From the IMG/VR virus record IMGVR_UViG_3300032309_001623, positions 1-55,037 of that record: DNA of 55,037 bases. One strand, 5' to 3'. Below the pieces are notes generated by a model. It was not told where the DNA came from and did no database searches. It was given only the letters and a program-made list of their open reading frames with translations. The stretch is from a virus (lineage: Duplodnaviria > Caudoviricetes). Position numbers and translations under genes: made by a program. Shown piece after piece: positions 1 through 55,037 of this stretch (positions within the stretch are counted from its first letter, which is position 1; each line of letters begins with the position of its first letter).

Positions 1-156
1 GTCAAACCACTCAATGTATTCTTGTGGCTCTGCAATTTCACCACTTAAGTAGAACTCGTGTAAACGCCCAGTAGACTTGTTAAAGCTGTTTCCAGTTTTT
101 TCTAGGTCAAACAATTTAGGGTCTAGAATGTTTGTTTTTTTACTTGTTGTTTTCAT
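1..156 (-). CDS. clpP: ClpP-like protease, N-terminal part (runs off window start)
   Basis: Manual translation MKTTSKKTNILDPKLFDLEKTGNSFNKSTGRLHEFYLSGEIAEPQEYIEWFD; the YLSGEI motif fits phage ClpP-family N-termini; catalytic residues lie outside the window. Confidence 0.6.
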   Translation of the reverse strand, partial: MKTTSKKTNILDPKLFDLEKTGNSFNKSTGRLHEFYLSGEIAEPQEYIEWFD

Positions 157-178
157 CTTATACCCATTCATAAAATTA

Positions 179-520
179 GTGATAGCTTATTCTGTTACGA
201 GGAAAGCTATCGAAACCCTAAGCAGTGTTTAGGCTGCTAATGCGAACTGTGAGTCGTTTGCGTTTACTTTGTTGTGCTTCTGCGGCCAGGAATCCCCAAC
301 CCTAAGGTTTCTGCATTACCTAGTTGTCCACTCTTGTACTCTTTGCCCTGTCGAAACCAATGTCAGGCCCTTCATAAAAAAGCTACTGTATATGCCCACA
401 TTAAACAAATTGCTAATATAATAACAAATCTTGTATCAGATGACATATTAACTTTCTTATGGTGGACCTGGCGGGGGTCGAACCCGCGTCCAGAACACTT
501 TTCTATTGGCTTCATACAAC
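179..520 (-). ncRNA. ssrA: Circularly permuted two-piece tmRNA (acceptor piece ~520-460, intervening segment 459-371, coding piece 370-~179)
   Basis: GGACGCGGGTTCGACCCCCGCCAGGTCCACCA (T-arm + CCA ending at 460) comes before the 5' end GGGCCTGACATTGGTTTCGAC (from 370); acceptor stem GGGCCTG/CAGGTCC has G3-U70; tag frame 261-229 reads ANDSQFALAA*; outer ends approximate. Confidence 0.93.
372..446 (-). CDS. 24-aa hydrophobic peptide inside the tmRNA intervening segment
   Basis: MSSDTRFVIILAICLMWAYTVAFL*, preceded by AAGAAAG; fills the intervening segment almost exactly. Confidence 0.45.
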   Translation of the reverse strand: MSSDTRFVIILAICLMWAYTVAFL

Positions 521-524
521 CATA

Positions 525-962
525 TTATTGCTGTTCAAATCTTTCAATAATAGCGCCTAAATCGTAATTTTTAAATAGTGTTAGTGGATTAGCGCCTTTT
601 GGAATCATATCTTCACTAATAATGTCCTCTGTTGCATCTGCTCCGCGTAAAGCATGAATACATAAAACCACGGTATTTGCTTCTAGTGCAGTAATTTTAT
701 GCTCTAGACTTTTTTGAATATAAATAATATTTGGGGCAATAAATGTTGTTTTTTCACCAGCAATCTCTACTTCAACAGAGCCTTGTGCTAGTACTGTTGC
801 GTGGTCAAAGACGTGTTTACGGCCTGGAACATAGTCACCAATTTTAGTAAACCGCATTAGCTTTATCCAAACATTGGCTATAACTGCTAACTTTACTTCG
901 GGGGCAGTTTCTGCACTATATCCTGGAATATTTAGTGGTGGGGGAACTACAAAATCTGACAT
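525..962 (-). CDS. Cupin (RmlC-like) domain protein
   Basis: KHVFDHATVLAQGSVEV...HKITALEANTVVLCIHA cupin motifs. Confidence 0.7.
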   Translation of the reverse strand: MSDFVVPPPLNIPGYSAETAPEVKLAVIANVWIKLMRFTKIGDYVPGRKHVFDHATVLAQGSVEVEIAGEKTTFIAPNIIYIQKSLEHKITALEANTVVLCIHALRGADATEDIISEDMIPKGANPLTLFKNYDLGAIIERFEQQ

Positions 963-1049
963 ATTTTCTTTCTTATAAAGTCACCATAAATAAACATACC
1001 CCACTAGAGCCCTTATAGGTTTCTTTCATCTAGGACGTATGCTTATTTA

Positions 1050-1124
1050 TGGTGCCGGATGTCGGGATCGAACTGACGACCTACCGCTTACAAGGCGGTT
1101 GCTCTACCACTGAGCTAATCCGGC
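1050..1124 (-). tRNA. tRNA-Thr(UGU)
   Basis: Cloverleaf GCCGGAT...CCGCCTTGTAAGCGG...TTCGATC...ACCA. Confidence 0.95.
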
Positions 1125-1205
1125 AAATCCAACTGTGACCTTATGCTAAACCGTTGGCGTTTTCGCGGCCCACATTTTTAAAGTCGTCTGGGAACTGACT
1201 GAATT

Positions 1206-1280
1206 TGGAATAGGTGACAGGACTCGAACCTGCATTGAACGGATTTGCAATCCGACGCGTAGCCGTTCCGCCACACCTAC
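1206..1280 (-). tRNA. tRNA-Cys(GCA)
   Basis: Anticodon arm CGGA-TTGCAAA-TCCG, U73, encoded CCA. Confidence 0.95.
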
Positions 1281-1281
1281 A

Positions 1282-1506
1282 TTAAATTTTGTTTTGTTTA
1301 ATCAAACTACCAAAGGTATCAAATAACTGCTCAAACTTTAATTCGTAAATAGACTCCAAACCAAGCAAATAGTTTGAAATTTCATCTTGAGTTAATTTTC
1401 CGCCTTCGATTTTACCTTCCAAAACGTTTTTGTCTAAGAGTTTAATATCATCAATAATCTTCCAGCAATCAAGAATTTGCTGTTCAAGGTCAAATCGGTC
1501 TGACAT
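1282..1506 (-). CDS. Hypothetical phage protein
   Basis: 74-aa ORF packed in the minus-strand operon. Confidence 0.7.
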   Translation of the reverse strand: MSDRFDLEQQILDCWKIIDDIKLLDKNVLEGKIEGGKLTQDEISNYLLGLESIYELKFEQLFDTFGSLIKQNKI

Positions 1507-1642
1507 TTTTTGCTTTCTGTTTGTTAATGAGTTCTGTTAAGGCTTCTACAATAAATTGGTTTAGTGTAATTTTTTGCTTTTTAGCTAAATGTTTACACTG
1601 CTCAATTAATTTTTTATCAAGATATATTGTAATTGTTTTCAT
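1490..1642 (-). CDS. Small ribbon-helix-helix-like DNA-binding protein (50 aa, below ORF-track cutoff)
   Basis: MKTITIYLDKKLIEQCKHLAKKQKITLNQFIVEAL: alternating beta-strand followed by two helices with a TLNQFI motif. Confidence 0.6.
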   Translation of the reverse strand: MKTITIYLDKKLIEQCKHLAKKQKITLNQFIVEALTELINKQKAKNVRPI

Positions 1643-1643
1643 G

Positions 1644-2114
1644 TTAATTTGCAAGTACAAATTTTAATCGGTCAGCAGCATAGCTGGCGGCAAATGCTTT
1701 GGGCTTTACTTGCGCATCAATATTGCAAGTGCCTTTAATATAGCCAACTGCCTGTTGTACTACTAAACTAGACTTATACCGTTCTTGTGGATTAATGTCT
1801 AGGTGCACTTCAACGTGCCTATCTTCCAGCACATCCGCTAGTTCGTGAAATAGGTCTGACACTTTGTAAACTTCTTGCATTAAGCGCATTGATGGCTTAT
1901 CTGCTTTTTGGTCATAGTCACGCTCACGGTGAACATCACCAAAAATTTTACAGCCATGTTTGCCGTCAATGTGTACTACAATTGCCAGTGTATAGTCTGC
2001 GTACCATTTACCATGAATACTTACACGTTCTGAATCAGCACCAAGATAAATTTTGGTTTCTGGTGAACTTTGCCGAATGTAGTCTTTTACTTCATCAATG
2101 TTAAATTTACGCAT
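1644..2114 (-). CDS. RNase H-like YkuK family protein
   Basis: KIYLGADS...RLMQEV...EVHLDIN...KPKAFAASYAAD motifs. Confidence 0.8.
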   Translation of the reverse strand: MRKFNIDEVKDYIRQSSPETKIYLGADSERVSIHGKWYADYTLAIVVHIDGKHGCKIFGDVHRERDYDQKADKPSMRLMQEVYKVSDLFHELADVLEDRHVEVHLDINPQERYKSSLVVQQAVGYIKGTCNIDAQVKPKAFAASYAADRLKFVLAN

Positions 2115-2127
2115 AATTTTAATTGTT

Positions 2128-2204
2128 TGGTACGGCCTAAGAGATTCGAACTCCTAACCTCTAGATTCGTAGTCTAGTGCACTATCCAGTTGTGCTAAGG
2201 CCGT
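2128..2204 (-). tRNA. tRNA-Arg(ACG)
   Basis: Anticodon arm CTAGA-CTACGAA-TCTAG, CCA. Confidence 0.95.
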
Positions 2205-2207
2205 ATG

Positions 2208-2281
2208 TGGCAGAGGGTACAGGAATCGAACCTGTGACAAGGGAATCAAAATCCCGTGTGATACCATTTCACTAACCCCCA
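2208..2281 (-). tRNA. tRNA-Gln(UUG)
   Basis: Anticodon arm GGGA-TTTTGAT-TCCC, CCA. Confidence 0.95.
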
Positions 2282-2285
2282 ATAA

Positions 2286-2891
2286 TTATAATAAGTCTTT
2301 ACGATTTAGCCTTTTGGCTACCATCATATGTACTACGTCCCAATCTGAAAAACTTTGTGGCTCGTCATAACAATATTGTTTAACTCTGAATACATTACCG
2401 TTTACAACAGTTGCAGCGTACCAAGTTTCATAAGCGCCACGTCTAACTCCAAGATTGAAGTGCGCCTCTACTTGTGCAGGGTCTCCACCAAAATAGTAAT
2501 CTTCAAACGTGCTTGCTAAAGGTGGGTATGGTCTTCCGTATTCTTGCAAATTAGTGCCAACTGCAAGTACTTTGCAAAAATCAGGCAACCAACTAGGAGT
2601 TGTTTCGGCTAACTCATACTTGCGAAGAAAACTAGTCTTACTAGCCATACAAAATTTTCTAGCACCTATAGCAGCAGTTGGTCCAAATAGATTAGCAACT
2701 GCTGTTTTGGGGATATAAGCAGTTATTACATCTTCTTGTAAAACGGAATGAAATACTGGTTCTGATATACCATAGTAATCTTCTGCATTTACCCAGCTAA
2801 AACTAGCTTTAAGCGTCTCATAGACTTCTTCGTATTTAGGGCCAGCAGAGTGTAATTGGCGAGCTTCATCATCTACATAGTATACTTCCAC
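2286..2891 (-). CDS. Hypothetical protein of the fibre cassette
   Basis: 201-aa ORF abutting the upstream gene. Confidence 0.7.
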   Translation of the reverse strand: MEVYYVDDEARQLHSAGPKYEEVYETLKASFSWVNAEDYYGISEPVFHSVLQEDVITAYIPKTAVANLFGPTAAIGARKFCMASKTSFLRKYELAETTPSWLPDFCKVLAVGTNLQEYGRPYPPLASTFEDYYFGGDPAQVEAHFNLGVRRGAYETWYAATVVNGNVFRVKQYCYDEPQSFSDWDVVHMMVAKRLNRKDLL

Positions 2892-3101
2892 TTAAATCCA
2901 CCCTTCTTTGTCTAAAAGATTAAATACTTTTTCTTCTATATCCGCATCTGAGTATTCCGCGTCAACTACATACGTTGATTGCAAACCTCTATTAGAAACA
3001 GTTCTGTCGGGATTAACTATTGATTTTTTAACAGTAAAAAACACTGTTTTTGTTTTATCAGGGTTAATTCTTACAGCATCTATTGTAAAATTTTTAATCA
3101 T
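2892..3101 (-). CDS. Small hypothetical protein (possible fibre-associated chaperone)
   Basis: MIKNFTIDAV...; overlaps the stop of the 1022-aa gene; function inferred from position only. Confidence 0.6.
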   Translation of the reverse strand: MIKNFTIDAVRINPDKTKTVFFTVKKSIVNPDRTVSNRGLQSTYVVDAEYSDADIEEKVFNLLDKEGWI

Positions 3102-6100
3102 ACCTACTCGCATCCGCAGTTATAAGAGTATTATTTGTTAAATTAAGGGTCTCATTAGTATAAGGCCAAACACCCCCAGAGCCATAGCCGCCCCCAGTAT
3201 TAATACCAAATAGAGCACTAGACCTGTTATATGAGTACCAACAGCCAGTAGTTACAGGTACCCAACCAGCATTAATACCTGGAGTGGTTCCTACTACTAC
3301 AAGTAGTGGGGCTACTGTTCCGTTACTAGCTCTAAGTTGCGTTGTAAAATCTGTATCTGTCCTAGTTGCTGTGCCTATAAATAACTGACCACGGTCATAT
3401 CCTTGACCAGTTTGATTATTATCAAATTTTATGGCTATGGTATCTGGGCTATTTTCTGAAAACTGTGCTTCCCACTTAATATTTCTTTCTGCTGCTCGGG
3501 AAGGGTCTCCTATCTCAGTATTTGCAATATTATTACCTAAATGTCCCTCAAATCTTAATATAAATTTTCTATTGGGTGCTGTACCAGTTAGTGTTGTATA
3601 AACACTGTTGCTACTAGTATCACTAGCACAAATCATTATTTTTGGGAACGGAACGTATGCAGGTATATTTAAACCATTATACTCAGTAGAGCCACCACCA
3701 AAAGTAATATAACTATTAGTACTAACATAAAGTTTGCTGTACAATTTACTTGAATCGGCATTTTCATCACTAGTCATGCGTACTGGCCAAGGAGTTGGTA
3801 TTTCCCAATATCCGTCATCCCCCTTTATATTTTCGGGGACAGTTCTTGGAGTATAGTTGCTACTAGCAGTAGTATATGTGGTAAAATTTGGACTATTAAC
3901 AGTAATGTAAGTTCCGTCCCAATAAGAACTGTTATAATAACTATCGATCACTATATTCTGTTGTTGAGTGAGCGTATACGTTAAACCTACCGTAGCCGCA
4001 GCCGGAGGGTATGGGTGAAACATCATAGTACTAGCTCTATAAACAGTGGGGTTGTAAGCTATTGCACCCCTGAAAAAAGCCCAATAATGGCTATACCAAC
4101 TTTGATTAGTTTGACGTCCTACACAATTACCATATACATCAATTCCAGTACAGGTCTCTTGATCGTCATACCAGACTGATTCTCTCATGGATTGGGCAAC
4201 ACTTGTATAAAAATACATTGGTTTAGACATATTAGCAGAACTAAGAACAAATGTATTATAGTTTTGAGGAACAAAAATCTGCCCTCTAACGTCATCTCCA
4301 GCACTGCAATCTCGACCAATAGCTGCGGGGCCTCCACCAAAACTATCTTTGGGATTTGCAGGATGTGATACTGTTGTGCCGCCAGTAATTGCTAAAGGTT
4401 TTAATCTACTATCAAATCCAGGGGTTCCATCGTCAGCATAAACTATCATTCCGTGGGTTTCTGTAGCTGTAGAGGCTCTTGCATCAGCAAAAATATAAAT
4501 TTCTGGATAGCCTCCGCTGTAGCTGCTATTTCTGCCATTATTTATAGCTATATTATTTTTATCATTTTCTCTAAATTGTGCTTCCCAAACTATTGGGGCT
4601 CTTGAAGCTGTAGCTGTAGTATCAGTTAATCTTTTGCCTTCATATCTAGCTACAAATATTCTGTTGGGTGCGGTACCTGTTGTTAGTGTGTATACATTAT
4701 AAGCATATCTTCTACCAGAACCAACCAAAATGCCTATAGGGGCAAATCTTGATAAATTAAGTGTTGATATATTGCTTACATCAGCTCCATTAGTAAACAC
4801 AAAAGCTTGTCCAGGGTAACCACCGCCACCAGGCCCATAAATCCAGCCATTAGTGCCAGGATAACCACCATTGTTCCAAGTTCCGCCGTTGCCTCCTGGA
4901 TAACCCCACCTGTCCTGACCGTAGCCTGTATCTCCACCGTCCCCAACAATTGCATTATAATCTAGTGATTTAGGCGAAATGCCAGCTTCAAAAGCTGTAG
5001 CTGCTGTGCCGCCGATGTAATAAGAACCAGCGCCTTGAAGGCCAAAAGGTGCACCACCAGCACCGCCGCCTGAACTGTAGTTGTCTCCAGTGCCGCCACC
5101 GCCACCGCCACCGCCACCGCCGGTAATAATACCAGCACTATATAAATTAAAACTAGTACTAGCGCGTATAGCTGTACCGCCAGTTTCTCCAGCCTGAGCC
5201 GGTGAACCGTAAGATGCCCCTCTACCTCCGTCTCCGCCGCGACCTACAATTGCTCCAAAATTAACTATAGTTAAGCCGCCTGGAAAACTACCCTCAATAA
5301 GCAATGCTTGACTGTTTTTAGTTTTAGTCGTTACAAGTGTTCTTTCAGGTATATAGAATAGTGCAGCAGATTGTTGGTCCCACCCTGCTGCCACTAAGGC
5401 TTCTCGTACATTAATACCCGTATCTACTACTGTCCAAGTTTCTGCAGGATTAATTCTTGTGGCTTCATATCCACCTGCTGGAGTAAGTAAAAAAGCATCA
5501 AATTTTGAGGAATAACCTTTATCAAAAGTTATAAAACTTTCAGTGCTTATATAGACTGTATCTTTATATGAATTGCCTATATTAATAGCCCAAGGCAAAT
5601 TAACAGTAAAATAACCATTTTGATTATTTCCTGTTAAAGGGGCTGTTGTTAAACCTTTACCAAGTAATTCTGCATTAGGATACGTGACTAACTGATTTAT
5701 TTGATTTGGAGTCTGAGTACTAACTAATGTTCCATAGTAAGGATAACTAAATTTTGGAATGTACCTATAAGGAGTAATACTAGAATTTGAAACTACTCCA
5801 TTATTACTAGTTTCCTCACTTGTACTATAAAGATAAGTAACTGCTGTACTACTAGTACCAGATCTAATTAATTCAATATCCCAGCGATTATTTCCTTTAT
5901 TTTCAACCCTAACAACGGCATGATAGTCCGATGTAGGCATTGTAAAAAATGGTACTGGTGTTGTTGCGCAAGTGGCTGTGTATCTCCAGTGACGGATGCC
6001 CCCAAAATACTCGCTTTGATAAATAACTCCAGCATCTGGGTCAGTGGCTGAAATTACAGTGTTTCTTGGAGCTGCTATTTTTTGTATAAAATGCAAATTT

Positions 6101-6162
6101 CTAGTATCTGAAGACACTAAAACTTGGTTATTATCATTTACTGCTTGAAATCCATAACTCAT
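3094..6162 (-). CDS. Receptor-binding/tail-fibre tip protein with a gp38-like glycine-rich adhesin domain and two repeated beta-domains
   Basis: N-terminus MSYGFQAVNDNNQVLVSSD and internal HGMIVYADDG..FDS typical of tail-tip proteins; GRGGDGG...GGGGGGGG...GGAPFG polyglycine motifs; GTAPNR...WEAQF occurs twice. Confidence 0.7.
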   Translation of the reverse strand: MSYGFQAVNDNNQVLVSSDTRNLHFIQKIAAPRNTVISATDPDAGVIYQSEYFGGIRHWRYTATCATTPVPFFTMPTSDYHAVVRVENKGNNRWDIELIRSGTSSTAVTYLYSTSEETSNNGVVSNSSITPYRYIPKFSYPYYGTLVSTQTPNQINQLVTYPNAELLGKGLTTAPLTGNNQNGYFTVNLPWAINIGNSYKDTVYISTESFITFDKGYSSKFDAFLLTPAGGYEATRINPAETWTVVDTGINVREALVAAGWDQQSAALFYIPERTLVTTKTKNSQALLIEGSFPGGLTIVNFGAIVGRGGDGGRGASYGSPAQAGETGGTAIRASTSFNLYSAGIITGGGGGGGGGGTGDNYSSGGGAGGAPFGLQGAGSYYIGGTAATAFEAGISPKSLDYNAIVGDGGDTGYGQDRWGYPGGNGGTWNNGGYPGTNGWIYGPGGGGYPGQAFVFTNGADVSNISTLNLSRFAPIGILVGSGRRYAYNVYTLTTGTAPNRIFVARYEGKRLTDTTATASRAPIVWEAQFRENDKNNIAINNGRNSSYSGGYPEIYIFADARASTATETHGMIVYADDGTPGFDSRLKPLAITGGTTVSHPANPKDSFGGGPAAIGRDCSAGDDVRGQIFVPQNYNTFVLSSANMSKPMYFYTSVAQSMRESVWYDDQETCTGIDVYGNCVGRQTNQSWYSHYWAFFRGAIAYNPTVYRASTMMFHPYPPAAATVGLTYTLTQQQNIVIDSYYNSSYWDGTYITVNSPNFTTYTTASSNYTPRTVPENIKGDDGYWEIPTPWPVRMTSDENADSSKLYSKLYVSTNSYITFGGGSTEYNGLNIPAYVPFPKIMICASDTSSNSVYTTLTGTAPNRKFILRFEGHLGNNIANTEIGDPSRAAERNIKWEAQFSENSPDTIAIKFDNNQTGQGYDRGQLFIGTATRTDTDFTTQLRASNGTVAPLLVVVGTTPGINAGWVPVTTGCWYSYNRSSALFGINTGGGYGSGGVWPYTNETLNLTNNTLITADASRYD

Positions 6163-6491
6163 CTCATTAACACCAATATAAAAGCTTTTTCAGAACCTCC
6201 GGTAACTTTAACACTACCACCGCCCAAACCAGTTGCACTATTATATGCTCCAGTATTGTTATAAGTAATTGTATGTGCTATAGCTCTGCGTGTAGTTGGA
6301 GGGGCATCAATCAAAATCTGTAAAACTAATACTTCTTTTCCTATAATAGTGGTATAGTTTTTTACAACAAAACTGCCATTTACAGAGGCAGTTACTTCAA
6401 AATAGTCTACTTGATTCCAAGTAACATCTGCACTTGAGTATATTAATTCTTGAGAACTATTATATACTGCTAAACCATGAGTTGTGGCCAT
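6159..6491 (-). CDS. Small tail-fibre-associated protein
   Basis: MATTHGLAVYNSSQELIYSS N-terminus; ATGA overlap with the downstream fibre gene; AAGGA RBS. Confidence 0.6.
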   Translation of the reverse strand: MATTHGLAVYNSSQELIYSSADVTWNQVDYFEVTASVNGSFVVKNYTTIIGKEVLVLQILIDAPPTTRRAIAHTITYNNTGAYNSATGLGGGSVKVTGGSEKAFILVLMR

Positions 6492-6662
6492 AGTAATCCT
6501 TTACTAAATTTTATAACTGTTCTACTGTGATTTTAAGAAGCTATATGCTTCACCTATGTCTATGTCTCAAGACAGTGTGTTTCGTGGACTTTGAAACGAT
6601 AGGCAGTTATTACCTTAGTAGATAGGCTCTGTCCTGATTTTCTTATTCACAGTTATAAAATT

Positions 6663-6738
6663 TGGCTCCCCAGCGTGGGATCGAACCACGGACACCTTGA
6701 TTAACAGTCAAGTGCAACTACCGCTGTGCTACTAGGGA
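6663..6738 (-). tRNA. tRNA-Asn(GUU)
   Basis: Anticodon arm CTTGA-CTGTTAA-TCAAG, CCA. Confidence 0.95.
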
Positions 6739-6746
6739 ATGTGTTT

Positions 6747-6902
6747 TTACCAATGTTTAATTACACCGGCAACGATAAAGCAGTTAGTTACTAAATAACT
6801 AACTACAATAATTGTTCTGATTATGGCGACTTTATCAGCCTGAGAGTCATCTCCTGCTTTTTCGCCTAGGGCTTTTGCCCACAATGTCCAATACTTTTTC
6901 AT
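6747..6902 (-). CDS. Small membrane protein
   Basis: MKKYWTLWAKALGEKAG...; C-terminal TM helix; start re-called downstream of tRNA-Asp. Confidence 0.65.
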   Translation of the reverse strand: MKKYWTLWAKALGEKAGDDSQADKVAIIRTIIVVSYLVTNCFIVAGVIKHW

Positions 6903-6905
6903 AAT

Positions 6906-6980
6906 TGGCGGTCTCAAGGGGTAACGATCCCCTTCTTTAGCAGTGACAGTGCTACGTGCGTCCATGAACACTTTGAGACC
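6906..6980 (-). tRNA. tRNA-Asp(GUC), non-canonical T-loop
   Basis: TAGCA-CTGTCAC-TGCTA; T-loop ATCGTTA; CCA. Confidence 0.9.
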
Positions 6981-6983
6981 AAT

Positions 6984-7067
6984 TGGTACGAGAGACGGGA
7001 CTCGAACCCGTATGCCTTGCGACGGCAGATTTTAAGTCTGCTGCGTATACCATTCCGCCACTCTCGC
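6984..7067 (-). tRNA. tRNA-Leu(UAA)
   Basis: GCAGA-CTTAAAA-TCTGC, long variable arm, CCA. Confidence 0.95.
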
Positions 7068-7075
7068 ATATATAC

Positions 7076-7168
7076 TGGTGGATTAGGTTGGATTCGAACC
7101 AACAATGTTTTCCCAGAGGGGACGGATTTACAGTCCGCCGATGCACACGCCATAGCATCAACTAATCC
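7076..7168 (-). tRNA. tRNA-Tyr(GUA)
   Basis: GCGGA-CTGTAAA-TCCGT, long variable arm, CCA. Confidence 0.92.
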
Positions 7169-7184
7169 AGTAATTTAATATATA

Positions 7185-7213
7185 ATTATATCAAAAAATG
7201 ACTGTTGAGTCAA
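7185..7213 (-). promoter_or_regulatory. Sigma70 promoter upstream of tRNA-Tyr
   Basis: TTGACT-N17-TATAAT. Confidence 0.75.
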
Positions 7214-7223
7214 ATTTAAAATT

Positions 7224-7297
7224 TGGCATCCCGAGAGGGACTCGAACCCCCACTTACAGTTTTGGAGACTGCAGTGCTGCCATTACACTATCGAGAT
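7224..7297 (-). tRNA. tRNA-Trp(CCA)
   Basis: GCAGT-CTCCAAA-ACTGT, CCA. Confidence 0.95.
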
Positions 7298-7304
7298 ATT
7301 TAAT

Positions 7305-7379
7305 TGGTGGACATAAGTAGATTCGAACTACTGACCTAAGCCGTATGAAGACTGTGCACTACCGCTGTGCTATATGTCC
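7305..7379 (-). tRNA. tRNA with CAU anticodon (Ile2 or elongator Met)
   Basis: AGTC-TTCATAC-GGCT, paired 1-72, CCA; identity cannot be resolved by eye. Confidence 0.85.
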
Positions 7380-7498
7380 TGGAATAGTTTTTGTGTGTCA
7401 GGATAACTATCAACCCCGTGAGAGCAGCCCATCTTGTTTTCGCTTCAGCGGACGCAGGACTATGGTATTAGCATAGATTTGTTTACAAGCCTGCAATT

Positions 7499-7575
7499 TG
7501 GTTGCGGAGGTTGGATTCGAACCAACGATTCTTGGCTTATGAGACCAAGCGGATAGACCACTTCCATACACCGCT
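7499..7575 (-). tRNA. tRNA-fMet-like (CAU)
   Basis: CTCATAA loop, A1-A72 mismatch, CCGCAACCA end. Confidence 0.88.
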
Positions 7576-7580
7576 ATATT

Positions 7581-7742
7581 TTAATAGCAACTGTTAAAGA
7601 GACGACGATTTTGATAGTTGTCCCAAATTTTTTCTAATCGCTGCACATCTTTGTGATCTACAGGATTAGCGTCGTTGATAAAGTCTTCCATCGTGTAAGG
7701 TTTCAACATTTCCTGTACACGCTGCATTAAGTCACTTAGCAT
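7581..7742 (-). CDS. Small hypothetical protein (53 aa)
   Basis: MLSDLMQRVQEMLKPYTMEDFINDANPVDHKDVQRLEKIWD...; overlaps the upstream stop. Confidence 0.6.
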   Translation of the reverse strand: MLSDLMQRVQEMLKPYTMEDFINDANPVDHKDVQRLEKIWDNYQNRRLFNSCY

Positions 7743-7956
7743 TTACAAAGCCGTACAATTCTTTAGCTTTAGCTACGACTTCTGAAAAATCATACATTTT
7801 AGGTGCATATTCTTGCCAATCTGATTGCACTTTTTGACCGGTAACTACTAGTTGGTCAAATACTTGCTTGGCAAAAGCTGTGTTGATTTCTTGTTGTTTT
7901 TCTAGGTACTCTGTAGCCATTTCCAGCATTTGAGTACGGATTTCAAATGGATTCAT
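7732..7956 (-). CDS. Hypothetical phage protein
   Basis: MNPFEIRTQMLEMA...; GGAGA RBS supports the start at 7956. Confidence 0.75.
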   Translation of the reverse strand: MNPFEIRTQMLEMATEYLEKQQEINTAFAKQVFDQLVVTGQKVQSDWQEYAPKMYDFSEVVAKAKELYGFVNAK

Positions 7957-8030
7957 ATAAATCTCCGTGTGTTGTGTGTGAAATAAAGGTCGCGTCTTTT
8001 TGAGCCTTAACACGACTATGGGGGCTAATA

Positions 8031-8234
8031 TTATTCTGATTTGCCTAAACGACCCATGTCGCCAGTATGGGTAACCCCATCGGCGACTACAATAGTTACT
8101 GGCATTAATTCAATACTTCCAGGTGCTAAATCACCTACGTCTGCTCCAGTTTTTGGGTCTTTGACTTCAGCATAGCCTTCGTCATAAGGTACACCCATTG
8201 CTGTTGGTTTTGCTTCTGATGCTTTTGTTTTCAT
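8031..8234 (-). CDS. Hypothetical protein
   Basis: 67-aa ORF with AAGG RBS. Confidence 0.6.
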   Translation of the reverse strand: MKTKASEAKPTAMGVPYDEGYAEVKDPKTGADVGDLAPGSIELMPVTIVVADGVTHTGDMGRLGKSE

Positions 8235-8242
8235 AAAATGCC

Positions 8243-8413
8243 TTATTTAGGGTATCTAGGGTACATACCTTTGCACATTGCACATTGGCAAGTTTCACAG
8301 TGGTATGGGTTCATGGGTTGACCAGGCATTACGTCTTTTGCTTCTGGCATTGGGCCATGTGGTCCAGGTGCAGGTTTAACAAATGCAAGTGGAGGTTTCT
8401 TCTTTGGTTTCAT
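8243..8413 (-). CDS. Small Pro/Cys-rich protein
   Basis: MKPKKKPP...CETCQCAMCKG; AAGGA RBS right after tRNA-Ile. Confidence 0.6.
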   Translation of the reverse strand: MKPKKKPPLAFVKPAPGPHGPMPEAKDVMPGQPMNPYHCETCQCAMCKGMYPRYPK

Positions 8414-8427
8414 AGGAATCCTTAACG

Positions 8428-8502
8428 TGGTATCCATGGACAATTTCGAAATGTCGGCCTAACGCTTATCAAGCGTTTGCTCTGCCTCTGAGCTACACGG
8501 AT
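8428..8502 (-). tRNA. tRNA-Ile(GAU), atypical T-stem
   Basis: ATCCGTG...AACGC-TTGATAA-GCGTT...GACAT-TTCGAAA-TTGTC-CATGGAT-ACCA. Confidence 0.88.
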
Positions 8503-8507
8503 ATAAT

Positions 8508-8582
8508 TGGTACTCCCGAACGGTTTCGATCCGTCTTTTCCGCCTTGAAAGGGCAGCGTCCTAGCCAGTAGACGACGGGAGC
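8508..8582 (-). tRNA. tRNA-Glu(UUC)
   Basis: CTGCC-CTTTCAA-GGCGG; T-loop ATCGAAA; CCA. Confidence 0.92.
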
Positions 8583-8591
8583 ATTATTTTT

Positions 8592-8667
8592 TGGTACCGA
8601 TGATTGGACTCGAACCAACCACACACAGATTTTCAGTCTGCTGCTCTACCTGATGAGCTACATCGGC
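8592..8667 (-). tRNA. tRNA-Phe(GAA)
   Basis: GCAGA-CTGAAAA-TCTGT, CCA. Confidence 0.95.
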
Positions 8668-8883
8668 TTAAAATGCTGGATTCTGTTCTTGCCAAGCTAA
8701 AGACTCAAGTTCACCACAATCTGTACGCCAAGCGCATTGTGATAACATCATAGTAGAGCAATCATCAAAACCCCAACAATGCGGAGGTTCTTGACCTCTC
8801 ATTGATTTAATTTGTTGCAGTATGTAGTAGCGTCGGTTGCTGAGGTTGGCTTCTTTATTTAGCAAAGTTTGTATTTCAGTCAT
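8668..8883 (-). CDS. Small Cys-containing hypothetical protein
   Basis: 71 aa, CWGFDDCS...C...C; preceded by a TTGAAA...TATAAT promoter. Confidence 0.65.
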   Translation of the reverse strand: MTEIQTLLNKEANLSNRRYYILQQIKSMRGQEPPHCWGFDDCSTMMLSQCAWRTDCGELESLAWQEQNPAF

Positions 8884-8928
8884 AATTATACCAGATTTTA
8901 AAACTTATTTCAAGCCTAAAAATAGCTG

Positions 8929-9004
8929 AGGGGTGACCACTGGGAATCGAACCCAGACTAAAAGAATCACAATCTCGGGTGCTAACCGTTACACTATGGC
9001 CACA
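8929..9004 (-). tRNA. tRNA-His(GUG); T at -1, 3' end reads CCT rather than CCA
   Basis: GTGGCCA/TGGTCAC acceptor stem, C73, TTGTGAT loop. Confidence 0.85.
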
Positions 9005-9010
9005 CCTAAG

Positions 9011-9214
9011 CTATTTTGTGCAATTAAAACATACACAACTTGGGTCGTGCCAAGGTTTGTTTGGTTGAGCTGGAACAGGATTTTCACTTGGCGTTTGCTT
9101 ATCATTGATATGAATAGCTGCAGCCGCTGCTTTACAAGCAGCTAAAGTATCGAACTGACAGTTGCCATGTTCGCCATATTTCCATTTACCGTTAGCACAC
9201 TTCATGCAAGGCAT
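9011..9214 (-). CDS. Small Cys-rich protein
   Basis: MPCMKCANGKWKYGEHGNC...CVCFNC; AAAGGA RBS; start re-called outside tRNA-Ser. Confidence 0.65.
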   Translation of the reverse strand: MPCMKCANGKWKYGEHGNCQFDTLAACKAAAAAIHINDKQTPSENPVPAQPNKPWHDPSCVCFNCTK

Positions 9215-9230
9215 AAAATTCCTTTGTTTG

Positions 9231-9318
9231 TGGCGGAAGTAGTAGGATTCGAACCTACGCGCCAATTTCTCAACGACAGTTTAGCAAACTGCTGGTTTAA
9301 CCACTCACCCATACTTCC
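9231..9318 (-). tRNA. tRNA-Ser(GCU)
   Basis: GCAGT-TTGCTAA-ACTGT, long variable arm, CCA. Confidence 0.95.
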
Positions 9319-9447
9319 GTTAAATACCATATAGAAACACTTTCAATATCAGTTCAATGCTGGCACAAAGAACCTTTCGCAGCTGCCAGGCTACCGAATA
9401 TTGGCCGCATATATTCGCAGTTACTATTCGTCAAAAATGTTTTTATA

Positions 9448-9522
9448 TGGTAGACGCACAGAGAATCGAACTCTGATTTGTAGGTTAAAAGCCCACTACT
9501 TTAGCCGTTAAGTTATACGTCC
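9448..9522 (-). tRNA. tRNA-Lys(UUU)
   Basis: GTGGG-CTTTTAA-CCTAC, CCA. Confidence 0.92.
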
Positions 9523-9523
9523 A

Positions 9524-9649
9524 TTAACCGTCCCAACCTTCTCGGTTGAGTTTTCCGCGCAATTGCTTGTGCGATTTTTTATGTGAACCACTGCCGTTAC
9601 GCTTCATTAAAGCGACTACAACATGGTTCCGAGGTTTTCGTGTTTTCAT
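9524..9649 (-). CDS. 41-aa highly basic peptide (possibly ribosome-associated)
   Basis: MKTRKPRNHVVVALMKRNGSGSHKKSHKQLRGKLNREGWDG*, TAAGGA RBS. Confidence 0.65.
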   Translation of the reverse strand: MKTRKPRNHVVVALMKRNGSGSHKKSHKQLRGKLNREGWDG

Positions 9650-9665
9650 AATTATCCTTAAAAAT

Positions 9666-9740
9666 TGGTGGACCGAGGGAGGATCGAACTCCCACCCGAG
9701 GCTTGCAAAGCCACTGTGCTCCCATTATCACTATCAGCCC
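9666..9740 (-). tRNA. tRNA-Ala(UGC)
   Basis: TTTGCAA loop, G3-U70, CCA. Confidence 0.93.
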
Positions 9741-9922
9741 ATTTTAGATTATGTACTGTTTACTACCCAAGCCGCTAAGCCTGTGATCTTGACTTACCAG
9801 GTTCATGACACCCGCCTATATCAAAATTCATATTATACCCTGTAAGTTTCCTAGGACATACAGGTCTCAAATATGCAAAACCCCGAAACTGAATCGGTGT
9901 TCGAGCAGTACATAAACTAAAA

Positions 9923-9996
9923 TGGTCTCGGTGGCAAGAATCGAACTTGCGCTACATGGTCCCAAACCACGGGTGATACCATTTCACTACACCGAG
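9923..9996 (-). tRNA. tRNA-Pro(UGG)
   Basis: CGTGG-TTTGGGA-CCATG, CCA. Confidence 0.95.
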
Positions 9997-10069
9997 ATTT
10001 CATCCGCCTTGCTTGAAGTGTGCTGCCCAATATTAGGGATGTACTAGTATTGGGCAGCATAAGCGGGAC

Positions 10070-11068
10070 TTAGTTTAAAAATGTGGCAACAGCCAAGTTT
10101 TTTTCTTTTGATTCACACATTATATCTGCAACAGGACTAAATGTCAAGGCCCATTTATTTACTGCTTGATTCCAGTAGTAGTCTGAATGAGCACGAAGTT
10201 TAGTTGAGGTAAACCCCATAGACTTTAGCTGAGCTAGATCAGGTTTTGTAGCAGGGTCGTGATCTATAAGCACATCTTCGCGGGACACTGAGTAGTGAAT
10301 AACTGGTCGAACACCACGCCATGACTCTACTACAGATTTTACTCTATCATCATCAGGTTCAATGTACTCGCCTGTGGCAATCCAGTGGTGATGAATGTCT
10401 AAGACTAAGGCACAGTCAAGCATCAACTCTAGCGATGCATCAAGACCCCAGGTATACTCAGCATTTTCAATAGTCAAGCAATTACGCGCTTCAGGACTCA
10501 GCTTTTTTAGAGCAGCTTGAATTCCATTAGGTCCGCGCTTACCGCCGATATGTACGTTACACTTAAAGTCTTGAAACTTTTTGCCATAGCCCATATATCT
10601 GATAAGGTCACAGTGGTACTCAAACTCAAGAATACTGCGATCAACAATTCCATCATTCTCACTCGCTAAAACACAAAATTGACCTGGATGAAACGATAAA
10701 CGCACATCTAGGCTACGGGCTAGGTCACCAATCTTGCTGAGATTGGTTTCTAGAAATTGTACTACATCTGACTGAAAGTAAAACCACATCCAGTCATCGT
10801 GGGTGTAAGCGGTCAAGAGATCACTAGATATACGAAACATTCTAAGATTTGGATCTCGACCGCCTACCCACACAATTTGGTTACGAAGGGCATCAATGTT
10901 ATGACGCATCAAGTCCCAAAGACGAGCACACGCTACGTCTTTGGATTGTTTGTTGAGCCATGTGATAGTTGTTGCTTTTGTGTTCAGTTTAGGGTCAGCT
11001 ACACCTTCGGACTTTTGAATCTTACAGGCAAAGCCAACTCTGTTAATTTCTTGGTTAAATGTGTGCAT
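10070..11068 (-). CDS. uvsE: UV-damage endonuclease UvsE/UvdE
   Basis: RVGFACK, MFRISSDL, VRLSFHPGQF, LTIEN, LVLDIHHHW, RAHSDY, DIMCESKEKN motifs. Confidence 0.92.
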   Translation of the reverse strand: MHTFNQEINRVGFACKIQKSEGVADPKLNTKATTITWLNKQSKDVACARLWDLMRHNIDALRNQIVWVGGRDPNLRMFRISSDLLTAYTHDDWMWFYFQSDVVQFLETNLSKIGDLARSLDVRLSFHPGQFCVLASENDGIVDRSILEFEYHCDLIRYMGYGKKFQDFKCNVHIGGKRGPNGIQAALKKLSPEARNCLTIENAEYTWGLDASLELMLDCALVLDIHHHWIATGEYIEPDDDRVKSVVESWRGVRPVIHYSVSREDVLIDHDPATKPDLAQLKSMGFTSTKLRAHSDYYWNQAVNKWALTFSPVADIMCESKEKNLAVATFLN

Positions 11069-11069
11069 T

Positions 11070-11429
11070 TTATTGCCAGGTTCTGTGTGCTTCAGCAACG
11101 TGCTCAAGACCATCATACTCTACAATATGCCAGTCTATGTCGTCAGGAATATCAACAATTTTAATACTGGCATAGTGCCCATTAGCAGCTTCGCCCAGGT
11201 GTTCAATAACTGCAATCAAGTCAGGGTCATTGCGCTGCTGATAGAACTCGTAAGAATTAATATAAGTAGCGTCTGAGTGTGGACGGCCTGCTAGGTAATA
11301 GTCACTACCTCTCCAGGCTTTTTCAGTGTCTACTACCTCAAATGCAATGCCTTTACGTGCAAGCAGCGCTTCAAACGCTTGATCGCTAATGCTAAATCCG
11401 CCAAAATCTGTGTTAATTGCTATTTTCAT
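11070..11429 (-). CDS. Hypothetical phage protein
   Basis: KIAINTDFGGFSIS...RNDPDLIAVIE...IVEYDGLEHVAEAHRTW. Confidence 0.8.
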   Translation of the reverse strand: MKIAINTDFGGFSISDQAFEALLARKGIAFEVVDTEKAWRGSDYYLAGRPHSDATYINSYEFYQQRNDPDLIAVIEHLGEAANGHYASIKIVDIPDDIDWHIVEYDGLEHVAEAHRTWQ

Positions 11430-11450
11430 TTTGTGTGTGCTTTAGTTATG

Positions 11451-11534
11451 TGGTACCCCAGAGGAGACTCGAACTCCTACGCCTTGCGACATTGGCTTCT
11501 AAGACCAACGTGTCTACCATTCCACCACCAGGGC
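11451..11534 (-). tRNA. tRNA-Leu(UAG)
   Basis: TTGGT-CTTAGAA-GCCAA, variable arm, CCA. Confidence 0.95.
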
Positions 11535-11551
11535 TTTAATTATATATTATA

Positions 11552-11881
11552 CTATGAAACAACAATGTTGTCAATACTCAAAATCTTAATAGTTACATCG
11601 CCGCGTTCTTCAGCTTGTTTTAGCCAATTTGCTAAAACACCTTGCATTAGTGAACTCATGTGATAGTTGTTGGCATGACAGCGGTATGTGCTGCCTGAAT
11701 AGCCGTCAAACTCAAACCACTCGCCTTCTTTGCGTGTAACAGTAATTCCTGAGTTAAGTTTCCAACTATTTGATCCAGCAAAACCGCCATACCAACCAGC
11801 AAATACTTTGCGTAAAGGAAGGTCATATTGTGGAGCGTCAAATTCCAAGACAACCCAAACATCGGGTGTATAGGTACTCAT
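11552..11881 (-). CDS. Hypothetical phage protein
   Basis: YTPDVWVV...AGWYGGFAGSNSWKLNSG...GYSGSTYRC. Confidence 0.8.
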   Translation of the reverse strand: MSTYTPDVWVVLEFDAPQYDLPLRKVFAGWYGGFAGSNSWKLNSGITVTRKEGEWFEFDGYSGSTYRCHANNYHMSSLMQGVLANWLKQAEERGDVTIKILSIDNIVVS

Positions 11882-12075
11882 AGTGTTGCTTTGTAAGTTT
11901 TAATAGCGTCTGCATCAAGTGATGCATACACACGAAATTTGTCTCTGCCAACTCGGTCGTACAAGTCTGTGGCAAGTTTTTCAAGATGCTCTAGGCTTTC
12001 AACTGTGATTAGTGTACACGCCACATAACGACTCATAAAAGCATCAATTAAAAATTCTTTGGTATATCCTGCCAT
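11878..12075 (-). CDS. Hypothetical protein
   Basis: GGAGA RBS, ATGA overlap with the next gene. Confidence 0.7.
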   Translation of the reverse strand: MAGYTKEFLIDAFMSRYVACTLITVESLEHLEKLATDLYDRVGRDKFRVYASLDADAIKTYKATL

Positions 12076-12141
12076 ATTATTTCTCCAAATGAGTTATTAT
12101 TATAACCCATTCAGAGACTTAACACAAGCCTATATTTATAG

Positions 12142-12216
12142 TGGTCCGGCCTACAGGAATCGAACCCATATTCACGGTGTAGAAGACCGCTGTATTATCC
12201 ATTATACTAAGGCCGG
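12142..12216 (-). tRNA. tRNA-Arg(UCU)
   Basis: GCGGT-CTTCTAC-ACCGT, CCA. Confidence 0.92.
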
Positions 12217-12220
12217 TAAT

Positions 12221-12643
12221 TTATACGCCTTGGGGTCTGAACAATTCTGTTTCAAAAAACTCTTGCAGTTCAGGGTCCATGTACTCAAAGTTATCTGGAA
12301 TGTTAAGCACAATTTGCTTTTGTTCAATTTGGTCTAGCAAATCCTTGTGACCTAAAAAGTTATCTTCTAGTTGCCACAAGTTCTCACGATTAACAAACAC
12401 AATCTTTTCGGCCCAGTTAATTAGATTAGCACTGCAAGGTACTAGCGCATAGTTAAAATTTGAGCCACATGAGCGACTGTTGATACCGCGTTTGACAGCG
12501 AGTGCAGCGCCGGTTGGGCTTCGCAAGAGACCAGCGCTACACACAAAAAGCCAGCGAGGACTGCTGCCTTGATATGGGTTGCTGTATGGGGCATTAGTTT
12601 GAAAGATTGCGGCATTTTTTGTTCCAGTGCTAAATTCTTGCAT
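12221..12643 (-). CDS. Low-molecular-weight protein tyrosine phosphatase-like protein
   Basis: LFVCSAGLLRSPT P-loop (CX5R) and IPDNFEYMDPEL. Confidence 0.8.
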   Translation of the reverse strand: MQEFSTGTKNAAIFQTNAPYSNPYQGSSPRWLFVCSAGLLRSPTGAALAVKRGINSRSCGSNFNYALVPCSANLINWAEKIVFVNRENLWQLEDNFLGHKDLLDQIEQKQIVLNIPDNFEYMDPELQEFFETELFRPQGV

Positions 12644-12659
12644 TTTGTTTTCTTTGTAG

Positions 12660-12893
12660 TCATAGTCCAGCCACCTGATAGCATACTGGACATATAGGGT
12701 TTCCGTCTAAGTCGTCAATTAATTTTTTAGACCAAATGTTGCAGTGTGAACATTGATCTATTTGTTTTTGTAACAGCGCGTCATCAATTTCATCAAAATC
12801 AATGTCATTATCTCTGCATACTTGATATAGTGGTTTGCGAGTATTATTTAGATACTTTACTAGTTTCAAGTATGTCTGGTTTATATCGGTCAT
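12660..12893 (-). CDS. Zinc-ribbon protein
   Basis: CSHC...CPVC. Confidence 0.65.
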   Translation of the reverse strand: MTDINQTYLKLVKYLNNTRKPLYQVCRDNDIDFDEIDDALLQKQIDQCSHCNIWSKKLIDDLDGNPICPVCYQVAGL

Positions 12894-13287
12894 CTAGGTG
12901 TTGGTGAGTTTTTTCAAACTCCAGTAAAAACATAATGCAGCAAGCTGCGTGAGCCAAGTGCGATAAGCCCGATTCTGGGTCTTTATCTTCACCTGCGTTA
13001 AAAGCTGTAATATGCCGCATTGCTGCGCTTAAGGGCCTGCTCCAAGCAAATCCTGATCGCCAATTGTGTTCGGCATACTTTTGTGCACCAAACGCTAATA
13101 CTGCGGCAGTTTGGTTTAGCGCTTCAGTCGACAACAAATGAAGCGGTAGTTTGTCTTGATCAAACTTTAGTGCTGTACCAAGATGTTTTTTGATAGCAGC
13201 TACAGTTTCTGGAGGAATAGTGACTGTGTCAACTGGAGTACTTCCAAATACGATGTGATGTTCTATTGCGTTGTCAATGTTAGGCAT
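12844..13287 (-). CDS. dATP/dGTP diphosphohydrolase-domain (DUF5664-type) protein
   Basis: KFDQDK...VLAFGAQKYAEHNW...AMRH...GEDKDPESGLSHLAHA. Confidence 0.85.
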   Translation of the reverse strand: MPNIDNAIEHHIVFGSTPVDTVTIPPETVAAIKKHLGTALKFDQDKLPLHLLSTEALNQTAAVLAFGAQKYAEHNWRSGFAWSRPLSAAMRHITAFNAGEDKDPESGLSHLAHAACCIMFLLEFEKTHQHLDDRYKPDILETSKVSK

Positions 13288-13346
13288 AATAAGTGTTAAT
13301 AAATTGCTGTTTGATTTATATATTATACTGGAATTTACTCAACATT

Positions 13347-13538
13347 TCAACTTTGTTTTTCTTTTGGTCTCAGCAATGCTGGTAAAACTGTTTTTGTCTT
13401 TATTTGTTTTAATAACTCAGGATTAATTTCTAGATTACCAGGCTTAATACCTTTTTCTCTATAGTACCTATAATAAGTAGGTAACAATACGTCTAATATT
13501 AAAACTTCTAATTCTCGTGTATAAGTTAGTTGTGACAT
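13347..13538 (-). CDS. Hypothetical protein
   Basis: MSQLTYTRELEVLI...; GAGGA RBS. Confidence 0.6.
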   Translation of the reverse strand: MSQLTYTRELEVLILDVLLPTYYRYYREKGIKPGNLEINPELLKQIKTKTVLPALLRPKEKQS

Positions 13539-13702
13539 GGTAATCCTCGTTTTGTTTATTATATACGATAAGCAAATTTTTTTCAACGCAATGTTTTTTG
13601 TGGTTTGGCGCCGGGTCGTTATTTTACTTTATAAAATTTTGTCTTGTATTTTTGAGCTTATTGCTATATAATTAAAAATCGTGACAAATTTTTAAGAAAA
13701 AT

Positions 13703-13969
13703 ATGGATATTAACTGGCTTGTACAAATACTTAGGCATGGAGAAATCTACAATGCTCAAAATTCAGAAGGAGAAACATATCAAGTGACAAGACCGCCCAC
13801 TTCTGTAAGTATCAAAGCTGCTAACGTAATTCAGCAGCTTTCCAATCAACTACAACAAAATGCTGAAATTAATCAAAATTTAATGCAACAATTAAATGAT
13901 GCAAACACAGAACTAGAAACTTTCTATCAACAAAGAAAGCAAGAATCAGAAGCAAAGAAAGAAACATAA
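13703..13969 (+). CDS. Coiled-coil hypothetical protein; first gene after the divergent promoter region
   Basis: Q/N-rich heptads; TTGTAT-N17-TATAAT upstream. Confidence 0.7.
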   Translation: MDINWLVQILRHGEIYNAQNSEGETYQVTRPPTSVSIKAANVIQQLSNQLQQNAEINQNLMQQLNDANTELETFYQQRKQESEAKKET

Positions 13970-13997
13970 TAGCATTTTGTTGCAACCTGGAGATGTT

Positions 13998-14459
13998 ATG
14001 ACAACATTCAAGATAGCAACAATTTTAATGGCACTAGTACTTTCAACAAGTATAAATATGCCAACAAAACCTAAAACACAGATAGTTAAAGCTAATGCAC
14101 AAGACATAGAGTGTTTAGCTAAAAATATCTATCATGAGGCTCGTGGAGAGCCATTTCAAGGACAAATAGCCGTTGCATTAGTTACCGTAAATCGTGTATC
14201 TAGCGGATTATTTCAAAATACAATATGTAAAGTAGTTTACGCAAACAAACAATTTTCGTGGACTATGGATAAACATAAAAAAGTAAAAGACCAAAAGGCA
14301 TGGGCCTCAGCAGTGAAAGTAGCAACAGCAGTATTAAGTAGGCGTGTATATGAGCCCGACTTTACTGCGGTATACTTTCATGCCAGCCATGTAGCCCCCA
14401 TATGGGCAAAAACTAAAACTATTATAGCTAAAATAGGCAACCATATATTTTACGCTTAA
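13998..14459 (+). CDS. SleB-like cell-wall hydrolase (Hydrolase_2)
   Basis: CLAKNIYHEARGE...GQIAVA...NRV...ICKVVY...QFSW...IGNHIFY; signal-like N-terminus. Confidence 0.92.
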   Translation: MTTFKIATILMALVLSTSINMPTKPKTQIVKANAQDIECLAKNIYHEARGEPFQGQIAVALVTVNRVSSGLFQNTICKVVYANKQFSWTMDKHKKVKDQKAWASAVKVATAVLSRRVYEPDFTAVYFHASHVAPIWAKTKTIIAKIGNHIFYA

Positions 14460-14541
14460 GCAAGGCACAGTAAGCTCCTAAAAACAGGCTTGCTGTGCCT
14501 TTTCTTTTGTGATATAATATCTTATTAAACAGGAAAACACT

Positions 14542-15297
14542 ATGAAAATCAGACTATTATCCGATCTACACACAGAATTCCGCCTGCCATATAAAACTGC
14601 TGATTTTGCAGAATATCGCGGCGAGGATGTGCTCGTACTTGCAGGAGACATTGCGTCTGGAACTACTAACACAATGAGTGTTATTAAGTTTTTTAAAGAC
14701 CAAGGGTTTCCTAACATTGTGTACGTTGCAGGTAACCACGAGTATTATGGTGGTGACTTTATTCAATTTAATGAAAAAATGGCTGAAAAGTGCAGCATGG
14801 TTGAGGGAGTTCACTTTCTTAATCCTGGTTCAGTTACCATTGATGGTGTACTGTTTACTGGTGGCTCACTGTGGACTAATTTTGCCGAAAATCCTTTTAG
14901 TCAGTCAGCAGCCAAACGTGGTATTAATGACTTCAGAGTAATCAAAAGCTTTGATGTTAACGAGTGTGCTAAAACCTACTACAAACACATCGACTACATC
15001 AAACAAAGTTATGAAGGTCGTGACAACAAAAAAGTTGTTGTTGTTACTCACTTTCTTCCTGCACGCGAGTGCATTGCACCACGCTGGCGTGGGCCGGACT
15101 TAATCAACGATTACTTTGCTAATAACTTGGGTGAGTATATCAGCACTATGTCTGATACTACATGGCTATTTGGACATACACACGACGCTACTGACATTCA
15201 GCTTGGCGATACTCGTGTGGTTGCAAACCCTCATGGCTATTACACAGCCTTAAACGATGGTGTTGGTTTTGACCCTTTTAAAACTATTGAAGTATGA
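14542..15297 (+). CDS. Calcineurin-like metallophosphoesterase
   Basis: SDLH, LAGDI, GNHE, VVTHFLP, FGHTH motifs. Confidence 0.92.
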   Translation: MKIRLLSDLHTEFRLPYKTADFAEYRGEDVLVLAGDIASGTTNTMSVIKFFKDQGFPNIVYVAGNHEYYGGDFIQFNEKMAEKCSMVEGVHFLNPGSVTIDGVLFTGGSLWTNFAENPFSQSAAKRGINDFRVIKSFDVNECAKTYYKHIDYIKQSYEGRDNKKVVVVTHFLPARECIAPRWRGPDLINDYFANNLGEYISTMSDTTWLFGHTHDATDIQLGDTRVVANPHGYYTALNDGVGFDPFKTIEV

Positions 15298-16199
15298 ACG
15301 CTAAAGACAAAATAACTGCTAAAATTATTGCTGACTCGATCAGCCCTGAACACGTCAGGATGACTACTATGGAGATTGAGTATCCCAGGTTTATCCTAGC
15401 GGAACTCAACACTCATAGGATGTTGTCAAAGAACTCAGCTTCCAGTCGTGCTATTCCTGTTAAAGCAATGCATGAACACATTCTTAGTTCTCCTGCTGAG
15501 CCAGTGTATTGGGGCAAGAATCAGGCAGGTATGCAGGCCAAAGAAGAACTTACAGGCACAGACTACACAGACGCTAAATTTATTTGGCAACGTGCAATGC
15601 AAGATGCCCTTCATTGGTCTGGCGGATTGGCTAATAGATTGCAGCTGCACAAACAAATTGCTAATCGCATTACTGAGCCTTGGATGACAATGAAAACTGT
15701 TATCTCAGGCACAGAGTGGCGAAACTTTTGGTGGCTGCGTTGCCATGCAGATGCACAGCCTGAAATTCATGAGTTGGCAATAAAAATGCGTGATGAGTAT
15801 ATCAAGTCAACTCCAGTACGCTTAGTTCCAGGAGAGTGGCATGTGCCTTATGTTAATACTTATCGTGATGATCGTGGCGGTTTGCAGTATCTTGATAGCA
15901 ATGATACTAATATATCGACAGAAGAAGCGCGTATTATCAGCGCTAGTTGTTGTGCACAAGTGTCGTATCGAAAGAATGACGATAGCTTTGAAAAAGCTGA
16001 AAAAATCTTTAATCAGCTAATTCAATCACAGCCTTGTCACGCTAGCCCAGTTGAGCATCAAGCTACCCCGATGCAGCGACCTGATTGTTTTGCCGACTTA
16101 GGTACTACGCATATAGACAGGGCAGGCCAAGCTTGGTCAGGCAACCTCAAAGGTTGGATTCAGCATCGTAAACTAATTCAAGGAGAAGCACAGTGGTAG
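15294..16199 (+). CDS. thyX: Flavin-dependent thymidylate synthase (ThyX/Thy1 family)
   Basis: ELNTHRMLSKNSASSRAIP, LHKQIANR, LRCHADAQPEI, HASPVEHQA. Confidence 0.85.
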   Translation: MNAKDKITAKIIADSISPEHVRMTTMEIEYPRFILAELNTHRMLSKNSASSRAIPVKAMHEHILSSPAEPVYWGKNQAGMQAKEELTGTDYTDAKFIWQRAMQDALHWSGGLANRLQLHKQIANRITEPWMTMKTVISGTEWRNFWWLRCHADAQPEIHELAIKMRDEYIKSTPVRLVPGEWHVPYVNTYRDDRGGLQYLDSNDTNISTEEARIISASCCAQVSYRKNDDSFEKAEKIFNQLIQSQPCHASPVEHQATPMQRPDCFADLGTTHIDRAGQAWSGNLKGWIQHRKLIQGEAQW

Positions 16200-16381
16200 G
16201 ATTTACAAGTAAAAAAGCTTTAGCCGATAATCGTTGGACTGCTATTTTAGAAGAAGACGGTGATGACCTTATTCTTCCACTGCCCGAAGAATTGCTAGAA
16301 GAGCTTGACTGGAAGGTAGGCGATACTTTAACATGGACTGAGTACTCTGAAGGTTCTTGGGCTATTAGAAAGGAAGTATGA
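16193..16381 (+). CDS. AbrB/MazE-like DNA-binding protein
   Basis: DLILPLPEELLEELDWKVGDTLTW. Confidence 0.7.
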   Translation: MVGFTSKKALADNRWTAILEEDGDDLILPLPEELLEELDWKVGDTLTWTEYSEGSWAIRKEV

Positions 16382-16740
16382 ACGTAGTTCTGTATACAAC
16401 AGACCTAGAGCCAATTACTATTCTTGATTTGCCCTTGTGGTTATTGGATCAGCTAGAAAAGCAGGGGGCTGTACGTATTGCAGTATTAAGGCCGCCTGTA
16501 TGGACAACAGCCGAAACTCCAGTTGCACCATACCCTGGCATGGAAACAGTTACTGTTTATTGCGAACGCTTGCGTTGGAGAGATGATACAGTTAAACGCA
16601 TCCTGGTTACTCCAGATGAAGAATTAGCACTTAGTTTACGTCCAGAGTGGTTGCCAGGTCAGCGTGCTAGTGTACAAGGATACCAGAAAGCTATTCGTCA
16701 TCTTACTGAACAGCTTATAAAAGCAATGCGAAAAGATTGA
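16378..16740 (+). CDS. Hypothetical protein
   Basis: 120-aa ORF, ATGA overlap. Confidence 0.7.
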   Translation: MNVVLYTTDLEPITILDLPLWLLDQLEKQGAVRIAVLRPPVWTTAETPVAPYPGMETVTVYCERLRWRDDTVKRILVTPDEELALSLRPEWLPGQRASVQGYQKAIRHLTEQLIKAMRKD

Positions 16741-16794
16741 CTTGATTTCATAGTTATTCCGCTGTATAATAATTATATTGAACAGGAGAAAACT

Positions 16795-16989
16795 ATGTAT
16801 AATTGCGTCAGTTGCGGTAAGGAAGTAGCCAAGGCTCGCTGGGCATTAGGCCGTCACTTTTGTTTAGATTGTGGCGAGCTTCGTGCCCGTGCTCACAAAC
16901 ATTGCATTGTGCCTATGGCTAAATCCAACTACCAACCCATCACCGATCTTAACATTCTTAAACAGTTGAACAAATATGCTAGAACTTAA
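16795..16989 (+). CDS. DksA/TraR-type C4 zinc-finger protein
   Basis: CVSCG..VAKARWALG..CLDCGE; AGGAGA RBS; own promoter. Confidence 0.7.
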   Translation: MYNCVSCGKEVAKARWALGRHFCLDCGELRARAHKHCIVPMAKSNYQPITDLNILKQLNKYART

Positions 16990-17182
16990 CATTAAATGCG
17001 AGTCTTTGGAAGAAGCCCGTGTATACCTTAATGCACACCAGTACTTAAACTTGATCTCTGACTTTTATGCTGCTGTTCGCAGTGCAAAAAAGCATGGGTC
17101 AGATCAGGATGTACTTAAAGCTGTTGATATGTATGTGGGCGACTTTATTTCTGCCATTGATAACTCAGAAGGAGCTTACTAA
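16976..17182 (+). CDS. Hypothetical protein
   Basis: Operon-packed ORF. Confidence 0.65.
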   Translation: MLELNIKCESLEEARVYLNAHQYLNLISDFYAAVRSAKKHGSDQDVLKAVDMYVGDFISAIDNSEGAY

Positions 17183-17505
17183 TGAAACGTGAACAGTTTA
17201 ACTTAGACCGTGAGTTTATCAAGTGGTTTTATGAAGAACAGTATCCTGAGCTGGGCAGCAATCGTTGCCAAGTTCATTTAATGGGTGACTTTTCTATTAC
17301 CAATCTTGATACCCGCGACTACTGGATGCGTCAAGCATACAAAGCAGGTGCCAAAGCCATGTGGGACGAAGTAAATCTAACTTTAGCCACCTATGCTTGT
17401 ACGGTTGAGGGTTGTGAGCCTGAAATGCTTGAACCATCAGAAGTTTATGACCGTGCTCGTGAAAGCTTGCACTACTATGTTAACGAGCAACTAGAACTAT
17501 TTTAA
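17182..17505 (+). CDS. Hypothetical protein
   Basis: AAGGAG RBS, TAATG overlap. Confidence 0.7.
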   Translation: MKREQFNLDREFIKWFYEEQYPELGSNRCQVHLMGDFSITNLDTRDYWMRQAYKAGAKAMWDEVNLTLATYACTVEGCEPEMLEPSEVYDRARESLHYYVNEQLELF

Positions 17506-17516
17506 GGATATAAAAA

Positions 17517-18149
17517 ATGAAAGTAGTAATCGGTCCTTATAAAAATTGGATTGGACCATATCAAATTGCCGATATGATTTTTTTCTGGCAAGAAAAGTAT
17601 AATGATGACTGCAAGTGGGCTGATCGTGCTCACCGTTTTGGTAAGTGGCTTAGTGAAAAGTCAGACGGCAGCGACAGCACTCTCCTGAGGTTTTGTCAGT
17701 GGATTGAGTCTAAGCGCAGCCGTCAAGTGTATGTCAAGATTGACAAGTATGACACTTGGAGCATGGATCATACCCTTGCATACATCATTCTGCCTATGCT
17801 TAAACAACTGCACGCTACCAAGAACGGGGCTCCTTGTGTTGATGACGAAGATGTGCCAGACAACCTTAAAAGCACTAGCGCTGAGCCTAAAGAAAATGAT
17901 TGGGACACTGACAGCAACCACTTCCTTCGCTGGGACTATGTACTTGGCGAAATGATCTGGGCGTTTGAGCAGCAAGCTGATAATGCAGACAGCCAATTTT
18001 ATGACCACGGCAAAGACATTCCAGGCGAAGATTTCATGGATTCTGTTCGCCGCATGAAAGTTGACGAAGCAGGTCTCAAAGCTTGGTACGAACGTAAAAA
18101 GAATGGCTACCGACTTTTTGGCAAATACTACGAGGCACTATGGGACTAA
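17517..18149 (+). CDS. Hypothetical phage protein
   Basis: VKIDKYDTWSMDHTLA...RWDYVLGEMIWAFE...LFGKYYEALWD. Confidence 0.8.
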   Translation: MKVVIGPYKNWIGPYQIADMIFFWQEKYNDDCKWADRAHRFGKWLSEKSDGSDSTLLRFCQWIESKRSRQVYVKIDKYDTWSMDHTLAYIILPMLKQLHATKNGAPCVDDEDVPDNLKSTSAEPKENDWDTDSNHFLRWDYVLGEMIWAFEQQADNADSQFYDHGKDIPGEDFMDSVRRMKVDEAGLKAWYERKKNGYRLFGKYYEALWD

Positions 18150-18352
18150 TTGCTCTTATCATTATGGCACTACTGGTAGCCGGACTAATTACCAGGTATA
18201 CTCGATTGCAAGCACCCACACAATCTCCGTGTAGTGGTGACTGCAATCAAGGCAGAAACTGTACTTGTATGCAAACTAAACAAACTGTAGAGAACTGGCC
18301 TTATCCAAACCCAGAACCTTCTTGGCCTTTTCCTACTAAAAAGAAACCATGA
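18140..18352 (+). CDS. Small membrane-anchored Cys-rich protein
   Basis: N-terminal TM, CSGDCNQGRNCTC. Confidence 0.65.
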   Translation: MGLIALIIMALLVAGLITRYTRLQAPTQSPCSGDCNQGRNCTCMQTKQTVENWPYPNPEPSWPFPTKKKP

Positions 18353-18546
18353 AAAATTATATTTTGCGTGAACAAGCAGAAAAAATTCTGCATATTATGA
18401 ACCACTTTCCAAGCCACGATGCCTTTTTGCTGGACATTGACGCCAGTTCAGGTATCGGAGCAACTATTACACTCAGCATTGATATCCTTCACAAGGACAT
18501 TCCTGGAAAGTTTGTAGTACAAGTTGCTGGCCCAGAAACATGGTAA
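18349..18546 (+). CDS. Hypothetical protein
   Basis: ATGA overlap; SSGIG motif. Confidence 0.65.
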   Translation: MKNYILREQAEKILHIMNHFPSHDAFLLDIDASSGIGATITLSIDILHKDIPGKFVVQVAGPETW

Positions 18547-18651
18547 TGTAATTTGTTGTAAAAAAGCAACACAATTTTAGCCCTCCAGATTTATGCTGTT
18601 GAGGGCTTTGTTGTTTTTGTGTTATAATTGTTTATTAAACAGGAGAATGCC

Positions 18652-18855
18652 GTGAAATTTCAACAACGATCAAGTGTTTACACTAACCTCAGACAGTACT
18701 GTCACCTGGCTAAATCAGATGCAGTAGTCGAGGTCTGTGAGTGGTCTAACGGCGAAGGCTGGGACATTGCTTTTGACAATAAGATTATATCGCTTACTTA
18801 TGGCGAACTAGAAGCCATTAACGTACTCACTAAAATTAAATATCCCAAGGAATAA
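18652..18855 (+). CDS. Hypothetical protein
   Basis: GTG start after AGGAGA; EVCEWSNGEGWDI...LTYGELEAI. Confidence 0.7.
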   Translation: MKFQQRSSVYTNLRQYCHLAKSDAVVEVCEWSNGEGWDIAFDNKIISLTYGELEAINVLTKIKYPKE

Positions 18856-18856
18856 T

Positions 18857-19009
18857 ATGCTGTACACACTATTTGTATGGGGCTTTGTGACCACTCACGG
18901 TGCAGGTTGGAGATCTCTAGCAGAGTTTGACGGCTTGACTAGGTGTGAAGCAGCTGCATACCAATTACAACTTAAAACTAGCGATTACAGGTGCATACAA
19001 ACAAAATGA
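18857..19009 (+). CDS. Small hypothetical protein (50 aa)
   Basis: MLYTLFVWGFV...CEAAA...YRCIQTK*; AAGGA RBS. Confidence 0.6.
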   Translation: MLYTLFVWGFVTTHGAGWRSLAEFDGLTRCEAAAYQLQLKTSDYRCIQTK

Positions 19010-19290
19010 CTACTTTTGAAAAAGAATTCCACAAACAATTTAACAAAATGACAAGCCAATACGAAACTGTACCACTTAGCGAAGCAGAACCATACTGGGC
19101 TAAGCGCAAACAAGTACTCTTAGCCAGATCACAAGCACTAGTTATAGCAATGGTTGGCAAAGAACTTTCCGAACAGTGGTGGACTACTACAAATAAAGCG
19201 TTTGAGGGTCATAGCCCTGTAGAAATATTTGAAAGACACCCAGAGTACGTTTATAACTACTTAATGCGTATAGCAGAGGGAGAGTGGTAA
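19006..19290 (+). CDS. Protein with an MbcA/ParS/Xre antitoxin C-terminal-like domain
   Basis: QWWTTTNKAFEGHSPVEIF...VYNYL resembles the W-x3-N-x2-(L/F)-G-x2-P signature. Confidence 0.55.
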   Translation: MTTFEKEFHKQFNKMTSQYETVPLSEAEPYWAKRKQVLLARSQALVIAMVGKELSEQWWTTTNKAFEGHSPVEIFERHPEYVYNYLMRIAEGEW

Positions 19291-19550
19291 TGAACCAACA
19301 TATTGCTACTATTTTAAAAGAACCTGCACTTACTAGACTGCATGACTGGACTTATATTGGTCCAGTGCAAAAGGCTGAGCTAGAGTACTTTGTGCAGCAA
19401 GTTGTTGGTGAGGCAGTTTTAGCTACACTTGCTACAGATACAAGACAAGCAGTATACACTACCTACGACAAACAACTAGTTGATGGCACCATTCAACGAG
19501 CGGTCAACCAACTTCGCAATCATTTTAAAGACAACCATGTTCCCATCTAA
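19290..19550 (+). CDS. Hypothetical protein
   Basis: TAATG overlap. Confidence 0.65.
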   Translation: MNQHIATILKEPALTRLHDWTYIGPVQKAELEYFVQQVVGEAVLATLATDTRQAVYTTYDKQLVDGTIQRAVNQLRNHFKDNHVPI

Positions 19551-19872
19551 AGAAATTGTTTACCGATATATTCAGGCTTGCCAAGTGCAAGAGTGCTACG
19601 AAACTCAACTTTGTACAGCCCTACAACAAATCAATCCAGACAACCAAGTGTTTGGTCTTGCAGACCCCATTCGCAAAGCCTACCGAGAGCTGGTGGAGGA
19701 GCTGGTAGGCAAACAACAATTTGACTGGGTTGAGTGGTGGCAGTATGAAGCAGACTACGGCAAAGATGCTAGAGACTTTGTGGTTGCGGGAGTAGAGTAC
19801 AACACAGACGACATGACCACCCTTAAATTCCTAGAACTAGTACTGGACGCAGACCCATGGACGACAAATTAA
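19537..19872 (+). CDS. Hypothetical protein
   Basis: MFPSKEIV...DWVEWWQYEADYG. Confidence 0.65.
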   Translation: MFPSKEIVYRYIQACQVQECYETQLCTALQQINPDNQVFGLADPIRKAYRELVEELVGKQQFDWVEWWQYEADYGKDARDFVVAGVEYNTDDMTTLKFLELVLDADPWTTN

Positions 19873-20102
19873 GTTTAATTTTAGCTCGTCAAGCAGGCTT
19901 TAAAATAGACGACATGGGTAATGTTAGTCTCAACGATGAGTGGTGTACTATTGAAGTAGAGCTTTTAATTCAACTAGTGGCAGGCTGGTGTCTAGAAAAG
20001 AATCGTAGGCACCTTTTTAGTTATCAAGCCACTAAAGAGATTCTTAACGACTTTGGCTACAACAATGTAGACCCTAAGCCTGATCAAATGAGGCCCGTGT
20101 GA
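19857..20102 (+). CDS. Hypothetical protein
   Basis: Operon-packed ORF. Confidence 0.6.
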   Translation: MDDKLSLILARQAGFKIDDMGNVSLNDEWCTIEVELLIQLVAGWCLEKNRRHLFSYQATKEILNDFGYNNVDPKPDQMRPV

Positions 20103-20296
20103 TTACAGAACACAACAGCTACTATGGTGTTAGAAAAACCAGAACTAATTTTTTACACAACCAAGAGCCTTATATACAAGTTATAGTACACAAAATATAC
20201 TACTGTGACCTGTGTGAACGATATATAACAAACCAAATATTAGCTCAAAACCACGACAGGGAACAACATGAAAACACCAATGCAAGAACTACTTGA
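20099..20296 (+). CDS. Small C2H2-like zinc-binding protein
   Basis: YYCDLCE...H...H. Confidence 0.55.
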   Translation: MITEHNSYYGVRKTRTNFLHNQEPYIQVIVHKIYYCDLCERYITNQILAQNHDREQHENTNARTT

Positions 20297-20627
20297 ATAC
20301 AATCGTGAAGAACCCCTAGACCCCATAGCAAAACAACCAGTTCCAGAAACTAAGCTAAAGGCTAAAAATCACCGAGAACTGGTAACGCAGTGGCTCTTAG
20401 ACAAGCTGCAAGAAGAGTCAGCTGAAGTTATTCAGGCGATAAGCAAAGTCCGCAGGTTTGGTGAACAAAACCACCACCCTGACAGAAAAACTACTAATTT
20501 ACAGGAACTTGTCACAGAACTGGAAGATTTCTTGGCAATTGTTGCGAGTCTAGAGCACCTACAATACTTTGATCTCACAAAACATCAAGCCAACATCTTA
20601 AAGAAAACGCAAGCTTTGATCTCTTAA
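20268..20627 (+). CDS. MazG-like nucleotide pyrophosphohydrolase
   Basis: LQEESAEVIQAISKVRRFG...LVTELEDFLA (EExxE...ExxD). Confidence 0.75.
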   Translation: MKTPMQELLEYNREEPLDPIAKQPVPETKLKAKNHRELVTQWLLDKLQEESAEVIQAISKVRRFGEQNHHPDRKTTNLQELVTELEDFLAIVASLEHLQYFDLTKHQANILKKTQALIS

Positions 20628-20691
20628 CGAAAAATACACTTGCCACCAATTTGCTTGATGTGATATAATTTAGTATAAATTGATAAAGTTT

Positions 20692-20827
20692 AAGACTAGA
20701 CACTTTGAGTGGTTGCACTAAAACACACAAATATGTCGTTCAGGGAGAACTTGTTCCTTGGGGACCCTGCAAGACGACATAATTTTTGTAGGTTTAGGGT
20801 CAAACACAATCAAAGTAGGCTGGTCTT
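20692..20827 (+). other. ~135-nt imperfect rod-like hairpin in a promoter-driven 5' leader
   Basis: AAGACTAG/CTGGTCTT, ACTTTGA/TCAAAGT, TATGTCGT/ACGACATA, CAGGG/CCCTG; TTGCCA-N18-TATAAT at 20640-20669. Confidence 0.7.
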
Positions 20828-20857
20828 CAAGCCATTGGACAACTACGAGCTAAAAAT

Positions 20858-21640
20858 ATGCTAACACTAAAGAAATTACACATCGAAGAATTACCACTTA
20901 AACTCATTGCCACAATGACCGAAACTGAGTTGGAGGACTTTGCCCAAAAAAATTCGCTTAATCGCATGGGATCGTGGCTTTTGCCCCAACTTGTGGCGGC
21001 TTTTGGTAGTTGGCGGCTTATCTTAGTGGATAACAAGATAGATGTAAAACAGACCCTAAAGCACAACTGTGAGCACAGTTTGGCGGCTCAGGCAATGTGG
21101 AGACTTAGTAGAATCGCACGTACTTGTCTTTTAACCAAGCAGATAGCAATGGCAGAGTATGCTGTACTCACTCCACTAGTCCTAGCAGGATTTAAACGTA
21201 TGCAGGGTGTCAGCTATGAGAGCTGGAGAAATTGTGAAAACTTGGACTATGTGCTAGAACCCCGTTTATATGAAGCGGTTTGTGTAGATGTACCCACTTT
21301 AGGGTCGGAAAGATTATTAGAAATTAGACAACAGGGGCTAATGACCCGTAGTGGCAAAAGTGCAGGCCAGCTAAAAAATGCAGAAACTACTTGGAGTTTG
21401 AATGGAATATCAGATACTGAGTTGGGACACCTACCCAAACTTACCCAATCCATAATGACACAAATCTGGCTAGCACATCCGGTTCACAGACATAACCTGA
21501 TGATTTTAGACCCCACAAATTGGGATCACATGCCAGATCCACTAATTGCACCAACAATATTTAAGCAACCTGTTAAAGAATCCGCTGCATTAGAAGAAAC
21601 ACCAAAAGAAACAACAAAAACCTTATTACCCTGGATGTAA
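20858..21640 (+). CDS. Hypothetical early protein (260 aa)
   Basis: Long ORF with C-terminal MILDPTNWD motif; no function recognised. Confidence 0.75.
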   Translation: MLTLKKLHIEELPLKLIATMTETELEDFAQKNSLNRMGSWLLPQLVAAFGSWRLILVDNKIDVKQTLKHNCEHSLAAQAMWRLSRIARTCLLTKQIAMAEYAVLTPLVLAGFKRMQGVSYESWRNCENLDYVLEPRLYEAVCVDVPTLGSERLLEIRQQGLMTRSGKSAGQLKNAETTWSLNGISDTELGHLPKLTQSIMTQIWLAHPVHRHNLMILDPTNWDHMPDPLIAPTIFKQPVKESAALEETPKETTKTLLPWM

Positions 21641-21641
21641 C

Positions 21642-21959
21642 ATGAAGTACACCAAAGAAATCACTGACCGTATTATAGCTGACTACAAGGCTAAGGTGCC
21701 AGTTAAAGACATTGCTACTGCAATTGACGTGCCTGAAAGATCAGTTATAGCAAAATTAAGCTCGCTTGGAGTTTACGAGAAAAAAACTTATGTTAACAAG
21801 CGAGGTGAGCTCCCAGTGAAAAAATCCGAGCATATTGACAGGATTGCAGAATTGCTGGAGGTGAGCTCAGAGACCCTAGAATCGCTGGAAAAGGTAAATA
21901 AAGGGGTACTCAAGTTAATTGAACTTAAATTGACTGAAGCTGACCCTAAACCAGAATAA
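21642..21959 (+). CDS. T5 A2-like DNA-binding protein, paralogue 1
   Basis: YT.E.T...IA..I....RSVIAKLS..GVY..K...KK.....IA....LESLEK pattern shared with T5 A2 as recalled. Confidence 0.75.
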   Translation: MKYTKEITDRIIADYKAKVPVKDIATAIDVPERSVIAKLSSLGVYEKKTYVNKRGELPVKKSEHIDRIAELLEVSSETLESLEKVNKGVLKLIELKLTEADPKPE

Positions 21960-21977
21960 TTGCCCTAATTTAGCTTA

Positions 21978-22010
21978 AGCCCACATTCGGTGACGTTTGT
22001 GGGCTTTTTT
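21978..22010 (+). terminator. Intrinsic terminator
   Basis: AAGCCCACA...TGTGGGCTT followed by a T run. Confidence 0.8.
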
Positions 22011-22181
22011 GCGCTTATTAAAGAACACTTTAATATGGGCTGGGTTAAATTAAACATTTCTTTAATAGTGGTGATTGTGGCGGTTTAGGGTCAGAACAAG
22101 AAAACTCACTTGACAAAGTTAGTTGGCCACTATATAATTGGCGCAGGCACGTCAGTTTTTTCTGTGGTGATTCTGACGGGC

Positions 22182-22219
22182 AAAACAAAGCCCCCTGATC
22201 TGCCGATGAGGGGGCTTTG
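22182..22219 (-). terminator. Intrinsic terminator of the large non-coding transcript
   Basis: CAAAGCCCCCT...AGGGGGCTTTG followed by TTTT on the minus strand. Confidence 0.8.
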
Positions 22220-22707
22220 AAAAGACTGCGTCTAGAATCGTCTGTTTTTTTTTGTGCTCACATCACGACTCAGACTGCCAAGAACCACTTGGACTTACTG
22301 CGTGACCCTAAACCACAGTGACCTGACCAGCTGCGTGAGGTTATGCATGCTGCGCTTTAGTGGAAGGGAAGACTTAATACCTAGTCCACACTAGGATTTA
22401 TATCGGTTTGCGGCCGGTGGAAATAAATGCCTCTGGAGTTTTACGACATACTGTGGCTTAGGGTCGGTTTCTTACAGTTGCCTCTGACTGGACATATTTA
22501 CGAACCCGCCTCAGCTTAGGGTCGAGCCCGTCAGTGGGCTAATCTACCAAGAATATTTAACGTGTATACCAGATAGCACGGCATGGGATATAGGGTCGGC
22601 TCCCTAGGGTTACTCTTTACCACAGCACTACTAAGTTTCAGGGGGTCGCTGCATCAGCCGAAGCTCAACAGACCACCCCTTCCAGTTTTCGTGTTTGTGG
22701 GATTCGT

Positions 22708-22803
22708 CCTGACCCTAAGTCGCACCAGCGGTTCCGTGGGAGTAGAACGCACACTGGTACAGACACTTAGAGTTTCGCTGAAATTGCATCAGCTCGTCAG
22801 AGG
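22708..22803 (-). ncRNA. Hammerhead ribozyme (type I topology)
   Basis: CCT-CTGACGA-GCTGA(TGCAATT)TCAGC-GAAA-CTCTAAGT...ACTTAGGG-TC-AGG; GUC triplet; predicted cut between 22711 and 22710; stem I only 3 bp. Confidence 0.8.
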
Positions 22804-23023
22804 GTTAAGGTGGGCGGTGTGTAGCTTCTCACACCATCAAGTTGTTATCCTACTGTAATTTCGGTCGCATAACACCCAAATTCGTTTGCTAAGGGCTGTG
22901 GCTCGGTTTAAATTTCCCACAATTAAGACGTATCTTCATAAGCAGTAATATATCGCCGAAGACCGCTGTCACCCTGTCTAATCTATATAATAATTATACA
23001 GTAAATAAGCTGCACATTCAAGT

Positions 23024-23164
23024 AAAAAATAACAGTCGTTGCCACTATGATCTAACTTCGCAGGTGTGTCGACATACAGTGACTGGTTAGTGCGCAAAGA
23101 GATCGCTGACAAACGGGCGGCTGGGTTTTCTCAGTCATTCATTAAGCCCTTCCCGACTGTTTAT
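23024..23164 (-). ncRNA. Putative ~135-nt structured RNA
   Basis: Promoter TTGATC-N17-TATAAT (23199-23171); closing stem AACAGTCG/CGACTGTT followed by a U-rich tail. Confidence 0.6.
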
Positions 23165-23225
23165 AAATAAATTATACAGTAATTAGGGTCATTGATCAAG
23201 TTAAGATTTTCTGACCCTAAATTGG

Positions 23226-23534
23226 TCAAACCAAACGGTTTGCCAACAGCTCGAGGGCTTCGTGGGTAGCTTTCTCCAAGCTCTCCAACACTTCCTCGCT
23301 TGCGCCCACTTTGAGGGCAATCACTGCAACCAGCTGAGCCTTGGTCACACGAGCGCCAGCAGCCTTGCTTTTGGCTTTGTAAACGCCCTCACGAGAGAGT
23401 TTGGCAACCACGCTGCGAGTGGTCTTGCCCAACTGGGTAGCCAAAGCTTCCACAGTTTCGCCAGCTTGGTAGCCGGCAACGAGAGCCTGGGTTTGCTCGG
23501 GGGTATAGTTGGTTTTGGTAGCTTCAGTCATCAT
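23226..23534 (-). CDS. T5 A2-like DNA-binding protein, paralogue 2
   Basis: NYTPEQT...GKTTRSVVAKLSREGVYKAK...LESLEKA; GAAAGGA RBS; TTGACG-N17-TATAAT. Confidence 0.8.
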   Translation of the reverse strand: MMTEATKTNYTPEQTQALVAGYQAGETVEALATQLGKTTRSVVAKLSREGVYKAKSKAAGARVTKAQLVAVIALKVGASEEVLESLEKATHEALELLANRLV

Positions 23535-23581
23535 ATGTCCTTTCAATTGGTTTCTGCGCTGTTTAAAGAATAATTATATCA

Positions 23582-23716
23582 CTACAAGGGCACATCGTCA
23601 AATTCAAAAATGTTGTCGTGTACGTGGATAGCAGGAAGATTTTTGGATAGTTCGGATTCCATGAATTCTGCAAACCACTGCTCCTGATCTAAGCTGAAAA
23701 ATTCGGTGTCTGTCAT
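23582..23716 (-). CDS. 44-aa acidic peptide ending FEFDDVPL
   Basis: MTDTEFFSLDQEQWFAEFMESELSKNLPAIHVHDNIFEFDDVPL*; TTGAAA...TATAAT promoter and AGGGAA RBS upstream. Confidence 0.5.
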   Translation of the reverse strand: MTDTEFFSLDQEQWFAEFMESELSKNLPAIHVHDNIFEFDDVPL

Positions 23717-23871
23717 GAGCCGTTCCCTGTCATCAATAAATAAATTATACAGAAATCAAAAAAAGTTTTCAAATCCAAATTTTTGCACTTGGCCTTACAC
23801 TCACCGGCAGAAAAATTCACTTGACACATAAAGGTTTTGCACTATATAATGGGCGCAGGGAGGTCAAACCC

Positions 23872-23952
23872 CCAAGAATTTACACTTGCTTTTCCACTGG
23901 CGCAGCCTGGAGAACTACCAAGAATTTACACTAGCTTTTCCACTGGCGCAGC
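23872..23952 (+). repeat. 35-bp direct repeat, 2 copies
   Basis: CCAAGAATTTACACT(T/A)GCTTTTCCACTGGCGCAGC at 23872 and 23918, 1 mismatch. Confidence 0.9.
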
Positions 23953-24005
23953 GCGGAGCGCTGTAGTACTAAAGTACTCAATTTCACAATGTGAAATTTA
24001 CCCTG

Positions 24006-24024
24006 AATGAGAATCATTCGCATT
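24006..24024. promoter_or_regulatory. Fur-box-like palindrome
   Basis: AATGAGAATCATTCGCATT, 9-1-9 inverted repeat with one mismatch. Confidence 0.7.
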
Positions 24025-24031
24025 TGGCCGT

Positions 24032-24092
24032 GGGAACGGAATTTGCTAATAGCAAGAATCGTGCCAGCCCCACAGGCGCAAGAATCGTGCCA
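24032..24092. promoter_or_regulatory. Three sigma54 (-24/-12) consensus sites
   Basis: TGGCACGATTCTTGC twice on the minus strand (24066-24052, 24092-24078); GG-N10-GC (GGAACGGAATTTGC) on plus at 24033. Confidence 0.75.
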
Positions 24093-24318
24093 GGTTGCAG
24101 AAAAACAACATAGGGGAAAACACCTACAAAAAAGTTCTTGACACCGGCTCCAAAATTGTGGTATAATTTTGGCGCAAATAACCCTACTGGCTGTAGGGTT
24201 ATTAAGCTAAAAAATAACCCTGCGCTGGGCAGGGTTATAAAAAATATGCTAGGGGGATTTTCACCCCCATTCCCGATTAAAAAATCGGATATTAAAAATT
24301 ATATGATAGCATATTTTT

Positions 24319-24645
24319 TTAAACTGGCTTAGAGTTTGCCAGTGCTTCGAAAATTGCTTTCAAAGCCGATTTGTTCGCTTTTGTGAGCGATTCAATATCA
24401 TTCTCAGGCAAGCGGAGAATTGCGCCGATTGCATCGGCGTGAGCGTCTTTTTTGACGACAGGCTCACCAGTTTTGGAAACATACGTTTTTGCAACGTAGA
24501 CTTTTTCGCGTGACAGTTTTGCAACCACCGAGCGAACAGTTTTACCGAGATTTTCGGCGATAGTTTCAACCGAAACACCAGCCGAATAATCGGCTACCAT
24601 TTGAGCAGTTTGCTCAATGGTATAATTGACAGTTTTTGTAGCCAT
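24319..24645 (-). CDS. T5 A2-like DNA-binding protein, paralogue 3
   Basis: VNYTIEQTAQMVADY...GKTVRSVVAKLSREKVY; TTGACA-N17-TATAAT upstream. Confidence 0.8.
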   Translation of the reverse strand: MATKTVNYTIEQTAQMVADYSAGVSVETIAENLGKTVRSVVAKLSREKVYVAKTYVSKTGEPVVKKDAHADAIGAILRLPENDIESLTKANKSALKAIFEALANSKPV

Positions 24646-24913
24646 TTTCTAACCCTTTCAAGATTGTTTAAAAATTAAATTATAGCAGAAAATTTAGAGT
24701 TGTCAATAACCTATTTTTTGTGGGGTTATTTGCAGTTTTCCGTTTTTCCCTGCTATGGCACATTATAGCACAGATTTTTGTTGTTTTTTAATCACACACA
24801 AAAAATAAGTTATCGAAAAAGCTTGACACCGGCTAAAATTATATGTTATAATTTTGGCGCAAACTCTGCAAACAAAAGTATTCATTTTTGTTTGCAGAGT
24901 TAAACTTTTGTTT

Positions 24914-25126
24914 TCAGAAAAAGTTAATTAATCCGATTACGTTTGCAATGAAAAATGTACCATTTAGTACACCCAAAGCCTTGTCGCGTTTTTTGTACGC
25001 AACCCACAACCATGAAAGCGAACCAAAAGTAAACAAAACGTATCCGATTTGAAACATTTTAGTTGCAACAGCAAACGAACCAAAAATACTAGTCAGAGTG
25101 CCAAACCAAGAAACAAAAGTAATCAT
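24914..25126 (-). CDS. Small 3-TM membrane protein
   Basis: 70 aa, three hydrophobic segments; ATGA overlap with the SprT gene. Confidence 0.7.
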   Translation of the reverse strand: MITFVSWFGTLTSIFGSFAVATKMFQIGYVLFTFGSLSWLWVAYKKRDKALGVLNGTFFIANVIGLINFF

Positions 25127-25503
25127 TTTCTCAAAATCTCCATTGTGTGATATTTAACGGGTTCAAGCCCATATTCTACCATGATTTTTTGCCAATTTGC
25201 GCCATGCCCACAATTTTTTTCGGATATTCCAAAAAGGTCAAAATCGGCTTGGTGGATAATTTCATGGGGCAAAATAACTGTAAACATTTGTTTGCGGTAT
25301 TCAGCCGAATGTAAGAAAAATTTATAACCAATTTGAACAATTCTGTCCTCTTGGTGGCACATACCCGCAGTGCGATATAATCTTGCACACAAACGTATTA
25401 CAGGCGGATTAAATTTGCATAATTTAGGATACATTTCGCAAAGCGAATCCCAAATTGTCGCAGTCTCACGCTCTATCAGGGTTTGAAGTTCTTTTCTGTT
25501 CAT
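25123..25503 (-). CDS. SprT-like zinc metalloprotease
   Basis: RLYRTAGMC...VILPHEIIH...GHGANWQKIM. Confidence 0.85.
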   Translation of the reverse strand: MNRKELQTLIERETATIWDSLCEMYPKLCKFNPPVIRLCARLYRTAGMCHQEDRIVQIGYKFFLHSAEYRKQMFTVILPHEIIHQADFDLFGISEKNCGHGANWQKIMVEYGLEPVKYHTMEILRK

Positions 25504-25662
25504 AGGCAAATTATACATGAAAAACCCGTTGTTTTTTAATCACACACAAAAAATATGTTATCGAAAAAGCTTGACACCGGCTAAAATTATATGCTATAAT
25601 TTTGGCGCAGCAAAGTAGTACTTTTGTTTTCAATTTTATTTGAAAACAAAAGTATTACACAA

Positions 25663-25911
25663 TTATTTTTTCGGAAATAATTTAAAATAAATAATAACCG
25701 ATAAAAATATTACATTTGCGGAATAATTAAATAATAATGGCATATCCATTTTAGGAAATACATATATTATTGTGAATATCTCGCCCATAAACCACATTGA
25801 AATAAATCCCCAAGTTAATCCATCAGAGGATTTTGTTTTAAATGATTCAATGGCTTGCGGTAATCCGCAAAATGCCAATAATATAGAACCAAGCCAGCCG
25901 ATATTTTCCAT
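25663..25911 (-). CDS. PQ-loop/SemiSWEET-family membrane protein
   Basis: IGWLGSILLAFCGLPQAIESFKTKSSDGL...PLLFNY..N. Confidence 0.85.
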   Translation of the reverse strand: MENIGWLGSILLAFCGLPQAIESFKTKSSDGLTWGFISMWFMGEIFTIIYVFPKMDMPLLFNYSANVIFLSVIIYFKLFPKK

Positions 25912-25945
25912 TTATTATTAATCGGGGTTATTAGCCCCGATTATC

Positions 25946-26644
25946 TCATTTTGCTATAAAGTGATTTTTAACCTGAAAATCTTGCCAATTATAAGGTTTG
26001 ATATTATCTTGCCAATTGCGTTTTTTGATTATATGCGAGAGAATCGGCAATTCAAAATCTCGGGCATCTTCTAGGGCTGTATGCGGCTCAATAATAATAT
26101 TATTATTAATAAAGCCACACACAATCTCAGCATTGGTTTTAAATGTCATATTGCCATTTTTGGTGGTATTATTAAATTGGTGATTATCAAGTGCAAATTG
26201 TTTAAATGCTTTTTTATTGCAGATATTACCAATTGAGGCTTGCCAAAGGCAAAAGCGAGAATTAAACCCTGATAAATCAATACCAGTATTTGCACATTTT
26301 GACAAATCAAAAGCCAGATTATATGCAGTTAATGAGGGATTATATTTGCCAATGGCTTGATTAATCCATTTATTAATAGCATTAACTGAAGCCAACATTC
26401 TCACGCCATTATCTAGCATGGCATCATAGGTGGCTTTGCGCTTATGCAAACCAGCATAACCCCAAATATCATTAGCATTTTTATCATGGAATAATTCCAT
26501 TGTGCTATAATGACCCGAAACCAAAACCGCACATTGATTGTAAATCTTACCATTACGATCAACGATCACAATGGCAAAATCTGCCACAGTATCATTAATG
26601 GTTGTTTCAGTATCGAGAATTGCAAAAAACTGCTTTTTAGCCAT
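25946..26644 (-). CDS. DEDDh 3'-5' exonuclease
   Basis: ILDTET, AYNLAFD, HTALEDA..E motifs. Confidence 0.85.
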   Translation of the reverse strand: MAKKQFFAILDTETTINDTVADFAIVIVDRNGKIYNQCAVLVSGHYSTMELFHDKNANDIWGYAGLHKRKATYDAMLDNGVRMLASVNAINKWINQAIGKYNPSLTAYNLAFDLSKCANTGIDLSGFNSRFCLWQASIGNICNKKAFKQFALDNHQFNNTTKNGNMTFKTNAEIVCGFINNNIIIEPHTALEDARDFELPILSHIIKKRNWQDNIKPYNWQDFQVKNHFIAK

Positions 26645-26826
26645 TGTGTGCCTTAGTTGGTAAGCCTAGATTATATCATAAAATTTTTTTGCATAGTGTT
26701 GTATTTTAAACACACACAAAAAATAAGTTATCAAAAAAAGCTTGACAAGCCCCAATTATATAGTATATAATTGGCGCCCCGAAAACGAAAGTATTACATT
26801 TCGTTTTCGTTTGCAAACCTTGGTTT

Positions 26827-27303
26827 TCAATGCCCTTGTTTGCTTGGCACATAAACCCCACGAATATTAAAACGATCACAAACCGCTTTAAGATAATCTA
26901 CATTATCCTCATAAAAAGTAAATTCAGCATCTTTGAAATTTAGCAAATTAAAGAATTTAGCCAAACCTGCAATTTTGAGTTTTGCGCCTGATATAGTGTC
27001 GCCATCAGTGCGAGAGATGATATAATCGGGTTCGCCTAAAATCTCACGAATAAATTGATTATCAGCGGAACGCAAAACGCGGGCAGTAGCAATAATAACA
27101 AAACAATTCTCGTTTGTGAGATCATTTTTATATTGTTCTGCCAATGGTAACAAAGTATCAGACATTGCACGATACTCATTTTCACGCCAATAACCCAAGT
27201 CGATACGCTCGCCATTGTCATCAATGATAGTACGATAACGATGCAGAGAATCCACGATTGTGCCATCCATGTCATAAATTGAAACCTTTGTGATTTTAGC
27301 CAT
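26827..27303 (-). CDS. HAD-superfamily phosphatase (polynucleotide-kinase 3'-phosphatase-like)
   Basis: IYDMDGTIVD, IATAR, K, FYEDN motifs; AAGGAA RBS. Confidence 0.85.
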   Translation of the reverse strand: MAKITKVSIYDMDGTIVDSLHRYRTIIDDNGERIDLGYWRENEYRAMSDTLLPLAEQYKNDLTNENCFVIIATARVLRSADNQFIREILGEPDYIISRTDGDTISGAKLKIAGLAKFFNLLNFKDAEFTFYEDNVDYLKAVCDRFNIRGVYVPSKQGH

Positions 27304-27504
27304 TTGCTTGTTTCCTTGTTGCGATGAAATCATTATACATCAAAAATCAGCCCTACAACAAAAATTTTGCGTTTTTGCAAAAATACAACATAGGTGAAAA
27401 CACCTAGCAAAAAATCCTTGACACGCCCCAATTATATGTGATATAATTGGCGCCTCAAAAGTAGTACCTTTGTTTTCAATTTTCTTGAAAACAAAGGTAT
27501 TCAT

Positions 27505-27762
27505 TTAGCCCCTTGCTGGACCAGTTGCCTTAGCCATAAAATCCTCAAATTCCCATTGGGCATTTGAACCCCAACCCTCAGCAATTTTTTGCTCAGGTGT
27601 CATGGATTCTATAACCTTAATCAAACCCTCACGCTGGGCTTGCAAGAATTCCATAGAATTCCATTCTTCTTGCGTCCAATGCCTAGGACGCATCCCATGC
27701 ACATCTTTATAAAAATCCCACAATTCGGTTTGCAGGTCGTTCAACAGTTGTTGACTGGTCAT
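27505..27762 (-). CDS. Hypothetical phage protein
   Basis: LWDFYKDVHGMRPR motif. Confidence 0.75.
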   Translation of the reverse strand: MTSQQLLNDLQTELWDFYKDVHGMRPRHWTQEEWNSMEFLQAQREGLIKVIESMTPEQKIAEGWGSNAQWEFEDFMAKATGPARG

Positions 27763-27890
27763 AGGTCATCCTCAGAAAAAAATTGTTCAAGTGCGCCATT
27801 ATACTCGGCAAGGTTTGCAAATGCAAGCCCATGCCGATCACAAAAGCGATGGAATCGTGAAAGTTGTTTTTCAGTGTATTTTGTTTTCAT
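27759..27890 (-). CDS. Small hypothetical protein (43 aa, apparently leaderless)
   Basis: MKTKYTEKQLSRFHRFC...; ATG 6 nt after TATAAT. Confidence 0.6.
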   Translation of the reverse strand: MKTKYTEKQLSRFHRFCDRHGLAFANLAEYNGALEQFFSEDDL

Positions 27891-28042
27891 GTGTTTATTA
27901 TACCAAGTTTTCAGCAAAAAAGTCAAGTGTGTAAAAATACAACATAGGGGAAAACACCTATTGACACCGTTGCCATTATACAGGTATAATGGCGCCGCCA
28001 GCAAACGAAAGTATTACATTTCGTTTTGTAGGCATTTTGTTT

Positions 28043-28375
28043 TCAATTTTTATCAACGCCCTTGAGATAGATTTCTTCTATCTCAAAGTGATTGCCCATA
28101 GCCTTAGCCAATCGTTTAAAGTGTCTACCATGTATCTCAGTCTTACCATTTTCTTCTTGCCATGCGTGAATAAGCTCATGGGCTAACAGTGCATTAAACT
28201 CTCGCACATTATCGCCAACATGAATTGTAATTCTATGCTCCAACAGTTTACCAGTCTTATCAGAATATCTGGCAATGTAAAGCCCGTCAAAGTGCTTATT
28301 GTTGCGAGTATTAACACGCACAACAACAGGCTTAGTTAAGCCTAAAAATTTAATGAATGTGTGAAGGTTTTGCAT
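28043..28375 (-). CDS. SprT-like HEXXH metalloprotease, second copy
   Basis: LLAHELIHAWQ...HGRHFKR. Confidence 0.8.
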   Translation of the reverse strand: MQNLHTFIKFLGLTKPVVVRVNTRNNKHFDGLYIARYSDKTGKLLEHRITIHVGDNVREFNALLAHELIHAWQEENGKTEIHGRHFKRLAKAMGNHFEIEEIYLKGVDKN

Positions 28376-28424
28376 GGCTAGATTATAGCATAAAAATGTA
28401 GGGGCATAAAGCCCCTACAATCTA

Positions 28425-28748
28425 TCAGGCTTTCTCAGCCTTGATGAAATCTGCAATCTTAGCGAGTGCAGTCTTGTTAGCCTTAGTGAGTGATTCCATG
28501 TCAGCCTCACTCAAGCCCAATGCTTGACCGATATAATCAGCGTGAGCATCTTTCTTAACAACAGCCTCACCAGTCTTAGTGGTGTAGGTCTTAGCCTTGT
28601 AAACTTTCTCACGAGAAAGTTTAGCAACAACAGAGCGAACAGTTTTGCCCAATGCTTCAGCAATGGATTCAACAGCTACACCAGCTTGATAGTCAGCGAC
28701 CATCTGGGCGGTTTGCTCAGGGGTATAGTTTACAGTTTTTGCAGTCAT
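28425..28748 (-). CDS. T5 A2-like DNA-binding protein, paralogue 4
   Basis: Closely similar to 24319-24645; GGAGA RBS. Confidence 0.8.
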   Translation of the reverse strand: MTAKTVNYTPEQTAQMVADYQAGVAVESIAEALGKTVRSVVAKLSREKVYKAKTYTTKTGEAVVKKDAHADYIGQALGLSEADMESLTKANKTALAKIADFIKAEKA

Positions 28749-28773
28749 TTCATTTTCTCCAAAGTTGAAAGGG

Positions 28774-28887
28774 TTAAGGGGTCATCACAAAAGCAAAGTA
28801 TAGCACGAAAGGCAAGGCAATGCAAGCCATGCACAATGCTAAATCTAAAAATTCTTGAAGTTTGTTCATAGTGTCTTTCGTTGTCAT
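28774..28887 (-). CDS. Small single-TM protein (37 aa, apparently leaderless)
   Basis: MTTKDTMNKLQEFLDLALCMACIALPFVLYFAFVMTP. Confidence 0.55.
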   Translation of the reverse strand: MTTKDTMNKLQEFLDLALCMACIALPFVLYFAFVMTP

Positions 28888-29189
28888 GTGTTTATTATAG
28901 CCCAAAAAACCAGAAAAATTCAAGTGTGTAAAAATACAACATAGGGACAAACACCTATTGACGGGGTAGAACAATCTGTGATATACTGACAGGGGGGTTA
29001 TCAGACTCTAAAAACCACACACGCTGCTGGACCCCCTGGCACGGCCTAACATTGAAAATTTACTCAAACACAATAAGGTGCGCATGAAATTCACGTGCCA
29101 CGTGACCCTAAACCACCAAAACCACCACAAAAAAATCAACTTGCTCCGACAACGCTAACCTGATATAATAACCCAAAAAGGATTCTTTT

Positions 29190-29663
29190 ATGACACAAAA
29201 TCTACCTGCCGAAATCATCAAGCTGGCCCCTGAAATGCTTGAAGTAGCAAACTGCTACTTGCAACTCAATGACCCCAGAAAGGTGGCCCAAGAGCTGGAC
29301 ATAGAAGTTGAAGTAGTAACAGACTATCTCAAGCGCAGAGAAGTAAAACAGTATATTGATGCTGTGTTTTTTGACTCAGGTTACAACAACCGTTTCTTAA
29401 TGCGCAGAGCTATGGATGCCCTTATCAAGCAAAAGTTTCAAGAGCTGGAGGAGGCCGGAGCCGGCTCACAAAAGGACATCTCAGAACTCTTAGCCCTTTC
29501 GCACAAGATGAGCATGGATCTCATGGACAAGGAGATTCAATTGGAGAAAATCCGTTCGGGCACTGCACCGCAAAAGCAAGTTAACGTGCAAATCAACGAA
29601 GGCTTAGACGGCAGCAAGTACTCTAAGTTGGTACAACAACTGATCTCAGGTGAGGGTGTATAA
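29190..29663 (+). CDS. terS: Terminase small subunit, T5-like
   Basis: PE..EV..CYLQ...EVKQYIDAVFFDSGYNNR...KFQELEE.G.GSQKDI pattern; position; promoter TTGCTC-N17-TATAAT. Confidence 0.8.
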   Translation: MTQNLPAEIIKLAPEMLEVANCYLQLNDPRKVAQELDIEVEVVTDYLKRREVKQYIDAVFFDSGYNNRFLMRRAMDALIKQKFQELEEAGAGSQKDISELLALSHKMSMDLMDKEIQLEKIRSGTAPQKQVNVQINEGLDGSKYSKLVQQLISGEGV

Positions 29664-30169
29664 TGCCAAGACCCTTACACTTTATTACACGCGAAAAAGA
29701 ACTAGAGCTGATTAACAGGTTATTAACCACAGTAGACTCTAGTTATTTTAACCCTAAAACCACTTGTGTTGTTATGGTTTCGCCTGACTACTCAGCCACA
29801 GTAGCCATGCACTTGGCTCATGCTTGGTCGCAAGCTGGAGAAATGCTGCCTATTGTAACCCTAGACGTGCCTTACCCCGGTGAAGCCACAGACCAGTACC
29901 TTGACACCCTTTTAGCCCGAGAGTCAGAGTTCACCAAGTATCAGCACCTAGTACTAGTGGAGGCTGGCATAATTCGTGGCGGCAACTGGCAGTGGATTTT
30001 AAAAACCTTGACAGGCTTTGGTTTTCACCGTAAACAGATCTCACTAGTAGCCTTATGTGAGAACGTTCACAGCGCTACCAAGTCAGATTATGTAGGCGAG
30101 TACTATGATGATGCCGAAGCTGAGCTCATGTTTTACTTTGAACGCTTTAATAAACACTGGACACGATAA
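29663..30169 (+). CDS. Phosphoribosyltransferase-fold protein
   Basis: HLVLVEAGIIRGGN resembles the PRPP-binding loop. Confidence 0.55.
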   Translation: MPRPLHFITREKELELINRLLTTVDSSYFNPKTTCVVMVSPDYSATVAMHLAHAWSQAGEMLPIVTLDVPYPGEATDQYLDTLLARESEFTKYQHLVLVEAGIIRGGNWQWILKTLTGFGFHRKQISLVALCENVHSATKSDYVGEYYDDAEAELMFYFERFNKHWTR

Positions 30170-30924
30170 TGGCACACTATCGCGCAATTTTTATTTCAGA
30201 TGTGCATTTAGGTACTGTGGACTCACAAGCTGAAAAGCTGTGCGATTTTCTTAAACACAACACTTGCGAAACCTTATACCTAGTAGGCGATATCTTAGAT
30301 ATTTGGAAGATTCAGCAGAATCGCTGGCGTTGGCGTCAGTCGCATACTAACGTAGTGCGTCGTGTTTTAACTTATGCCAAGCGCGGCACCAGGGTCATCT
30401 ACATTGCTGGCAACCACGACGAGTTTTTACGTCCACTAATGCCTTATGATATAGGCTTTGGCAATATTGAAATTGCTAATCAAGCTACTCATGTGGGGTT
30501 GGATGGTCGCCGTTACCTAGTAACACACGGTGACTTATTTGACGGCATTACTGCACTAGCGCCCTGGCTAAGCTTTTTAGGCGACAAAGCCTATGACTTT
30601 GTGCTGGGCTTAAACACTAAATTTAATTGGTTGCGTCATCGCATGGGCTTTGGCTACTGGAGTTTATCGCAGTACCTAAAGTCTAAAGTTAAACGTGCCG
30701 TTGACTTTGTGTTTAAATTTGAGCAAAATTTGGTAGCCTACTGTAAGAAGCGTGGGTTTGATGGTGTGATCTGCGGACACATACATCATGCAGAAATCAA
30801 GATGATTGACGGTGTTGTCTACATGAATGACGGTGACTGGGTTGAATCGTGTACTGCTTTAGTAGAACACCTGGATGGTTTGTGGGAAATTGTAACTTGG
30901 ACAAAATATGATGACGCTACATGA
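30169..30924 (+). CDS. PlcP/LpxH2-like metallophosphoesterase (phospholipase C-like)
   Basis: RAIFISDVHLG, LYLVGDILD.W, GNHDEFLR, VTHGDLFD, GYWSLS.YLK.KVK.AV, ICGHIH, NDGDWVESCTALVE. Confidence 0.85.
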   Translation: MAHYRAIFISDVHLGTVDSQAEKLCDFLKHNTCETLYLVGDILDIWKIQQNRWRWRQSHTNVVRRVLTYAKRGTRVIYIAGNHDEFLRPLMPYDIGFGNIEIANQATHVGLDGRRYLVTHGDLFDGITALAPWLSFLGDKAYDFVLGLNTKFNWLRHRMGFGYWSLSQYLKSKVKRAVDFVFKFEQNLVAYCKKRGFDGVICGHIHHAEIKMIDGVVYMNDGDWVESCTALVEHLDGLWEIVTWTKYDDAT

Positions 30925-31621
30925 TCAGGTTACCATTGTGGTTCCCAGCAAAAATGAAGAAGATTACATTGCACACCTACTGTACGCACTGCGTGAGCAG
31001 GCCGTTGGCACTACCCGCATCATTATTGCTGATTGCAGCACTGACTCAACTCGCGAAGTTATTTCGGCTAACAGCCACGGTCTCAATATAGAAGTTATAG
31101 AGGGTGGACCTGTTAGTATAGCAAAGAATCGAGCTGCAGCTTTAGCAACTACTCCGTATATCTTATTCATAGACGCTGACGTCAGGTTTTTTGAGCCTGC
31201 TGTTATTTGGGATTGTGTACAGGCAATAGACTCCAAAAACTTAGACTTGGTAGGATTAAATGTCAGATGCTATGACTCAGACCGTCGCGCACAAGTTGCG
31301 TTTGGTTTATTTAATTTGGTAAACCGTGTACTAAAGCACTTTTCACCTTTTGCGGTAGGTGCTTTTATGCTTGTGCGCCGTAGCCGCTTTGTCGAGCTTG
31401 GCGGCTTTCCTGAACACTGCACTACATCAGAAGACTACTTTTTATCAAAACAGTTTAGCTGCAAGAAGTTTAGTTTAATGCCACACTATTTTGGACAAGA
31501 CTCACGCCGTTTTAAAAAGATGGGATACTTTGGTATGGCTGCCTACTTAGTCAAAAACTTTTTAAACAGAAATAATGCTGAATACTGGCAGCAGCTTCAT
31601 CATAACCGTTATTGGAATTAA
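30908..31621 (+). CDS. Family 2 glycosyltransferase
   Basis: IVVPSKNEE, IIIADCSTD, ILFIDADV, GGF...SED motifs. Confidence 0.9.
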   Translation: MMTLHDQVTIVVPSKNEEDYIAHLLYALREQAVGTTRIIIADCSTDSTREVISANSHGLNIEVIEGGPVSIAKNRAAALATTPYILFIDADVRFFEPAVIWDCVQAIDSKNLDLVGLNVRCYDSDRRAQVAFGLFNLVNRVLKHFSPFAVGAFMLVRRSRFVELGGFPEHCTTSEDYFLSKQFSCKKFSLMPHYFGQDSRRFKKMGYFGMAAYLVKNFLNRNNAEYWQQLHHNRYWN

Positions 31622-32278
31622 ATGTTAGAAACAATTTGTGAAGTAATGCTGGACGCATATCAACGTAACTGGATTACTGCTAGAGACGGCAACTGCTCAA
31701 TTCGCCACCACGACCGTGACCACTTTTACATTACTCCATCAGGAACACGTAAACAAACCTTACAGCCTGATCAATTTAAAAAAATTAGGTTAACTACTCA
31801 AATAAATCCTGTGCCGCCGTTTTTAACCACAGGCTGGGAAGTTATGGAATATACCGATATATCCGCTAAACTAGCTCCATCAGGAGAGCTGCCCCTACAC
31901 TTTGGTTTGCAACAAAAATTAGGTCAACATTGTGGAGACACCCGAGTAGTTGTACACGTACACCCTACTTATACTATAGCTGCTATGCACGCAGGTATTG
32001 ACTTGCATACTATTAGCCAAGCATTTCCAGAACTAAATCGTTATACTAAAGTAGCTCCTGTGGTTGGTCAAGTAGCACCTATTTCACAGGAACTAGCCGA
32101 TTGCTGTCACCAGGCATTTGCTTTGGACCACTTGGGCACTATTAGTTATGACATTGTGGGTATTACAGGTCACGGTGTTGTTGCTGTGGATACATCACCT
32201 TGGCGTGCTTACGAACACATTGAACGCCTAGAGCACATCTGCCAAATAGTATTAGCGTCAGGACGTTATCAATGCTAA
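31622..32278 (+). CDS. Class II aldolase/adducin-family protein
   Basis: GNCSIR, ITPSG, PSGELPLH, VVHVHP, GHGVV. Confidence 0.88.
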   Translation: MLETICEVMLDAYQRNWITARDGNCSIRHHDRDHFYITPSGTRKQTLQPDQFKKIRLTTQINPVPPFLTTGWEVMEYTDISAKLAPSGELPLHFGLQQKLGQHCGDTRVVVHVHPTYTIAAMHAGIDLHTISQAFPELNRYTKVAPVVGQVAPISQELADCCHQAFALDHLGTISYDIVGITGHGVVAVDTSPWRAYEHIERLEHICQIVLASGRYQC

Positions 32279-33558
32279 CCATCTCCAGACCAGACGTTAA
32301 CTGTGATGTGATTGTGGACTTTCCGGCAACTACCCGCTTTATCAAGTTGCCGATTGTAAACTATCTCAAGCTCTTAGACATTTACGATACCATCAACAGA
32401 CCCCAAGTTGCATTAATCAACGCAGTCAACGATCCCAAGTACCGATTCGTCTGCGCTGCGCTTGCACGCAGATTAGGCAAAACCTACATAGCCAACATTA
32501 TTGGGCAGCTAGTCACCTTAGTGCCTGGGTCAAATGTCTTGATTATTTCGCCTAACTACAACTTAAGCTCAATTTCTTTTGAACTGCAACGTAAACTCAT
32601 CAAGCACTTTGATCTAGAAGTTGCCAGAGACAACTTAAAGGATAAAATAATTGAACTGGAAAACGGCAGCACTATACGCATGGGTAGCTTATCTACTGTT
32701 GATAGTACAGTTGGTAGGTCATATGATCTTATTATATTTGATGAAGCTGCCTTAGGTGAAGGTGGTGAGGCTGCATTTAACGTTGCACTTCGTCCAACCT
32801 TAGACAAGCCCAACGCCAAAGCTATCTTTATTTCAACGCCGCGCGGTCGCAACAACTGGTTTTCACAATTTTGGAATCGTGGCTTTGATCCCAACTTTCC
32901 GGAATGGATTAGCTTACAAGCTGACTACTCGGAGAATACCCGCATGGCTGAGTCAGATGTAGCTGAGGCCAGGCGGTCTATGAGCAAGGCTGAGTTTGAA
33001 CAAGAATACTTAGCATCATTTACTGTGTTTGAGGGTCAAATTTACGCACTTGCTGACGACAGTATTGCTGAGTTGCCTGAAACTATACGTGGCGAAGCCA
33101 TTGCTGGCTGTGACCCTGGCTATCGTGACGCAACAGCATTTGTGGTTATAGTTTATGACGGTATCACCGACTGTTTTTGGATTGTTGACGAATACTTAAA
33201 GTCCGAACAAACCACAGCCCAACACGCAGCAGAGTTTCAAGTCTTATGTTCACGTTGGGGTGTTGAAGTAATCTTTATTGACTCGGCTGCTGCACAATTT
33301 GCATCAGACCTTGCTTATCAATACGACCTTTCAACCACCAAAGCCAAAAAAGACGTACTACCCGGAATCGCCTATGTGCAAACTTTAGTAGCGCAGGGAA
33401 GACTAAAGATCGCTCCTCATTGCACCGAAGTCTTAGCTATGTTCGATCAGTATCGTTGGGATACTCGTGAAGGCTTGCAAAGAGAGCGCCCTATGCATGA
33501 TGAATATTCACACATGGCTGACGCAGTTAGATACGCATTGTATACTTATACCATATAG
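32272..33558 (+). CDS. terL: Terminase large subunit
   Basis: Walker A ARRLGKT, Walker B IIFDEAA, ISTP, nuclease DPG...DSA...HMADAVRY. Confidence 0.95.
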   Translation: MLTISRPDVNCDVIVDFPATTRFIKLPIVNYLKLLDIYDTINRPQVALINAVNDPKYRFVCAALARRLGKTYIANIIGQLVTLVPGSNVLIISPNYNLSSISFELQRKLIKHFDLEVARDNLKDKIIELENGSTIRMGSLSTVDSTVGRSYDLIIFDEAALGEGGEAAFNVALRPTLDKPNAKAIFISTPRGRNNWFSQFWNRGFDPNFPEWISLQADYSENTRMAESDVAEARRSMSKAEFEQEYLASFTVFEGQIYALADDSIAELPETIRGEAIAGCDPGYRDATAFVVIVYDGITDCFWIVDEYLKSEQTTAQHAAEFQVLCSRWGVEVIFIDSAAAQFASDLAYQYDLSTTKAKKDVLPGIAYVQTLVAQGRLKIAPHCTEVLAMFDQYRWDTREGLQRERPMHDEYSHMADAVRYALYTYTI

Positions 33559-33575
33559 GTAGCAAAAATATCGTG

Positions 33576-33604
33576 TTGACATTTTCTTGCCTACGGAGTA
33601 TAAT
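33576..33604 (+). promoter_or_regulatory. Sigma70 promoter upstream of dps and head genes
   Basis: TTGACA-N17-TATAAT. Confidence 0.8.
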
Positions 33605-33658
33605 ACTAGTAATTGCATGACGCATGCCAAGAAAAAATTCTCGGCACAAAGGATAATA

Positions 33659-34099
33659 ATGACGGATGAACAATACGCAAATTTGATGCGAGTAGCTTTT
33701 GCATCAGAATACAGCTTTTACTTAAAAGCACAAAATTTCCATTGGAATGTAGAAGGTTCGTTGTTTCCACAATACCACGAATTCTTTGGTAACATCTACG
33801 AAGAAGTAGGTTCTAGCATTGATACATTTGCTGAACAGCTACGTGCTTTACGTATTTATGCGCCAGCAGCGTTTGAAACCCTAGATGAACTTTCAGAAGT
33901 TGAATGTCAAGAGTCTGTACCTGATGGTATGCAAATGACTCAAGAACTACTAGCTGATTCAGACTTAATGTGTGAAATGTTCAAAGCAGTATATCAAGCT
34001 GCTGAAGCTCAGGGTGATTATGGTTTAGCTAACTTTTTAGCAGACCGTCAAGACGCACACAAAAAGCATTCATGGATGTTGCGTAGCACTTTAAAATAA
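33659..34099 (+). CDS. dps: Dps ferritin-like DNA-protection protein
   Basis: FHWNVEG..F..YHEFF..IYE...IDTFAEQLR...H.KHSWML; AAGGA RBS. Confidence 0.92.
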   Translation: MTDEQYANLMRVAFASEYSFYLKAQNFHWNVEGSLFPQYHEFFGNIYEEVGSSIDTFAEQLRALRIYAPAAFETLDELSEVECQESVPDGMQMTQELLADSDLMCEMFKAVYQAAEAQGDYGLANFLADRQDAHKKHSWMLRSTLK

Positions 34100-34530
34100 T
34101 GGCAAAAAACACAAATAAACGGATACCAGTAAAATGGGTACGTGATCGAGCTAAAGCAGCTTACGAGAAGCAAGACCACTGTTGTGTCTGTGACACCAGT
34201 GTTGATCTTGAACTACATCACTTACACTCCGTTACCATACTGTTGGAAAGATGGGCTGAACGCAAAGGCTATGACATTTCTACTGACGATGGCATTTTAG
34301 CTGTAAGAGACGAGTTTATTGCAGAGCATCATGACGAGTTGTATGTGCAGGTTTACACCCTTTGTAACCCTCACCACGTTGCGCTTCATGGTGTTTATGG
34401 TAAAGCTCCTAAACCTGGGTCGGAACCGAAACAGGCTCGATGGATCGAGATACAGCGTGAAAAGCATTTAACAGGTGGTCGTGATATACCCAAAACTAGT
34501 TCAGGTAGTTTTTTCTCAGAATTTATCTAA
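34099..34530 (+). CDS. HNH nicking endonuclease, T5-like
   Basis: CCVC...LELHH...TLCNPHH..LH.VYGK.P; between TerL and portal as in T5. Confidence 0.85.
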   Translation: MAKNTNKRIPVKWVRDRAKAAYEKQDHCCVCDTSVDLELHHLHSVTILLERWAERKGYDISTDDGILAVRDEFIAEHHDELYVQVYTLCNPHHVALHGVYGKAPKPGSEPKQARWIEIQREKHLTGGRDIPKTSSGSFFSEFI

Positions 34531-34538
34531 GGAAAATT

Positions 34539-35723
34539 ATGAACTGGTTTCAAAAAAGCACTGAGTGGGTTCGCGAGAAACTAAACCCAGCTCAAGTAAG
34601 AATTGCACAAAGTGAGGGTACTAGAATTGGTACCACCGCTAAAATCGGTTATTTACAAGCATTTCAAAAAGTAGAAGCTGTAAATAGAGCCGTTAACATG
34701 GTAGTGTCTGCCGCTTCAAGTTTGGACTACGATGTTAAAGACAAAGTACATGATGGTGTTGTTGTTGGTATTCGCCAAAAACAACTAGCCACCCTGCTGA
34801 ATTTTAGGCCTAATCCCTATCAGTCAGCACAAGAATTCAGAATGGCAATCTTTAAAGATTTGATCTTGGATGGTAACGTGTTTATACACTTTGATGGTGT
34901 ATTTATGTACCACCTGCCAGCAATTGAAGTACAGATTTTACCAGATACTAAAACGTTTATTAGTGGATATTTATATAACGGATTAACTGAGTTTAAAGAG
35001 TCAGAAGTATTTCACTTTAAAGATATTAACTCCAGAAGTATTTATCGTGGTAGTAGCAGAATTGAGTCGGCAGAACAGTCGATCAACTTGTTGTACTCCA
35101 TGAAAGAGTTTCAAGACCAGTTCTTTGATAACGGTGCTGTGTTTGGCTTAGTGTTAACTAGCGATAACACGCTTTCACAAGTTGCCAAAGAAAGAACAAT
35201 TCAAAACTGGTTACAAAGATATAGTGCTAAGGCTGGTGGTAAAAAGCCAGTAATCTTAGACTCAGGACTTAAACCTAGTTCCCTATCTAACACAAATTTC
35301 AAAGACATGGATTTTGATCAGTCGATCCAAACTCACAGCTCTATGATATTGCAAGCAATTGGAGTTCCGCCAATCTTATTAGAAGGCGGCAACAATGCCA
35401 ATATTAGTCCTAATTTAAGACTATTCTACTTAGAAACAGTAATGCCTATAGTTAGACGTTTTACGTCTGCCTTAGAAAGATATTACGGTTACGACATTGA
35501 AGCAATTACAAGTTCAGTTTCCGCCCTACAACCAGAATTAAAAGACATTGCTGCATATCACTCCACGTTAGTTAATGCAGGAATTATTACAGCTAACGAA
35601 GCACGAACAGAATTACGTTATAGCACCATTACAGGCAATGACGAATTAAGAATACCAGCAAATATTGCTGGTTCAGCTGCTAACCCAGCTACTGGAGGAC
35701 GTCCCGCCTCCGCAAAAGAATAA
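34539..35723 (+). CDS. Portal protein (HK97 family)
   Basis: RPNPYQS..EF...GN...FFDNGA...IGVPPILL...ITANEAR. Confidence 0.92.
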   Translation: MNWFQKSTEWVREKLNPAQVRIAQSEGTRIGTTAKIGYLQAFQKVEAVNRAVNMVVSAASSLDYDVKDKVHDGVVVGIRQKQLATLLNFRPNPYQSAQEFRMAIFKDLILDGNVFIHFDGVFMYHLPAIEVQILPDTKTFISGYLYNGLTEFKESEVFHFKDINSRSIYRGSSRIESAEQSINLLYSMKEFQDQFFDNGAVFGLVLTSDNTLSQVAKERTIQNWLQRYSAKAGGKKPVILDSGLKPSSLSNTNFKDMDFDQSIQTHSSMILQAIGVPPILLEGGNNANISPNLRLFYLETVMPIVRRFTSALERYYGYDIEAITSSVSALQPELKDIAAYHSTLVNAGIITANEARTELRYSTITGNDELRIPANIAGSAANPATGGRPASAKE

Positions 35724-35735
35724 CAAGGGGTAAAA

Positions 35736-37682
35736 ATGGTAGATAAAAACAAAGTACTAACGCTTACTAGTACATTCACAAAAAGTAATGATCTACCTAC
35801 CAAAAACGATATTATTGACTCTGTTATGATCGAAGGTTACGCAAGTACCAACGATGTGGACAGACAAGGCGATATTGTACCAGCCAGTGTTTGGACGGCG
35901 GGCATGGAGAATTACTTGAAAAATCCAGTAATTCTTGCTTATCACGAACACTGTGAGCCAATTGGTAGGATGGTGGAACACAGAATTGACGAAAAGGGAT
36001 TGTGGATTAAAGCCAGAATCTCGGCAGCAGCAGAAGATGTGTTCAATCTTGTAAAAGACGGCGTATTAACTGCATTTAGCATTGGCTTCCGCATCGTCGA
36101 TGCAGAGTACAATTCAGCTGCAGAGCTGTTTGTAGTAAAAGAACTGGAATTGCACGAAATATCTGTTGTGTCAGTACCAGCAAATCAAAATACAATTTTC
36201 AGTCTTTCTAAAGCATTTAATACTGCTGAAGAATTTAAATCTTTCAAAATGCAATTTGCACCCAAAAGCGAGTCAGCTAAAGGGCTAGAATCCTCTACGG
36301 AAGCAAAAAGCGATATTAATAAGGAATGGAACATCATGGATCCAAAAGAATTAGAACAAATGTTGGCTAAGGCTGCCTCTACAGCTGCTGAGCAAACTGC
36401 GAAAGCAATTGCCGAACAACAAGCCAAGTCCGTAGCTGAACAAGCTGCAAAAGAAAAACAACAAGCTGAATTTGACGAAAAAGTTAAAGCAGCTGTAATT
36501 AGCTCAGGTCAATCTGGTGCTGAAAAACTATTGGCCGAAGTTGAAAAGCGTTTAGCTGCAACTGAAGAAAGCCACAAGGGTGCTCTAGCAGGTCTAGAAG
36601 CTGCTCTAAAAGATAAAGCTGCTGAAATTGAAGCTATCACAAAATCTAAAATGTCTTTCCAAGACAGCAAAGACGGTATGTCTTACGCTGACAAAGAAAA
36701 GGCAGTTATGTTAGCTAAAATGGCTGGCAAGTCTTTAGATGGCACAAAATTTGGTCGTGAACTAGTACAAAAATACGGTGCACACGTTCCTTCAGCTACA
36801 TGGGAACTAGAAGTTAGCTTAAACCTAGAATCTGAAGTTCGTCGTCGTTTAGTTGTTGCTCCAGTGTTCCGTAACATTGCTATGCAAACTAACGTAATGA
36901 CAATTCCAGTAAATCCAGAAGCAGGTACTGCTACTTGGGTTACTAACGCAGAGTTTGGCGCTGTTCCTGCTACTCTTGGTTCTGCTGGTGCAAGTGCTGG
37001 TAACAATGCTACTCATGCACTAAAAGAGATTACTCTAAACGCATACAAACTAGCTACAAACGAGTACACAGCATACGAAGAAGAAGAAGATGCACTAGTT
37101 GCTCTAATGCCAATTATCCGTGATGGTATGGTTCGTCGTGTTGCTCGCGCTGTTGACAAGGCATTCTTGTTAGGTGCTGGTTCTGGTTCTGACCCTGTTA
37201 AAGGTCTAGCAAACTGGGCTACTAACACAACTGCTACAGGTAACACAGTTGCCGCAGGTATGACAGTTGCTAAGATGCGCACTCTACGTCAAGGTCTTGG
37301 TGCTTGGGGTCTAGACCCACAAGAAGTAATTTATATCGTTAATACCGATACATATTACCAGTTGCTAGAAGACACAGTCTTCCAGACAATGAACCAAGTT
37401 GGTACACAAGCTACATTACTAACTGGCCAAATTGGTCAGATCGGTGGTAGTCCAGTACTAGTTTCCGCAGAATTCGCTAGCCCAGCTAGTGGTGTTGCCG
37501 GTGCAGTTTGCTTGAACCCAGGTAACTTCATTGTTGGTAACCAACGCGGTCTACGTATTGACACTCAAGAATTAGTTGAAACACAACGTCGTGTAATGGT
37601 AGCTAGCCTACGTACAGGTATGACACGTGTTACTACTAACCTAGGTAACGCTGTTACAGCACACAAGTACACAGCATCTTAA
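35736..37682 (+). CDS. Prohead protease fused in frame to the HK97-fold major capsid protein
   Basis: IEGYAST..DRQGD...H...FSIGF...EISVVSVPAN (protease), then a coiled-coil delta domain and capsid; internal AAGGAA + ATG at 36336. Confidence 0.9.
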   Translation: MVDKNKVLTLTSTFTKSNDLPTKNDIIDSVMIEGYASTNDVDRQGDIVPASVWTAGMENYLKNPVILAYHEHCEPIGRMVEHRIDEKGLWIKARISAAAEDVFNLVKDGVLTAFSIGFRIVDAEYNSAAELFVVKELELHEISVVSVPANQNTIFSLSKAFNTAEEFKSFKMQFAPKSESAKGLESSTEAKSDINKEWNIMDPKELEQMLAKAASTAAEQTAKAIAEQQAKSVAEQAAKEKQQAEFDEKVKAAVISSGQSGAEKLLAEVEKRLAATEESHKGALAGLEAALKDKAAEIEAITKSKMSFQDSKDGMSYADKEKAVMLAKMAGKSLDGTKFGRELVQKYGAHVPSATWELEVSLNLESEVRRRLVVAPVFRNIAMQTNVMTIPVNPEAGTATWVTNAEFGAVPATLGSAGASAGNNATHALKEITLNAYKLATNEYTAYEEEEDALVALMPIIRDGMVRRVARAVDKAFLLGAGSGSDPVKGLANWATNTTATGNTVAAGMTVAKMRTLRQGLGAWGLDPQEVIYIVNTDTYYQLLEDTVFQTMNQVGTQATLLTGQIGQIGGSPVLVSAEFASPASGVAGAVCLNPGNFIVGNQRGLRIDTQELVETQRRVMVASLRTGMTRVTTNLGNAVTAHKYTAS

Positions 37683-37702
37683 TCAGTTAAGTTGTTGAGT
37701 TT

Positions 37703-37728
37703 GACAGGGCTTTCGAGCCCTGTCTTTT
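37703..37728 (+). terminator. Intrinsic terminator after capsid
   Basis: GACAGGGC-TTTCGA-GCCCTGTC-TTTT. Confidence 0.85.
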
Positions 37729-37771
37729 AAATGGATTTTTAGAGTCCATTTAAAAGACAAGAGAGGTAAAC

Positions 37772-38341
37772 ATGGGATTAAATCTTACAACAAAAGCAGA
37801 CTACAAAGCCTACGCTGGAATTAAGAGTACTAATGAAGATGCTGTAATTGATTTCATTATTCCAAAAGTTTCTGAATTGGTTAAAAATTACTGTGGTAGA
37901 ACATTTGTAGACTATTGGGTAACACCTAAGACTGAAATATTTAACGGTGATGTAAAAAAGTTTATTTTAGCAGAAACACCTGTAGCTACAATTACCAGTG
38001 TTCAAGGCAGCATAGATTACGGTCAAACATACACTAACCTAGAACAGTATAAAGAGTGGGTACGAGAAGACGATACAGTACTAAGTTTAAATACTTCTGG
38101 CTATTTTCCTAAATTAATTCGTGGGTATAAAGTTGTTTATACTGCAGGTTACGATGATGTACCTGGTGATTTAGAGGCCGCAGTTATTGATCTAGTAACT
38201 TATTATCGTAGGCATGACGGAACAATTCATAGTTCAAAATCAGTTGGTAGTAATACAACGCAGATTGAGTATATTACTACTACTAGCTTGCCAGCACACA
38301 TTAGACGCGTATTAGACTTATACAGAGCGGACTATACATGA
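37772..38341 (+). CDS. Head completion/head-tail connector protein (T5 p144-like)
   Basis: YCGRTF...KVVYTAGYDDVPGDL...PAHIRRVLDLYR; position. Confidence 0.8.
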   Translation: MGLNLTTKADYKAYAGIKSTNEDAVIDFIIPKVSELVKNYCGRTFVDYWVTPKTEIFNGDVKKFILAETPVATITSVQGSIDYGQTYTNLEQYKEWVREDDTVLSLNTSGYFPKLIRGYKVVYTAGYDDVPGDLEAAVIDLVTYYRRHDGTIHSSKSVGSNTTQIEYITTTSLPAHIRRVLDLYRADYT

Positions 38342-39936
38342 GCGTAGCACAATTTAGCCCAGTACTTAGAGACAGAATTATTCAGATATTTTCAGATAGT
38401 TCTAACAAAGTAGATCTGGCTAATTTTGGACCAAAAACACGAAAACAACTTTTTAAAGCAGCGCCTACAACAAAAGATTTCCGTAGTAGATTTGAGTCTG
38501 CTGATTATCATAATGCAAGTTTAACGGTTGATGGTATATCAGCACTAACTGCAAAGCTAATAACAACGGTAGAGGACGAAAGCTCTAAAAAATTAGTAGA
38601 AAATTTATTTAATAATACTAACTTCTTTTTTAACTTTAGTGACTATGTTGAGCAGCAACAGTCAAGTCAAGGTCGTCAAGGTGCATTTATAGAATATGGT
38701 GCCGGTGACATTCGTATTGAAAATGTGCCGCAAAAAAGTCTAAGAGACTATTTTGTAACGTATATAAATGAAAATCTTTCGGGTGTACCGCAACAAGTAA
38801 AAGATACTTTAGCTAAAAATGTTCAGTCCGGACACTTAGCTGGCGTGCTATTCTTAAAGTTAAAAACAGCTTTAGGCGTAAAAACTTCTGTAAGCACATC
38901 GGTAGAAAGCGGTTATAGAGACTTTACAGTGTCTATGGAAGGCTTAGAAGACGCTAACGCGTTAAAAGCATTAGACAGTATAATGAAAGCTATTATTGAT
39001 GCCGACTATCTTACCAGTAATCTAGTCAGTAATTCTCAAGTATTTATTGATGCTACAAAATCAGTTCTTGGAAATAATCCACGCTTATATACTGAGTTAC
39101 AGTTTGAAGAAGATAACGCAGCCTCCGGAAGATTACTAAATAAAGTTGGAACACAACTAAATGCTTTGATAAAAGCAGCAAGTGCTGCTGAGCAAAGTTC
39201 AGCAAATGATGCTATTAAAGGCTTAGTAAAGAGTTTACAGCCTGTAGCAGATGTTATTTTGCAGAGGGTAGAAGAGCTCAAAGAGCCATTATCCAAACAA
39301 GGTCTATACAATCAAATTAAAAATAATGCTTTGTACTTAACTCAACAGTTAATAAATGCTCCGGGTTCTGTAACTCTTGTACAAGGTATTGGTAAAAACA
39401 TAGCTAATGTGATTAAAACTGGTAAAAGTTTACCGGCATCAACAACAAAGATTAGGCCCAAGCCTATAAAGCAAAAGCACAAAGAAGTATTGGACATTTC
39501 CAAAACTACTAAGGAATTTATAAAATCTGCTGAGAAGTTAAAAACAGCAATAAAAAATACTAGAGCAAAAACTGTACAAGTCAGGGCACAAAATACTCCC
39601 GCAAGTACTGTAAATTTACCTAAACTATTGATGTTTATAAACCAACATTTGCAAGATGTTATAAGTGCTAATATGGGTGACGGTAGCCGCCGCGATGTTT
39701 TAAACTATAGAACAGGTAGATTTGCTGGCTCTGTAAAAGTTGAAAACTTATCTGAAAGTAGGGCGGGTATGATAACTGCATTTTACAGTTATATGAAAAA
39801 CCCATATGCAACTTTTAGTCAAGGTGGTCGTCAAGAACGTCCAAAAACCCGCGACCCTAAACTGCTGATTGCAACATCAATACGAGAAATTGCTGCTCAG
39901 CAGGTAGCAAATCAATTAAGGGCAGTAGTAGTATGA
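38338..39936 (+). CDS. Tail completion protein (T5 p143-like C-terminus) with a large N-terminal region
   Basis: LNYRTGRFA.SV...YSYMKNPYATF...RDPKLLI..SIREIA; position. Confidence 0.7.
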   Translation: MSVAQFSPVLRDRIIQIFSDSSNKVDLANFGPKTRKQLFKAAPTTKDFRSRFESADYHNASLTVDGISALTAKLITTVEDESSKKLVENLFNNTNFFFNFSDYVEQQQSSQGRQGAFIEYGAGDIRIENVPQKSLRDYFVTYINENLSGVPQQVKDTLAKNVQSGHLAGVLFLKLKTALGVKTSVSTSVESGYRDFTVSMEGLEDANALKALDSIMKAIIDADYLTSNLVSNSQVFIDATKSVLGNNPRLYTELQFEEDNAASGRLLNKVGTQLNALIKAASAAEQSSANDAIKGLVKSLQPVADVILQRVEELKEPLSKQGLYNQIKNNALYLTQQLINAPGSVTLVQGIGKNIANVIKTGKSLPASTTKIRPKPIKQKHKEVLDISKTTKEFIKSAEKLKTAIKNTRAKTVQVRAQNTPASTVNLPKLLMFINQHLQDVISANMGDGSRRDVLNYRTGRFAGSVKVENLSESRAGMITAFYSYMKNPYATFSQGGRQERPKTRDPKLLIATSIREIAAQQVANQLRAVVV

Positions 39937-40376
39937 GCCGTAGAACATCAATAGTTACAGCATTAGCCGCAAAATTAAACACAATAAATGGACAAGGTGT
40001 CTATAAAACCAATCTATTTAATAATGCTTACCCTAAGTTGAAGTTTTGGGATGAAGTAAATGACTTTCCTTCTGTATATATCTCACCAGGAATGGAACAA
40101 AGAGAGTATCAACTAGCAGATTTTGCTTGGGGACTGTTAGGTGTTTCAATAAAAGTATATTGCAAAGGCGAAGATAGCCAGCAACAACTTGAACAGCTGT
40201 TACAAGACATTGAAACTTGCGTAGATGCAAATCGTAGATTGGTATATGACACTGATACCAGAAACAACTTTGAAACAATAGAAATTTTGGTTCAAAGTAT
40301 AACTACCGACGAAGGACTATTAGCTCCTTATGCAATCGGTGAAATTAATTTACAAGTCCGATATCAGGTCATGTAA
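39933..40376 (+). CDS. Tail terminator (T5 p142-like)
   Basis: MSRRTSI...FWDEVNDFP...ITTDEGLLAPYAIGEI. Confidence 0.8.
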   Translation: MSRRTSIVTALAAKLNTINGQGVYKTNLFNNAYPKLKFWDEVNDFPSVYISPGMEQREYQLADFAWGLLGVSIKVYCKGEDSQQQLEQLLQDIETCVDANRRLVYDTDTRNNFETIEILVQSITTDEGLLAPYAIGEINLQVRYQVM

Positions 40377-40451
40377 ACAACCATGCTAAAGTGCTAATAA
40401 CAGATAAATGTCTAGTTTATGTACTAAAGCATTAACAAAAAAGGAAATGAA

Positions 40452-41672
40452 ATGGCATTTAATTTAATTCGTAACGCCAGAGTATTCTTTACCACGAAAG
40501 TTGACTCTTTTGGAGTAGTAACAACTGGTGCCGGGGCCGGCCCAGATATGACTACTAATGATACATTTGAAATTCAAGTGTTAGATGGTTTAAGTTTTAC
40601 TCAGAACACAACAACAGAAACTATTACCTTAAATGAAGCAGGCGGAACACCTAACCGTGGTCAACGTAACTTCAATACTGCATTAGAGCCTGTTGACTTC
40701 TCTTTTAGCACTTACATTCGTCCACGTGACGCTCAAGCTACTACAGGCAGTCGCCAAGTTACTGCAGAAGAAAAGCACTTGTGGAACGCTATGTTCAGCC
40801 AAGTTGCACTAAGCGGAAGTTATAACGCTACCGGTTCTACTGCTTGGACAGACAGTGCAGTAGGTGCAGGCACTTTTGCTGCTGTTACACTAGCAAACTC
40901 TAACAAAAATCAACTATTGCCTTTTGGTATGATTATTTGTTTGGACGACGCAACTTTTGTTATTGACAATTGCGTTATGGACTCTGCAACAATGGATTTT
41001 GGTTTAGACACAATCGCCATGATTCAGTGGGCAGGAAAAGCCTCAGCAATTCGTCAGTTTGGTAAAACTACCTTAGCAGATAATGTTGGTCTAAAGAAAA
41101 CTGTAGCTACTTCAGCTAGTGACAGCCCATTTATTGGCGAAGCTGTACTAAAAGACACAAAAGCTGCTTACCTAGCTAACAAGCTAAGCACTATTACCCT
41201 ATACAAAGATATTAACGGTACAGTTACTGGTCCTTACGACATTGCCCTAACAGGCGGTAACGTAACAATCAGCAACAATGTTACATATTTAACACCTTCA
41301 AACTTAGGCGTTGTTAACCAACCTATTACCTACTTTACAGGTACTCGCTCAGTAACAGGTAGTGTAAATGCATATTTACGCACAGGTACACTAAGCGCAA
41401 CAGCACTATACAATGCACTTATCACTGCAAGTTCAAGCGATGTAAATCCAGCTTACAACTTAAAGATGAGCATTGGTGGTACAGCAACAGCTGGAACACG
41501 TGTTGACCTAGTAATGCCAGCCGTTGTACTACAGATTCCTACAATTGCCACAGAACAAATTATTTCTACTACCATCGGCTTTACAGCTCAAGGTTCAGCT
41601 AGCAATGCGTTTGATATTGGTTCAAATAACGAAATTGAAGTTCGTTACTTTGTAGCAGATACTGACTATTAA
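40452..41672 (+). CDS. Major tail tube protein (T5 pb6-like)
   Basis: LIRNARVF...EIQVLDG.SF.Q...RGQRNFNTAL.PVDFSFSTYIRP. Confidence 0.88.
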   Translation: MAFNLIRNARVFFTTKVDSFGVVTTGAGAGPDMTTNDTFEIQVLDGLSFTQNTTTETITLNEAGGTPNRGQRNFNTALEPVDFSFSTYIRPRDAQATTGSRQVTAEEKHLWNAMFSQVALSGSYNATGSTAWTDSAVGAGTFAAVTLANSNKNQLLPFGMIICLDDATFVIDNCVMDSATMDFGLDTIAMIQWAGKASAIRQFGKTTLADNVGLKKTVATSASDSPFIGEAVLKDTKAAYLANKLSTITLYKDINGTVTGPYDIALTGGNVTISNNVTYLTPSNLGVVNQPITYFTGTRSVTGSVNAYLRTGTLSATALYNALITASSSDVNPAYNLKMSIGGTATAGTRVDLVMPAVVLQIPTIATEQIISTTIGFTAQGSASNAFDIGSNNEIEVRYFVADTDY

Positions 41673-41686
41673 TCAATAGCGGTTTT

Positions 41687-41720
41687 ATAGATGCCGGCCA
41701 GATCACCGGCATCTCTTTTT
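41687..41720 (+). terminator. Intrinsic terminator
   Basis: AGATGCCGG...CCGGCATCT followed by a T run. Confidence 0.8.
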
Positions 41721-41752
41721 AAATTAAGTAAACTATTATAATAAGGACACTA

Positions 41753-42169
41753 ATGTCACAGCTCTCTCTTAAATCAATGCTGGTTCCTAGCAAAACAAAT
41801 ACTGTTGAATATCCAGGTATGCCAGGTTTTGAGGTTACTATTAGCTTTTTATCACGCGAAACTCTACAGTCTATTCGCAAAAAAGCTACAAAGACCAGTT
41901 TTAAAAATCGTCAGCCCGTTGAAGAATTAAACGATGATTTATTCTTGCAACTTTATTCTGAAAACTCTATCAAGGGTTGGAAGGGGTTAAAGTTAAAATA
42001 TCTCGAACAACTTGCACCTGTTGATATTGCTGGTTCAGACCCAGAATCTGAACTAGACTTCTCAAACGAAGATGCGCTAGCACTAATGAAGTCTAGCAGC
42101 AACTTTGATAGCTTTATCAGCGAACAGGTTACAGACTTGGGAAACTTTTCGACGAACAAACAGAGCTAA
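41753..42169 (+). CDS. Tail assembly chaperone
   Basis: Between tail tube and tape measure; ends VTDLGNF at a slippery site. Confidence 0.8.
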   Translation: MSQLSLKSMLVPSKTNTVEYPGMPGFEVTISFLSRETLQSIRKKATKTSFKNRQPVEELNDDLFLQLYSENSIKGWKGLKLKYLEQLAPVDIAGSDPESELDFSNEDALALMKSSSNFDSFISEQVTDLGNFSTNKQS

Positions 42170-42537
42170 TCTTAAGTAAACTTGATAACTACTTTCAGAA
42201 TTCTGATGTTGGCATGACCAAAGATCAGTATTTTGAAATGTGTGATGCAATGGGCAGCGATCCTGTCGAATCAGAAATACCAGTTGATATATCCGACTTT
42301 CCTTTTGAAATACAGGAAACATTTAACATCTATTACTTGTTAACAGATGTTTGGGATGGTATGAGTGGTACTTATCAAGGTAAGAACACATCAATTGTCT
42401 TTAGTTTGTTTGAATTATACAAAATTGATAAAGAAGACCAATTAGTTTACTTAATGTACATTCGTGGAATAGACAATGTTCGCAAACGTCTAATAAACGA
42501 AAAAGTAAAAAAGCAAGCTGAAAAGCCCTCTGCCTAA
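42139..42537 (+). CDS. Tail assembly chaperone -1 frameshift extension
   Basis: G-GGA-AAC at 42139-42145; the -1 frame is open into ORF 42214..42537. Confidence 0.75.
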   Translation, partial: GKLFDEQTELILSKLDNYFQNSDVGMTKDQYFEMCDAMGSDPVESEIPVDISDFPFEIQETFNIYYLLTDVWDGMSGTYQGKNTSIVFSLFELYKIDKEDQLVYLMYIRGIDNVRKRLINEKVKKQAEKPSA

Positions 42538-42574
42538 CGGTCGGGGGCTTTTTTATTGCTTAAAATTTTTTGGT

Positions 42575-42603
42575 TTGACAATTTTTTGTGTTAGTGCTAT
42601 AAT
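42575..42603 (+). promoter_or_regulatory. Sigma70 promoter for the tape-measure operon, just after a terminator at 42522-42554
   Basis: TTGACA-N17-TATAAT. Confidence 0.8.
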
Positions 42604-42662
42604 TGGTGAACATTTAAGTCTAATTTGTAGACTTAGCGAATAAAAGTAAGCCAGGAGAAACC

Positions 42663-45600
42663 ATGGTCGATAATGTAAAAATTGGTATAGAGGCAAGCAG
42701 TAACGGAACGCTGCCAAAAATTGAAGCTGAAGCAGGCGGTGTTAGTAAACAACTAGCTGCAGCCGCACAAAACAGCGACAAATTAAATTCTAGTCTAAAA
42801 GCCAGTAAAGCACTTCAAGCTGTTGCCGCCAAGCAACAGCCTGGAATGAGTAATCAAGAGTACGGTAGTGCTCGTGGTAGTGCTGGTTTAACTGGTGCTA
42901 GTGCCCGTGATTTTGCAAACCAATCTCAAGGGTTGGGTGGATTAGTTCGCCTATACGCCACATACGCTGCTAACATCTTTGCTGTAAGTGCTGCATTTAG
43001 CGCTTTAAAAGGTGCTATGGATACCACCAACATGATCAAAGGTATGGATCAGTTAGGGGCAGTAAGTGGTGTAGCAATTGGTACGATGGCTAAAAACTTA
43101 GTAGCAGCTACTGATGGCGCACTAAGTTTACGTGAAGCTGCACAAGCAACTACCAAAATTATTTCATCAGGTATTGACAGCAGTGCTATTGAAAAGATTG
43201 GTAAAGTAGCCAAGGGTGCTTCACAGGCACTTGGTATCGATATGCAAGATGCAGTTAGTCGTTTAACTCGTGGTATTACTAAACTAGAGCCTGAATTACT
43301 AGACGAATTAGGTATTTTTGTTAAAATTGATGATGTGGTTGAAAAATACGCTATGAGCGTAGGTAAAAGTGCAACTGCCCTAACTGACTTTGAACGTCGT
43401 CAAGCATTTGCTAACGCAGTTCTTGAGCAAGGCAATAAAAAGTTTGGCGATATTAAAATGGATACTAATCCATACGACAAACTATTAGCATCAGTTAAAG
43501 ATTTGGGACAAAAAGTCTTAGAAGTAGTTAATGTAGCATTAGTGCCACTGCTAAATACTTTAGCAAGTAGTCCAACAGCATTGTTAGCTGTAATGGGCAG
43601 TTTAAGTATTATGCTTGTAAAACAAGCACTTCCTGCTATTGGGCAGTTTCGTGAAGGGTTACAAGAAGCAGAAAAATCTGCAGCTGCTTTTGCAAAACAA
43701 AAGGCAGGCGATGCCATAATTGCTCGCACAAAACAATTTGATGCTATTGAGGCACTAATTGAAAAAGAAGCAGACCTGCAAATTGAAAAAACAGACGCTG
43801 CTGCTAAAAAAGTTGCTGAAATTCAAGCTAAAAGCAAGCAAAAAACTGGTAGTGCAGCAATGGGTTTATTGGATACCCCTGCTCAAGATCGCACAAAAGA
43901 AATGTACGCAGCTGCACAAGCTGAAGCAGACGCTATTGATCAACAAGTAAAAAATATTGATAAACGTACAAAAGCTGGAAAAGCGCAAGTAGCCGTTTTA
44001 TCAGAACAAAAAGCTGCTATCTTAGAAAGTATTGCAGTATCTCAAGCAAGTACAAAAGCAGAAGAAGCTTTAGAGGCTAAAAAGGCAGTTCACAGAAAAG
44101 AATTAGAAAAAGATCCAAGTCGTTTTACTGCTGTAGGTGTAGCACAAATTAATGCCGCACAAGCACAAGCTAAAGCCGATCGTACAGCTATGGTTAGCAA
44201 TGCTGGTGTAACAGGCAGTATACTCGGCGTAAGAGCCGCAATGTCAGAGCTTAAAGCAGAGTTTGCTTCACAAAATAAAAGTATGTGGTCAGCCCCGTTT
44301 ACTGTTATTAGTGCTGGGGCTGCTGCTGTAACAGGTCGTTTAAGTGCATTATTAGGTTCGCTAAGTCCTTGGTTAATGGGTTTGCAGTTGGCTATTGCAG
44401 CAGGTACCGCCCTTAACGCTATATTTAGCAAAAACTCAGAACAAGCTGCTAAATTTGAGAATTCTTTAGATGCGTTAAGCAAAGCTATTCAAACCGCCGG
44501 TGATAACGCCGCATACTTTATAAAGCAAGACTGGAATAATGCACTACCGCTAGCTATTATTACTTCTCGTGCTACTGCCTTAAAAGAACTATCTGCCTCA
44601 ATTACCAAAGTTGCTGAAGACTTTGATAAAGTTAGTAGTAAACGAGGTATGTGGGACAGTTTTTGGAATGGCGTATTTGGTGTTATACCTTTTGCTAAAA
44701 ATGATCAACAGAAAGCAGCTAAACTGTTAAGTGAAGGTATTGAAGAAAGTATTAAGCTAATACCATATGGACCACTTCGTAAAGAATACGAAGAAAAAGT
44801 AAAGAAAATACTTGGTACTAATAGAGATTTATCTAAAGACAGTATAACTTTTATATTTAAAACAATGGGTGAGCAAGAAGCAATAAGTGCAGCACAAAAA
44901 GTTGCTAAAGCTCAAGAGGAGGTTGCTTTAAAACAAAAAATAGCTGCCGAAGCTGCTGCAGGAGTAGATCAAGCTTTTAAAGATACTGCAAATGCTTATC
45001 AAGAACTATCAACTTCACTATTTAATGCAAGTCCATTAGAAAAATTTGCTGCCAACTTACTTAATATTAGTGTAAAACTAGAAGATGCTTTAAAAGAGCC
45101 TGAAGCAGCTTTTTCTAGCTTAACAAAGTTATTAACTGAGCCAAAGCAGATGGCTTTATTAGGGCCTGAATCTTTTGCTCAACTACAAGCTAGTAAGGCT
45201 GAAGTTACTGCAATTTCTAAGGAAATAAAATCTCTAGAGGCCGAAGCTGATAAATTAAATAAGCAAAGAGCTAAATTACCAGAAGCAACTATTCAAGGCA
45301 GTGCTGCTGATACAGCTAAAAAACAGAATCAAGCTGAAGCAGAAAAAGTAGACAAAAAACTTGTTGAACTACGTGCAGCGGGTGCAAAACTTACAGCAGA
45401 CATTTATGGGGCCATAAATGTTGATAACTTTAAAACAGCGGGTAAAATATTAGGTGCTGAAATAGCAGCAGCCACAGCACAGGCAGGATTAACAGTTCGT
45501 AGGGCATTTAGCAGCTTATTTACAGGTCAAGCAGCTATTAACGAACAAACTGCAATAGCTAAAGAAGATTTAGCTATTAAAATGACCCTAATCAATACTA

Positions 45601-48600
45601 CGGTTGATTTGGTTAAAAGTAACTTTTTGTTAATTAACAGTAACAAAGAAAAACTACTAGAAGAACGAAAGCTAGAAGCACAAAAAACTCTTGATACTAC
45701 TGTGGGAGATACTCCTGAAAAACGTGATAGAAGAGCTAAGGCTCAAGAATTTCTTGATAGTGGTTATAGTAAAGAGTTTGTAAGTTTAAGTCGTGAAAGA
45801 GATGTAATATCTAGTAAAAGCCCTGCAACTTCTCCTGAGTATAAACGAATGAGTGCTCAGGACCAGCAAAGTATGGCACCTCTTATTAATAGTATTGCAG
45901 GTGCTCAAAAACAATTGCAAGATTTACGAGCTCAAAGTAAATCTATTGATATAAGCAAGATATTGAAGACGCAAGAGGAACAAGTTAGATTAAGCCTAAT
46001 ACAAAAAAATAATGAAGTAAGCATCGGAGAAACAGCTCTAAAAAGATTAGAAATTTATGATCAACTTGGTATTGTACAGGGTCGTAATACTGTAAGAGAT
46101 AAGATTAGGCAAGAAAATAATGTCGAAGAACTTAAACAAAATGTAAAGCAGTTTGAAATAAAAGAAAAAATTGCTTACTTGCAAAAATTAATAGCAAATC
46201 CACCAGAAGGTGCTAATTTAACACAATTAAAAACTGAGGAAGAACAGGCACAAGCAGTACTAAAAAATCTAAACTCCCAGATAGCTAGAGAAAAAAGCTT
46301 AAAACAACAATCAGATATAATTCGTACAATACTAGCAGATAGTAAATATCAGGAAGAAATAGATAAAAAGGATGCCGAAAGAAGAGACTCCGCTCTATCC
46401 GTAACGGAAAATCTAAATAATATTAAAAAAGATGCAGCAAATCAAGAACTAAATAGTTTAGTTCAAATGAATGCAGTTACTGAAAGAACTCGTATTCTTA
46501 GACAACGCGGTATTGATTTACTTGATATTGAAGCACAAAAGCGCGTAAAACTGCAAGCTATAGCTAATGAGGAAGAAGATAAATTAAAAGAAAATCAACG
46601 TATACGAGATAATCTTGAAAAGTTTGGAAAGGAAAGTAAAGATAGAAGTTTCTTTGAAAAATGGGACTTACAAAACGAGCTATGGTTTAGGACCCCATCC
46701 GAAAATCAAGACCGTAATACTAGAAGAGAAGTAGAGCGTATACAGGATCCTAAATTAAGAGAAGAAGGATTCAAAAAGTTAGCAGAAAATGAAGCAAAAA
46801 GACTAGCTTTAACGTCACAAATAGAAGCTGTAGAAAATCGTATTAGAGATATTACAAACTATGTTAATGACACCAAAATTGAAATATATAACCAAGACTC
46901 GCTAACACGGGATTTAGCTAAAGATCGTAGAACAATAGTTGAGGACACAGCTAAAGCCCAAACAAATCAGGTAGAGAAAGCAGCAGCGCTAGCTAGTATA
47001 CTTGACCAGCAAAATCAAAAGCTACAAGATCAAAATAGACTATTAGACGCAGCCAAAAATTTAAGCGATAGTTTAAATGCTACATTTAGTTTATTTGGCG
47101 AGTCTATGTCTAAAGCTGGTGAAGGCTTAGTAAGTATTGTAACTGGATTTGCTGATGCCAGAGTTGCAGCTGAGAAGTACGGTGAAGAAAGAATTAGGGC
47201 AGAGCAAAGACTTGGGGAAGCCAGATCTGACCAAGACCCTAAGGCTGTAGCACAGGCACAAAAAGAGCTTGATAAACTAGACGCTGACAATGCCAGAAAT
47301 GAAATGAAGCGCGATACCGCTATCATTGCTAATACCAAGAAACTGTTTGGCGAAAAAACAGCGGCTTATAAAATATTGGGCGGCATAGAAAAAGCAATGC
47401 ACTTAGCTAGATTAGCTATGGACATTAAAGAAATGTTTTTTGATACTGCTAAAACTGGTACAAGTATTGGTAATTCTTTACTAAGAGCTGGTGCAGCTGG
47501 TGTTGAGGCAGTTGTTAAAGCATATACACTTCCACCACCGCTTGGCTTTGTAACTGGTGCTGCAATGACAGCAATTATTGCCGGTATATTAGGTTCAGCA
47601 TTTAAAGGCGGTGCTCCAGCAAGCGCAGGCTTTGCTATGAACTCAGAACAGCGCCAAGAAACCCAAGGTACTGGAATTACTTATGATGCCAATGGCAATA
47701 AGGTTGAAACTGGTGGCGGAGTATTTGGTGATAGCTCAGCCAAAGTTGATAACATTAACAAGTCTTTAGAAATTATCAAAAATAACTCTATTGACGGTTT
47801 AAGTTACGATAATCAGTTACTAACAGCATTTAAACGCGTTGCTAACTCACTAACTGGTGCAGCAGAAGCTATTTACACAATACCTGGTCTTCGTAAAGGC
47901 GGTAAGTTTGGTACCCAAGCGGGAGAAATGAGCTCAGGCGGAATGTTTAGTGATATACCCTTAATTGGCGGATTACTAGGCAACATCTTTGGTGGTGGTA
48001 CAAGTACTGTTACTACAATTGAAGGTGCTGGTATTCAACTACGTGGTAGTTTTGATCAAATTATTTCAGATACCACAAACAGTATTCAACAATACAAAGA
48101 CGTGTTAACTCAGTTCCACAAAAAGGGCGGCTGGTTTGCTAGTGATGACAGCTGGACTGCAAGACGTCGTGAAACTGATGCTGTTAAAAAAGAAGTCGCA
48201 GATTCTATCAGAGATATATTTGTAGAATCTAAGTCTATATTTGAAAAGATTGGTGAAAGTGCCAATGTATCAAAAGAACAAGTTCAAACAGTATTTGATA
48301 CCTTAAAGTTTGGTGCAGAAGGCGATATTGATTTACAGGGTTTAACTGGAGACCAAATTGTAGCTGAACTAAATGCAGTTATTGGCAGCAAGCTTGATGA
48401 GGCAGCTTTTATATTATTTAGTAGTTTTGCTGAGTACAAGAGATTTGGCGAAGAATACTTAACTACTGTTGTGCGCGTTGTTGATACTAACACAAAAATT
48501 CAGCAAATACTTACAAATATGGGTATTGACAAAACTGTAGAAGGTGTGTTTAGTATTACTGAAGCTATGGCAAAAGCTGCAGGTGGTTTAGATAAATTTG

Positions 48601-49886
48601 TTGAACAATATGAGTTTTACAAAACTAACTTCTTAAGTGATGCAGAGCGATTAGTGCCAGTACAAAAAGCTGTAAGCGATGAGTTAAAGCGTTTAAATAT
48701 TAACACAAGTATTACACGTAAAGGTTTTGTAGCATTAATAAAATCAATGGATGTTACTACTACTAGTGGCCAAGAAACTTACCAAGCTTTAATGGACTTA
48801 GCTCCAGGTATTAATGAAGTATTTAAAGCCGAAGAAAAGATTGCTGATCAACGTGCAGGCTTACAAAAGAAACTTTTAGAAATGGAAGGCAACACAGTTG
48901 CTTTACGCGAAAAAGAACTAGCTGCACTAGATAAAAGTAATCAAGCAATTCAACTGCAAATTTGGGCTTTACAAGATCAACAAACAGCTGCTAAGAACTT
49001 AAAGTCAAATCTTGAAAACGTAACTAAAACCATTAAAGGTCAAATTACTAGTTTAACAGACTATAAAAATACTTTACTTACTGGTGATAAAGGTACGATG
49101 ACTGCAAGTCAGCAGTATCAATCTGCAAAAGATGAGATTGCTGCTTTAATGCGTTTAATTACAGCAACACCAACAACTAAAGCTGAAGAAGATGCTCAAA
49201 GAGCGGCCACTGGTAAACTAACAGGAGCAACTGATAGACTACTGGGTTTAAGTCGTGAATTGTTTGCAAGTGGTGCACAGTACTCTAGTGACTTTGGTTA
49301 TGTTAGTAGCATCTTAGATCAAAGCACAGAAGCTTTAGGAACACAACTTACAAATGCTGAACAACAACTAAATACTTTGACAGAGTCTAACTCATTCTTA
49401 CAAAGTATTGATGTTAGCACTAAATCAACTGCAGAACTACTTGAAACTTATAATCAAAGTGTATTAGCTCTTATAGCCACAGGTTACAATACTGGAGTAG
49501 CTGCAACTAGATCATATTCTGATTCAAATGCAGGAAGTAGTGCCGGGGGCGACGGAAGCGGAGGCAGTTTTGCAGTAGGTACAAATTATGTTCCAAATGA
49601 CATGATGGCTCAAATTCACAAAGGCGAGCGTATTATTCCTGCAGCAGATAACTTTGTGCTAATGTCTAGACTAACTAGCACTGATAATTATACTCGTGAT
49701 ATGTGCCAACAGATCCGTGAATTAAATCAGAAAATAGAAAGTCTAGAGCGTACAGTTGCTGATGGTGCTATAATGAACGCTCAAGCTACCAACCGTAATA
49801 CTGAGCAAATTGCTCAAGCGGTTACAGATGGGTCTGATAAAACAGTCCAAGTGACCCGTATTCAGAATAAGGCTATTATTAAATGA
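42663..49886 (+). CDS. Tape measure protein (T5 pb2-like)
   Basis: 2407 aa, Ala-rich helical; YATYAANIFAVSAAF, LEPELLDELGI; C-terminal FAVGTNYVP.DM.AQIHKGERIIP. Confidence 0.92.
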   Translation: MVDNVKIGIEASSNGTLPKIEAEAGGVSKQLAAAAQNSDKLNSSLKASKALQAVAAKQQPGMSNQEYGSARGSAGLTGASARDFANQSQGLGGLVRLYATYAANIFAVSAAFSALKGAMDTTNMIKGMDQLGAVSGVAIGTMAKNLVAATDGALSLREAAQATTKIISSGIDSSAIEKIGKVAKGASQALGIDMQDAVSRLTRGITKLEPELLDELGIFVKIDDVVEKYAMSVGKSATALTDFERRQAFANAVLEQGNKKFGDIKMDTNPYDKLLASVKDLGQKVLEVVNVALVPLLNTLASSPTALLAVMGSLSIMLVKQALPAIGQFREGLQEAEKSAAAFAKQKAGDAIIARTKQFDAIEALIEKEADLQIEKTDAAAKKVAEIQAKSKQKTGSAAMGLLDTPAQDRTKEMYAAAQAEADAIDQQVKNIDKRTKAGKAQVAVLSEQKAAILESIAVSQASTKAEEALEAKKAVHRKELEKDPSRFTAVGVAQINAAQAQAKADRTAMVSNAGVTGSILGVRAAMSELKAEFASQNKSMWSAPFTVISAGAAAVTGRLSALLGSLSPWLMGLQLAIAAGTALNAIFSKNSEQAAKFENSLDALSKAIQTAGDNAAYFIKQDWNNALPLAIITSRATALKELSASITKVAEDFDKVSSKRGMWDSFWNGVFGVIPFAKNDQQKAAKLLSEGIEESIKLIPYGPLRKEYEEKVKKILGTNRDLSKDSITFIFKTMGEQEAISAAQKVAKAQEEVALKQKIAAEAAAGVDQAFKDTANAYQELSTSLFNASPLEKFAANLLNISVKLEDALKEPEAAFSSLTKLLTEPKQMALLGPESFAQLQASKAEVTAISKEIKSLEAEADKLNKQRAKLPEATIQGSAADTAKKQNQAEAEKVDKKLVELRAAGAKLTADIYGAINVDNFKTAGKILGAEIAAATAQAGLTVRRAFSSLFTGQAAINEQTAIAKEDLAIKMTLINTTVDLVKSNFLLINSNKEKLLEERKLEAQKTLDTTVGDTPEKRDRRAKAQEFLDSGYSKEFVSLSRERDVISSKSPATSPEYKRMSAQDQQSMAPLINSIAGAQKQLQDLRAQSKSIDISKILKTQEEQVRLSLIQKNNEVSIGETALKRLEIYDQLGIVQGRNTVRDKIRQENNVEELKQNVKQFEIKEKIAYLQKLIANPPEGANLTQLKTEEEQAQAVLKNLNSQIAREKSLKQQSDIIRTILADSKYQEEIDKKDAERRDSALSVTENLNNIKKDAANQELNSLVQMNAVTERTRILRQRGIDLLDIEAQKRVKLQAIANEEEDKLKENQRIRDNLEKFGKESKDRSFFEKWDLQNELWFRTPSENQDRNTRREVERIQDPKLREEGFKKLAENEAKRLALTSQIEAVENRIRDITNYVNDTKIEIYNQDSLTRDLAKDRRTIVEDTAKAQTNQVEKAAALASILDQQNQKLQDQNRLLDAAKNLSDSLNATFSLFGESMSKAGEGLVSIVTGFADARVAAEKYGEERIRAEQRLGEARSDQDPKAVAQAQKELDKLDADNARNEMKRDTAIIANTKKLFGEKTAAYKILGGIEKAMHLARLAMDIKEMFFDTAKTGTSIGNSLLRAGAAGVEAVVKAYTLPPPLGFVTGAAMTAIIAGILGSAFKGGAPASAGFAMNSEQRQETQGTGITYDANGNKVETGGGVFGDSSAKVDNINKSLEIIKNNSIDGLSYDNQLLTAFKRVANSLTGAAEAIYTIPGLRKGGKFGTQAGEMSSGGMFSDIPLIGGLLGNIFGGGTSTVTTIEGAGIQLRGSFDQIISDTTNSIQQYKDVLTQFHKKGGWFASDDSWTARRRETDAVKKEVADSIRDIFVESKSIFEKIGESANVSKEQVQTVFDTLKFGAEGDIDLQGLTGDQIVAELNAVIGSKLDEAAFILFSSFAEYKRFGEEYLTTVVRVVDTNTKIQQILTNMGIDKTVEGVFSITEAMAKAAGGLDKFVEQYEFYKTNFLSDAERLVPVQKAVSDELKRLNINTSITRKGFVALIKSMDVTTTSGQETYQALMDLAPGINEVFKAEEKIADQRAGLQKKLLEMEGNTVALREKELAALDKSNQAIQLQIWALQDQQTAAKNLKSNLENVTKTIKGQITSLTDYKNTLLTGDKGTMTASQQYQSAKDEIAALMRLITATPTTKAEEDAQRAATGKLTGATDRLLGLSRELFASGAQYSSDFGYVSSILDQSTEALGTQLTNAEQQLNTLTESNSFLQSIDVSTKSTAELLETYNQSVLALIATGYNTGVAATRSYSDSNAGSSAGGDGSGGSFAVGTNYVPNDMMAQIHKGERIIPAADNFVLMSRLTSTDNYTRDMCQQIRELNQKIESLERTVADGAIMNAQATNRNTEQIAQAVTDGSDKTVQVTRIQNKAIIK

Positions 49887-51628
49887 AAACAGTAGCAGAA
49901 ATTGTGGCTTGGCTTAATACGCCAGGTCACATTAAGTGTATATTAGCTGATATCACAGAAATTGGAAACTTTGTTAACGCAAACGTTTCCAACTTCTTTT
50001 TATCTAATGTTGCTTATTTTGGTGACAATCAAAACTATAATGCCGCTATCACAGGCGGCTTAAGTTTTTCAGAAAGTTTAAATGTTGACGGTCAGGCTTC
50101 GCTTAGTTTTGGTAGTCTTGAAATTGTTAACACTAATGGTATTCATGATAGCTATTTGACATATGTGTGGAATAAACGACCAATTAAAGTTTACTTAGGT
50201 GACCCAAGTTGGCCTAAAACAGATTTTGTATTAATCTTTGATGGTTTAATACAAGAGATCACTGCGCCTAGTGAAAACACCTTGAGCTTTACCGTATTTG
50301 ATAAACTACAACGATTAAATGATCCTATATCAGAGCGTACTTTAGCTGATACCAACTACTCTGAAAAAGCTTTAAAAAATATTCTTCCATTACTATTTGG
50401 CGAAGCCTTTAACATACAACCACTTTTAGTAGATAAAGGCGGCGTTAGTAGTGTTACTGGTACAATAACAGATTCCGCAACCACTACAACACTTACTAAC
50501 CTGTCTTCAACAACCGGTATGGTTGCTGGACAAGTTTTAACTAAAATTAGTGGTACTGGAAACTTTGGTGCCTCACCAACTATTCAAACTATTAACAGCG
50601 CATCTCAAATTACAATAACAAGTGCAACTGCAAATACTGCAGGCAGTATAATCTTTAATGTAAGCGGTATTACTGGAACTGGCCAAATTTACCTAGTTAG
50701 TGATACTGCTATGCAAGGTGTAATTGAAGTCAGAGATAATGGCATACCTATTCAAGTAGTTGAAAGTCCTGGCACAGGCACTTTTAGTTTACTAACAAGA
50801 CCTGTAGGCACAATTACTTGTAGCGCACAAGGTAGTATACAAGGTAGATTTGGCTATACTAATACTGTTGCAGGAATTATTGAACAACTAGTAACCCGCT
50901 ATGGTAATCCAGTTAACAGATTCGACGTTAGCAGTGAAATTAGTTTTGGTGACTTCTTAAATACTAGTCCAGTAGGTTTTTATACTAATGACCGCACAAA
51001 TATTTTAGATGCTTGCAACCAACTAGCAAAAAGTGTAAATGCAAACTTAATTTGTCCGTCAATAGTGGTTTCTGATGACGGGGTAGTTAGCAATAGTAAA
51101 CTACGTTTAGTGGAAATTAAAGCACCGGCAGGTACTCCAAAGTATACACTAAGTGATGACAACATGATACTTAACTCACTAAGTATACAACAAATGTTCC
51201 CAGTTAGACCTAGTATTAAACTAGGCTATTGCAAAAACTACACTATTCAAGCAACAGTTGCTGGCGGTGTAAATCCTCAAAGCCGTTTTGACGAAGCTTA
51301 TTTACCAGCCACGGCAGAAGATCCTGCAAAGAAAACATTGTACAGAGATAGTGGTACTGTTGCAGAGGAAGAAACTCTACTGTTAACTACTGCAGGGGCA
51401 ACAGCAGAAGCAGAAAAACGTTTAGCACTATGGGAAAAACAAAGATATATTGTTACTGCTGACTACTTACCACATTTAATATTTGTGCAACTAGGTGATA
51501 TTGTGAGAATAAAAAGTGCACGATTTGGTTTAATAACACAAGAATTTCCAGATGGAAAATTGGGAATGGTTTATTCCGTAACGCGTAACTGGACTACAGG
51601 AATAGTAAGTATAGGAGTATTAGTATAA
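49883..51628 (+). CDS. Tail tip/baseplate hub-like protein
   Basis: Follows the tape measure with ATGA overlap; LPLLFGEAFNIQP, EVRDNG, LGDIV motifs. Confidence 0.65.
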   Translation: MKTVAEIVAWLNTPGHIKCILADITEIGNFVNANVSNFFLSNVAYFGDNQNYNAAITGGLSFSESLNVDGQASLSFGSLEIVNTNGIHDSYLTYVWNKRPIKVYLGDPSWPKTDFVLIFDGLIQEITAPSENTLSFTVFDKLQRLNDPISERTLADTNYSEKALKNILPLLFGEAFNIQPLLVDKGGVSSVTGTITDSATTTTLTNLSSTTGMVAGQVLTKISGTGNFGASPTIQTINSASQITITSATANTAGSIIFNVSGITGTGQIYLVSDTAMQGVIEVRDNGIPIQVVESPGTGTFSLLTRPVGTITCSAQGSIQGRFGYTNTVAGIIEQLVTRYGNPVNRFDVSSEISFGDFLNTSPVGFYTNDRTNILDACNQLAKSVNANLICPSIVVSDDGVVSNSKLRLVEIKAPAGTPKYTLSDDNMILNSLSIQQMFPVRPSIKLGYCKNYTIQATVAGGVNPQSRFDEAYLPATAEDPAKKTLYRDSGTVAEEETLLLTTAGATAEAEKRLALWEKQRYIVTADYLPHLIFVQLGDIVRIKSARFGLITQEFPDGKLGMVYSVTRNWTTGIVSIGVLV

Positions 51629-51629
51629 T

Positions 51630-54600
51630 ATGCAAACACCAATTAATTCCAGAGATTTAGCTCTGCAAAATACTAGTCCAAGAGTACTTGGTATTAATAC
51701 TAATTACGTTAATTTAACTTGCCCTACTCAACAGTTTAAGTATGGTACAGATAATGCCCCTCAACCTGCACTGGCTGTAGTTACAGCTAGTTTAGTTGGC
51801 TCATTAACTGGTACTGTAGTTTTTGTAACCACTGGTCTAACCCCAGTACCTACTGCCAGCGGCAACACCATAACTATTAATCCAGAACACATGACTGGGG
51901 ACGTAGTTACAATTAATGCTAGTTTAGTGTACCAAGGTGCAACTTATCAAGCAGTGCCAATTACAATTTCCAAGATCTTTAACCAACTAGTAGCTAAAAC
52001 TACTAGGGCTATTGACCTATTGCCTGCTTATACAGACGGATCAGGGTACACTTTACCTGCTGCAGATAACTTTATTGAGCTTTACAATGGCGTAGTAAAG
52101 TTAGACAGTAATGTTGTTTACGGGCCAGCAACACAAACTAAGGGTGGTTTAACTGCTGCAGTTAATGCGTCAACAGGCCAGATTACCTTAACACAGGCAA
52201 GTTCAAATACCTGGACTAGTAACTCAGAAAGTTTTACTTTTACCGCTACACGAGGCGGCATTAGTTATAATACTACTTATACGATAACTAAAGCTAAGCA
52301 AGGTTCGGGCGGTCAACAGTTAGCAGAAGCATATTTATATCAGTGGCTTTCAACAGAACCAGTTACGCCAACTGGAACTAGTACATACACTTGGGCAACC
52401 CAAAGTCATGTTTATAGCAATACAGATTTGTGGAGAACTATAGTTTCTGTAAATCCAGGCGGCGGAGCTAAACTGTGGAAGATTACCAAAGCCGTAACTG
52501 CAGAAGCCTCACTAACAGTAACTCAAGCTAGCTTTACTTGGGCTGGTGGAACAGTTAGACAAATTTCTACAGAAGCTAATGAACTAATTAAAACAGCGCT
52601 TTTAAAAATATATAAAGTAGATGTAGGTCTTCCTGTACCGCCAATTGGTAGTAGTGATTATGCCTGGGCAACAAAAGCTATACAAGCAAAACCTAACTTA
52701 CCCGGACAACCAGGTAATCCAGTAATTCCTATTGGCTGGTCTTTAACAGAGCCAGAAGTTAATCCTGGATTTACACTATGGCAAGCATCAGTTTCAATTA
52801 TAGATAGTCAGGGTTCTTCCCTTACTAGTGTAGACTGGACTACTGCTAGCATTACTGCTATAAGTTCTTCAGGTAGAACTGGTGTTAGTGCTATTACTGC
52901 TGTATTAACAAATGATACTCATGCTATTCCAACTGATTATACAGGCGAGACCATTAATCTTAGTAATAGCGGTACAGATTTATTTATTTATGAAGGTGCA
53001 ACAGCATTAGTTTATGATGGTGTAGGAGATACTGCCGGTAAATTTAAAGTTACTGCAGCAGTTGATGGCGTTACTGTTGGTACACCTGCTGTAGTAACTG
53101 TTGATGGTGTAACAGGTGTTAGATACCCTGACTTAGCTACTGCTGATTTTGCTAAGTCAGGTACAGGCAGTGTTACATTTACCGTTACTGGTATTAGAAA
53201 CATAGCTTCAGGACAGACTGCAGGAGCATCTTTTAGTTATACTGTAAAGCAGTCGTTTACTAAAACTCCTGGTGGTAACCCAAGTGTTGTACACTGGATT
53301 ACCTCTAGCGTTAGTGCAATTAAAAGCACTACTCCAGTTAGTGGAGCAGCAGCGTTTACTCCTGCGTCAATAACTTTTACTAATAAAAAGTCTGTTGGCA
53401 ATATTACTACAGACTACACAGGCTATGTAAAGTTTTATAGAAACGGTACGGAGGTAACCTTAAATCCTAATAATATTACTTCATATACATATACCGTTGA
53501 AGCTGGAACTACTAGTGTAAAATATGAATTATACAGCGAGGCTACGTTTGCTAGCGGTAGTTTACTAGACTCAGAAACTGTGCCAGTTGTTGCAGATGGT
53601 CCAAAAGGTGACAAGGGCGTTACTGGTACTGCTAGTATTACTGCTGTGCTAACAAACGATACCCATGCTATTCCAACTGATAGTCTTGACACAGAAAATA
53701 CTAGAGTTCTTACTAACAGCGGCACTGATTTATTTATCTATGAAGGTGCTACTGGACTAGCCTATACTACCGGAGCACTTGGCCCCGGTACTTTTAATGT
53801 TGCAGCTACAGCTACAGGTGTGACAGCTGGAGCAACTAGTACAGTTACTATTAATAGTGCGGGTACAGTAGTTGCAAACGGTACCGCTGGTGGCATTATT
53901 GGCGTTAGATTTGCAGATTTAGCTACTGCTGCTTTTGCTACCAGTACTACAGGTAAAATTATATTTACTGTAACTGGTCAAAGATTAGACGCTACAGCGT
54001 TTACTTATACTGTACAACAGTCGTTTAGTAAAACACCTAGCGGTGTAGCAGGTCAACCTGGACCCGCCTATTGGCTTATTAGTAGTTCTAGTGTAATTCA
54101 AAGAACTACTCCTGTAACAGGTAACCCAGCTTTTAATCCGACTACAATAACATTTACAGCTAAAAAATCCGTTGGTACTACTGTTAGTGACTATGCAGGA
54201 TTTTTAAAGTTTTATAGAAATAATGTTAACGTACCTTTTGTACCCCCATTGTCCGCTAATACTAGTTCGTACACTTATACTATTGAAGCAGGTACAACCA
54301 GCGTAAAAGTTGAGCTATATAGCGAAGCTGCATTTACTAACTTACTAGACTCAGAAACCGTGCCAGTTGTTGCAGATGGCGGCAAAGGCGACATAGGTGT
54401 TACAGGTAATTCTGCTCGCAGAGCTTATGTGGTAGCAACAGGTACACCTGCAGGTACACCTGCTACATTCACTGCAACTGGAGACAAGCTACCTCTTACT
54501 GATGATACACCGCCCGTATCAGTATGGTTTGCAGGAAAAACTTGGCTATCAGCTGCACCAAGCACCGCCTTAGCTGCTGGCGAAACTCTTTACCAAAGTG

Positions 54601-55037
54601 ATGGTGTGTATGTAACTGGTGGCAATACTACTTGGGGCTACCCTTATATTAGTGCGCTAAAGGTGGGTGCACTATCCGCAATCACCACAAATACTGGTCA
54701 ACTAACCATTTCTAATGGCACAGGAACTGGGTATATTAAAGGTGGGGAAGCAACAGATCTTACTACGGGTAAAGGTTTTTATGTTGACAACGATGGAAAC
54801 CTACGAGTAGGTACTCCTGGAGCCGCTCAACTAAAATTTGACAGCGGCGGCTTAACTATTAGTAATGCTCAAGGCAGTAATATTTTTACAGTTGTTAGCG
54901 GTGCCCAGGACGCAGCTGCAGAATCTGCACGACTTGCAGGTTTAGCTGAAGGTAATGCAACTACAGCCGCTAATTCAGCAGCTGCAGCTGTTGCTGTTGC
55001 AGGAAGTGTTACTTGGCTTGGCGATAGTCAAATTACA
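51630..55037 (+). CDS. Tail fibre/central tail protein, truncated by the window end (>1136 aa)
   Basis: ATG at 51630 (MQTPINSRDLALQ); same frame at the window end; Thr/Gly-rich, two ~750-bp internal repeats, SALKVGALSAI motif. Confidence 0.75.
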   Translation, partial: MQTPINSRDLALQNTSPRVLGINTNYVNLTCPTQQFKYGTDNAPQPALAVVTASLVGSLTGTVVFVTTGLTPVPTASGNTITINPEHMTGDVVTINASLVYQGATYQAVPITISKIFNQLVAKTTRAIDLLPAYTDGSGYTLPAADNFIELYNGVVKLDSNVVYGPATQTKGGLTAAVNASTGQITLTQASSNTWTSNSESFTFTATRGGISYNTTYTITKAKQGSGGQQLAEAYLYQWLSTEPVTPTGTSTYTWATQSHVYSNTDLWRTIVSVNPGGGAKLWKITKAVTAEASLTVTQASFTWAGGTVRQISTEANELIKTALLKIYKVDVGLPVPPIGSSDYAWATKAIQAKPNLPGQPGNPVIPIGWSLTEPEVNPGFTLWQASVSIIDSQGSSLTSVDWTTASITAISSSGRTGVSAITAVLTNDTHAIPTDYTGETINLSNSGTDLFIYEGATALVYDGVGDTAGKFKVTAAVDGVTVGTPAVVTVDGVTGVRYPDLATADFAKSGTGSVTFTVTGIRNIASGQTAGASFSYTVKQSFTKTPGGNPSVVHWITSSVSAIKSTTPVSGAAAFTPASITFTNKKSVGNITTDYTGYVKFYRNGTEVTLNPNNITSYTYTVEAGTTSVKYELYSEATFASGSLLDSETVPVVADGPKGDKGVTGTASITAVLTNDTHAIPTDSLDTENTRVLTNSGTDLFIYEGATGLAYTTGALGPGTFNVAATATGVTAGATSTVTINSAGTVVANGTAGGIIGVRFADLATAAFATSTTGKIIFTVTGQRLDATAFTYTVQQSFSKTPSGVAGQPGPAYWLISSSSVIQRTTPVTGNPAFNPTTITFTAKKSVGTTVSDYAGFLKFYRNNVNVPFVPPLSANTSSYTYTIEAGTTSVKVELYSEAAFTNLLDSETVPVVADGGKGDIGVTGNSARRAYVVATGTPAGTPATFTATGDKLPLTDDTPPVSVWFAGKTWLSAAPSTALAAGETLYQSDGVYVTGGNTTWGYPYISALKVGALSAITTNTGQLTISNGTGTGYIKGGEATDLTTGKGFYVDNDGNLRVGTPGAAQLKFDSGGLTISNAQGSNIFTVVSGAQDAAAESARLAGLAEGNATTAANSAAAAVAVAGSVTWLGDSQIT

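Follow-up and report, generated by a model that had tools for sequence, protein, structure and literature searches.

Hammerhead ribozymes carried by phages and prophages have been found between protein genes, and their likely shared role is to divide long phage transcripts at defined points (Perreault et al., 2011, PMC3088659, partial text). In gut phages, theta ribozymes of the HDV-like class lie beside phage tRNAs and have been proposed to process tRNA trailers (PMC10879173, partial text). Among large non-coding RNAs, GOLLD and ROOL are longer than 500 nt, contain several multistem junctions, are borne by phages and are linked to tRNAs (Weinberg et al., 2017, PMC5737381, partial text). GOLLD and ROOL form multimers. 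A cryo-EM preprint deals with these RNAs (10.1101/2024.12.08.627333). In T5, a CDS-free stretch of 1.8 kb between convergent genes contains the annotated injection stop signal, iss (NC_005859). This region, known as Untranslated Repeat Region 3, is described as more conserved than the surrounding ORFs and has been interpreted as a signal at the DNA level in which DnaA boxes (TTWTNCACA) occur in pairs (Davison, bioRxiv 10.1101/866236, partial text).

Here we analyze a stretch of 55,037 nt, referred to below as the window (IMG/VR virus record IMGVR_UViG_3300032309_001623, positions 1 to 55,037). Its sequence points to a freshwater T5-like phage with a conserved gene for a folded RNA of ~800 bases in which a predicted hammerhead ribozyme is embedded. 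The ribozyme has the same core and three-stem junction as the hammerheads of other phages, but it lies inside a large non-coding RNA rather than between protein genes; compared with those of Perreault et al. (2011, PMC3088659, partial text), it has an insert of ~45 nt in stem III, a stem I that is open and only 3–5 bp long, and no detection by Rfam. Like GOLLD and ROOL, the RNA is large, multi-junction, phage-carried and tRNA-associated, which is a likeness of context and not of membership (PMC5737381, partial text). It has no sequence or model similarity to either, it holds a predicted self-cleaving ribozyme and embedded tRNAs, and it is found in virulent-type T5-like contigs, with 1 contig in 185,579 species genomes. 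As with the theta ribozymes, a small ribozyme beside a phage tRNA suggests assisted processing; however, the hammerhead belongs to a different class and would cut on a different side, the tRNA is a tRNA-Glu(UUC) and not a suppressor, and most members have no tRNA (PMC10879173, partial text). The T5 repeat region and the present locus are both gene-free over ~1.2–1.8 kb, lie between convergent units near A2-type genes, and are rich in direct and inverted repeats, whereas the DnaA boxes on which the T5 interpretation draws are absent from positions 22000–23300 (bioRxiv 10.1101/866236, partial text; NC_005859). The window contig is linear and 52% complete.

The large RNA gene and its neighborhood

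The gene occupies positions 22182–22986 of the minus strand (~805 nt). Its promoter, P2 (22993–23021, minus strand), had been claimed as TTGAAT-N17-TATAAT in the sequence-only reading that preceded this work; it was recovered with 10/12 matches, and homologues with the 5′ domain share both hexamers and the distance between them (alignment A1). Transcription from P2 would start near 22986. A 24-nt sequence that occurs three times (family D3) has one of its copies at the −10 region, and promoter-like sites in 21500–24000 number 9, against 3.5 ± 1.9 in shuffled sequences. At the other end, the intrinsic terminator that had been claimed (22182–22219, minus strand; pair I18) is present as a G+C-rich hairpin (22219–22186, 15-nt arms, 93% complementary) followed by UUUU, and its stem has both-side changes in 5 of 10 pairs among 30 homologues. 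It is absent from a simple scan because its T-run is too short for the scan rule.

No coding function was found for this interval. The longest minus-strand ORFs within 22182–22986 have 30–33 aa, in agreement with the earlier description of the strand as ORF-free. A plus-strand ORF of 91 aa (22583–22858) has no PHROG or Pfam match, and the ORFs in homologous gaps vary in place and strand from locus to locus; with no conserved ORF, a coding-region reading was rejected. The G+C content is raised, as had been noticed, to 0.46–0.52 over 22050–22949, compared to 0.40–0.42 in the flanks and 0.26–0.37 beyond. The fold energy of the whole RNA (z = −2.11; 0 of 20 shuffles fold equally well) is only a modest signal; the case for a structured RNA rests on comparative data.

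Homologues of the large RNA were found by nhmmer at 20 of 47 loci, in the same syntenic place in related phage contigs of IMG/VR. A pattern scan in the 5′ domain added 56 loci, giving, with the window, 46 distinct sequences. Part of hairpin P2 of the 5′ junction served as the retrieval pattern, and since the loci were retrieved through the 5′ domain, the other parts of the RNA are unbiased. Covariation was measured on MAFFT alignments that had been fitted to no structure. Because the sequences are related, shuffle controls overstate significance, and controls in which the pairing was slid are the fairer comparison. Compensatory base changes occur in four separate parts of the RNA, a covariation among homologues that bears out the claim of a large structured RNA. 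The minus strand is fixed by G–U pairs; for example, hammerhead pair 50–122 is U–G in 17 sequences and C–G in 15. At each of the 19 loci inspected, the RNA gene is flanked by A2-like genes that converge on it, and the predicted primary transcript is ~805 nt in the window and 0.6–1.4 kb in relatives.

Rfam yielded no match to the large RNA at the gathering score or at E ≤ 10, whether the entire window, 1.6 kb or 151 nt was scanned, with the GOLLD and ROOL models included; it gave only sub-threshold chance matches on the terminator, and a known RNA family was rejected. With 1 kb of the locus, blastn found no match in 50,697 phage records, and our literature searches found no paper describing such an RNA, an absence that is not proof. 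The novelty suggested by the sequence-only reading stands on these searches. Hammerheads are not mentioned in the main text of the study by Fremin et al. (2023, PMC10690425); the candidate RNAs in that study average 67 nt, and its supplementary lists might include pieces of the RNA. By portal protein, the closest cultured phages are T5-like, at 37–39% identity. A two-piece tmRNA of the beta type in the window suggests a betaproteobacterial host. Among 185,579 species genomes, the 5′ pattern occurs in a single contig (2.9 kb, in a Saccharibacteria MAG), which is probably a mis-binned phage fragment. Apart from the likely source study, the sequencing runs that contain the region do so in small shares only.

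The neighborhood contains further transcription signals. Upstream of P2 lies a unit (23024–23199, minus strand) composed of promoter P1 (23199–23171) and a structured small RNA of ~135 nt (23163–23024), which ends in a closing stem and a U-run and has both-side changes in 14 of 24 predicted pairs among 12 sequences. A convergent promoter (22084–22138, plus strand; TTGACA-17-TATAAT, 12/12) has TTTAGGGTCAG 16 nt upstream of its −35 (motif site 22084–22094, with another at 23211–23221), and its transcript would be complementary to the large RNA at the 3′ end. In alignment A1 the columns of this promoter and of the motif do not vary, and a second copy of the promoter lies at 23821–23850 (family D7). 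An A2-like HTH gene (23226–23546, minus strand; phrog_1725 and phrog_323) lies directly upstream, with paralogues at 24319–24645 (minus strand) and 21642–21959 (plus strand). The claim of A2-like flanks is supported by a profile of the flanking HTH proteins, which shares 31% identity with T5 A2 over 102 columns (hhalign probability 84%, E 7e-6). A tblastn search of phage records with the HTH protein found no match. The neighboring proteins include HTH, MazG-like, SprT-like and HAD-like proteins. A 260-aa neighbor (20858–21640) has no PHROG or Pfam match and nothing usable in the protein atlas; its AlphaFold model is confident (pLDDT 85.2), has no PDB fold match at E ≤ 0.001, and gives no hint on the RNA.

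Folded parts and the predicted ribozyme

The 5′ three-way junction (22893–22974, minus strand; 44 sequences, 16 predicted pairs) is made up of helix P1 (GGGU/GCCC) and two hairpins: one that varies and has GCG/CGU as its closing pairs, and P2 (UGUGG/CCACA), in which the tip varies. In the variable hairpin, four pairs have both-side changes in 24, 23, 8, and 5 sequences, while the remaining predicted pairs of the junction are invariant. Model R2 detects this domain in the HTH-derived loci. One of the long-range helices proposed earlier, TTGTGGGA/TCCCACAA, has both of its arms in the sequence, but the 3′ arm is not conserved and the 5′ arm is used instead in the invariant local hairpin UGUGG/CCACA, so the helix was rejected. 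The other arms named in that proposal (ACGGGCUCG/CGGGUUCGU, a UUCG-capped arm and CCTAGT/ACTAGG) are all present in the sequence.

The second three-way junction (22812–22877, minus strand; 34 sequences, 18 pairs) is 92.6% paired, compared to 28–57% in slid controls. The helix UGGGU/GCCCA closes it; the other two helices are a long arm, which contains a conserved internal loop, and a 6-bp hairpin, and the joiner reads UUGAU in the window and UUAAU in most homologues. Both-side changes occur in 15 of the 18 pairs (143 cells vs. 33.8 in shuffles). A tRNA or tRNA-like identity for this junction was rejected, given that ARAGORN reports 0 genes, Rfam has no tRNA match in 22182–22986, and there are three helices rather than four.

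Hammerhead ribozymes share a consensus in which CUGANGA faces GAA on the opposite strand. The embedded type I hammerhead (22706–22805, minus strand; 33 sequences) has the core CUGACGA at 22800–22794 and GAA at 22776–22774, with stem I formed by 22803–22801 and 22710–22708, stem II by 22793–22789 and 22781–22777, and stem III by 22773–22766 and 22719–22712. The core columns 21–24, 26–27, and 45–48 are invariant in 33 of 33 sequences; G10.1–C11.1, which closes stem II, is G–C in all 33, and A15.1–U16.1 is A–U in 32. The alignment is 86.5% paired, compared to 22–44% in slid controls; both-side changes occur in 11 of 18 pairs, with a covariation score that none of 500 shuffles attained. RNAalifold independently predicts the same three stems and junction, and model R1 matches 50 of the 56 pattern-derived loci. 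What had been noticed in a single sequence is matched across relatives by an invariant catalytic core and three covarying stems.

From the hammerhead alignment, self-cleavage is predicted 3′ of C22711, between GUC and A (22710–22711, minus strand). The residue preceding the cut, which in hammerheads is not G, is C in 32 of 33 rows and A in the remaining one, L052. Site-specific cleavage between 22711 and 22710 would give products of ~276 and ~528 nt, in line with the ~275 and ~530 nt anticipated by the sequence-only reading. Stem I has 3 bp in the window and 3–5 bp in relatives; only three pairs are always formed, with pair 17–129 in 15 of 33 sequences and 16–130 in 9 of 33. Given this short stem I, fast cleavage may need further contacts. 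When loop II and the sequences flanking stem I were compared by eye, no consistent covariation pointing to a contact or pseudoknot was found. None of the Rfam hammerhead models scores the site, either at gathering, at E ≤ 10 on 1.6 kb, or on 151 nt, which may be attributable to the length of the insert in stem III and to a stem I that is short and open. Action of the ribozyme in trans on genome-wide UUAGGGUC sites was rejected, as stem III varies in relatives (e.g., CUGGGGGUC) while the motif copies are unchanged.

The 3′ domain (22183–22710, minus strand) is modular, and measures 355–783 nt in those homologues in which a terminator was found. The hairpins of the 3′ half are 93.5% paired, compared to 27–52% in slid controls. 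They include a hairpin UAGGG-loop-CCCUA (22591–22606, minus strand; 94.8% paired; two pairs with both-side changes in 10 and 8 sequences) and a 4-bp hairpin with the 12-nt loop YUAUCYKGUAYM (22561–22580, minus strand; 91.8% paired; both-side changes in 4 of 4 pairs). Each RNA also has 1–5 repeat modules, their number differing between relatives, in each of which a short stem bears a CCUAA-containing loop and is followed by the tail UUAAAA. In the window, module 1 (22495–22531, minus strand) is a hairpin with CCCUAA in its loop followed by UAAAU, with a motif copy at 22516–22523, and module 2 (22439–22466, minus strand) consists of CGAC, a loop with CCUAA, GUCG, and UAAAA. By eye, module stems appear to vary in step (CGAC/GUCG, CCACC/GGUGG, CAACC/GGUUG, CGCC/GGCG); a scripted test of their covariation included many non-module sites and was too noisy, and no support is drawn from it. 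The modules are not in tandem in most variants, the window included; in L052 they repeat with a period of ~39 nt and A-rich tails. The protein-sequestering RNAs CsrB and RsmZ likewise carry repeated hairpins with a common loop motif in variable copy number, a resemblance only; their loop motif is GGA and not CCUAA.

Module 2 also contains the 5′ arm of a proposed 15-bp helix (22466–22452 with 22318–22304), the 3′ arm of which is the UUUAGGGUC element with its flank (22304–22319, minus strand). Downstream of this element comes a helix (UCACG/CGUGA in the window), whose covariation was read by eye and not formally counted. The 15-bp helix does exist (16 nt, 94% complementary; pair I13), the MFE fold uses it, and the potential of the UUUAGGGUC element to pair with a module is kept in homologues. 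However, its flanks do not covary (cognate 6.35/9 vs. non-cognate 6.38/9, permutation p = 0.84), and a covarying RNA helix is thus not supported. The helix consists of two copies, in inverted orientation, of GACCCTAA, a DNA motif found throughout the phage; the window has 18 copies of it vs. 1.1 expected, 12 of them in 20070–23220. The motif copied in the 3′ domain also acts, or at least occurs, at the DNA level outside the gene, where an extended form lies 16–18 nt upstream of the −35 at two conserved promoters.

Expression, the proposed precursor and its alternatives

Expression of the large RNA is weakly hinted at by metatranscriptomes. Three short contigs from three studies all fall within the 3′ domain (22249–22685), and the rest of 21600–23700 (2.1 kb) is represented in the same three RNA runs by one 42-nt piece, 23537–23578, inside the A2-like gene. 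These contigs are assemblies that may include DNA and are silent on strand, ends and level, and the uncovered parts prove nothing. The quality and position of the promoter suggest that expression may be very early.

We favor, with a probability of roughly 0.7, the interpretation that the locus of this uncultured T5-like freshwater clade encodes a precursor RNA with its own promoter and terminator, which is modular, cleaves itself and gives rise to stable phage RNAs early in infection. Host sigma-70 RNA polymerase would transcribe the gene from that promoter to that terminator, producing a string of independently folding parts: the 5′ junction, the second junction, in some variants a tRNA-Glu, the hammerhead, and a 3′ domain of conserved hairpins and 1–5 repeat modules. 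Cleavage 3′ of C22711 would then release a ~276-nt 5′ RNA that retains the ribozyme and ends in a 2′,3′-cyclic phosphate, and a ~528-nt 3′ RNA that starts with a 5′-hydroxyl. One promoter would thereby yield two stable RNAs, or three or more where a tRNA is present, and the new ends would be poor substrates for host decay enzymes. As to function, our weakly held best guess is a set of early RNAs for host takeover or regulation, tied to the A2-like DNA-binding proteins and to tRNA supply.

Alternatively, the RNA could be an integral giant of the GOLLD and ROOL kind, its halves staying together or its cleavage being held off or regulated, so that the whole particle, possibly a multimer, is the working form. 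The size, the several multistem junctions, the phage carriage and the tie to tRNAs are traits that Weinberg et al. (2017, PMC5737381, partial text) name for those families, and conserved loops such as YUAUCYKGUAYM suggest tertiary or intermolecular contacts. We consider such unity unlikely, because it is at odds with the separability of the parts in addition to the lack of similarity to the GOLLD and ROOL models. Of the 46 variants, 14 contain an embedded tRNA-Glu(UUC), after the second junction in 13 and before it in 1; a promoter lies between tRNA and ribozyme in L060 and L068; and six variants have the 5′ domain without the ribozyme. Separable parts argue against obligatory covalent or structural unity, and a limited by-eye search found no covarying pairing between the halves.

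The same tRNAs could mean that the locus is a tRNA expression or processing cassette, in which the hammerhead cuts tRNA-containing precursors and the window copy is a tRNA-less remnant. The CCA end of the embedded tRNA, placed by subtraction, lies 5–7 nt ahead of the ribozyme core in 7 of the 14 variants, L026 has two exact tandem tRNA-hammerhead units with the cut ~10 nt before the next tRNA, and some loci adjoin a tRNA/tmRNA array. Furthermore, theta ribozymes offer a precedent in the proposed processing of phage tRNA trailers (PMC10879173, partial text). On the other hand, 32 of the 46 variants have no tRNA within the RNA; the window is among them, and retains its own tRNA-Glu in the main cluster (8508–8582). 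The two junctions and the 3′ domain are conserved with covariation irrespective of a tRNA. Moreover, a type I hammerhead cuts on its own 3′ side, which would leave ~125 nt on an upstream tRNA and so makes no tRNA 3′ end. A cassette as the main role is accordingly rather improbable.

A mainly DNA-level role, with the RNA secondary, appears doubtful. The locus would then be a cluster of binding sites for the A2-like proteins, arranged as operators or iterons, or would correspond to the T5 repeat region with iss. The excess of GACCCTAA and its concentration in 20070–23220 fit such a role, as do the extended motif upstream of two promoters, the absence of covariation in the flanks of the 15-bp helix, and the iss-containing gene-free stretch of T5 (NC_005859); in 8 of 46 loci the contig stops less than 1 kb past the HTH gene on its downstream side, a clustering of contig ends that is ambiguous. 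Compensatory changes with G–U pairs in four parts, a full ribozyme, a promoter, and a terminator cannot be accounted for by a role of the DNA. DnaA boxes, none of which lie in 22000–23300, number 4 in the window vs. 9.8 expected. Models R1 and R2 have no match in the T5 region (NC_005859, 4000–12500), and the T5 stretch has no Rfam match near the gathering score and 6 promoter-like sites vs. 5.7 in shuffles. The T5 iss region was rejected as a homologue on the grounds of these model, Rfam and promoter results and the lack of DnaA boxes here. A DNA role of the motif copies may coexist with the RNA.

It is also improbable that the 3′ RNA acts as a protein sponge or decoy, its CCCUAA-loop hairpins and motif duplex titrating a phage or host protein, possibly A2-like. 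The 1–5 modules with their CCUAA loops, UUAAAA tails, and by-eye compensatory stems are consistent with a sponge, and the motif is found at promoter-upstream sites and varies in copy number among relatives. Against this, the automated module-stem test is too noisy to lend support, and HTH proteins have no known affinity for RNA hairpins. A more specific proposal, which we regard as a long shot, is that the stretch in the place of the T5 iss encodes a self-cleaving RNA whose 3′ product decoys A2-like proteins, timing the pre-early-to-early switch or second-step DNA entry; the cleaved 3′ product would display multiple CCCUAA hairpins together with a duplex of the promoter-upstream motif. Finally, it is highly improbable that the modules are a tandem pseudo-antitoxin of the type III toxin-antitoxin kind, by which the phage escapes host abortive infection: pseudo-antitoxin repeats do occur on phages and the ~39-nt repeats with A-rich tails of the L052 type resemble them, but no Rfam antitoxin family matches, the modules are mostly not in tandem, and no toxin gene is nearby.

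To our knowledge, very few large multi-domain RNAs of bacteria or phages have been recognized, and each has opened new biology. The RNA described here is new in being 0.6–1.4 kb long with at least four parts supported by covariation and no Rfam match, and in placing a natural hammerhead within a non-coding RNA, often fused head-to-tail with a tRNA. The hammerhead-tRNA arrangement provides a testable model for stable RNAs made by a ribozyme and for natural tRNA-ribozyme cassettes. As this hammerhead escapes all current Rfam models, its alignment would improve the detection of ribozymes in viral metagenomes. The locus also links a structured RNA to the pre-early region of T5-like phages with its A2-type genes, whose conserved untranslated stretches have so far been taken for a DNA signal only.

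Gene, relatives and synteny

The large RNA gene (22986..22182, minus strand) lies downstream of a promoter (TTGAAT-17-TATAAT, 23021..22993, minus strand) from which it would be transcribed, with early timing, and ends at a terminator composed of a G+C-rich hairpin (22219-22186, minus strand) and a U-run, whose stem covaries among homologues. From about 22986 to 22182 the longest minus-strand ORF is at most 33 aa, and GC content is 0.46-0.52 vs approximately 0.40 on the flanks. At the gathering score, Rfam returned 21 matches in the whole window, every one outside the large RNA: two from overlapping tmRNA models on one tmRNA locus, and 19 to tRNAs. Searching 1.6 kb at E<=10 gave chance-level matches only, on the terminator. 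The single-sequence fold of the large RNA was modestly better than those of shuffles (z = -2.11). Given this Rfam result and the modest z, the question was settled by comparison of relatives.

The window record is linear and an estimated 52% complete. Portals of T5-like phages share 37-39% identity with its own, and PHROG matches include terminase, portal, head protease/major head, thymidylate synthase and a D5-like regulator. A permuted two-piece tmRNA of betaproteobacterial type (tag ANDSQFALAA; 138-587, minus strand) forms, with 21 tRNA genes (1050-12216), a large set of translation RNAs; one homologous locus, L068, has a tmRNA of this type within 8 kb of its own large RNA.

With the gene that directly precedes the RNA (23226-23546, minus strand) as query, 46 IMG/VR loci were retrieved. 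All 19 inspected share one layout, in which the HTH gene is followed by a gap of 1.0-1.5 kb that lacks any consistent ORF, and then come an HTH paralogue in convergent orientation and a further gene of 255-341 aa (227 aa in one locus at a contig end). The window RNA region, used as an nhmmer query, matched the gap in 20 of 47 loci searched. A 12-sequence alignment of the gaps contained invariant blocks, two of which, both within the 5′ domain, served as a pattern that retrieved 56 further IMG/VR loci; including the window, 46 of these 57 sequences are distinct. Among genomes of 185,579 species the same pattern matched a single 2.9-kb MAG contig, and therefore phages carrying the RNA are not seen as prophages. 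Contigs of 8 of the 46 HTH-derived relatives, some of them 29-52 kb long, stop inside the RNA locus, at most 1 kb away on the downstream side of the HTH gene; such ends could reflect a repeat boundary or strain-level variation of a modular locus. One 100-kb IMG/VR contig carries two differing copies of the RNA gene (L080 and L096), one near each end and in the same orientation; a large insert is what distinguishes them.

The hammerhead and other folded domains

Comparison of these sequences demonstrates the conservation of the large RNA, its folds, and the core and stems of its ribozyme. The hammerhead alignment held 33 sequences, running from 20 nt 5′ of the core to 20 nt 3′ of the cut; three variants with long stem II inserts and truncated sequences were left out. 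CUGA-GA and GAAA are invariant throughout. Stem II covaries, with one pair being U-A in 12 sequences, A-U in 11 and C-G in 7, and the next G-C in 12, C-G in 11 and U-A in 6. Stem III has 8 bp, while stem I is short, with only three constant pairs. Unguided, RNAalifold predicted the hammerhead's three-way junction. Across 18 named pairs, 86.5% of cells are paired, vs 21.8-43.5% when the 3′ partners are shifted by 1-3 columns; both sides have changed in 11 of the 18, and the covariation score was reached by none of 500 shuffles. U-G alternates with C-G at pair 50-122, which fixes the strand. Cleavage is predicted 3′ of C22711 and would yield two presumably stable products, of ~276 nt (5′) and ~528 nt (3′), in agreement with the sizes expected in the sequence-only reading. 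With a covariance model built from the alignment, the ribozyme was detected in 50 of 56 pattern-derived and 21 of 46 HTH-derived loci; among the remaining HTH-derived loci, several are distant relatives or cut off by contig ends. Rfam hammerhead models left the site unmatched, even when 151 nt were searched alone. In L073, L085 (= L003) and L104, stem II has an insert of 65-82 nt that itself holds a module of the repeated 8-mer GACCCTAA.

The 5′ end of the large RNA is a three-way junction whose core, at paired and unpaired positions alike, is invariant in 44 sequences, an invariance that owes partly to the retrieval pattern; covariation is seen in its variable hairpin, where as many as 24 sequences per pair have both sides changed. 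Next comes a second three-way junction (18 pairs; 92.6% paired vs 28-57% in slid controls), with both-side changes in 15 pairs and in 143 cells vs 33.8 in shuffles. It was considered as a tRNA-like structure, but it has three helices, and neither ARAGORN nor Rfam found a tRNA there. The 3′ domain begins after the cut and spans 355-783 nt. Two of its hairpins were counted, with 93.5% paired vs 27-52% slid and both-side changes in 6 of 9 pairs. The helix after the UUUAGGGUC element was misaligned by MAFFT, and its covariation is read by eye (UCACG/CGUGA, UCAAG/CUUGA, UCAGG/CCUGA, CAAUG/CGUUG).

Part of the stretch is present in twenty sequencing runs, three of them freshwater metatranscriptomes from three studies. 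Contigs from the latter (245, 215 and 303 nt, with 92-96% identity) are confined to 22249-22685, and elsewhere in 21600-23700 the same runs contain one 42-nt piece, inside a flanking A2-like gene. These contigs, which carry no strand or end information, weakly hint at abundant RNA from relatives of the 3′ product.

The repeated motif and neighbouring genes

The window contains 18 copies of the 8-mer GACCCTAA vs 1.1 expected (16-fold; equalled in 0 of 100 shuffles), 12 of them within 20070-23220. Four are in the large RNA: two in repeat modules, one in stem III of the ribozyme (3′ strand), and one near the 3′ end. The modules resemble RNA hairpins that have CCUAA in the loop and UUAAAA as a tail; by eye only, the stems of these hairpins seem to change in step. 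A 15-bp helix proposed in the sequence-only reading is a module paired with the 3′ motif copy. Most relatives have the potential for 13-17 bp here, but at its nine flank positions pairing is as good with partners from other genomes as with the cognate one (6.35/9 vs 6.38/9; 23 distinct flanks, permutation p = 0.84), and it does not hold up as a covarying helix; both arms simply follow one extended consensus. Outside the RNA, two promoters, P1 (of an upstream small RNA) and a conserved convergent plus-strand promoter, have that consensus 16-18 nt upstream of their -35 hexamers, and the motif is therefore at least partly a DNA-level signal. It is probably a protein-binding site, and a likely operator of the A2-like proteins. 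The extended form flanks the P1 -35 as an inverted pair.

The three small HTH proteins flanking the locus form one family, whose profile aligned with T5 A2 over 102 columns (probability 84%, E 7e-6), supporting their earlier designation as A2-like. The upstream unit (23024-23199, minus strand) comprises a promoter, TTGATC-17-TATAAT, and a conserved small RNA of ~135 nt that ends in a 7-bp closing stem with a U-run. Compensatory changes affect 14 of the 24 pairs predicted for this RNA in 12 sequences, and only some relatives have such a unit. The convergent promoter (22084-22138, plus strand) matches the consensus perfectly and does not vary among 12 relatives; directed towards the 3′ end of the large RNA, it would produce an antisense transcript across the terminator. 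A like promoter with the same start region (TATAAT..GGCGCAGG) is at 23821-23850 and, by eye, another is near 24130-24180. Directly downstream of the former, on the plus strand, two tandem 46-nt repeats (23867-23958, 89% identical) lie between two A2-like genes, and a near-identical hairpin pair is at 24176-24241. The gene for a 260-aa protein (20858-21640, plus strand) is kept beside the locus in all inspected relatives; its AlphaFold model is confident (pLDDT 85.2), but searches gave neither a family match nor, at E<=0.001, a matching PDB fold. This gene contains two GACCCTAA copies.

Between convergent units T5 has a gene-free stretch of 1.8 kb that includes the annotated injection stop signal; Davison (bioRxiv 10.1101/866236) describes this stretch as untranslated, repeat-rich and more conserved than nearby ORFs. 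The window locus, which has no DnaA box, resembles it by position only. The T5 stretch is matched by neither covariance model built here, has promoter-like sites no commoner than in shuffles, and gives no Rfam match close to the gathering score.

A probable modular precursor

ARAGORN places a tRNA-Glu(UUC) within 14 of 46 variants, 3′ of the second junction in 13 and before it in L097; in seven, 5-7 nt separate the CCA end of the tRNA from the core of the ribozyme. The large RNA of the window has none, and the window's tRNA-Glu(UUC) sits in its main tRNA cluster. L026 (4947-5339) has two exact tandem units of tRNA-Glu and hammerhead, with the predicted cut ~10 nt before the following tRNA. Stem I in these copies has 2-3 pairs only, which acceptor strands of adjacent tRNAs could lengthen. 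In L060 and L068 an internal promoter (TTGAAT-17-TATAAT) lies between tRNA and hammerhead, making the 5′ parts and the ribozyme with its 3′ domain separately transcribable. Six variants (L064, L071, L089, L098, L103, L105) have the 5′ junction without a hammerhead; in L098 and L103 a terminator follows after ~430 nt and the middle domain differs. Large optional inserts occur between domains.

The separability of the parts agrees better with a precursor that gives rise to several RNAs, each folding on its own, than with one indivisible machine. A processed modular precursor is therefore ranked above an integral giant RNA, although the pieces may reassemble. The sequence-only reading, which proposed a large self-processing RNA, had recognized a real feature and interpreted it largely correctly. 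Phage hammerheads and large ornate phage RNAs are kinds already known; the RNAs here form a family not described before, large and modular, with an embedded hammerhead and encoded among A2-like genes.

Follow-up and report, generated by a model that had tools for sequence, protein, structure and literature searches.

A gene-free repeat region of a T5-like phage with a fixed frame and a hypervariable core of sites matching host DNA-binding-protein consensuses

Why should a phage carry, in a few hundred nucleotides of DNA, a dense series of sequences that resemble the binding sites of host regulators? The question is raised by a locus in a stretch of viral DNA of 55,037 nucleotides (the window, meaning the whole stretch analysed), where a first-pass annotation had described a back-to-back cluster of such sites with no adjacent gene and had proposed a sponge or landing strip that loads host proteins onto incoming DNA. 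The listed motifs are indeed there: exact-match scans recovered AGTACT-AA-AGTACT and a palindrome that proved to be a perfect one of 19 bp, two of the three sigma54 sites are perfect and the third has 2 mismatches, GTTG-N8-CAAC lies at 24096-24111, TAGG-N8-CCTA falls inside the block at 24101-24126, the consensus sigma70 site is a 12/12 promoter, and the ACAACA-TAGG..CCTA block recurs at 27363, 27917 and 28914 (family D3; 1-3 mismatches). The absence of adjacent genes was an error: the cluster is flanked on its two sides by minus-strand genes, at distances of about 145 nt (24319-24645) and 245 nt (23582-23716), and a tRNA-like element lies at 24244-24313. The extent had been drawn too short, the true start being at about 23821, so that another consensus promoter and a tandem pair of 46-nt repeats belong to it. 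The coordinates are collected in Table 1.

The window represents about half of the roughly 100-kb genome of an uncultured T5 relative, whose large terminase is 50.5% identical to that of T5-like Vibrio phages (Demerecviridae) and matches 1268 records. A homolog of dmp, the hallmark pre-early gene of T5-like phages, matches 536 phage records, nearly all of them T5-like and annotated dmp, and marks the surrounding gene block as pre-early-like. The repeat region is 2.6 kb distant from this homolog; both belong to one block of small genes whose promoters are of host consensus type. The order of the pre-early block followed by terS-TerL is identical in Vibrio phage vB_ValS_X1, and the position of the repeat region just upstream of the two terminase genes likewise has its counterpart in the cultured Vibrio T5-like phage. 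The region is gene-free and probably cis-acting, and it sits inside a pre-early-like block just upstream of the terminase genes. T5 A1 and A2 had no match in the window, and the A1 and A2-like proteins of the Vibrio phage had none in G000, G001, G003 and G005 at E <= 0.01, very diverged versions being possible; no DNA similarity to isolates was found for the repeat region or for the D5-like protein. The D5-like gene next to the region forms a set of four paralogs with 21642-21959 (+), 23226-23546 (-) and 28425-28748 (-) (repeat families D1 and D5). The ends of three "linear" relatives of about 100 kb map to approximately 20.2, 22.5 and 29.1 kb of the window; the contig ends of G001 and G004 are simple or low-complexity repeats, that of G002 is a duplicated, diverged stretch, and two "DTR" relatives (circular-type assemblies) have end overlaps of only 127 and 56 nt. 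The contig ends of relatives are uninformative on the real genome termini. The tRNA-like element was not called by ARAGORN, and the hairpins at 24177-24269 overlap it.

Table 1. Features of the repeat region and its surroundings (window coordinates)
Feature	Position	Strand	Basis or remark
Flanking small gene, 44 aa	23582-23716	-	ORF list; start conserved in 8-relative alignment
Promoter of the 44-aa gene, sigma70-type	23772-23744	-	Promoter scan, 11/12
First consensus sigma70 promoter	23821-23858	+	12/12; -35 23821-23826, 18-nt spacer, -10 23845-23850
GGCGCAG after first promoter	23852-23858	+	GGCGCA context listing
Two 46-nt tandem repeats	23867-23958	+	Family D12, 89% identical
GC-rich hairpin/palindrome AGCGC-GGA-GCGCT	23950-23962	+	Begins inside last GGCGCAG
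Hypervariable cassette	23963-24046	.	Each piece unique within window
GTAGTACT-AA-AGTACTC	23963-23979	.	Exact-match scan
19-bp perfect palindrome	23980-23998	.	Exact-match scan
Fur-like / T5 DRC-like 25-mer	24003-24027	.	Exact-match scan
CCGT-GGGA-ACGG	24028-24039	.	Cassette piece
Degenerate sigma54-like box, 2 mismatches	24032-24046	+	Read by eye
Two copies of 16-mer GCAAGAATCGTGCCAG, 26 nt apart	24052-24092	-	Each a perfect sigma54 -24/-12 box, TGGCACG-N4-TTGC (24052-24066 and 24078-24092)
Second promoter block	24101-24176	+	Families D3, D4, D9
Three hairpins, terminator-like on minus strand	24177-24203, 24214-24238, 24250-24269	-	Terminator scan; inverted repeats I4, I6
Degenerate tRNA-like element	24244-24313	-	tRNA model 34.2 bits vs 29-bit gathering score
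Flanking gene, 108-aa D5-like DNA-binding protein	24319-24645	-	PHROG 1725 and 323, "transcriptional regulator, D5-like"
dmp homolog (5'-deoxyribonucleotidase)	26827-27333	-	tblastn and phmmer vs T5 dmp, E = 3e-13

Between the two flanking genes (23717-24318) there is no conserved ORF; this interval contains a tandem repeat of 46 nt, five palindromes and a 16-mer present twice. Comparison with relatives resolves the 0.5-kb region into a fixed frame around a swappable, hypervariable core cassette: the order of the frame parts (sigma70 promoter, promoter-derived repeats, hairpin, sigma54 16-mer, second promoter) is conserved, their copy numbers across the family range from 1 to 3 for the promoter-derived repeats and from 1 to 2 for the 16-mer, and the core occurs in 40 distinct versions. 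Counted over 66 relatives, each with at least 900 nt of this flank, the repeat units are present in 42, the 16-mer in 31 and the second promoter with its GGCGC in 62, while the first promoter is absent in two of eight aligned relatives (L010 and L016). The promoter-like units within the tandem repeats (23873-23905 and 23919-23951) consist of a -35-like ACTTG(AC), then TTTTCCACT, then GGCGCAG, and so resemble the real promoter minus its -10 hexamer. The hairpin that follows is kept by structure and not by sequence, with covarying stems: in the 31-nt slot, stems of many different sequences give a folding energy of -8 kcal/mol or below in 34 of 39 distinct relatives (mean -11.9, versus -5.9 for shuffles). 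The second block is made up of AAAAACAACA and TAGG..CCTA (24101-24126), an A-tract, a 12/12 sigma70 promoter (24138-24167) and GGCGCA (24171-24176). The ACAACA block goes with four promoters in the window; it and the sigma70 site belong to a phage promoter module that is repeated, and are not sponge sites. The promoter-derived units and the cassette pieces occur once per genome and, within the window, only here.

Another part of the frame is the sigma54 16-mer. With up to one mismatch allowed, the sigma54 pattern has 4 matches in the whole window against 0.90 expected; of 80 loci, 32 have the 16-mer without mismatch and invariably on this strand, and an 18-mer around the box is exact in 41 IMG/VR stretches while the flanks diverge. 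The two perfect boxes and the promoter block greatly exceed chance expectation, and both are conserved in relatives. The boxes fit the consensus of the sigma54 holoenzyme alone, given as TGGCACnnTTnTTGC in the accessible text of PMC8743547, including the TT in the spacer. The 16-mer is invariant even in its spacer, and in L094 it is located at the +1 of a sigma70 promoter; a reading as RNA, or as the site of another protein, therefore fits as well. A tRNA- or anticodon-arm-like reading was dropped by eye for a misfit of the loop.

The content of the cassette differs in 26 distinct relatives and across 40 distinct cassettes, and it turns over even between close relatives: GTACTwwwGTAC is found in 9 of the 66 relatives, the Fur-like core in 6 and the 19-bp palindrome in 1. 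The AGTACT and 19-bp palindromes, which matched no nameable consensus, are lineage-specific. The Fur-like box of the first-pass annotation exists as a 25-mer, but its likeness to Fur is limited: against the two forms of the Fur box used for scoring, 7-1-7 and 19-bp, it reaches 12/15 on the former and stays below 14/19 on the latter, whose classical 19-mer scores 14/19 or more at five unrelated window sites. In relatives such sites reach 13/15, the conserved form being a palindrome of 23-25 bp in at least 12 of them, and the conserved G of the window's site, which T5 has too, could point to a phage protein as the binder. Among the 40 distinct cassettes, sigma54 boxes occur in 25, Fur-like sites in 8, NtrC-like sites in 5 and paired DnaA boxes in 1, whereas shuffles give at most 0.16 cassettes for these host-factor boxes, the relatives being non-independent samples. 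In L029, for example, the place is taken by five tandem boxes fitting TGCACCAnnnTGGTGCA, the NtrC consensus in the accessible text of PMC8743547, and there is no sigma54 box.

These observations support the view that the cluster is a family-wide, conserved cis element composed of sites that match the consensuses of host DNA-binding proteins. Of the first-pass proposal, the landing of host proteins is a candidate role, and sponge, shield and ratchet are indistinguishable here; its idea of DNA entry leads independently to the T5 injection stop signal discussed below. The best explanation, to which we give about even odds, is a cis element of the T5 iss type onto which host proteins would load. 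Under this explanation the element would work as DNA: on cell entry, abundant host DNA-binding proteins would load onto it, the candidates being sigma54 RNA polymerase as a stable closed complex and a Fur-family protein, or NtrC or DnaA in relatives, and the host protein used appears to be interchangeable. Binding without firing is established for the sigma54 holoenzyme. The resulting nucleoprotein block would mark the end of the first-expressed segment and might serve as a barrier or anchor for transcription, DNA transfer or both, as has been proposed for DnaA at the T5 iss; the effect of loading, whether barrier, anchor or titration, is inferred.

Ordinary transcription control is a somewhat unlikely explanation, albeit one with several facts on its side. 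Host or phage regulators would tune the two plus-strand promoters and a leftward sigma54-dependent promoter feeding the minus-strand genes 23582-23716 and 23226-23546. The sites do lie between defined promoters, both sigma54 boxes point to these minus-strand genes, the ACAACA block keeps company with promoters, and two D5-like regulator genes flank the region; moreover, direct repeats GTAA(A/C)-N5-GTAA(A/C) occur in the cassette stretch of 11 of 40 relatives and abut the -35 of the second promoter in the examples L030, L050 and L084, which would be the position of a response regulator. The geometry argues otherwise: (i) in relatives and in the Vibrio phage, sigma54 boxes stand head to head, 2-5 nt apart, and such a pair cannot both fire; (ii) upstream of the boxes there is no conserved enhancer site, which a sigma54-dependent promoter would have at about 80-150 nt, and the hairpins at 24177-24238 are not conserved with the boxes; (iii) the gene nearest downstream has its own 11/12 sigma70 promoter; and (iv) L029 and L045 carry five tandem consensus NtrC boxes without a nearby sigma54 promoter. 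An NtrC site as the classical enhancer of the sigma54 boxes was dropped, because in L108 and L117 the NtrC-like palindrome is found on the downstream side of the boxes, at a distance of 122-231 nt, and NtrC-like sites occur without any sigma54 box in L029, L045 and L077. The turnover of the cassette between close relatives is a further point against such control, as is the lack of a regulon: each cassette palindrome is present only once in the window, and a phage regulon for them was rejected on this ground.

The remaining explanations are far less probable. A replicating DNA sponge, whose multiplied arrays would titrate scarce sigma54, NtrC, DnaA and Fur and thereby disable host responses, is improbable, even though the sites are of consensus strength, are arrayed up to five in a row outside normal regulatory geometry and change in target identity between relatives, and even though E. 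coli offers a precedent in datA, a DnaA-titrating cluster. There are only 2-6 sites per genome, and a sponge has no need for a fixed frame of units, hairpin and promoters or for a likeness to the T5 nick and iss. Titration would also be less needed because T5-type phages, according to the accessible text of a preprint (10.1101/866236), destroy host DNA early.

We regard as similarly improbable a replication origin, in which initiator-binding repeats and an AT-rich stretch would be activated by the strong flanking promoters. Several relatives do possess 3-6 tandem repeats of 20-22 nt (CAGTCACAAA..) followed by an AT-rich palindrome, DnaA boxes are paired in T5 and in L014 (four boxes in two pairs), and an oriC-like look was noted by Davison in the accessible text of the same preprint (10.1101/866236). 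In the window, however, the cassette lacks both iterons and DnaA boxes, there are no replication genes near it, and arrays of NtrC, sigma54 or Fur-like sites do not belong to an origin. Canonical DnaA boxes number 0 in the window's region, and TTWTNCACA occurs 4 times in the whole window versus 9.8 expected; a DnaA-box reading of TTTTSCACT in the units was found to be weak, with 6 matches versus 3.0 expected, a count reached by 10 of 100 shuffles.

It is no more credible that the first promoter produces a structured non-coding RNA, in which case the hairpins and the 16-mer would act in the RNA and not as DNA sites. The fold z-scores of -3.1 (plus strand) and -2.3 (minus strand) look favorable, but palindromes yield such scores on both strands anyway; in the 34 of 39 relatives mentioned above, the hairpin that follows GGCGCAG stays paired although its sequence varies freely; this hairpin is stable more often on the plus strand (46/71 versus 22/71), and in L094 the 18-mer starts a transcript of a sigma70 promoter and can fold into a 5-bp stem with a 7-nt loop. 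Against this, 23821-24176 contains no convincing Rfam family (best 18 bits, E = 2.8), the first promoter itself is missing in two of the eight aligned relatives, the two 16-mer copies have the sequence in common but not a stem, and the core is hypervariable. Chance look-alikes without function are very improbable and already contradicted by the conservation data. AT-rich phage DNA is rich in weak consensus matches, as the Fur 19-mer illustrates; against chance stand the two perfect sigma54 boxes, an 18-mer that stays exact in 41 viral stretches despite diverging flanks, box enrichment over shuffles and like content in T5 and a Vibrio phage.

Returning to the loading of host proteins, we tentatively put forward a broader possibility, which we think rather doubtful as it stands: T5-like iss regions may be programmable landing pads with a fixed frame and an exchangeable core of host sites. 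The frame would comprise the pseudo-promoters, the hairpin and GGCGCAG as a possible strand-nick site of the family; the core would offer sites for whichever abundant protein suits the host (sigma54 polymerase, NtrC, Fur, DnaA or LexA); and the proteins loaded on the first-entering DNA would arrest or anchor the genome during two-step entry. If true, this would reduce the 50-year-old iss problem to asking which host protein binds there. The concrete lead comes from a T5-like family that is distant and uncultured, with the frame kept and the core swapped among host-protein consensus sites, and counterparts exist in cultured phages, LexA, Fur-type and DnaA boxes in both T5 and the Vibrio phage and sigma54 boxes in the latter only. 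A descriptive puzzle could thereby be converted into bench tests with existing phage-host pairs, and a general way is suggested in which phages may use host DNA-binding proteins as structural parts.

Several known systems invite comparison. The promoter-early stem-loops (PeSLs) of T4-type phages, as described in the accessible text of Arbiol et al. (2010, PMC2839356), resemble the window in that near-identical strong sigma70 promoters, joined to stem-loops, recur among small accessory genes; in the window, eight 12/12 promoters, including the second promoter of the region, lie on one strand within 22-28 kb. PeSLs are in gene orientation, however, whereas the window promoters point against the neighbouring minus-strand genes, which sets them apart, and the parts found here once per genome (units, cassette, sigma54 16-mer) do not figure in that description. 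The sigma54 (RpoN) -24/-12 promoters and the non-productive or intragenic holoenzyme sites in the accessible text of PMC8743547 have the same perfect TGGCACG-N4-TTGC; in contrast to sigma54 promoters, the window has no conserved enhancer site and no dependent gene lacking its own promoter, and its boxes are duplicated 26 nt apart or, in relatives, set head to head. Like datA, the region is a non-coding cluster of high-affinity-type sites, and datA binds a host protein without regulating a neighbouring gene; but datA is chromosomal and binds one protein, while the present region is of phage and has candidate sites for several.

The closest known object is the injection stop signal (iss) of T5, for which a model of stopping by bound DnaA has been published (accessible text of 10.1101/866236). 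That the T5 region works as an iss is in its turn hypothetical, and the accessible part of a 2026 paper (PMC13250531) still describes as poorly understood how T5 brings its DNA to a stop after the first 8%. When T5 1-12500 (AY587007.1) was compared with the regions of 71 relatives, 79 shared 12-mers were found versus 26 expected (maximum 42), densest at T5 9471-9642, inside Repeat Region 3; AAATGAGAATCATT and AAATACGAATCATT are both found in T5 and in relatives' regions, and Repeat Region 3 and the present region have AAATGAGAATCATT-type and Fur-like repeat words in common. On the opposite strand, the annotated major nicks of T5 have the sequence GCGCAGGG, with a palindrome beside it, and the GCGCAG beside a palindrome at the annotated 7.9% nick has a similar-looking counterpart in the GGCGCAG plus hairpin of the window. 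Both regions are located between or after pre-early promoters, and both contain host-protein consensus boxes: DnaA is in print for T5, and we observed in Repeat Region 3, besides DnaA boxes, a 19/20 LexA box and a 14/15 Fur-type box. Fur, LexA, sigma and nicks are not mentioned in the accessible text of the Davison preprint (10.1101/866236), and the literature searched, which did not extend to older subscription papers, was not found to mention boxes for Fur, LexA or sigma54 at the T5 iss.

The differences are also clear. T5-like phages have eight paired DnaA boxes and this window no canonical one, the window has sigma54 boxes and T5 none, the core is hypervariable in the present family whereas T5-like regions are described as conserved in order, and A1 and A2, which belong to the same block in T5, have no matches here; the T5 iss is associated with a terminal repeat of about 10 kb, paused entry and a nearby nick, while the present region is known from assembled contigs alone. 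Because the window's region has no canonical DnaA box and T5 no sigma54 box, the likeness is one of kind and of some modules and not of the whole. Phage vB_ValS_X1 has 3 perfect sigma54 boxes (control pattern, 0), all in the pre-early block, two of them in gene-free stretches and one where two small genes meet. The same block contains two sigma54 boxes set head to head, 3 perfect DnaA boxes, Fur-like boxes and a LexA-like box that scores 17/20.

By its gene content, the window can be placed as a distant, uncultured relative of T5, because its terminase, its dmp homologue and its D5-like regulators match T5-like phages. The large terminase finds its best identity (50.5%) in T5-like Vibrio phages (Demerecviridae) and hits 1,268 phage records, which include many T5-like phages of Salmonella and Escherichia; the homologue of dmp, the hallmark T5 pre-early gene, matches T5's own dmp with E = 3e-13 and also 536 phage records, almost all of which are T5-like and carry the dmp annotation, in several cases under "left terminal repeat"; and four small paralogous DNA-binding proteins match the PHROG "transcriptional regulator, D5-like". 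The window, an IMG/VR virus record 55,037 bases long and with an estimated completeness of 52%, also carries a siphovirus head-tail module (small and large terminase, portal, protease-capsid, tail tube and a tape measure of 2,407 aa), while the genomes of its relatives are about 100 kb long.

All the motifs named by the first-pass annotation, which had described a cluster of host regulator sites, were found in the window sequence. The two TGGCACG-N4-TTGC boxes called perfect are so, and the pattern occurs four times in the whole window with at most one mismatch, versus 0.90 expected; the third sigma54 box is present but has two mismatches, and the Fur-like site is there, but its match to the 7-1-7 consensus is no better than 12/15 and that to the 19-mer is below 14/19. 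The consensus sigma70 site scores 12/12, being one among eight such plus-strand promoters from 22110 to 27990, and promoter-like sites in the promoter-scan region number 47, versus 24.6 ± 4.5 in shuffles. The ACAACA-TAGG..CCTA block recurs at other places as claimed (repeat family D3). The statement that no gene is adjacent was wrong, since minus-strand genes flank the stretch on both sides, and the element's true left start is a further consensus promoter followed by two 46-nt tandem repeats (family D12). The observation itself is real, and more general than could be seen from this sequence.

Features of the window discussed in the text
Feature	Position	Strand	Remark
tmRNA, permuted (two-piece type)	138-552	-	tag ANDSQFALAA
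21 tRNA genes	1050-12216	all -	
Consensus promoter	22110	+	
Gene-poor stretch	22140-23200		
Flanking gene	23582-23716	-	
Left-start consensus promoter	23821-23850		
Third sigma54 box	24032-24046	+	
Perfect sigma54 boxes	24052-24066, 24078-24092	-	
Consensus sigma70 site	24138-24167	+	
Degenerate tRNA-like element	24244-24313	-	
Flanking gene	24319-24645	-	
Five further 12/12 promoters	24823-24901, 25571-25658, 26742-26810, 27418-27499, 27961-28050	+	
Small hydrophobic proteins	24914-25126, 25663-25911	-	70 and 82 aa
dmp homologue	26827-27333	-	
Small terminase leader	28990-29190		
Inverted TGGCACG pair	29037, 29094	+, -	

Anatomy was drawn from 80 + 40 related loci, using an alignment with eight relatives and pattern counts, and the element is best described as a variable core inside a fixed frame. 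Among the 66 relatives in which this flank spans 900 nt or more, a promoter followed by GGCGC is found in 62, repeat units ending C(A/C)CTGGCGCA in 42 and the sigma54-type 16-mer in 31, compared with 9 for GTACTwwwGTAC, 6 for the Fur-like core and a single one for the 19-bp palindrome. Each repeat unit resembles the adjacent real promoter minus its -10, retaining a -35-like part and TTTT(G/C)CACT joined directly to the start motif GGCGCAG. Just 3' of the last unit, 34 of 39 distinct relatives have a hairpin that is rich in GC and folds at -8 kcal/mol or below (mean -11.9, versus -5.9 for shuffles); its stems are of many kinds, so pairing is kept and sequence is not. Units and cassette pieces are single copy in the window, and the whole window holds no second copies of its own cassette palindromes.

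An exact copy of the 16-mer, GCAAGAATCGTGCCAG, occurs in 32 of the 80 loci, and its strand never varies; extended by a leading GG, it becomes an 18-mer that 41 IMG/VR stretches carry unchanged while their flanks diverge. The 16-mer fits as well the consensus given for the E. coli sigma54 holoenzyme alone, TGGCACnnTTnTTGC, in PMC8743547. Recognition as DNA by a protein is favored, because two copies of the 16-mer share sequence and not stem; an RNA reading is kept open by one relative (L094), in which the 16-mer stands at +1 of a sigma70 promoter.

The stretch from the last unit to the second promoter yielded 40 distinct cassettes, which are related, so that the following counts are not independent: sigma54 boxes in 25, direct repeats GTAA(A/C)-N5-GTAA(A/C) in 11, Fur-like TGA(G/T)AAT-N-ATT(C/A) in 8, NtrC-like GCACY-N5-RGTGC in 5, DnaA boxes in 1, and LexA, CRP or FNR patterns in none. 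Shuffled cassettes gave an average of at most 0.16 cassettes for any pattern. Five tandem boxes in one relative (L029) fit the NtrC consensus TGCACCAnnnTGGTGCA, as reported in PMC8743547, with no sigma54 box within 260 nt, and the four DnaA boxes of another (L014) form two pairs, TGTGGATAA-CC-TGTGGACAA and TGTGGATAA-CC-TGTGGATAA. The Fur-like piece is in fact a 23-25-bp palindrome, CCAAATG-N-GAAT-S-ATTC-N-CATTTGG, found in at least 12 relatives; other cassettes carry 3-6 iteron-like repeats of 20-22 nt with an AT-rich palindrome behind them, or palindromes to which no name could be given.

In the cultured Vibrio phage vB_ValS_X1, TGGCAC-N5-TTGC is matched perfectly at three places and the control pattern at none; T5 has no perfect match. 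All three lie in the pre-early block (A2-like, A1, dmp, then terS-like and TerL), the same neighborhood as in the window, two in gene-free stretches of the block and one where two small genes meet. Also present in the gene-free stretches are a head-to-head sigma54 pair, GGGCGCAG motifs, several Fur-like boxes, a LexA-like box scoring 17/20 and three DnaA boxes that match perfectly. Such head-to-head consensus boxes (record positions 89084-89116) are common to this phage and the uncultured family (relatives L057 and L090), and with only 2-5 nt between the -12 ends, two working promoters are impossible.

The element is gene-free, has a conserved frame, lies within a pre-early-like block, shares modules with a T5 repeat region and is built largely of sequences equal to host-protein consensus sites. 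We propose that it would act as DNA: host proteins would load onto it at DNA entry, and the loaded proteins would form a block delimiting the first-expressed segment. The interchangeable core (NtrC arrays with no sigma54 promoter, head-to-head sigma54 boxes, DnaA pairs) speaks for a role that calls for the tight binding of some protein and not for one particular signal. The earlier suggestion of host-protein loading is supported in part, namely for the consensus sites and the conserved frame; such a block might stop RNA polymerase, hold the DNA during entry or titrate regulators. Several alternatives can be considered: (i) an ordinary transcription-control region, to which the position of the sites between promoters, sigma54 boxes directed at minus-strand genes and response-regulator-like repeats adjoining the -35 in the relatives examined (L030, L050, L084) would point, and which we regard as plausible but less likely than the proposed reading; (ii) a DNA sponge titrating regulators, which has some support; (iii) a replication origin, also with some support; and (iv) a structured RNA, for which some support exists, although the folding (z = -3.1 for the plus strand, -2.3 for the minus strand) is as expected of a run of palindromes and Rfam gave nothing credible inside the region.

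Several neighboring features were observed. The tRNA-like element lies immediately downstream of a D5-like gene and reaches 34.2 bits with the Rfam tRNA model, whose gathering score is 29; its acceptor and T stems are intact, its anticodon arm is short, and ARAGORN makes no call there. The five further promoters, all oriented against minus-strand genes, each lead into GGCGC(A/C) plus a long hairpin formed by AAAC(A/G)AAAGTATTAC and its complement, and may yield short hairpin RNAs or serve as insulators. Each of the two hydrophobic-protein genes has a convergent consensus promoter at its 3' end, a layout reminiscent of type I toxin-antitoxin pairs. The long leader upstream of the small terminase gene, a candidate genome-end site, contains the inverted pair, one copy of the 8-mer GACCCTAA and a C-rich low-complexity run at which the contig of one relative breaks. 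This 8-mer occurs 18 times in the window versus 1.1 expected, 11 of them between 20070 and 23220. The gene-poor stretch (about 1.1 kb, apparently with no real gene), 3' of a consensus promoter, is the positional counterpart of the large untranslated region of T5 with its many DRD repeats.

The T5 injection stop signal (iss) is described in 10.1101/866236 as a cis-acting site in the large untranslated region, where repeats and palindromes form a bewildering array, with eight paired DnaA boxes, membrane-bound DnaA being proposed as holding the DNA; that preprint makes no mention of Fur, LexA, sigma factors or nicks. A literature search, with older subscription papers outside its reach, found neither "Fur box" nor "LexA box" with T5, and second-step transfer is still called poorly understood in a 2026 paper (PMC13250531). 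Several results speak against membership in the T5 two-step system: A1 and A2 had no match in the window nor, with Vibrio phage queries, in four relatives' genomes (E <= 0.01), the window's region has no DnaA box, and no terminal repeat could be placed in the contigs examined. In the T5 record (AY587007.1), three untranslated repeat regions are annotated within the left terminal repeat, and one of them, Repeat Region 3, includes the 7.9% major nick. This region contains a 19/20 LexA box (9330-9349, annotated only as palindrome D), DnaA boxes and five Fur-like repeats built on AAATGAGAATCATT or AAATACGAATCATT (9471-9642), within which a Fur-type box matching 14/15 lies at 9579. The cassettes of the relatives have both words as well. 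T5 positions 1-12500 and the regions of 71 relatives have 79 12-mers in common, versus 26 in shuffles (maximum 42), densest at 9471-9642. The four annotated major nicks of T5 read CCCTGCGC (three) and CCCGCGC (one), the other strand being GCGCAGGG, and the first adjoins a palindrome, an arrangement that may be likened to GGCGCAG plus hairpin in the window. Judged on sequence, the element is best read as one of the T5 iss-type repeat regions, a known but unexplained kind.
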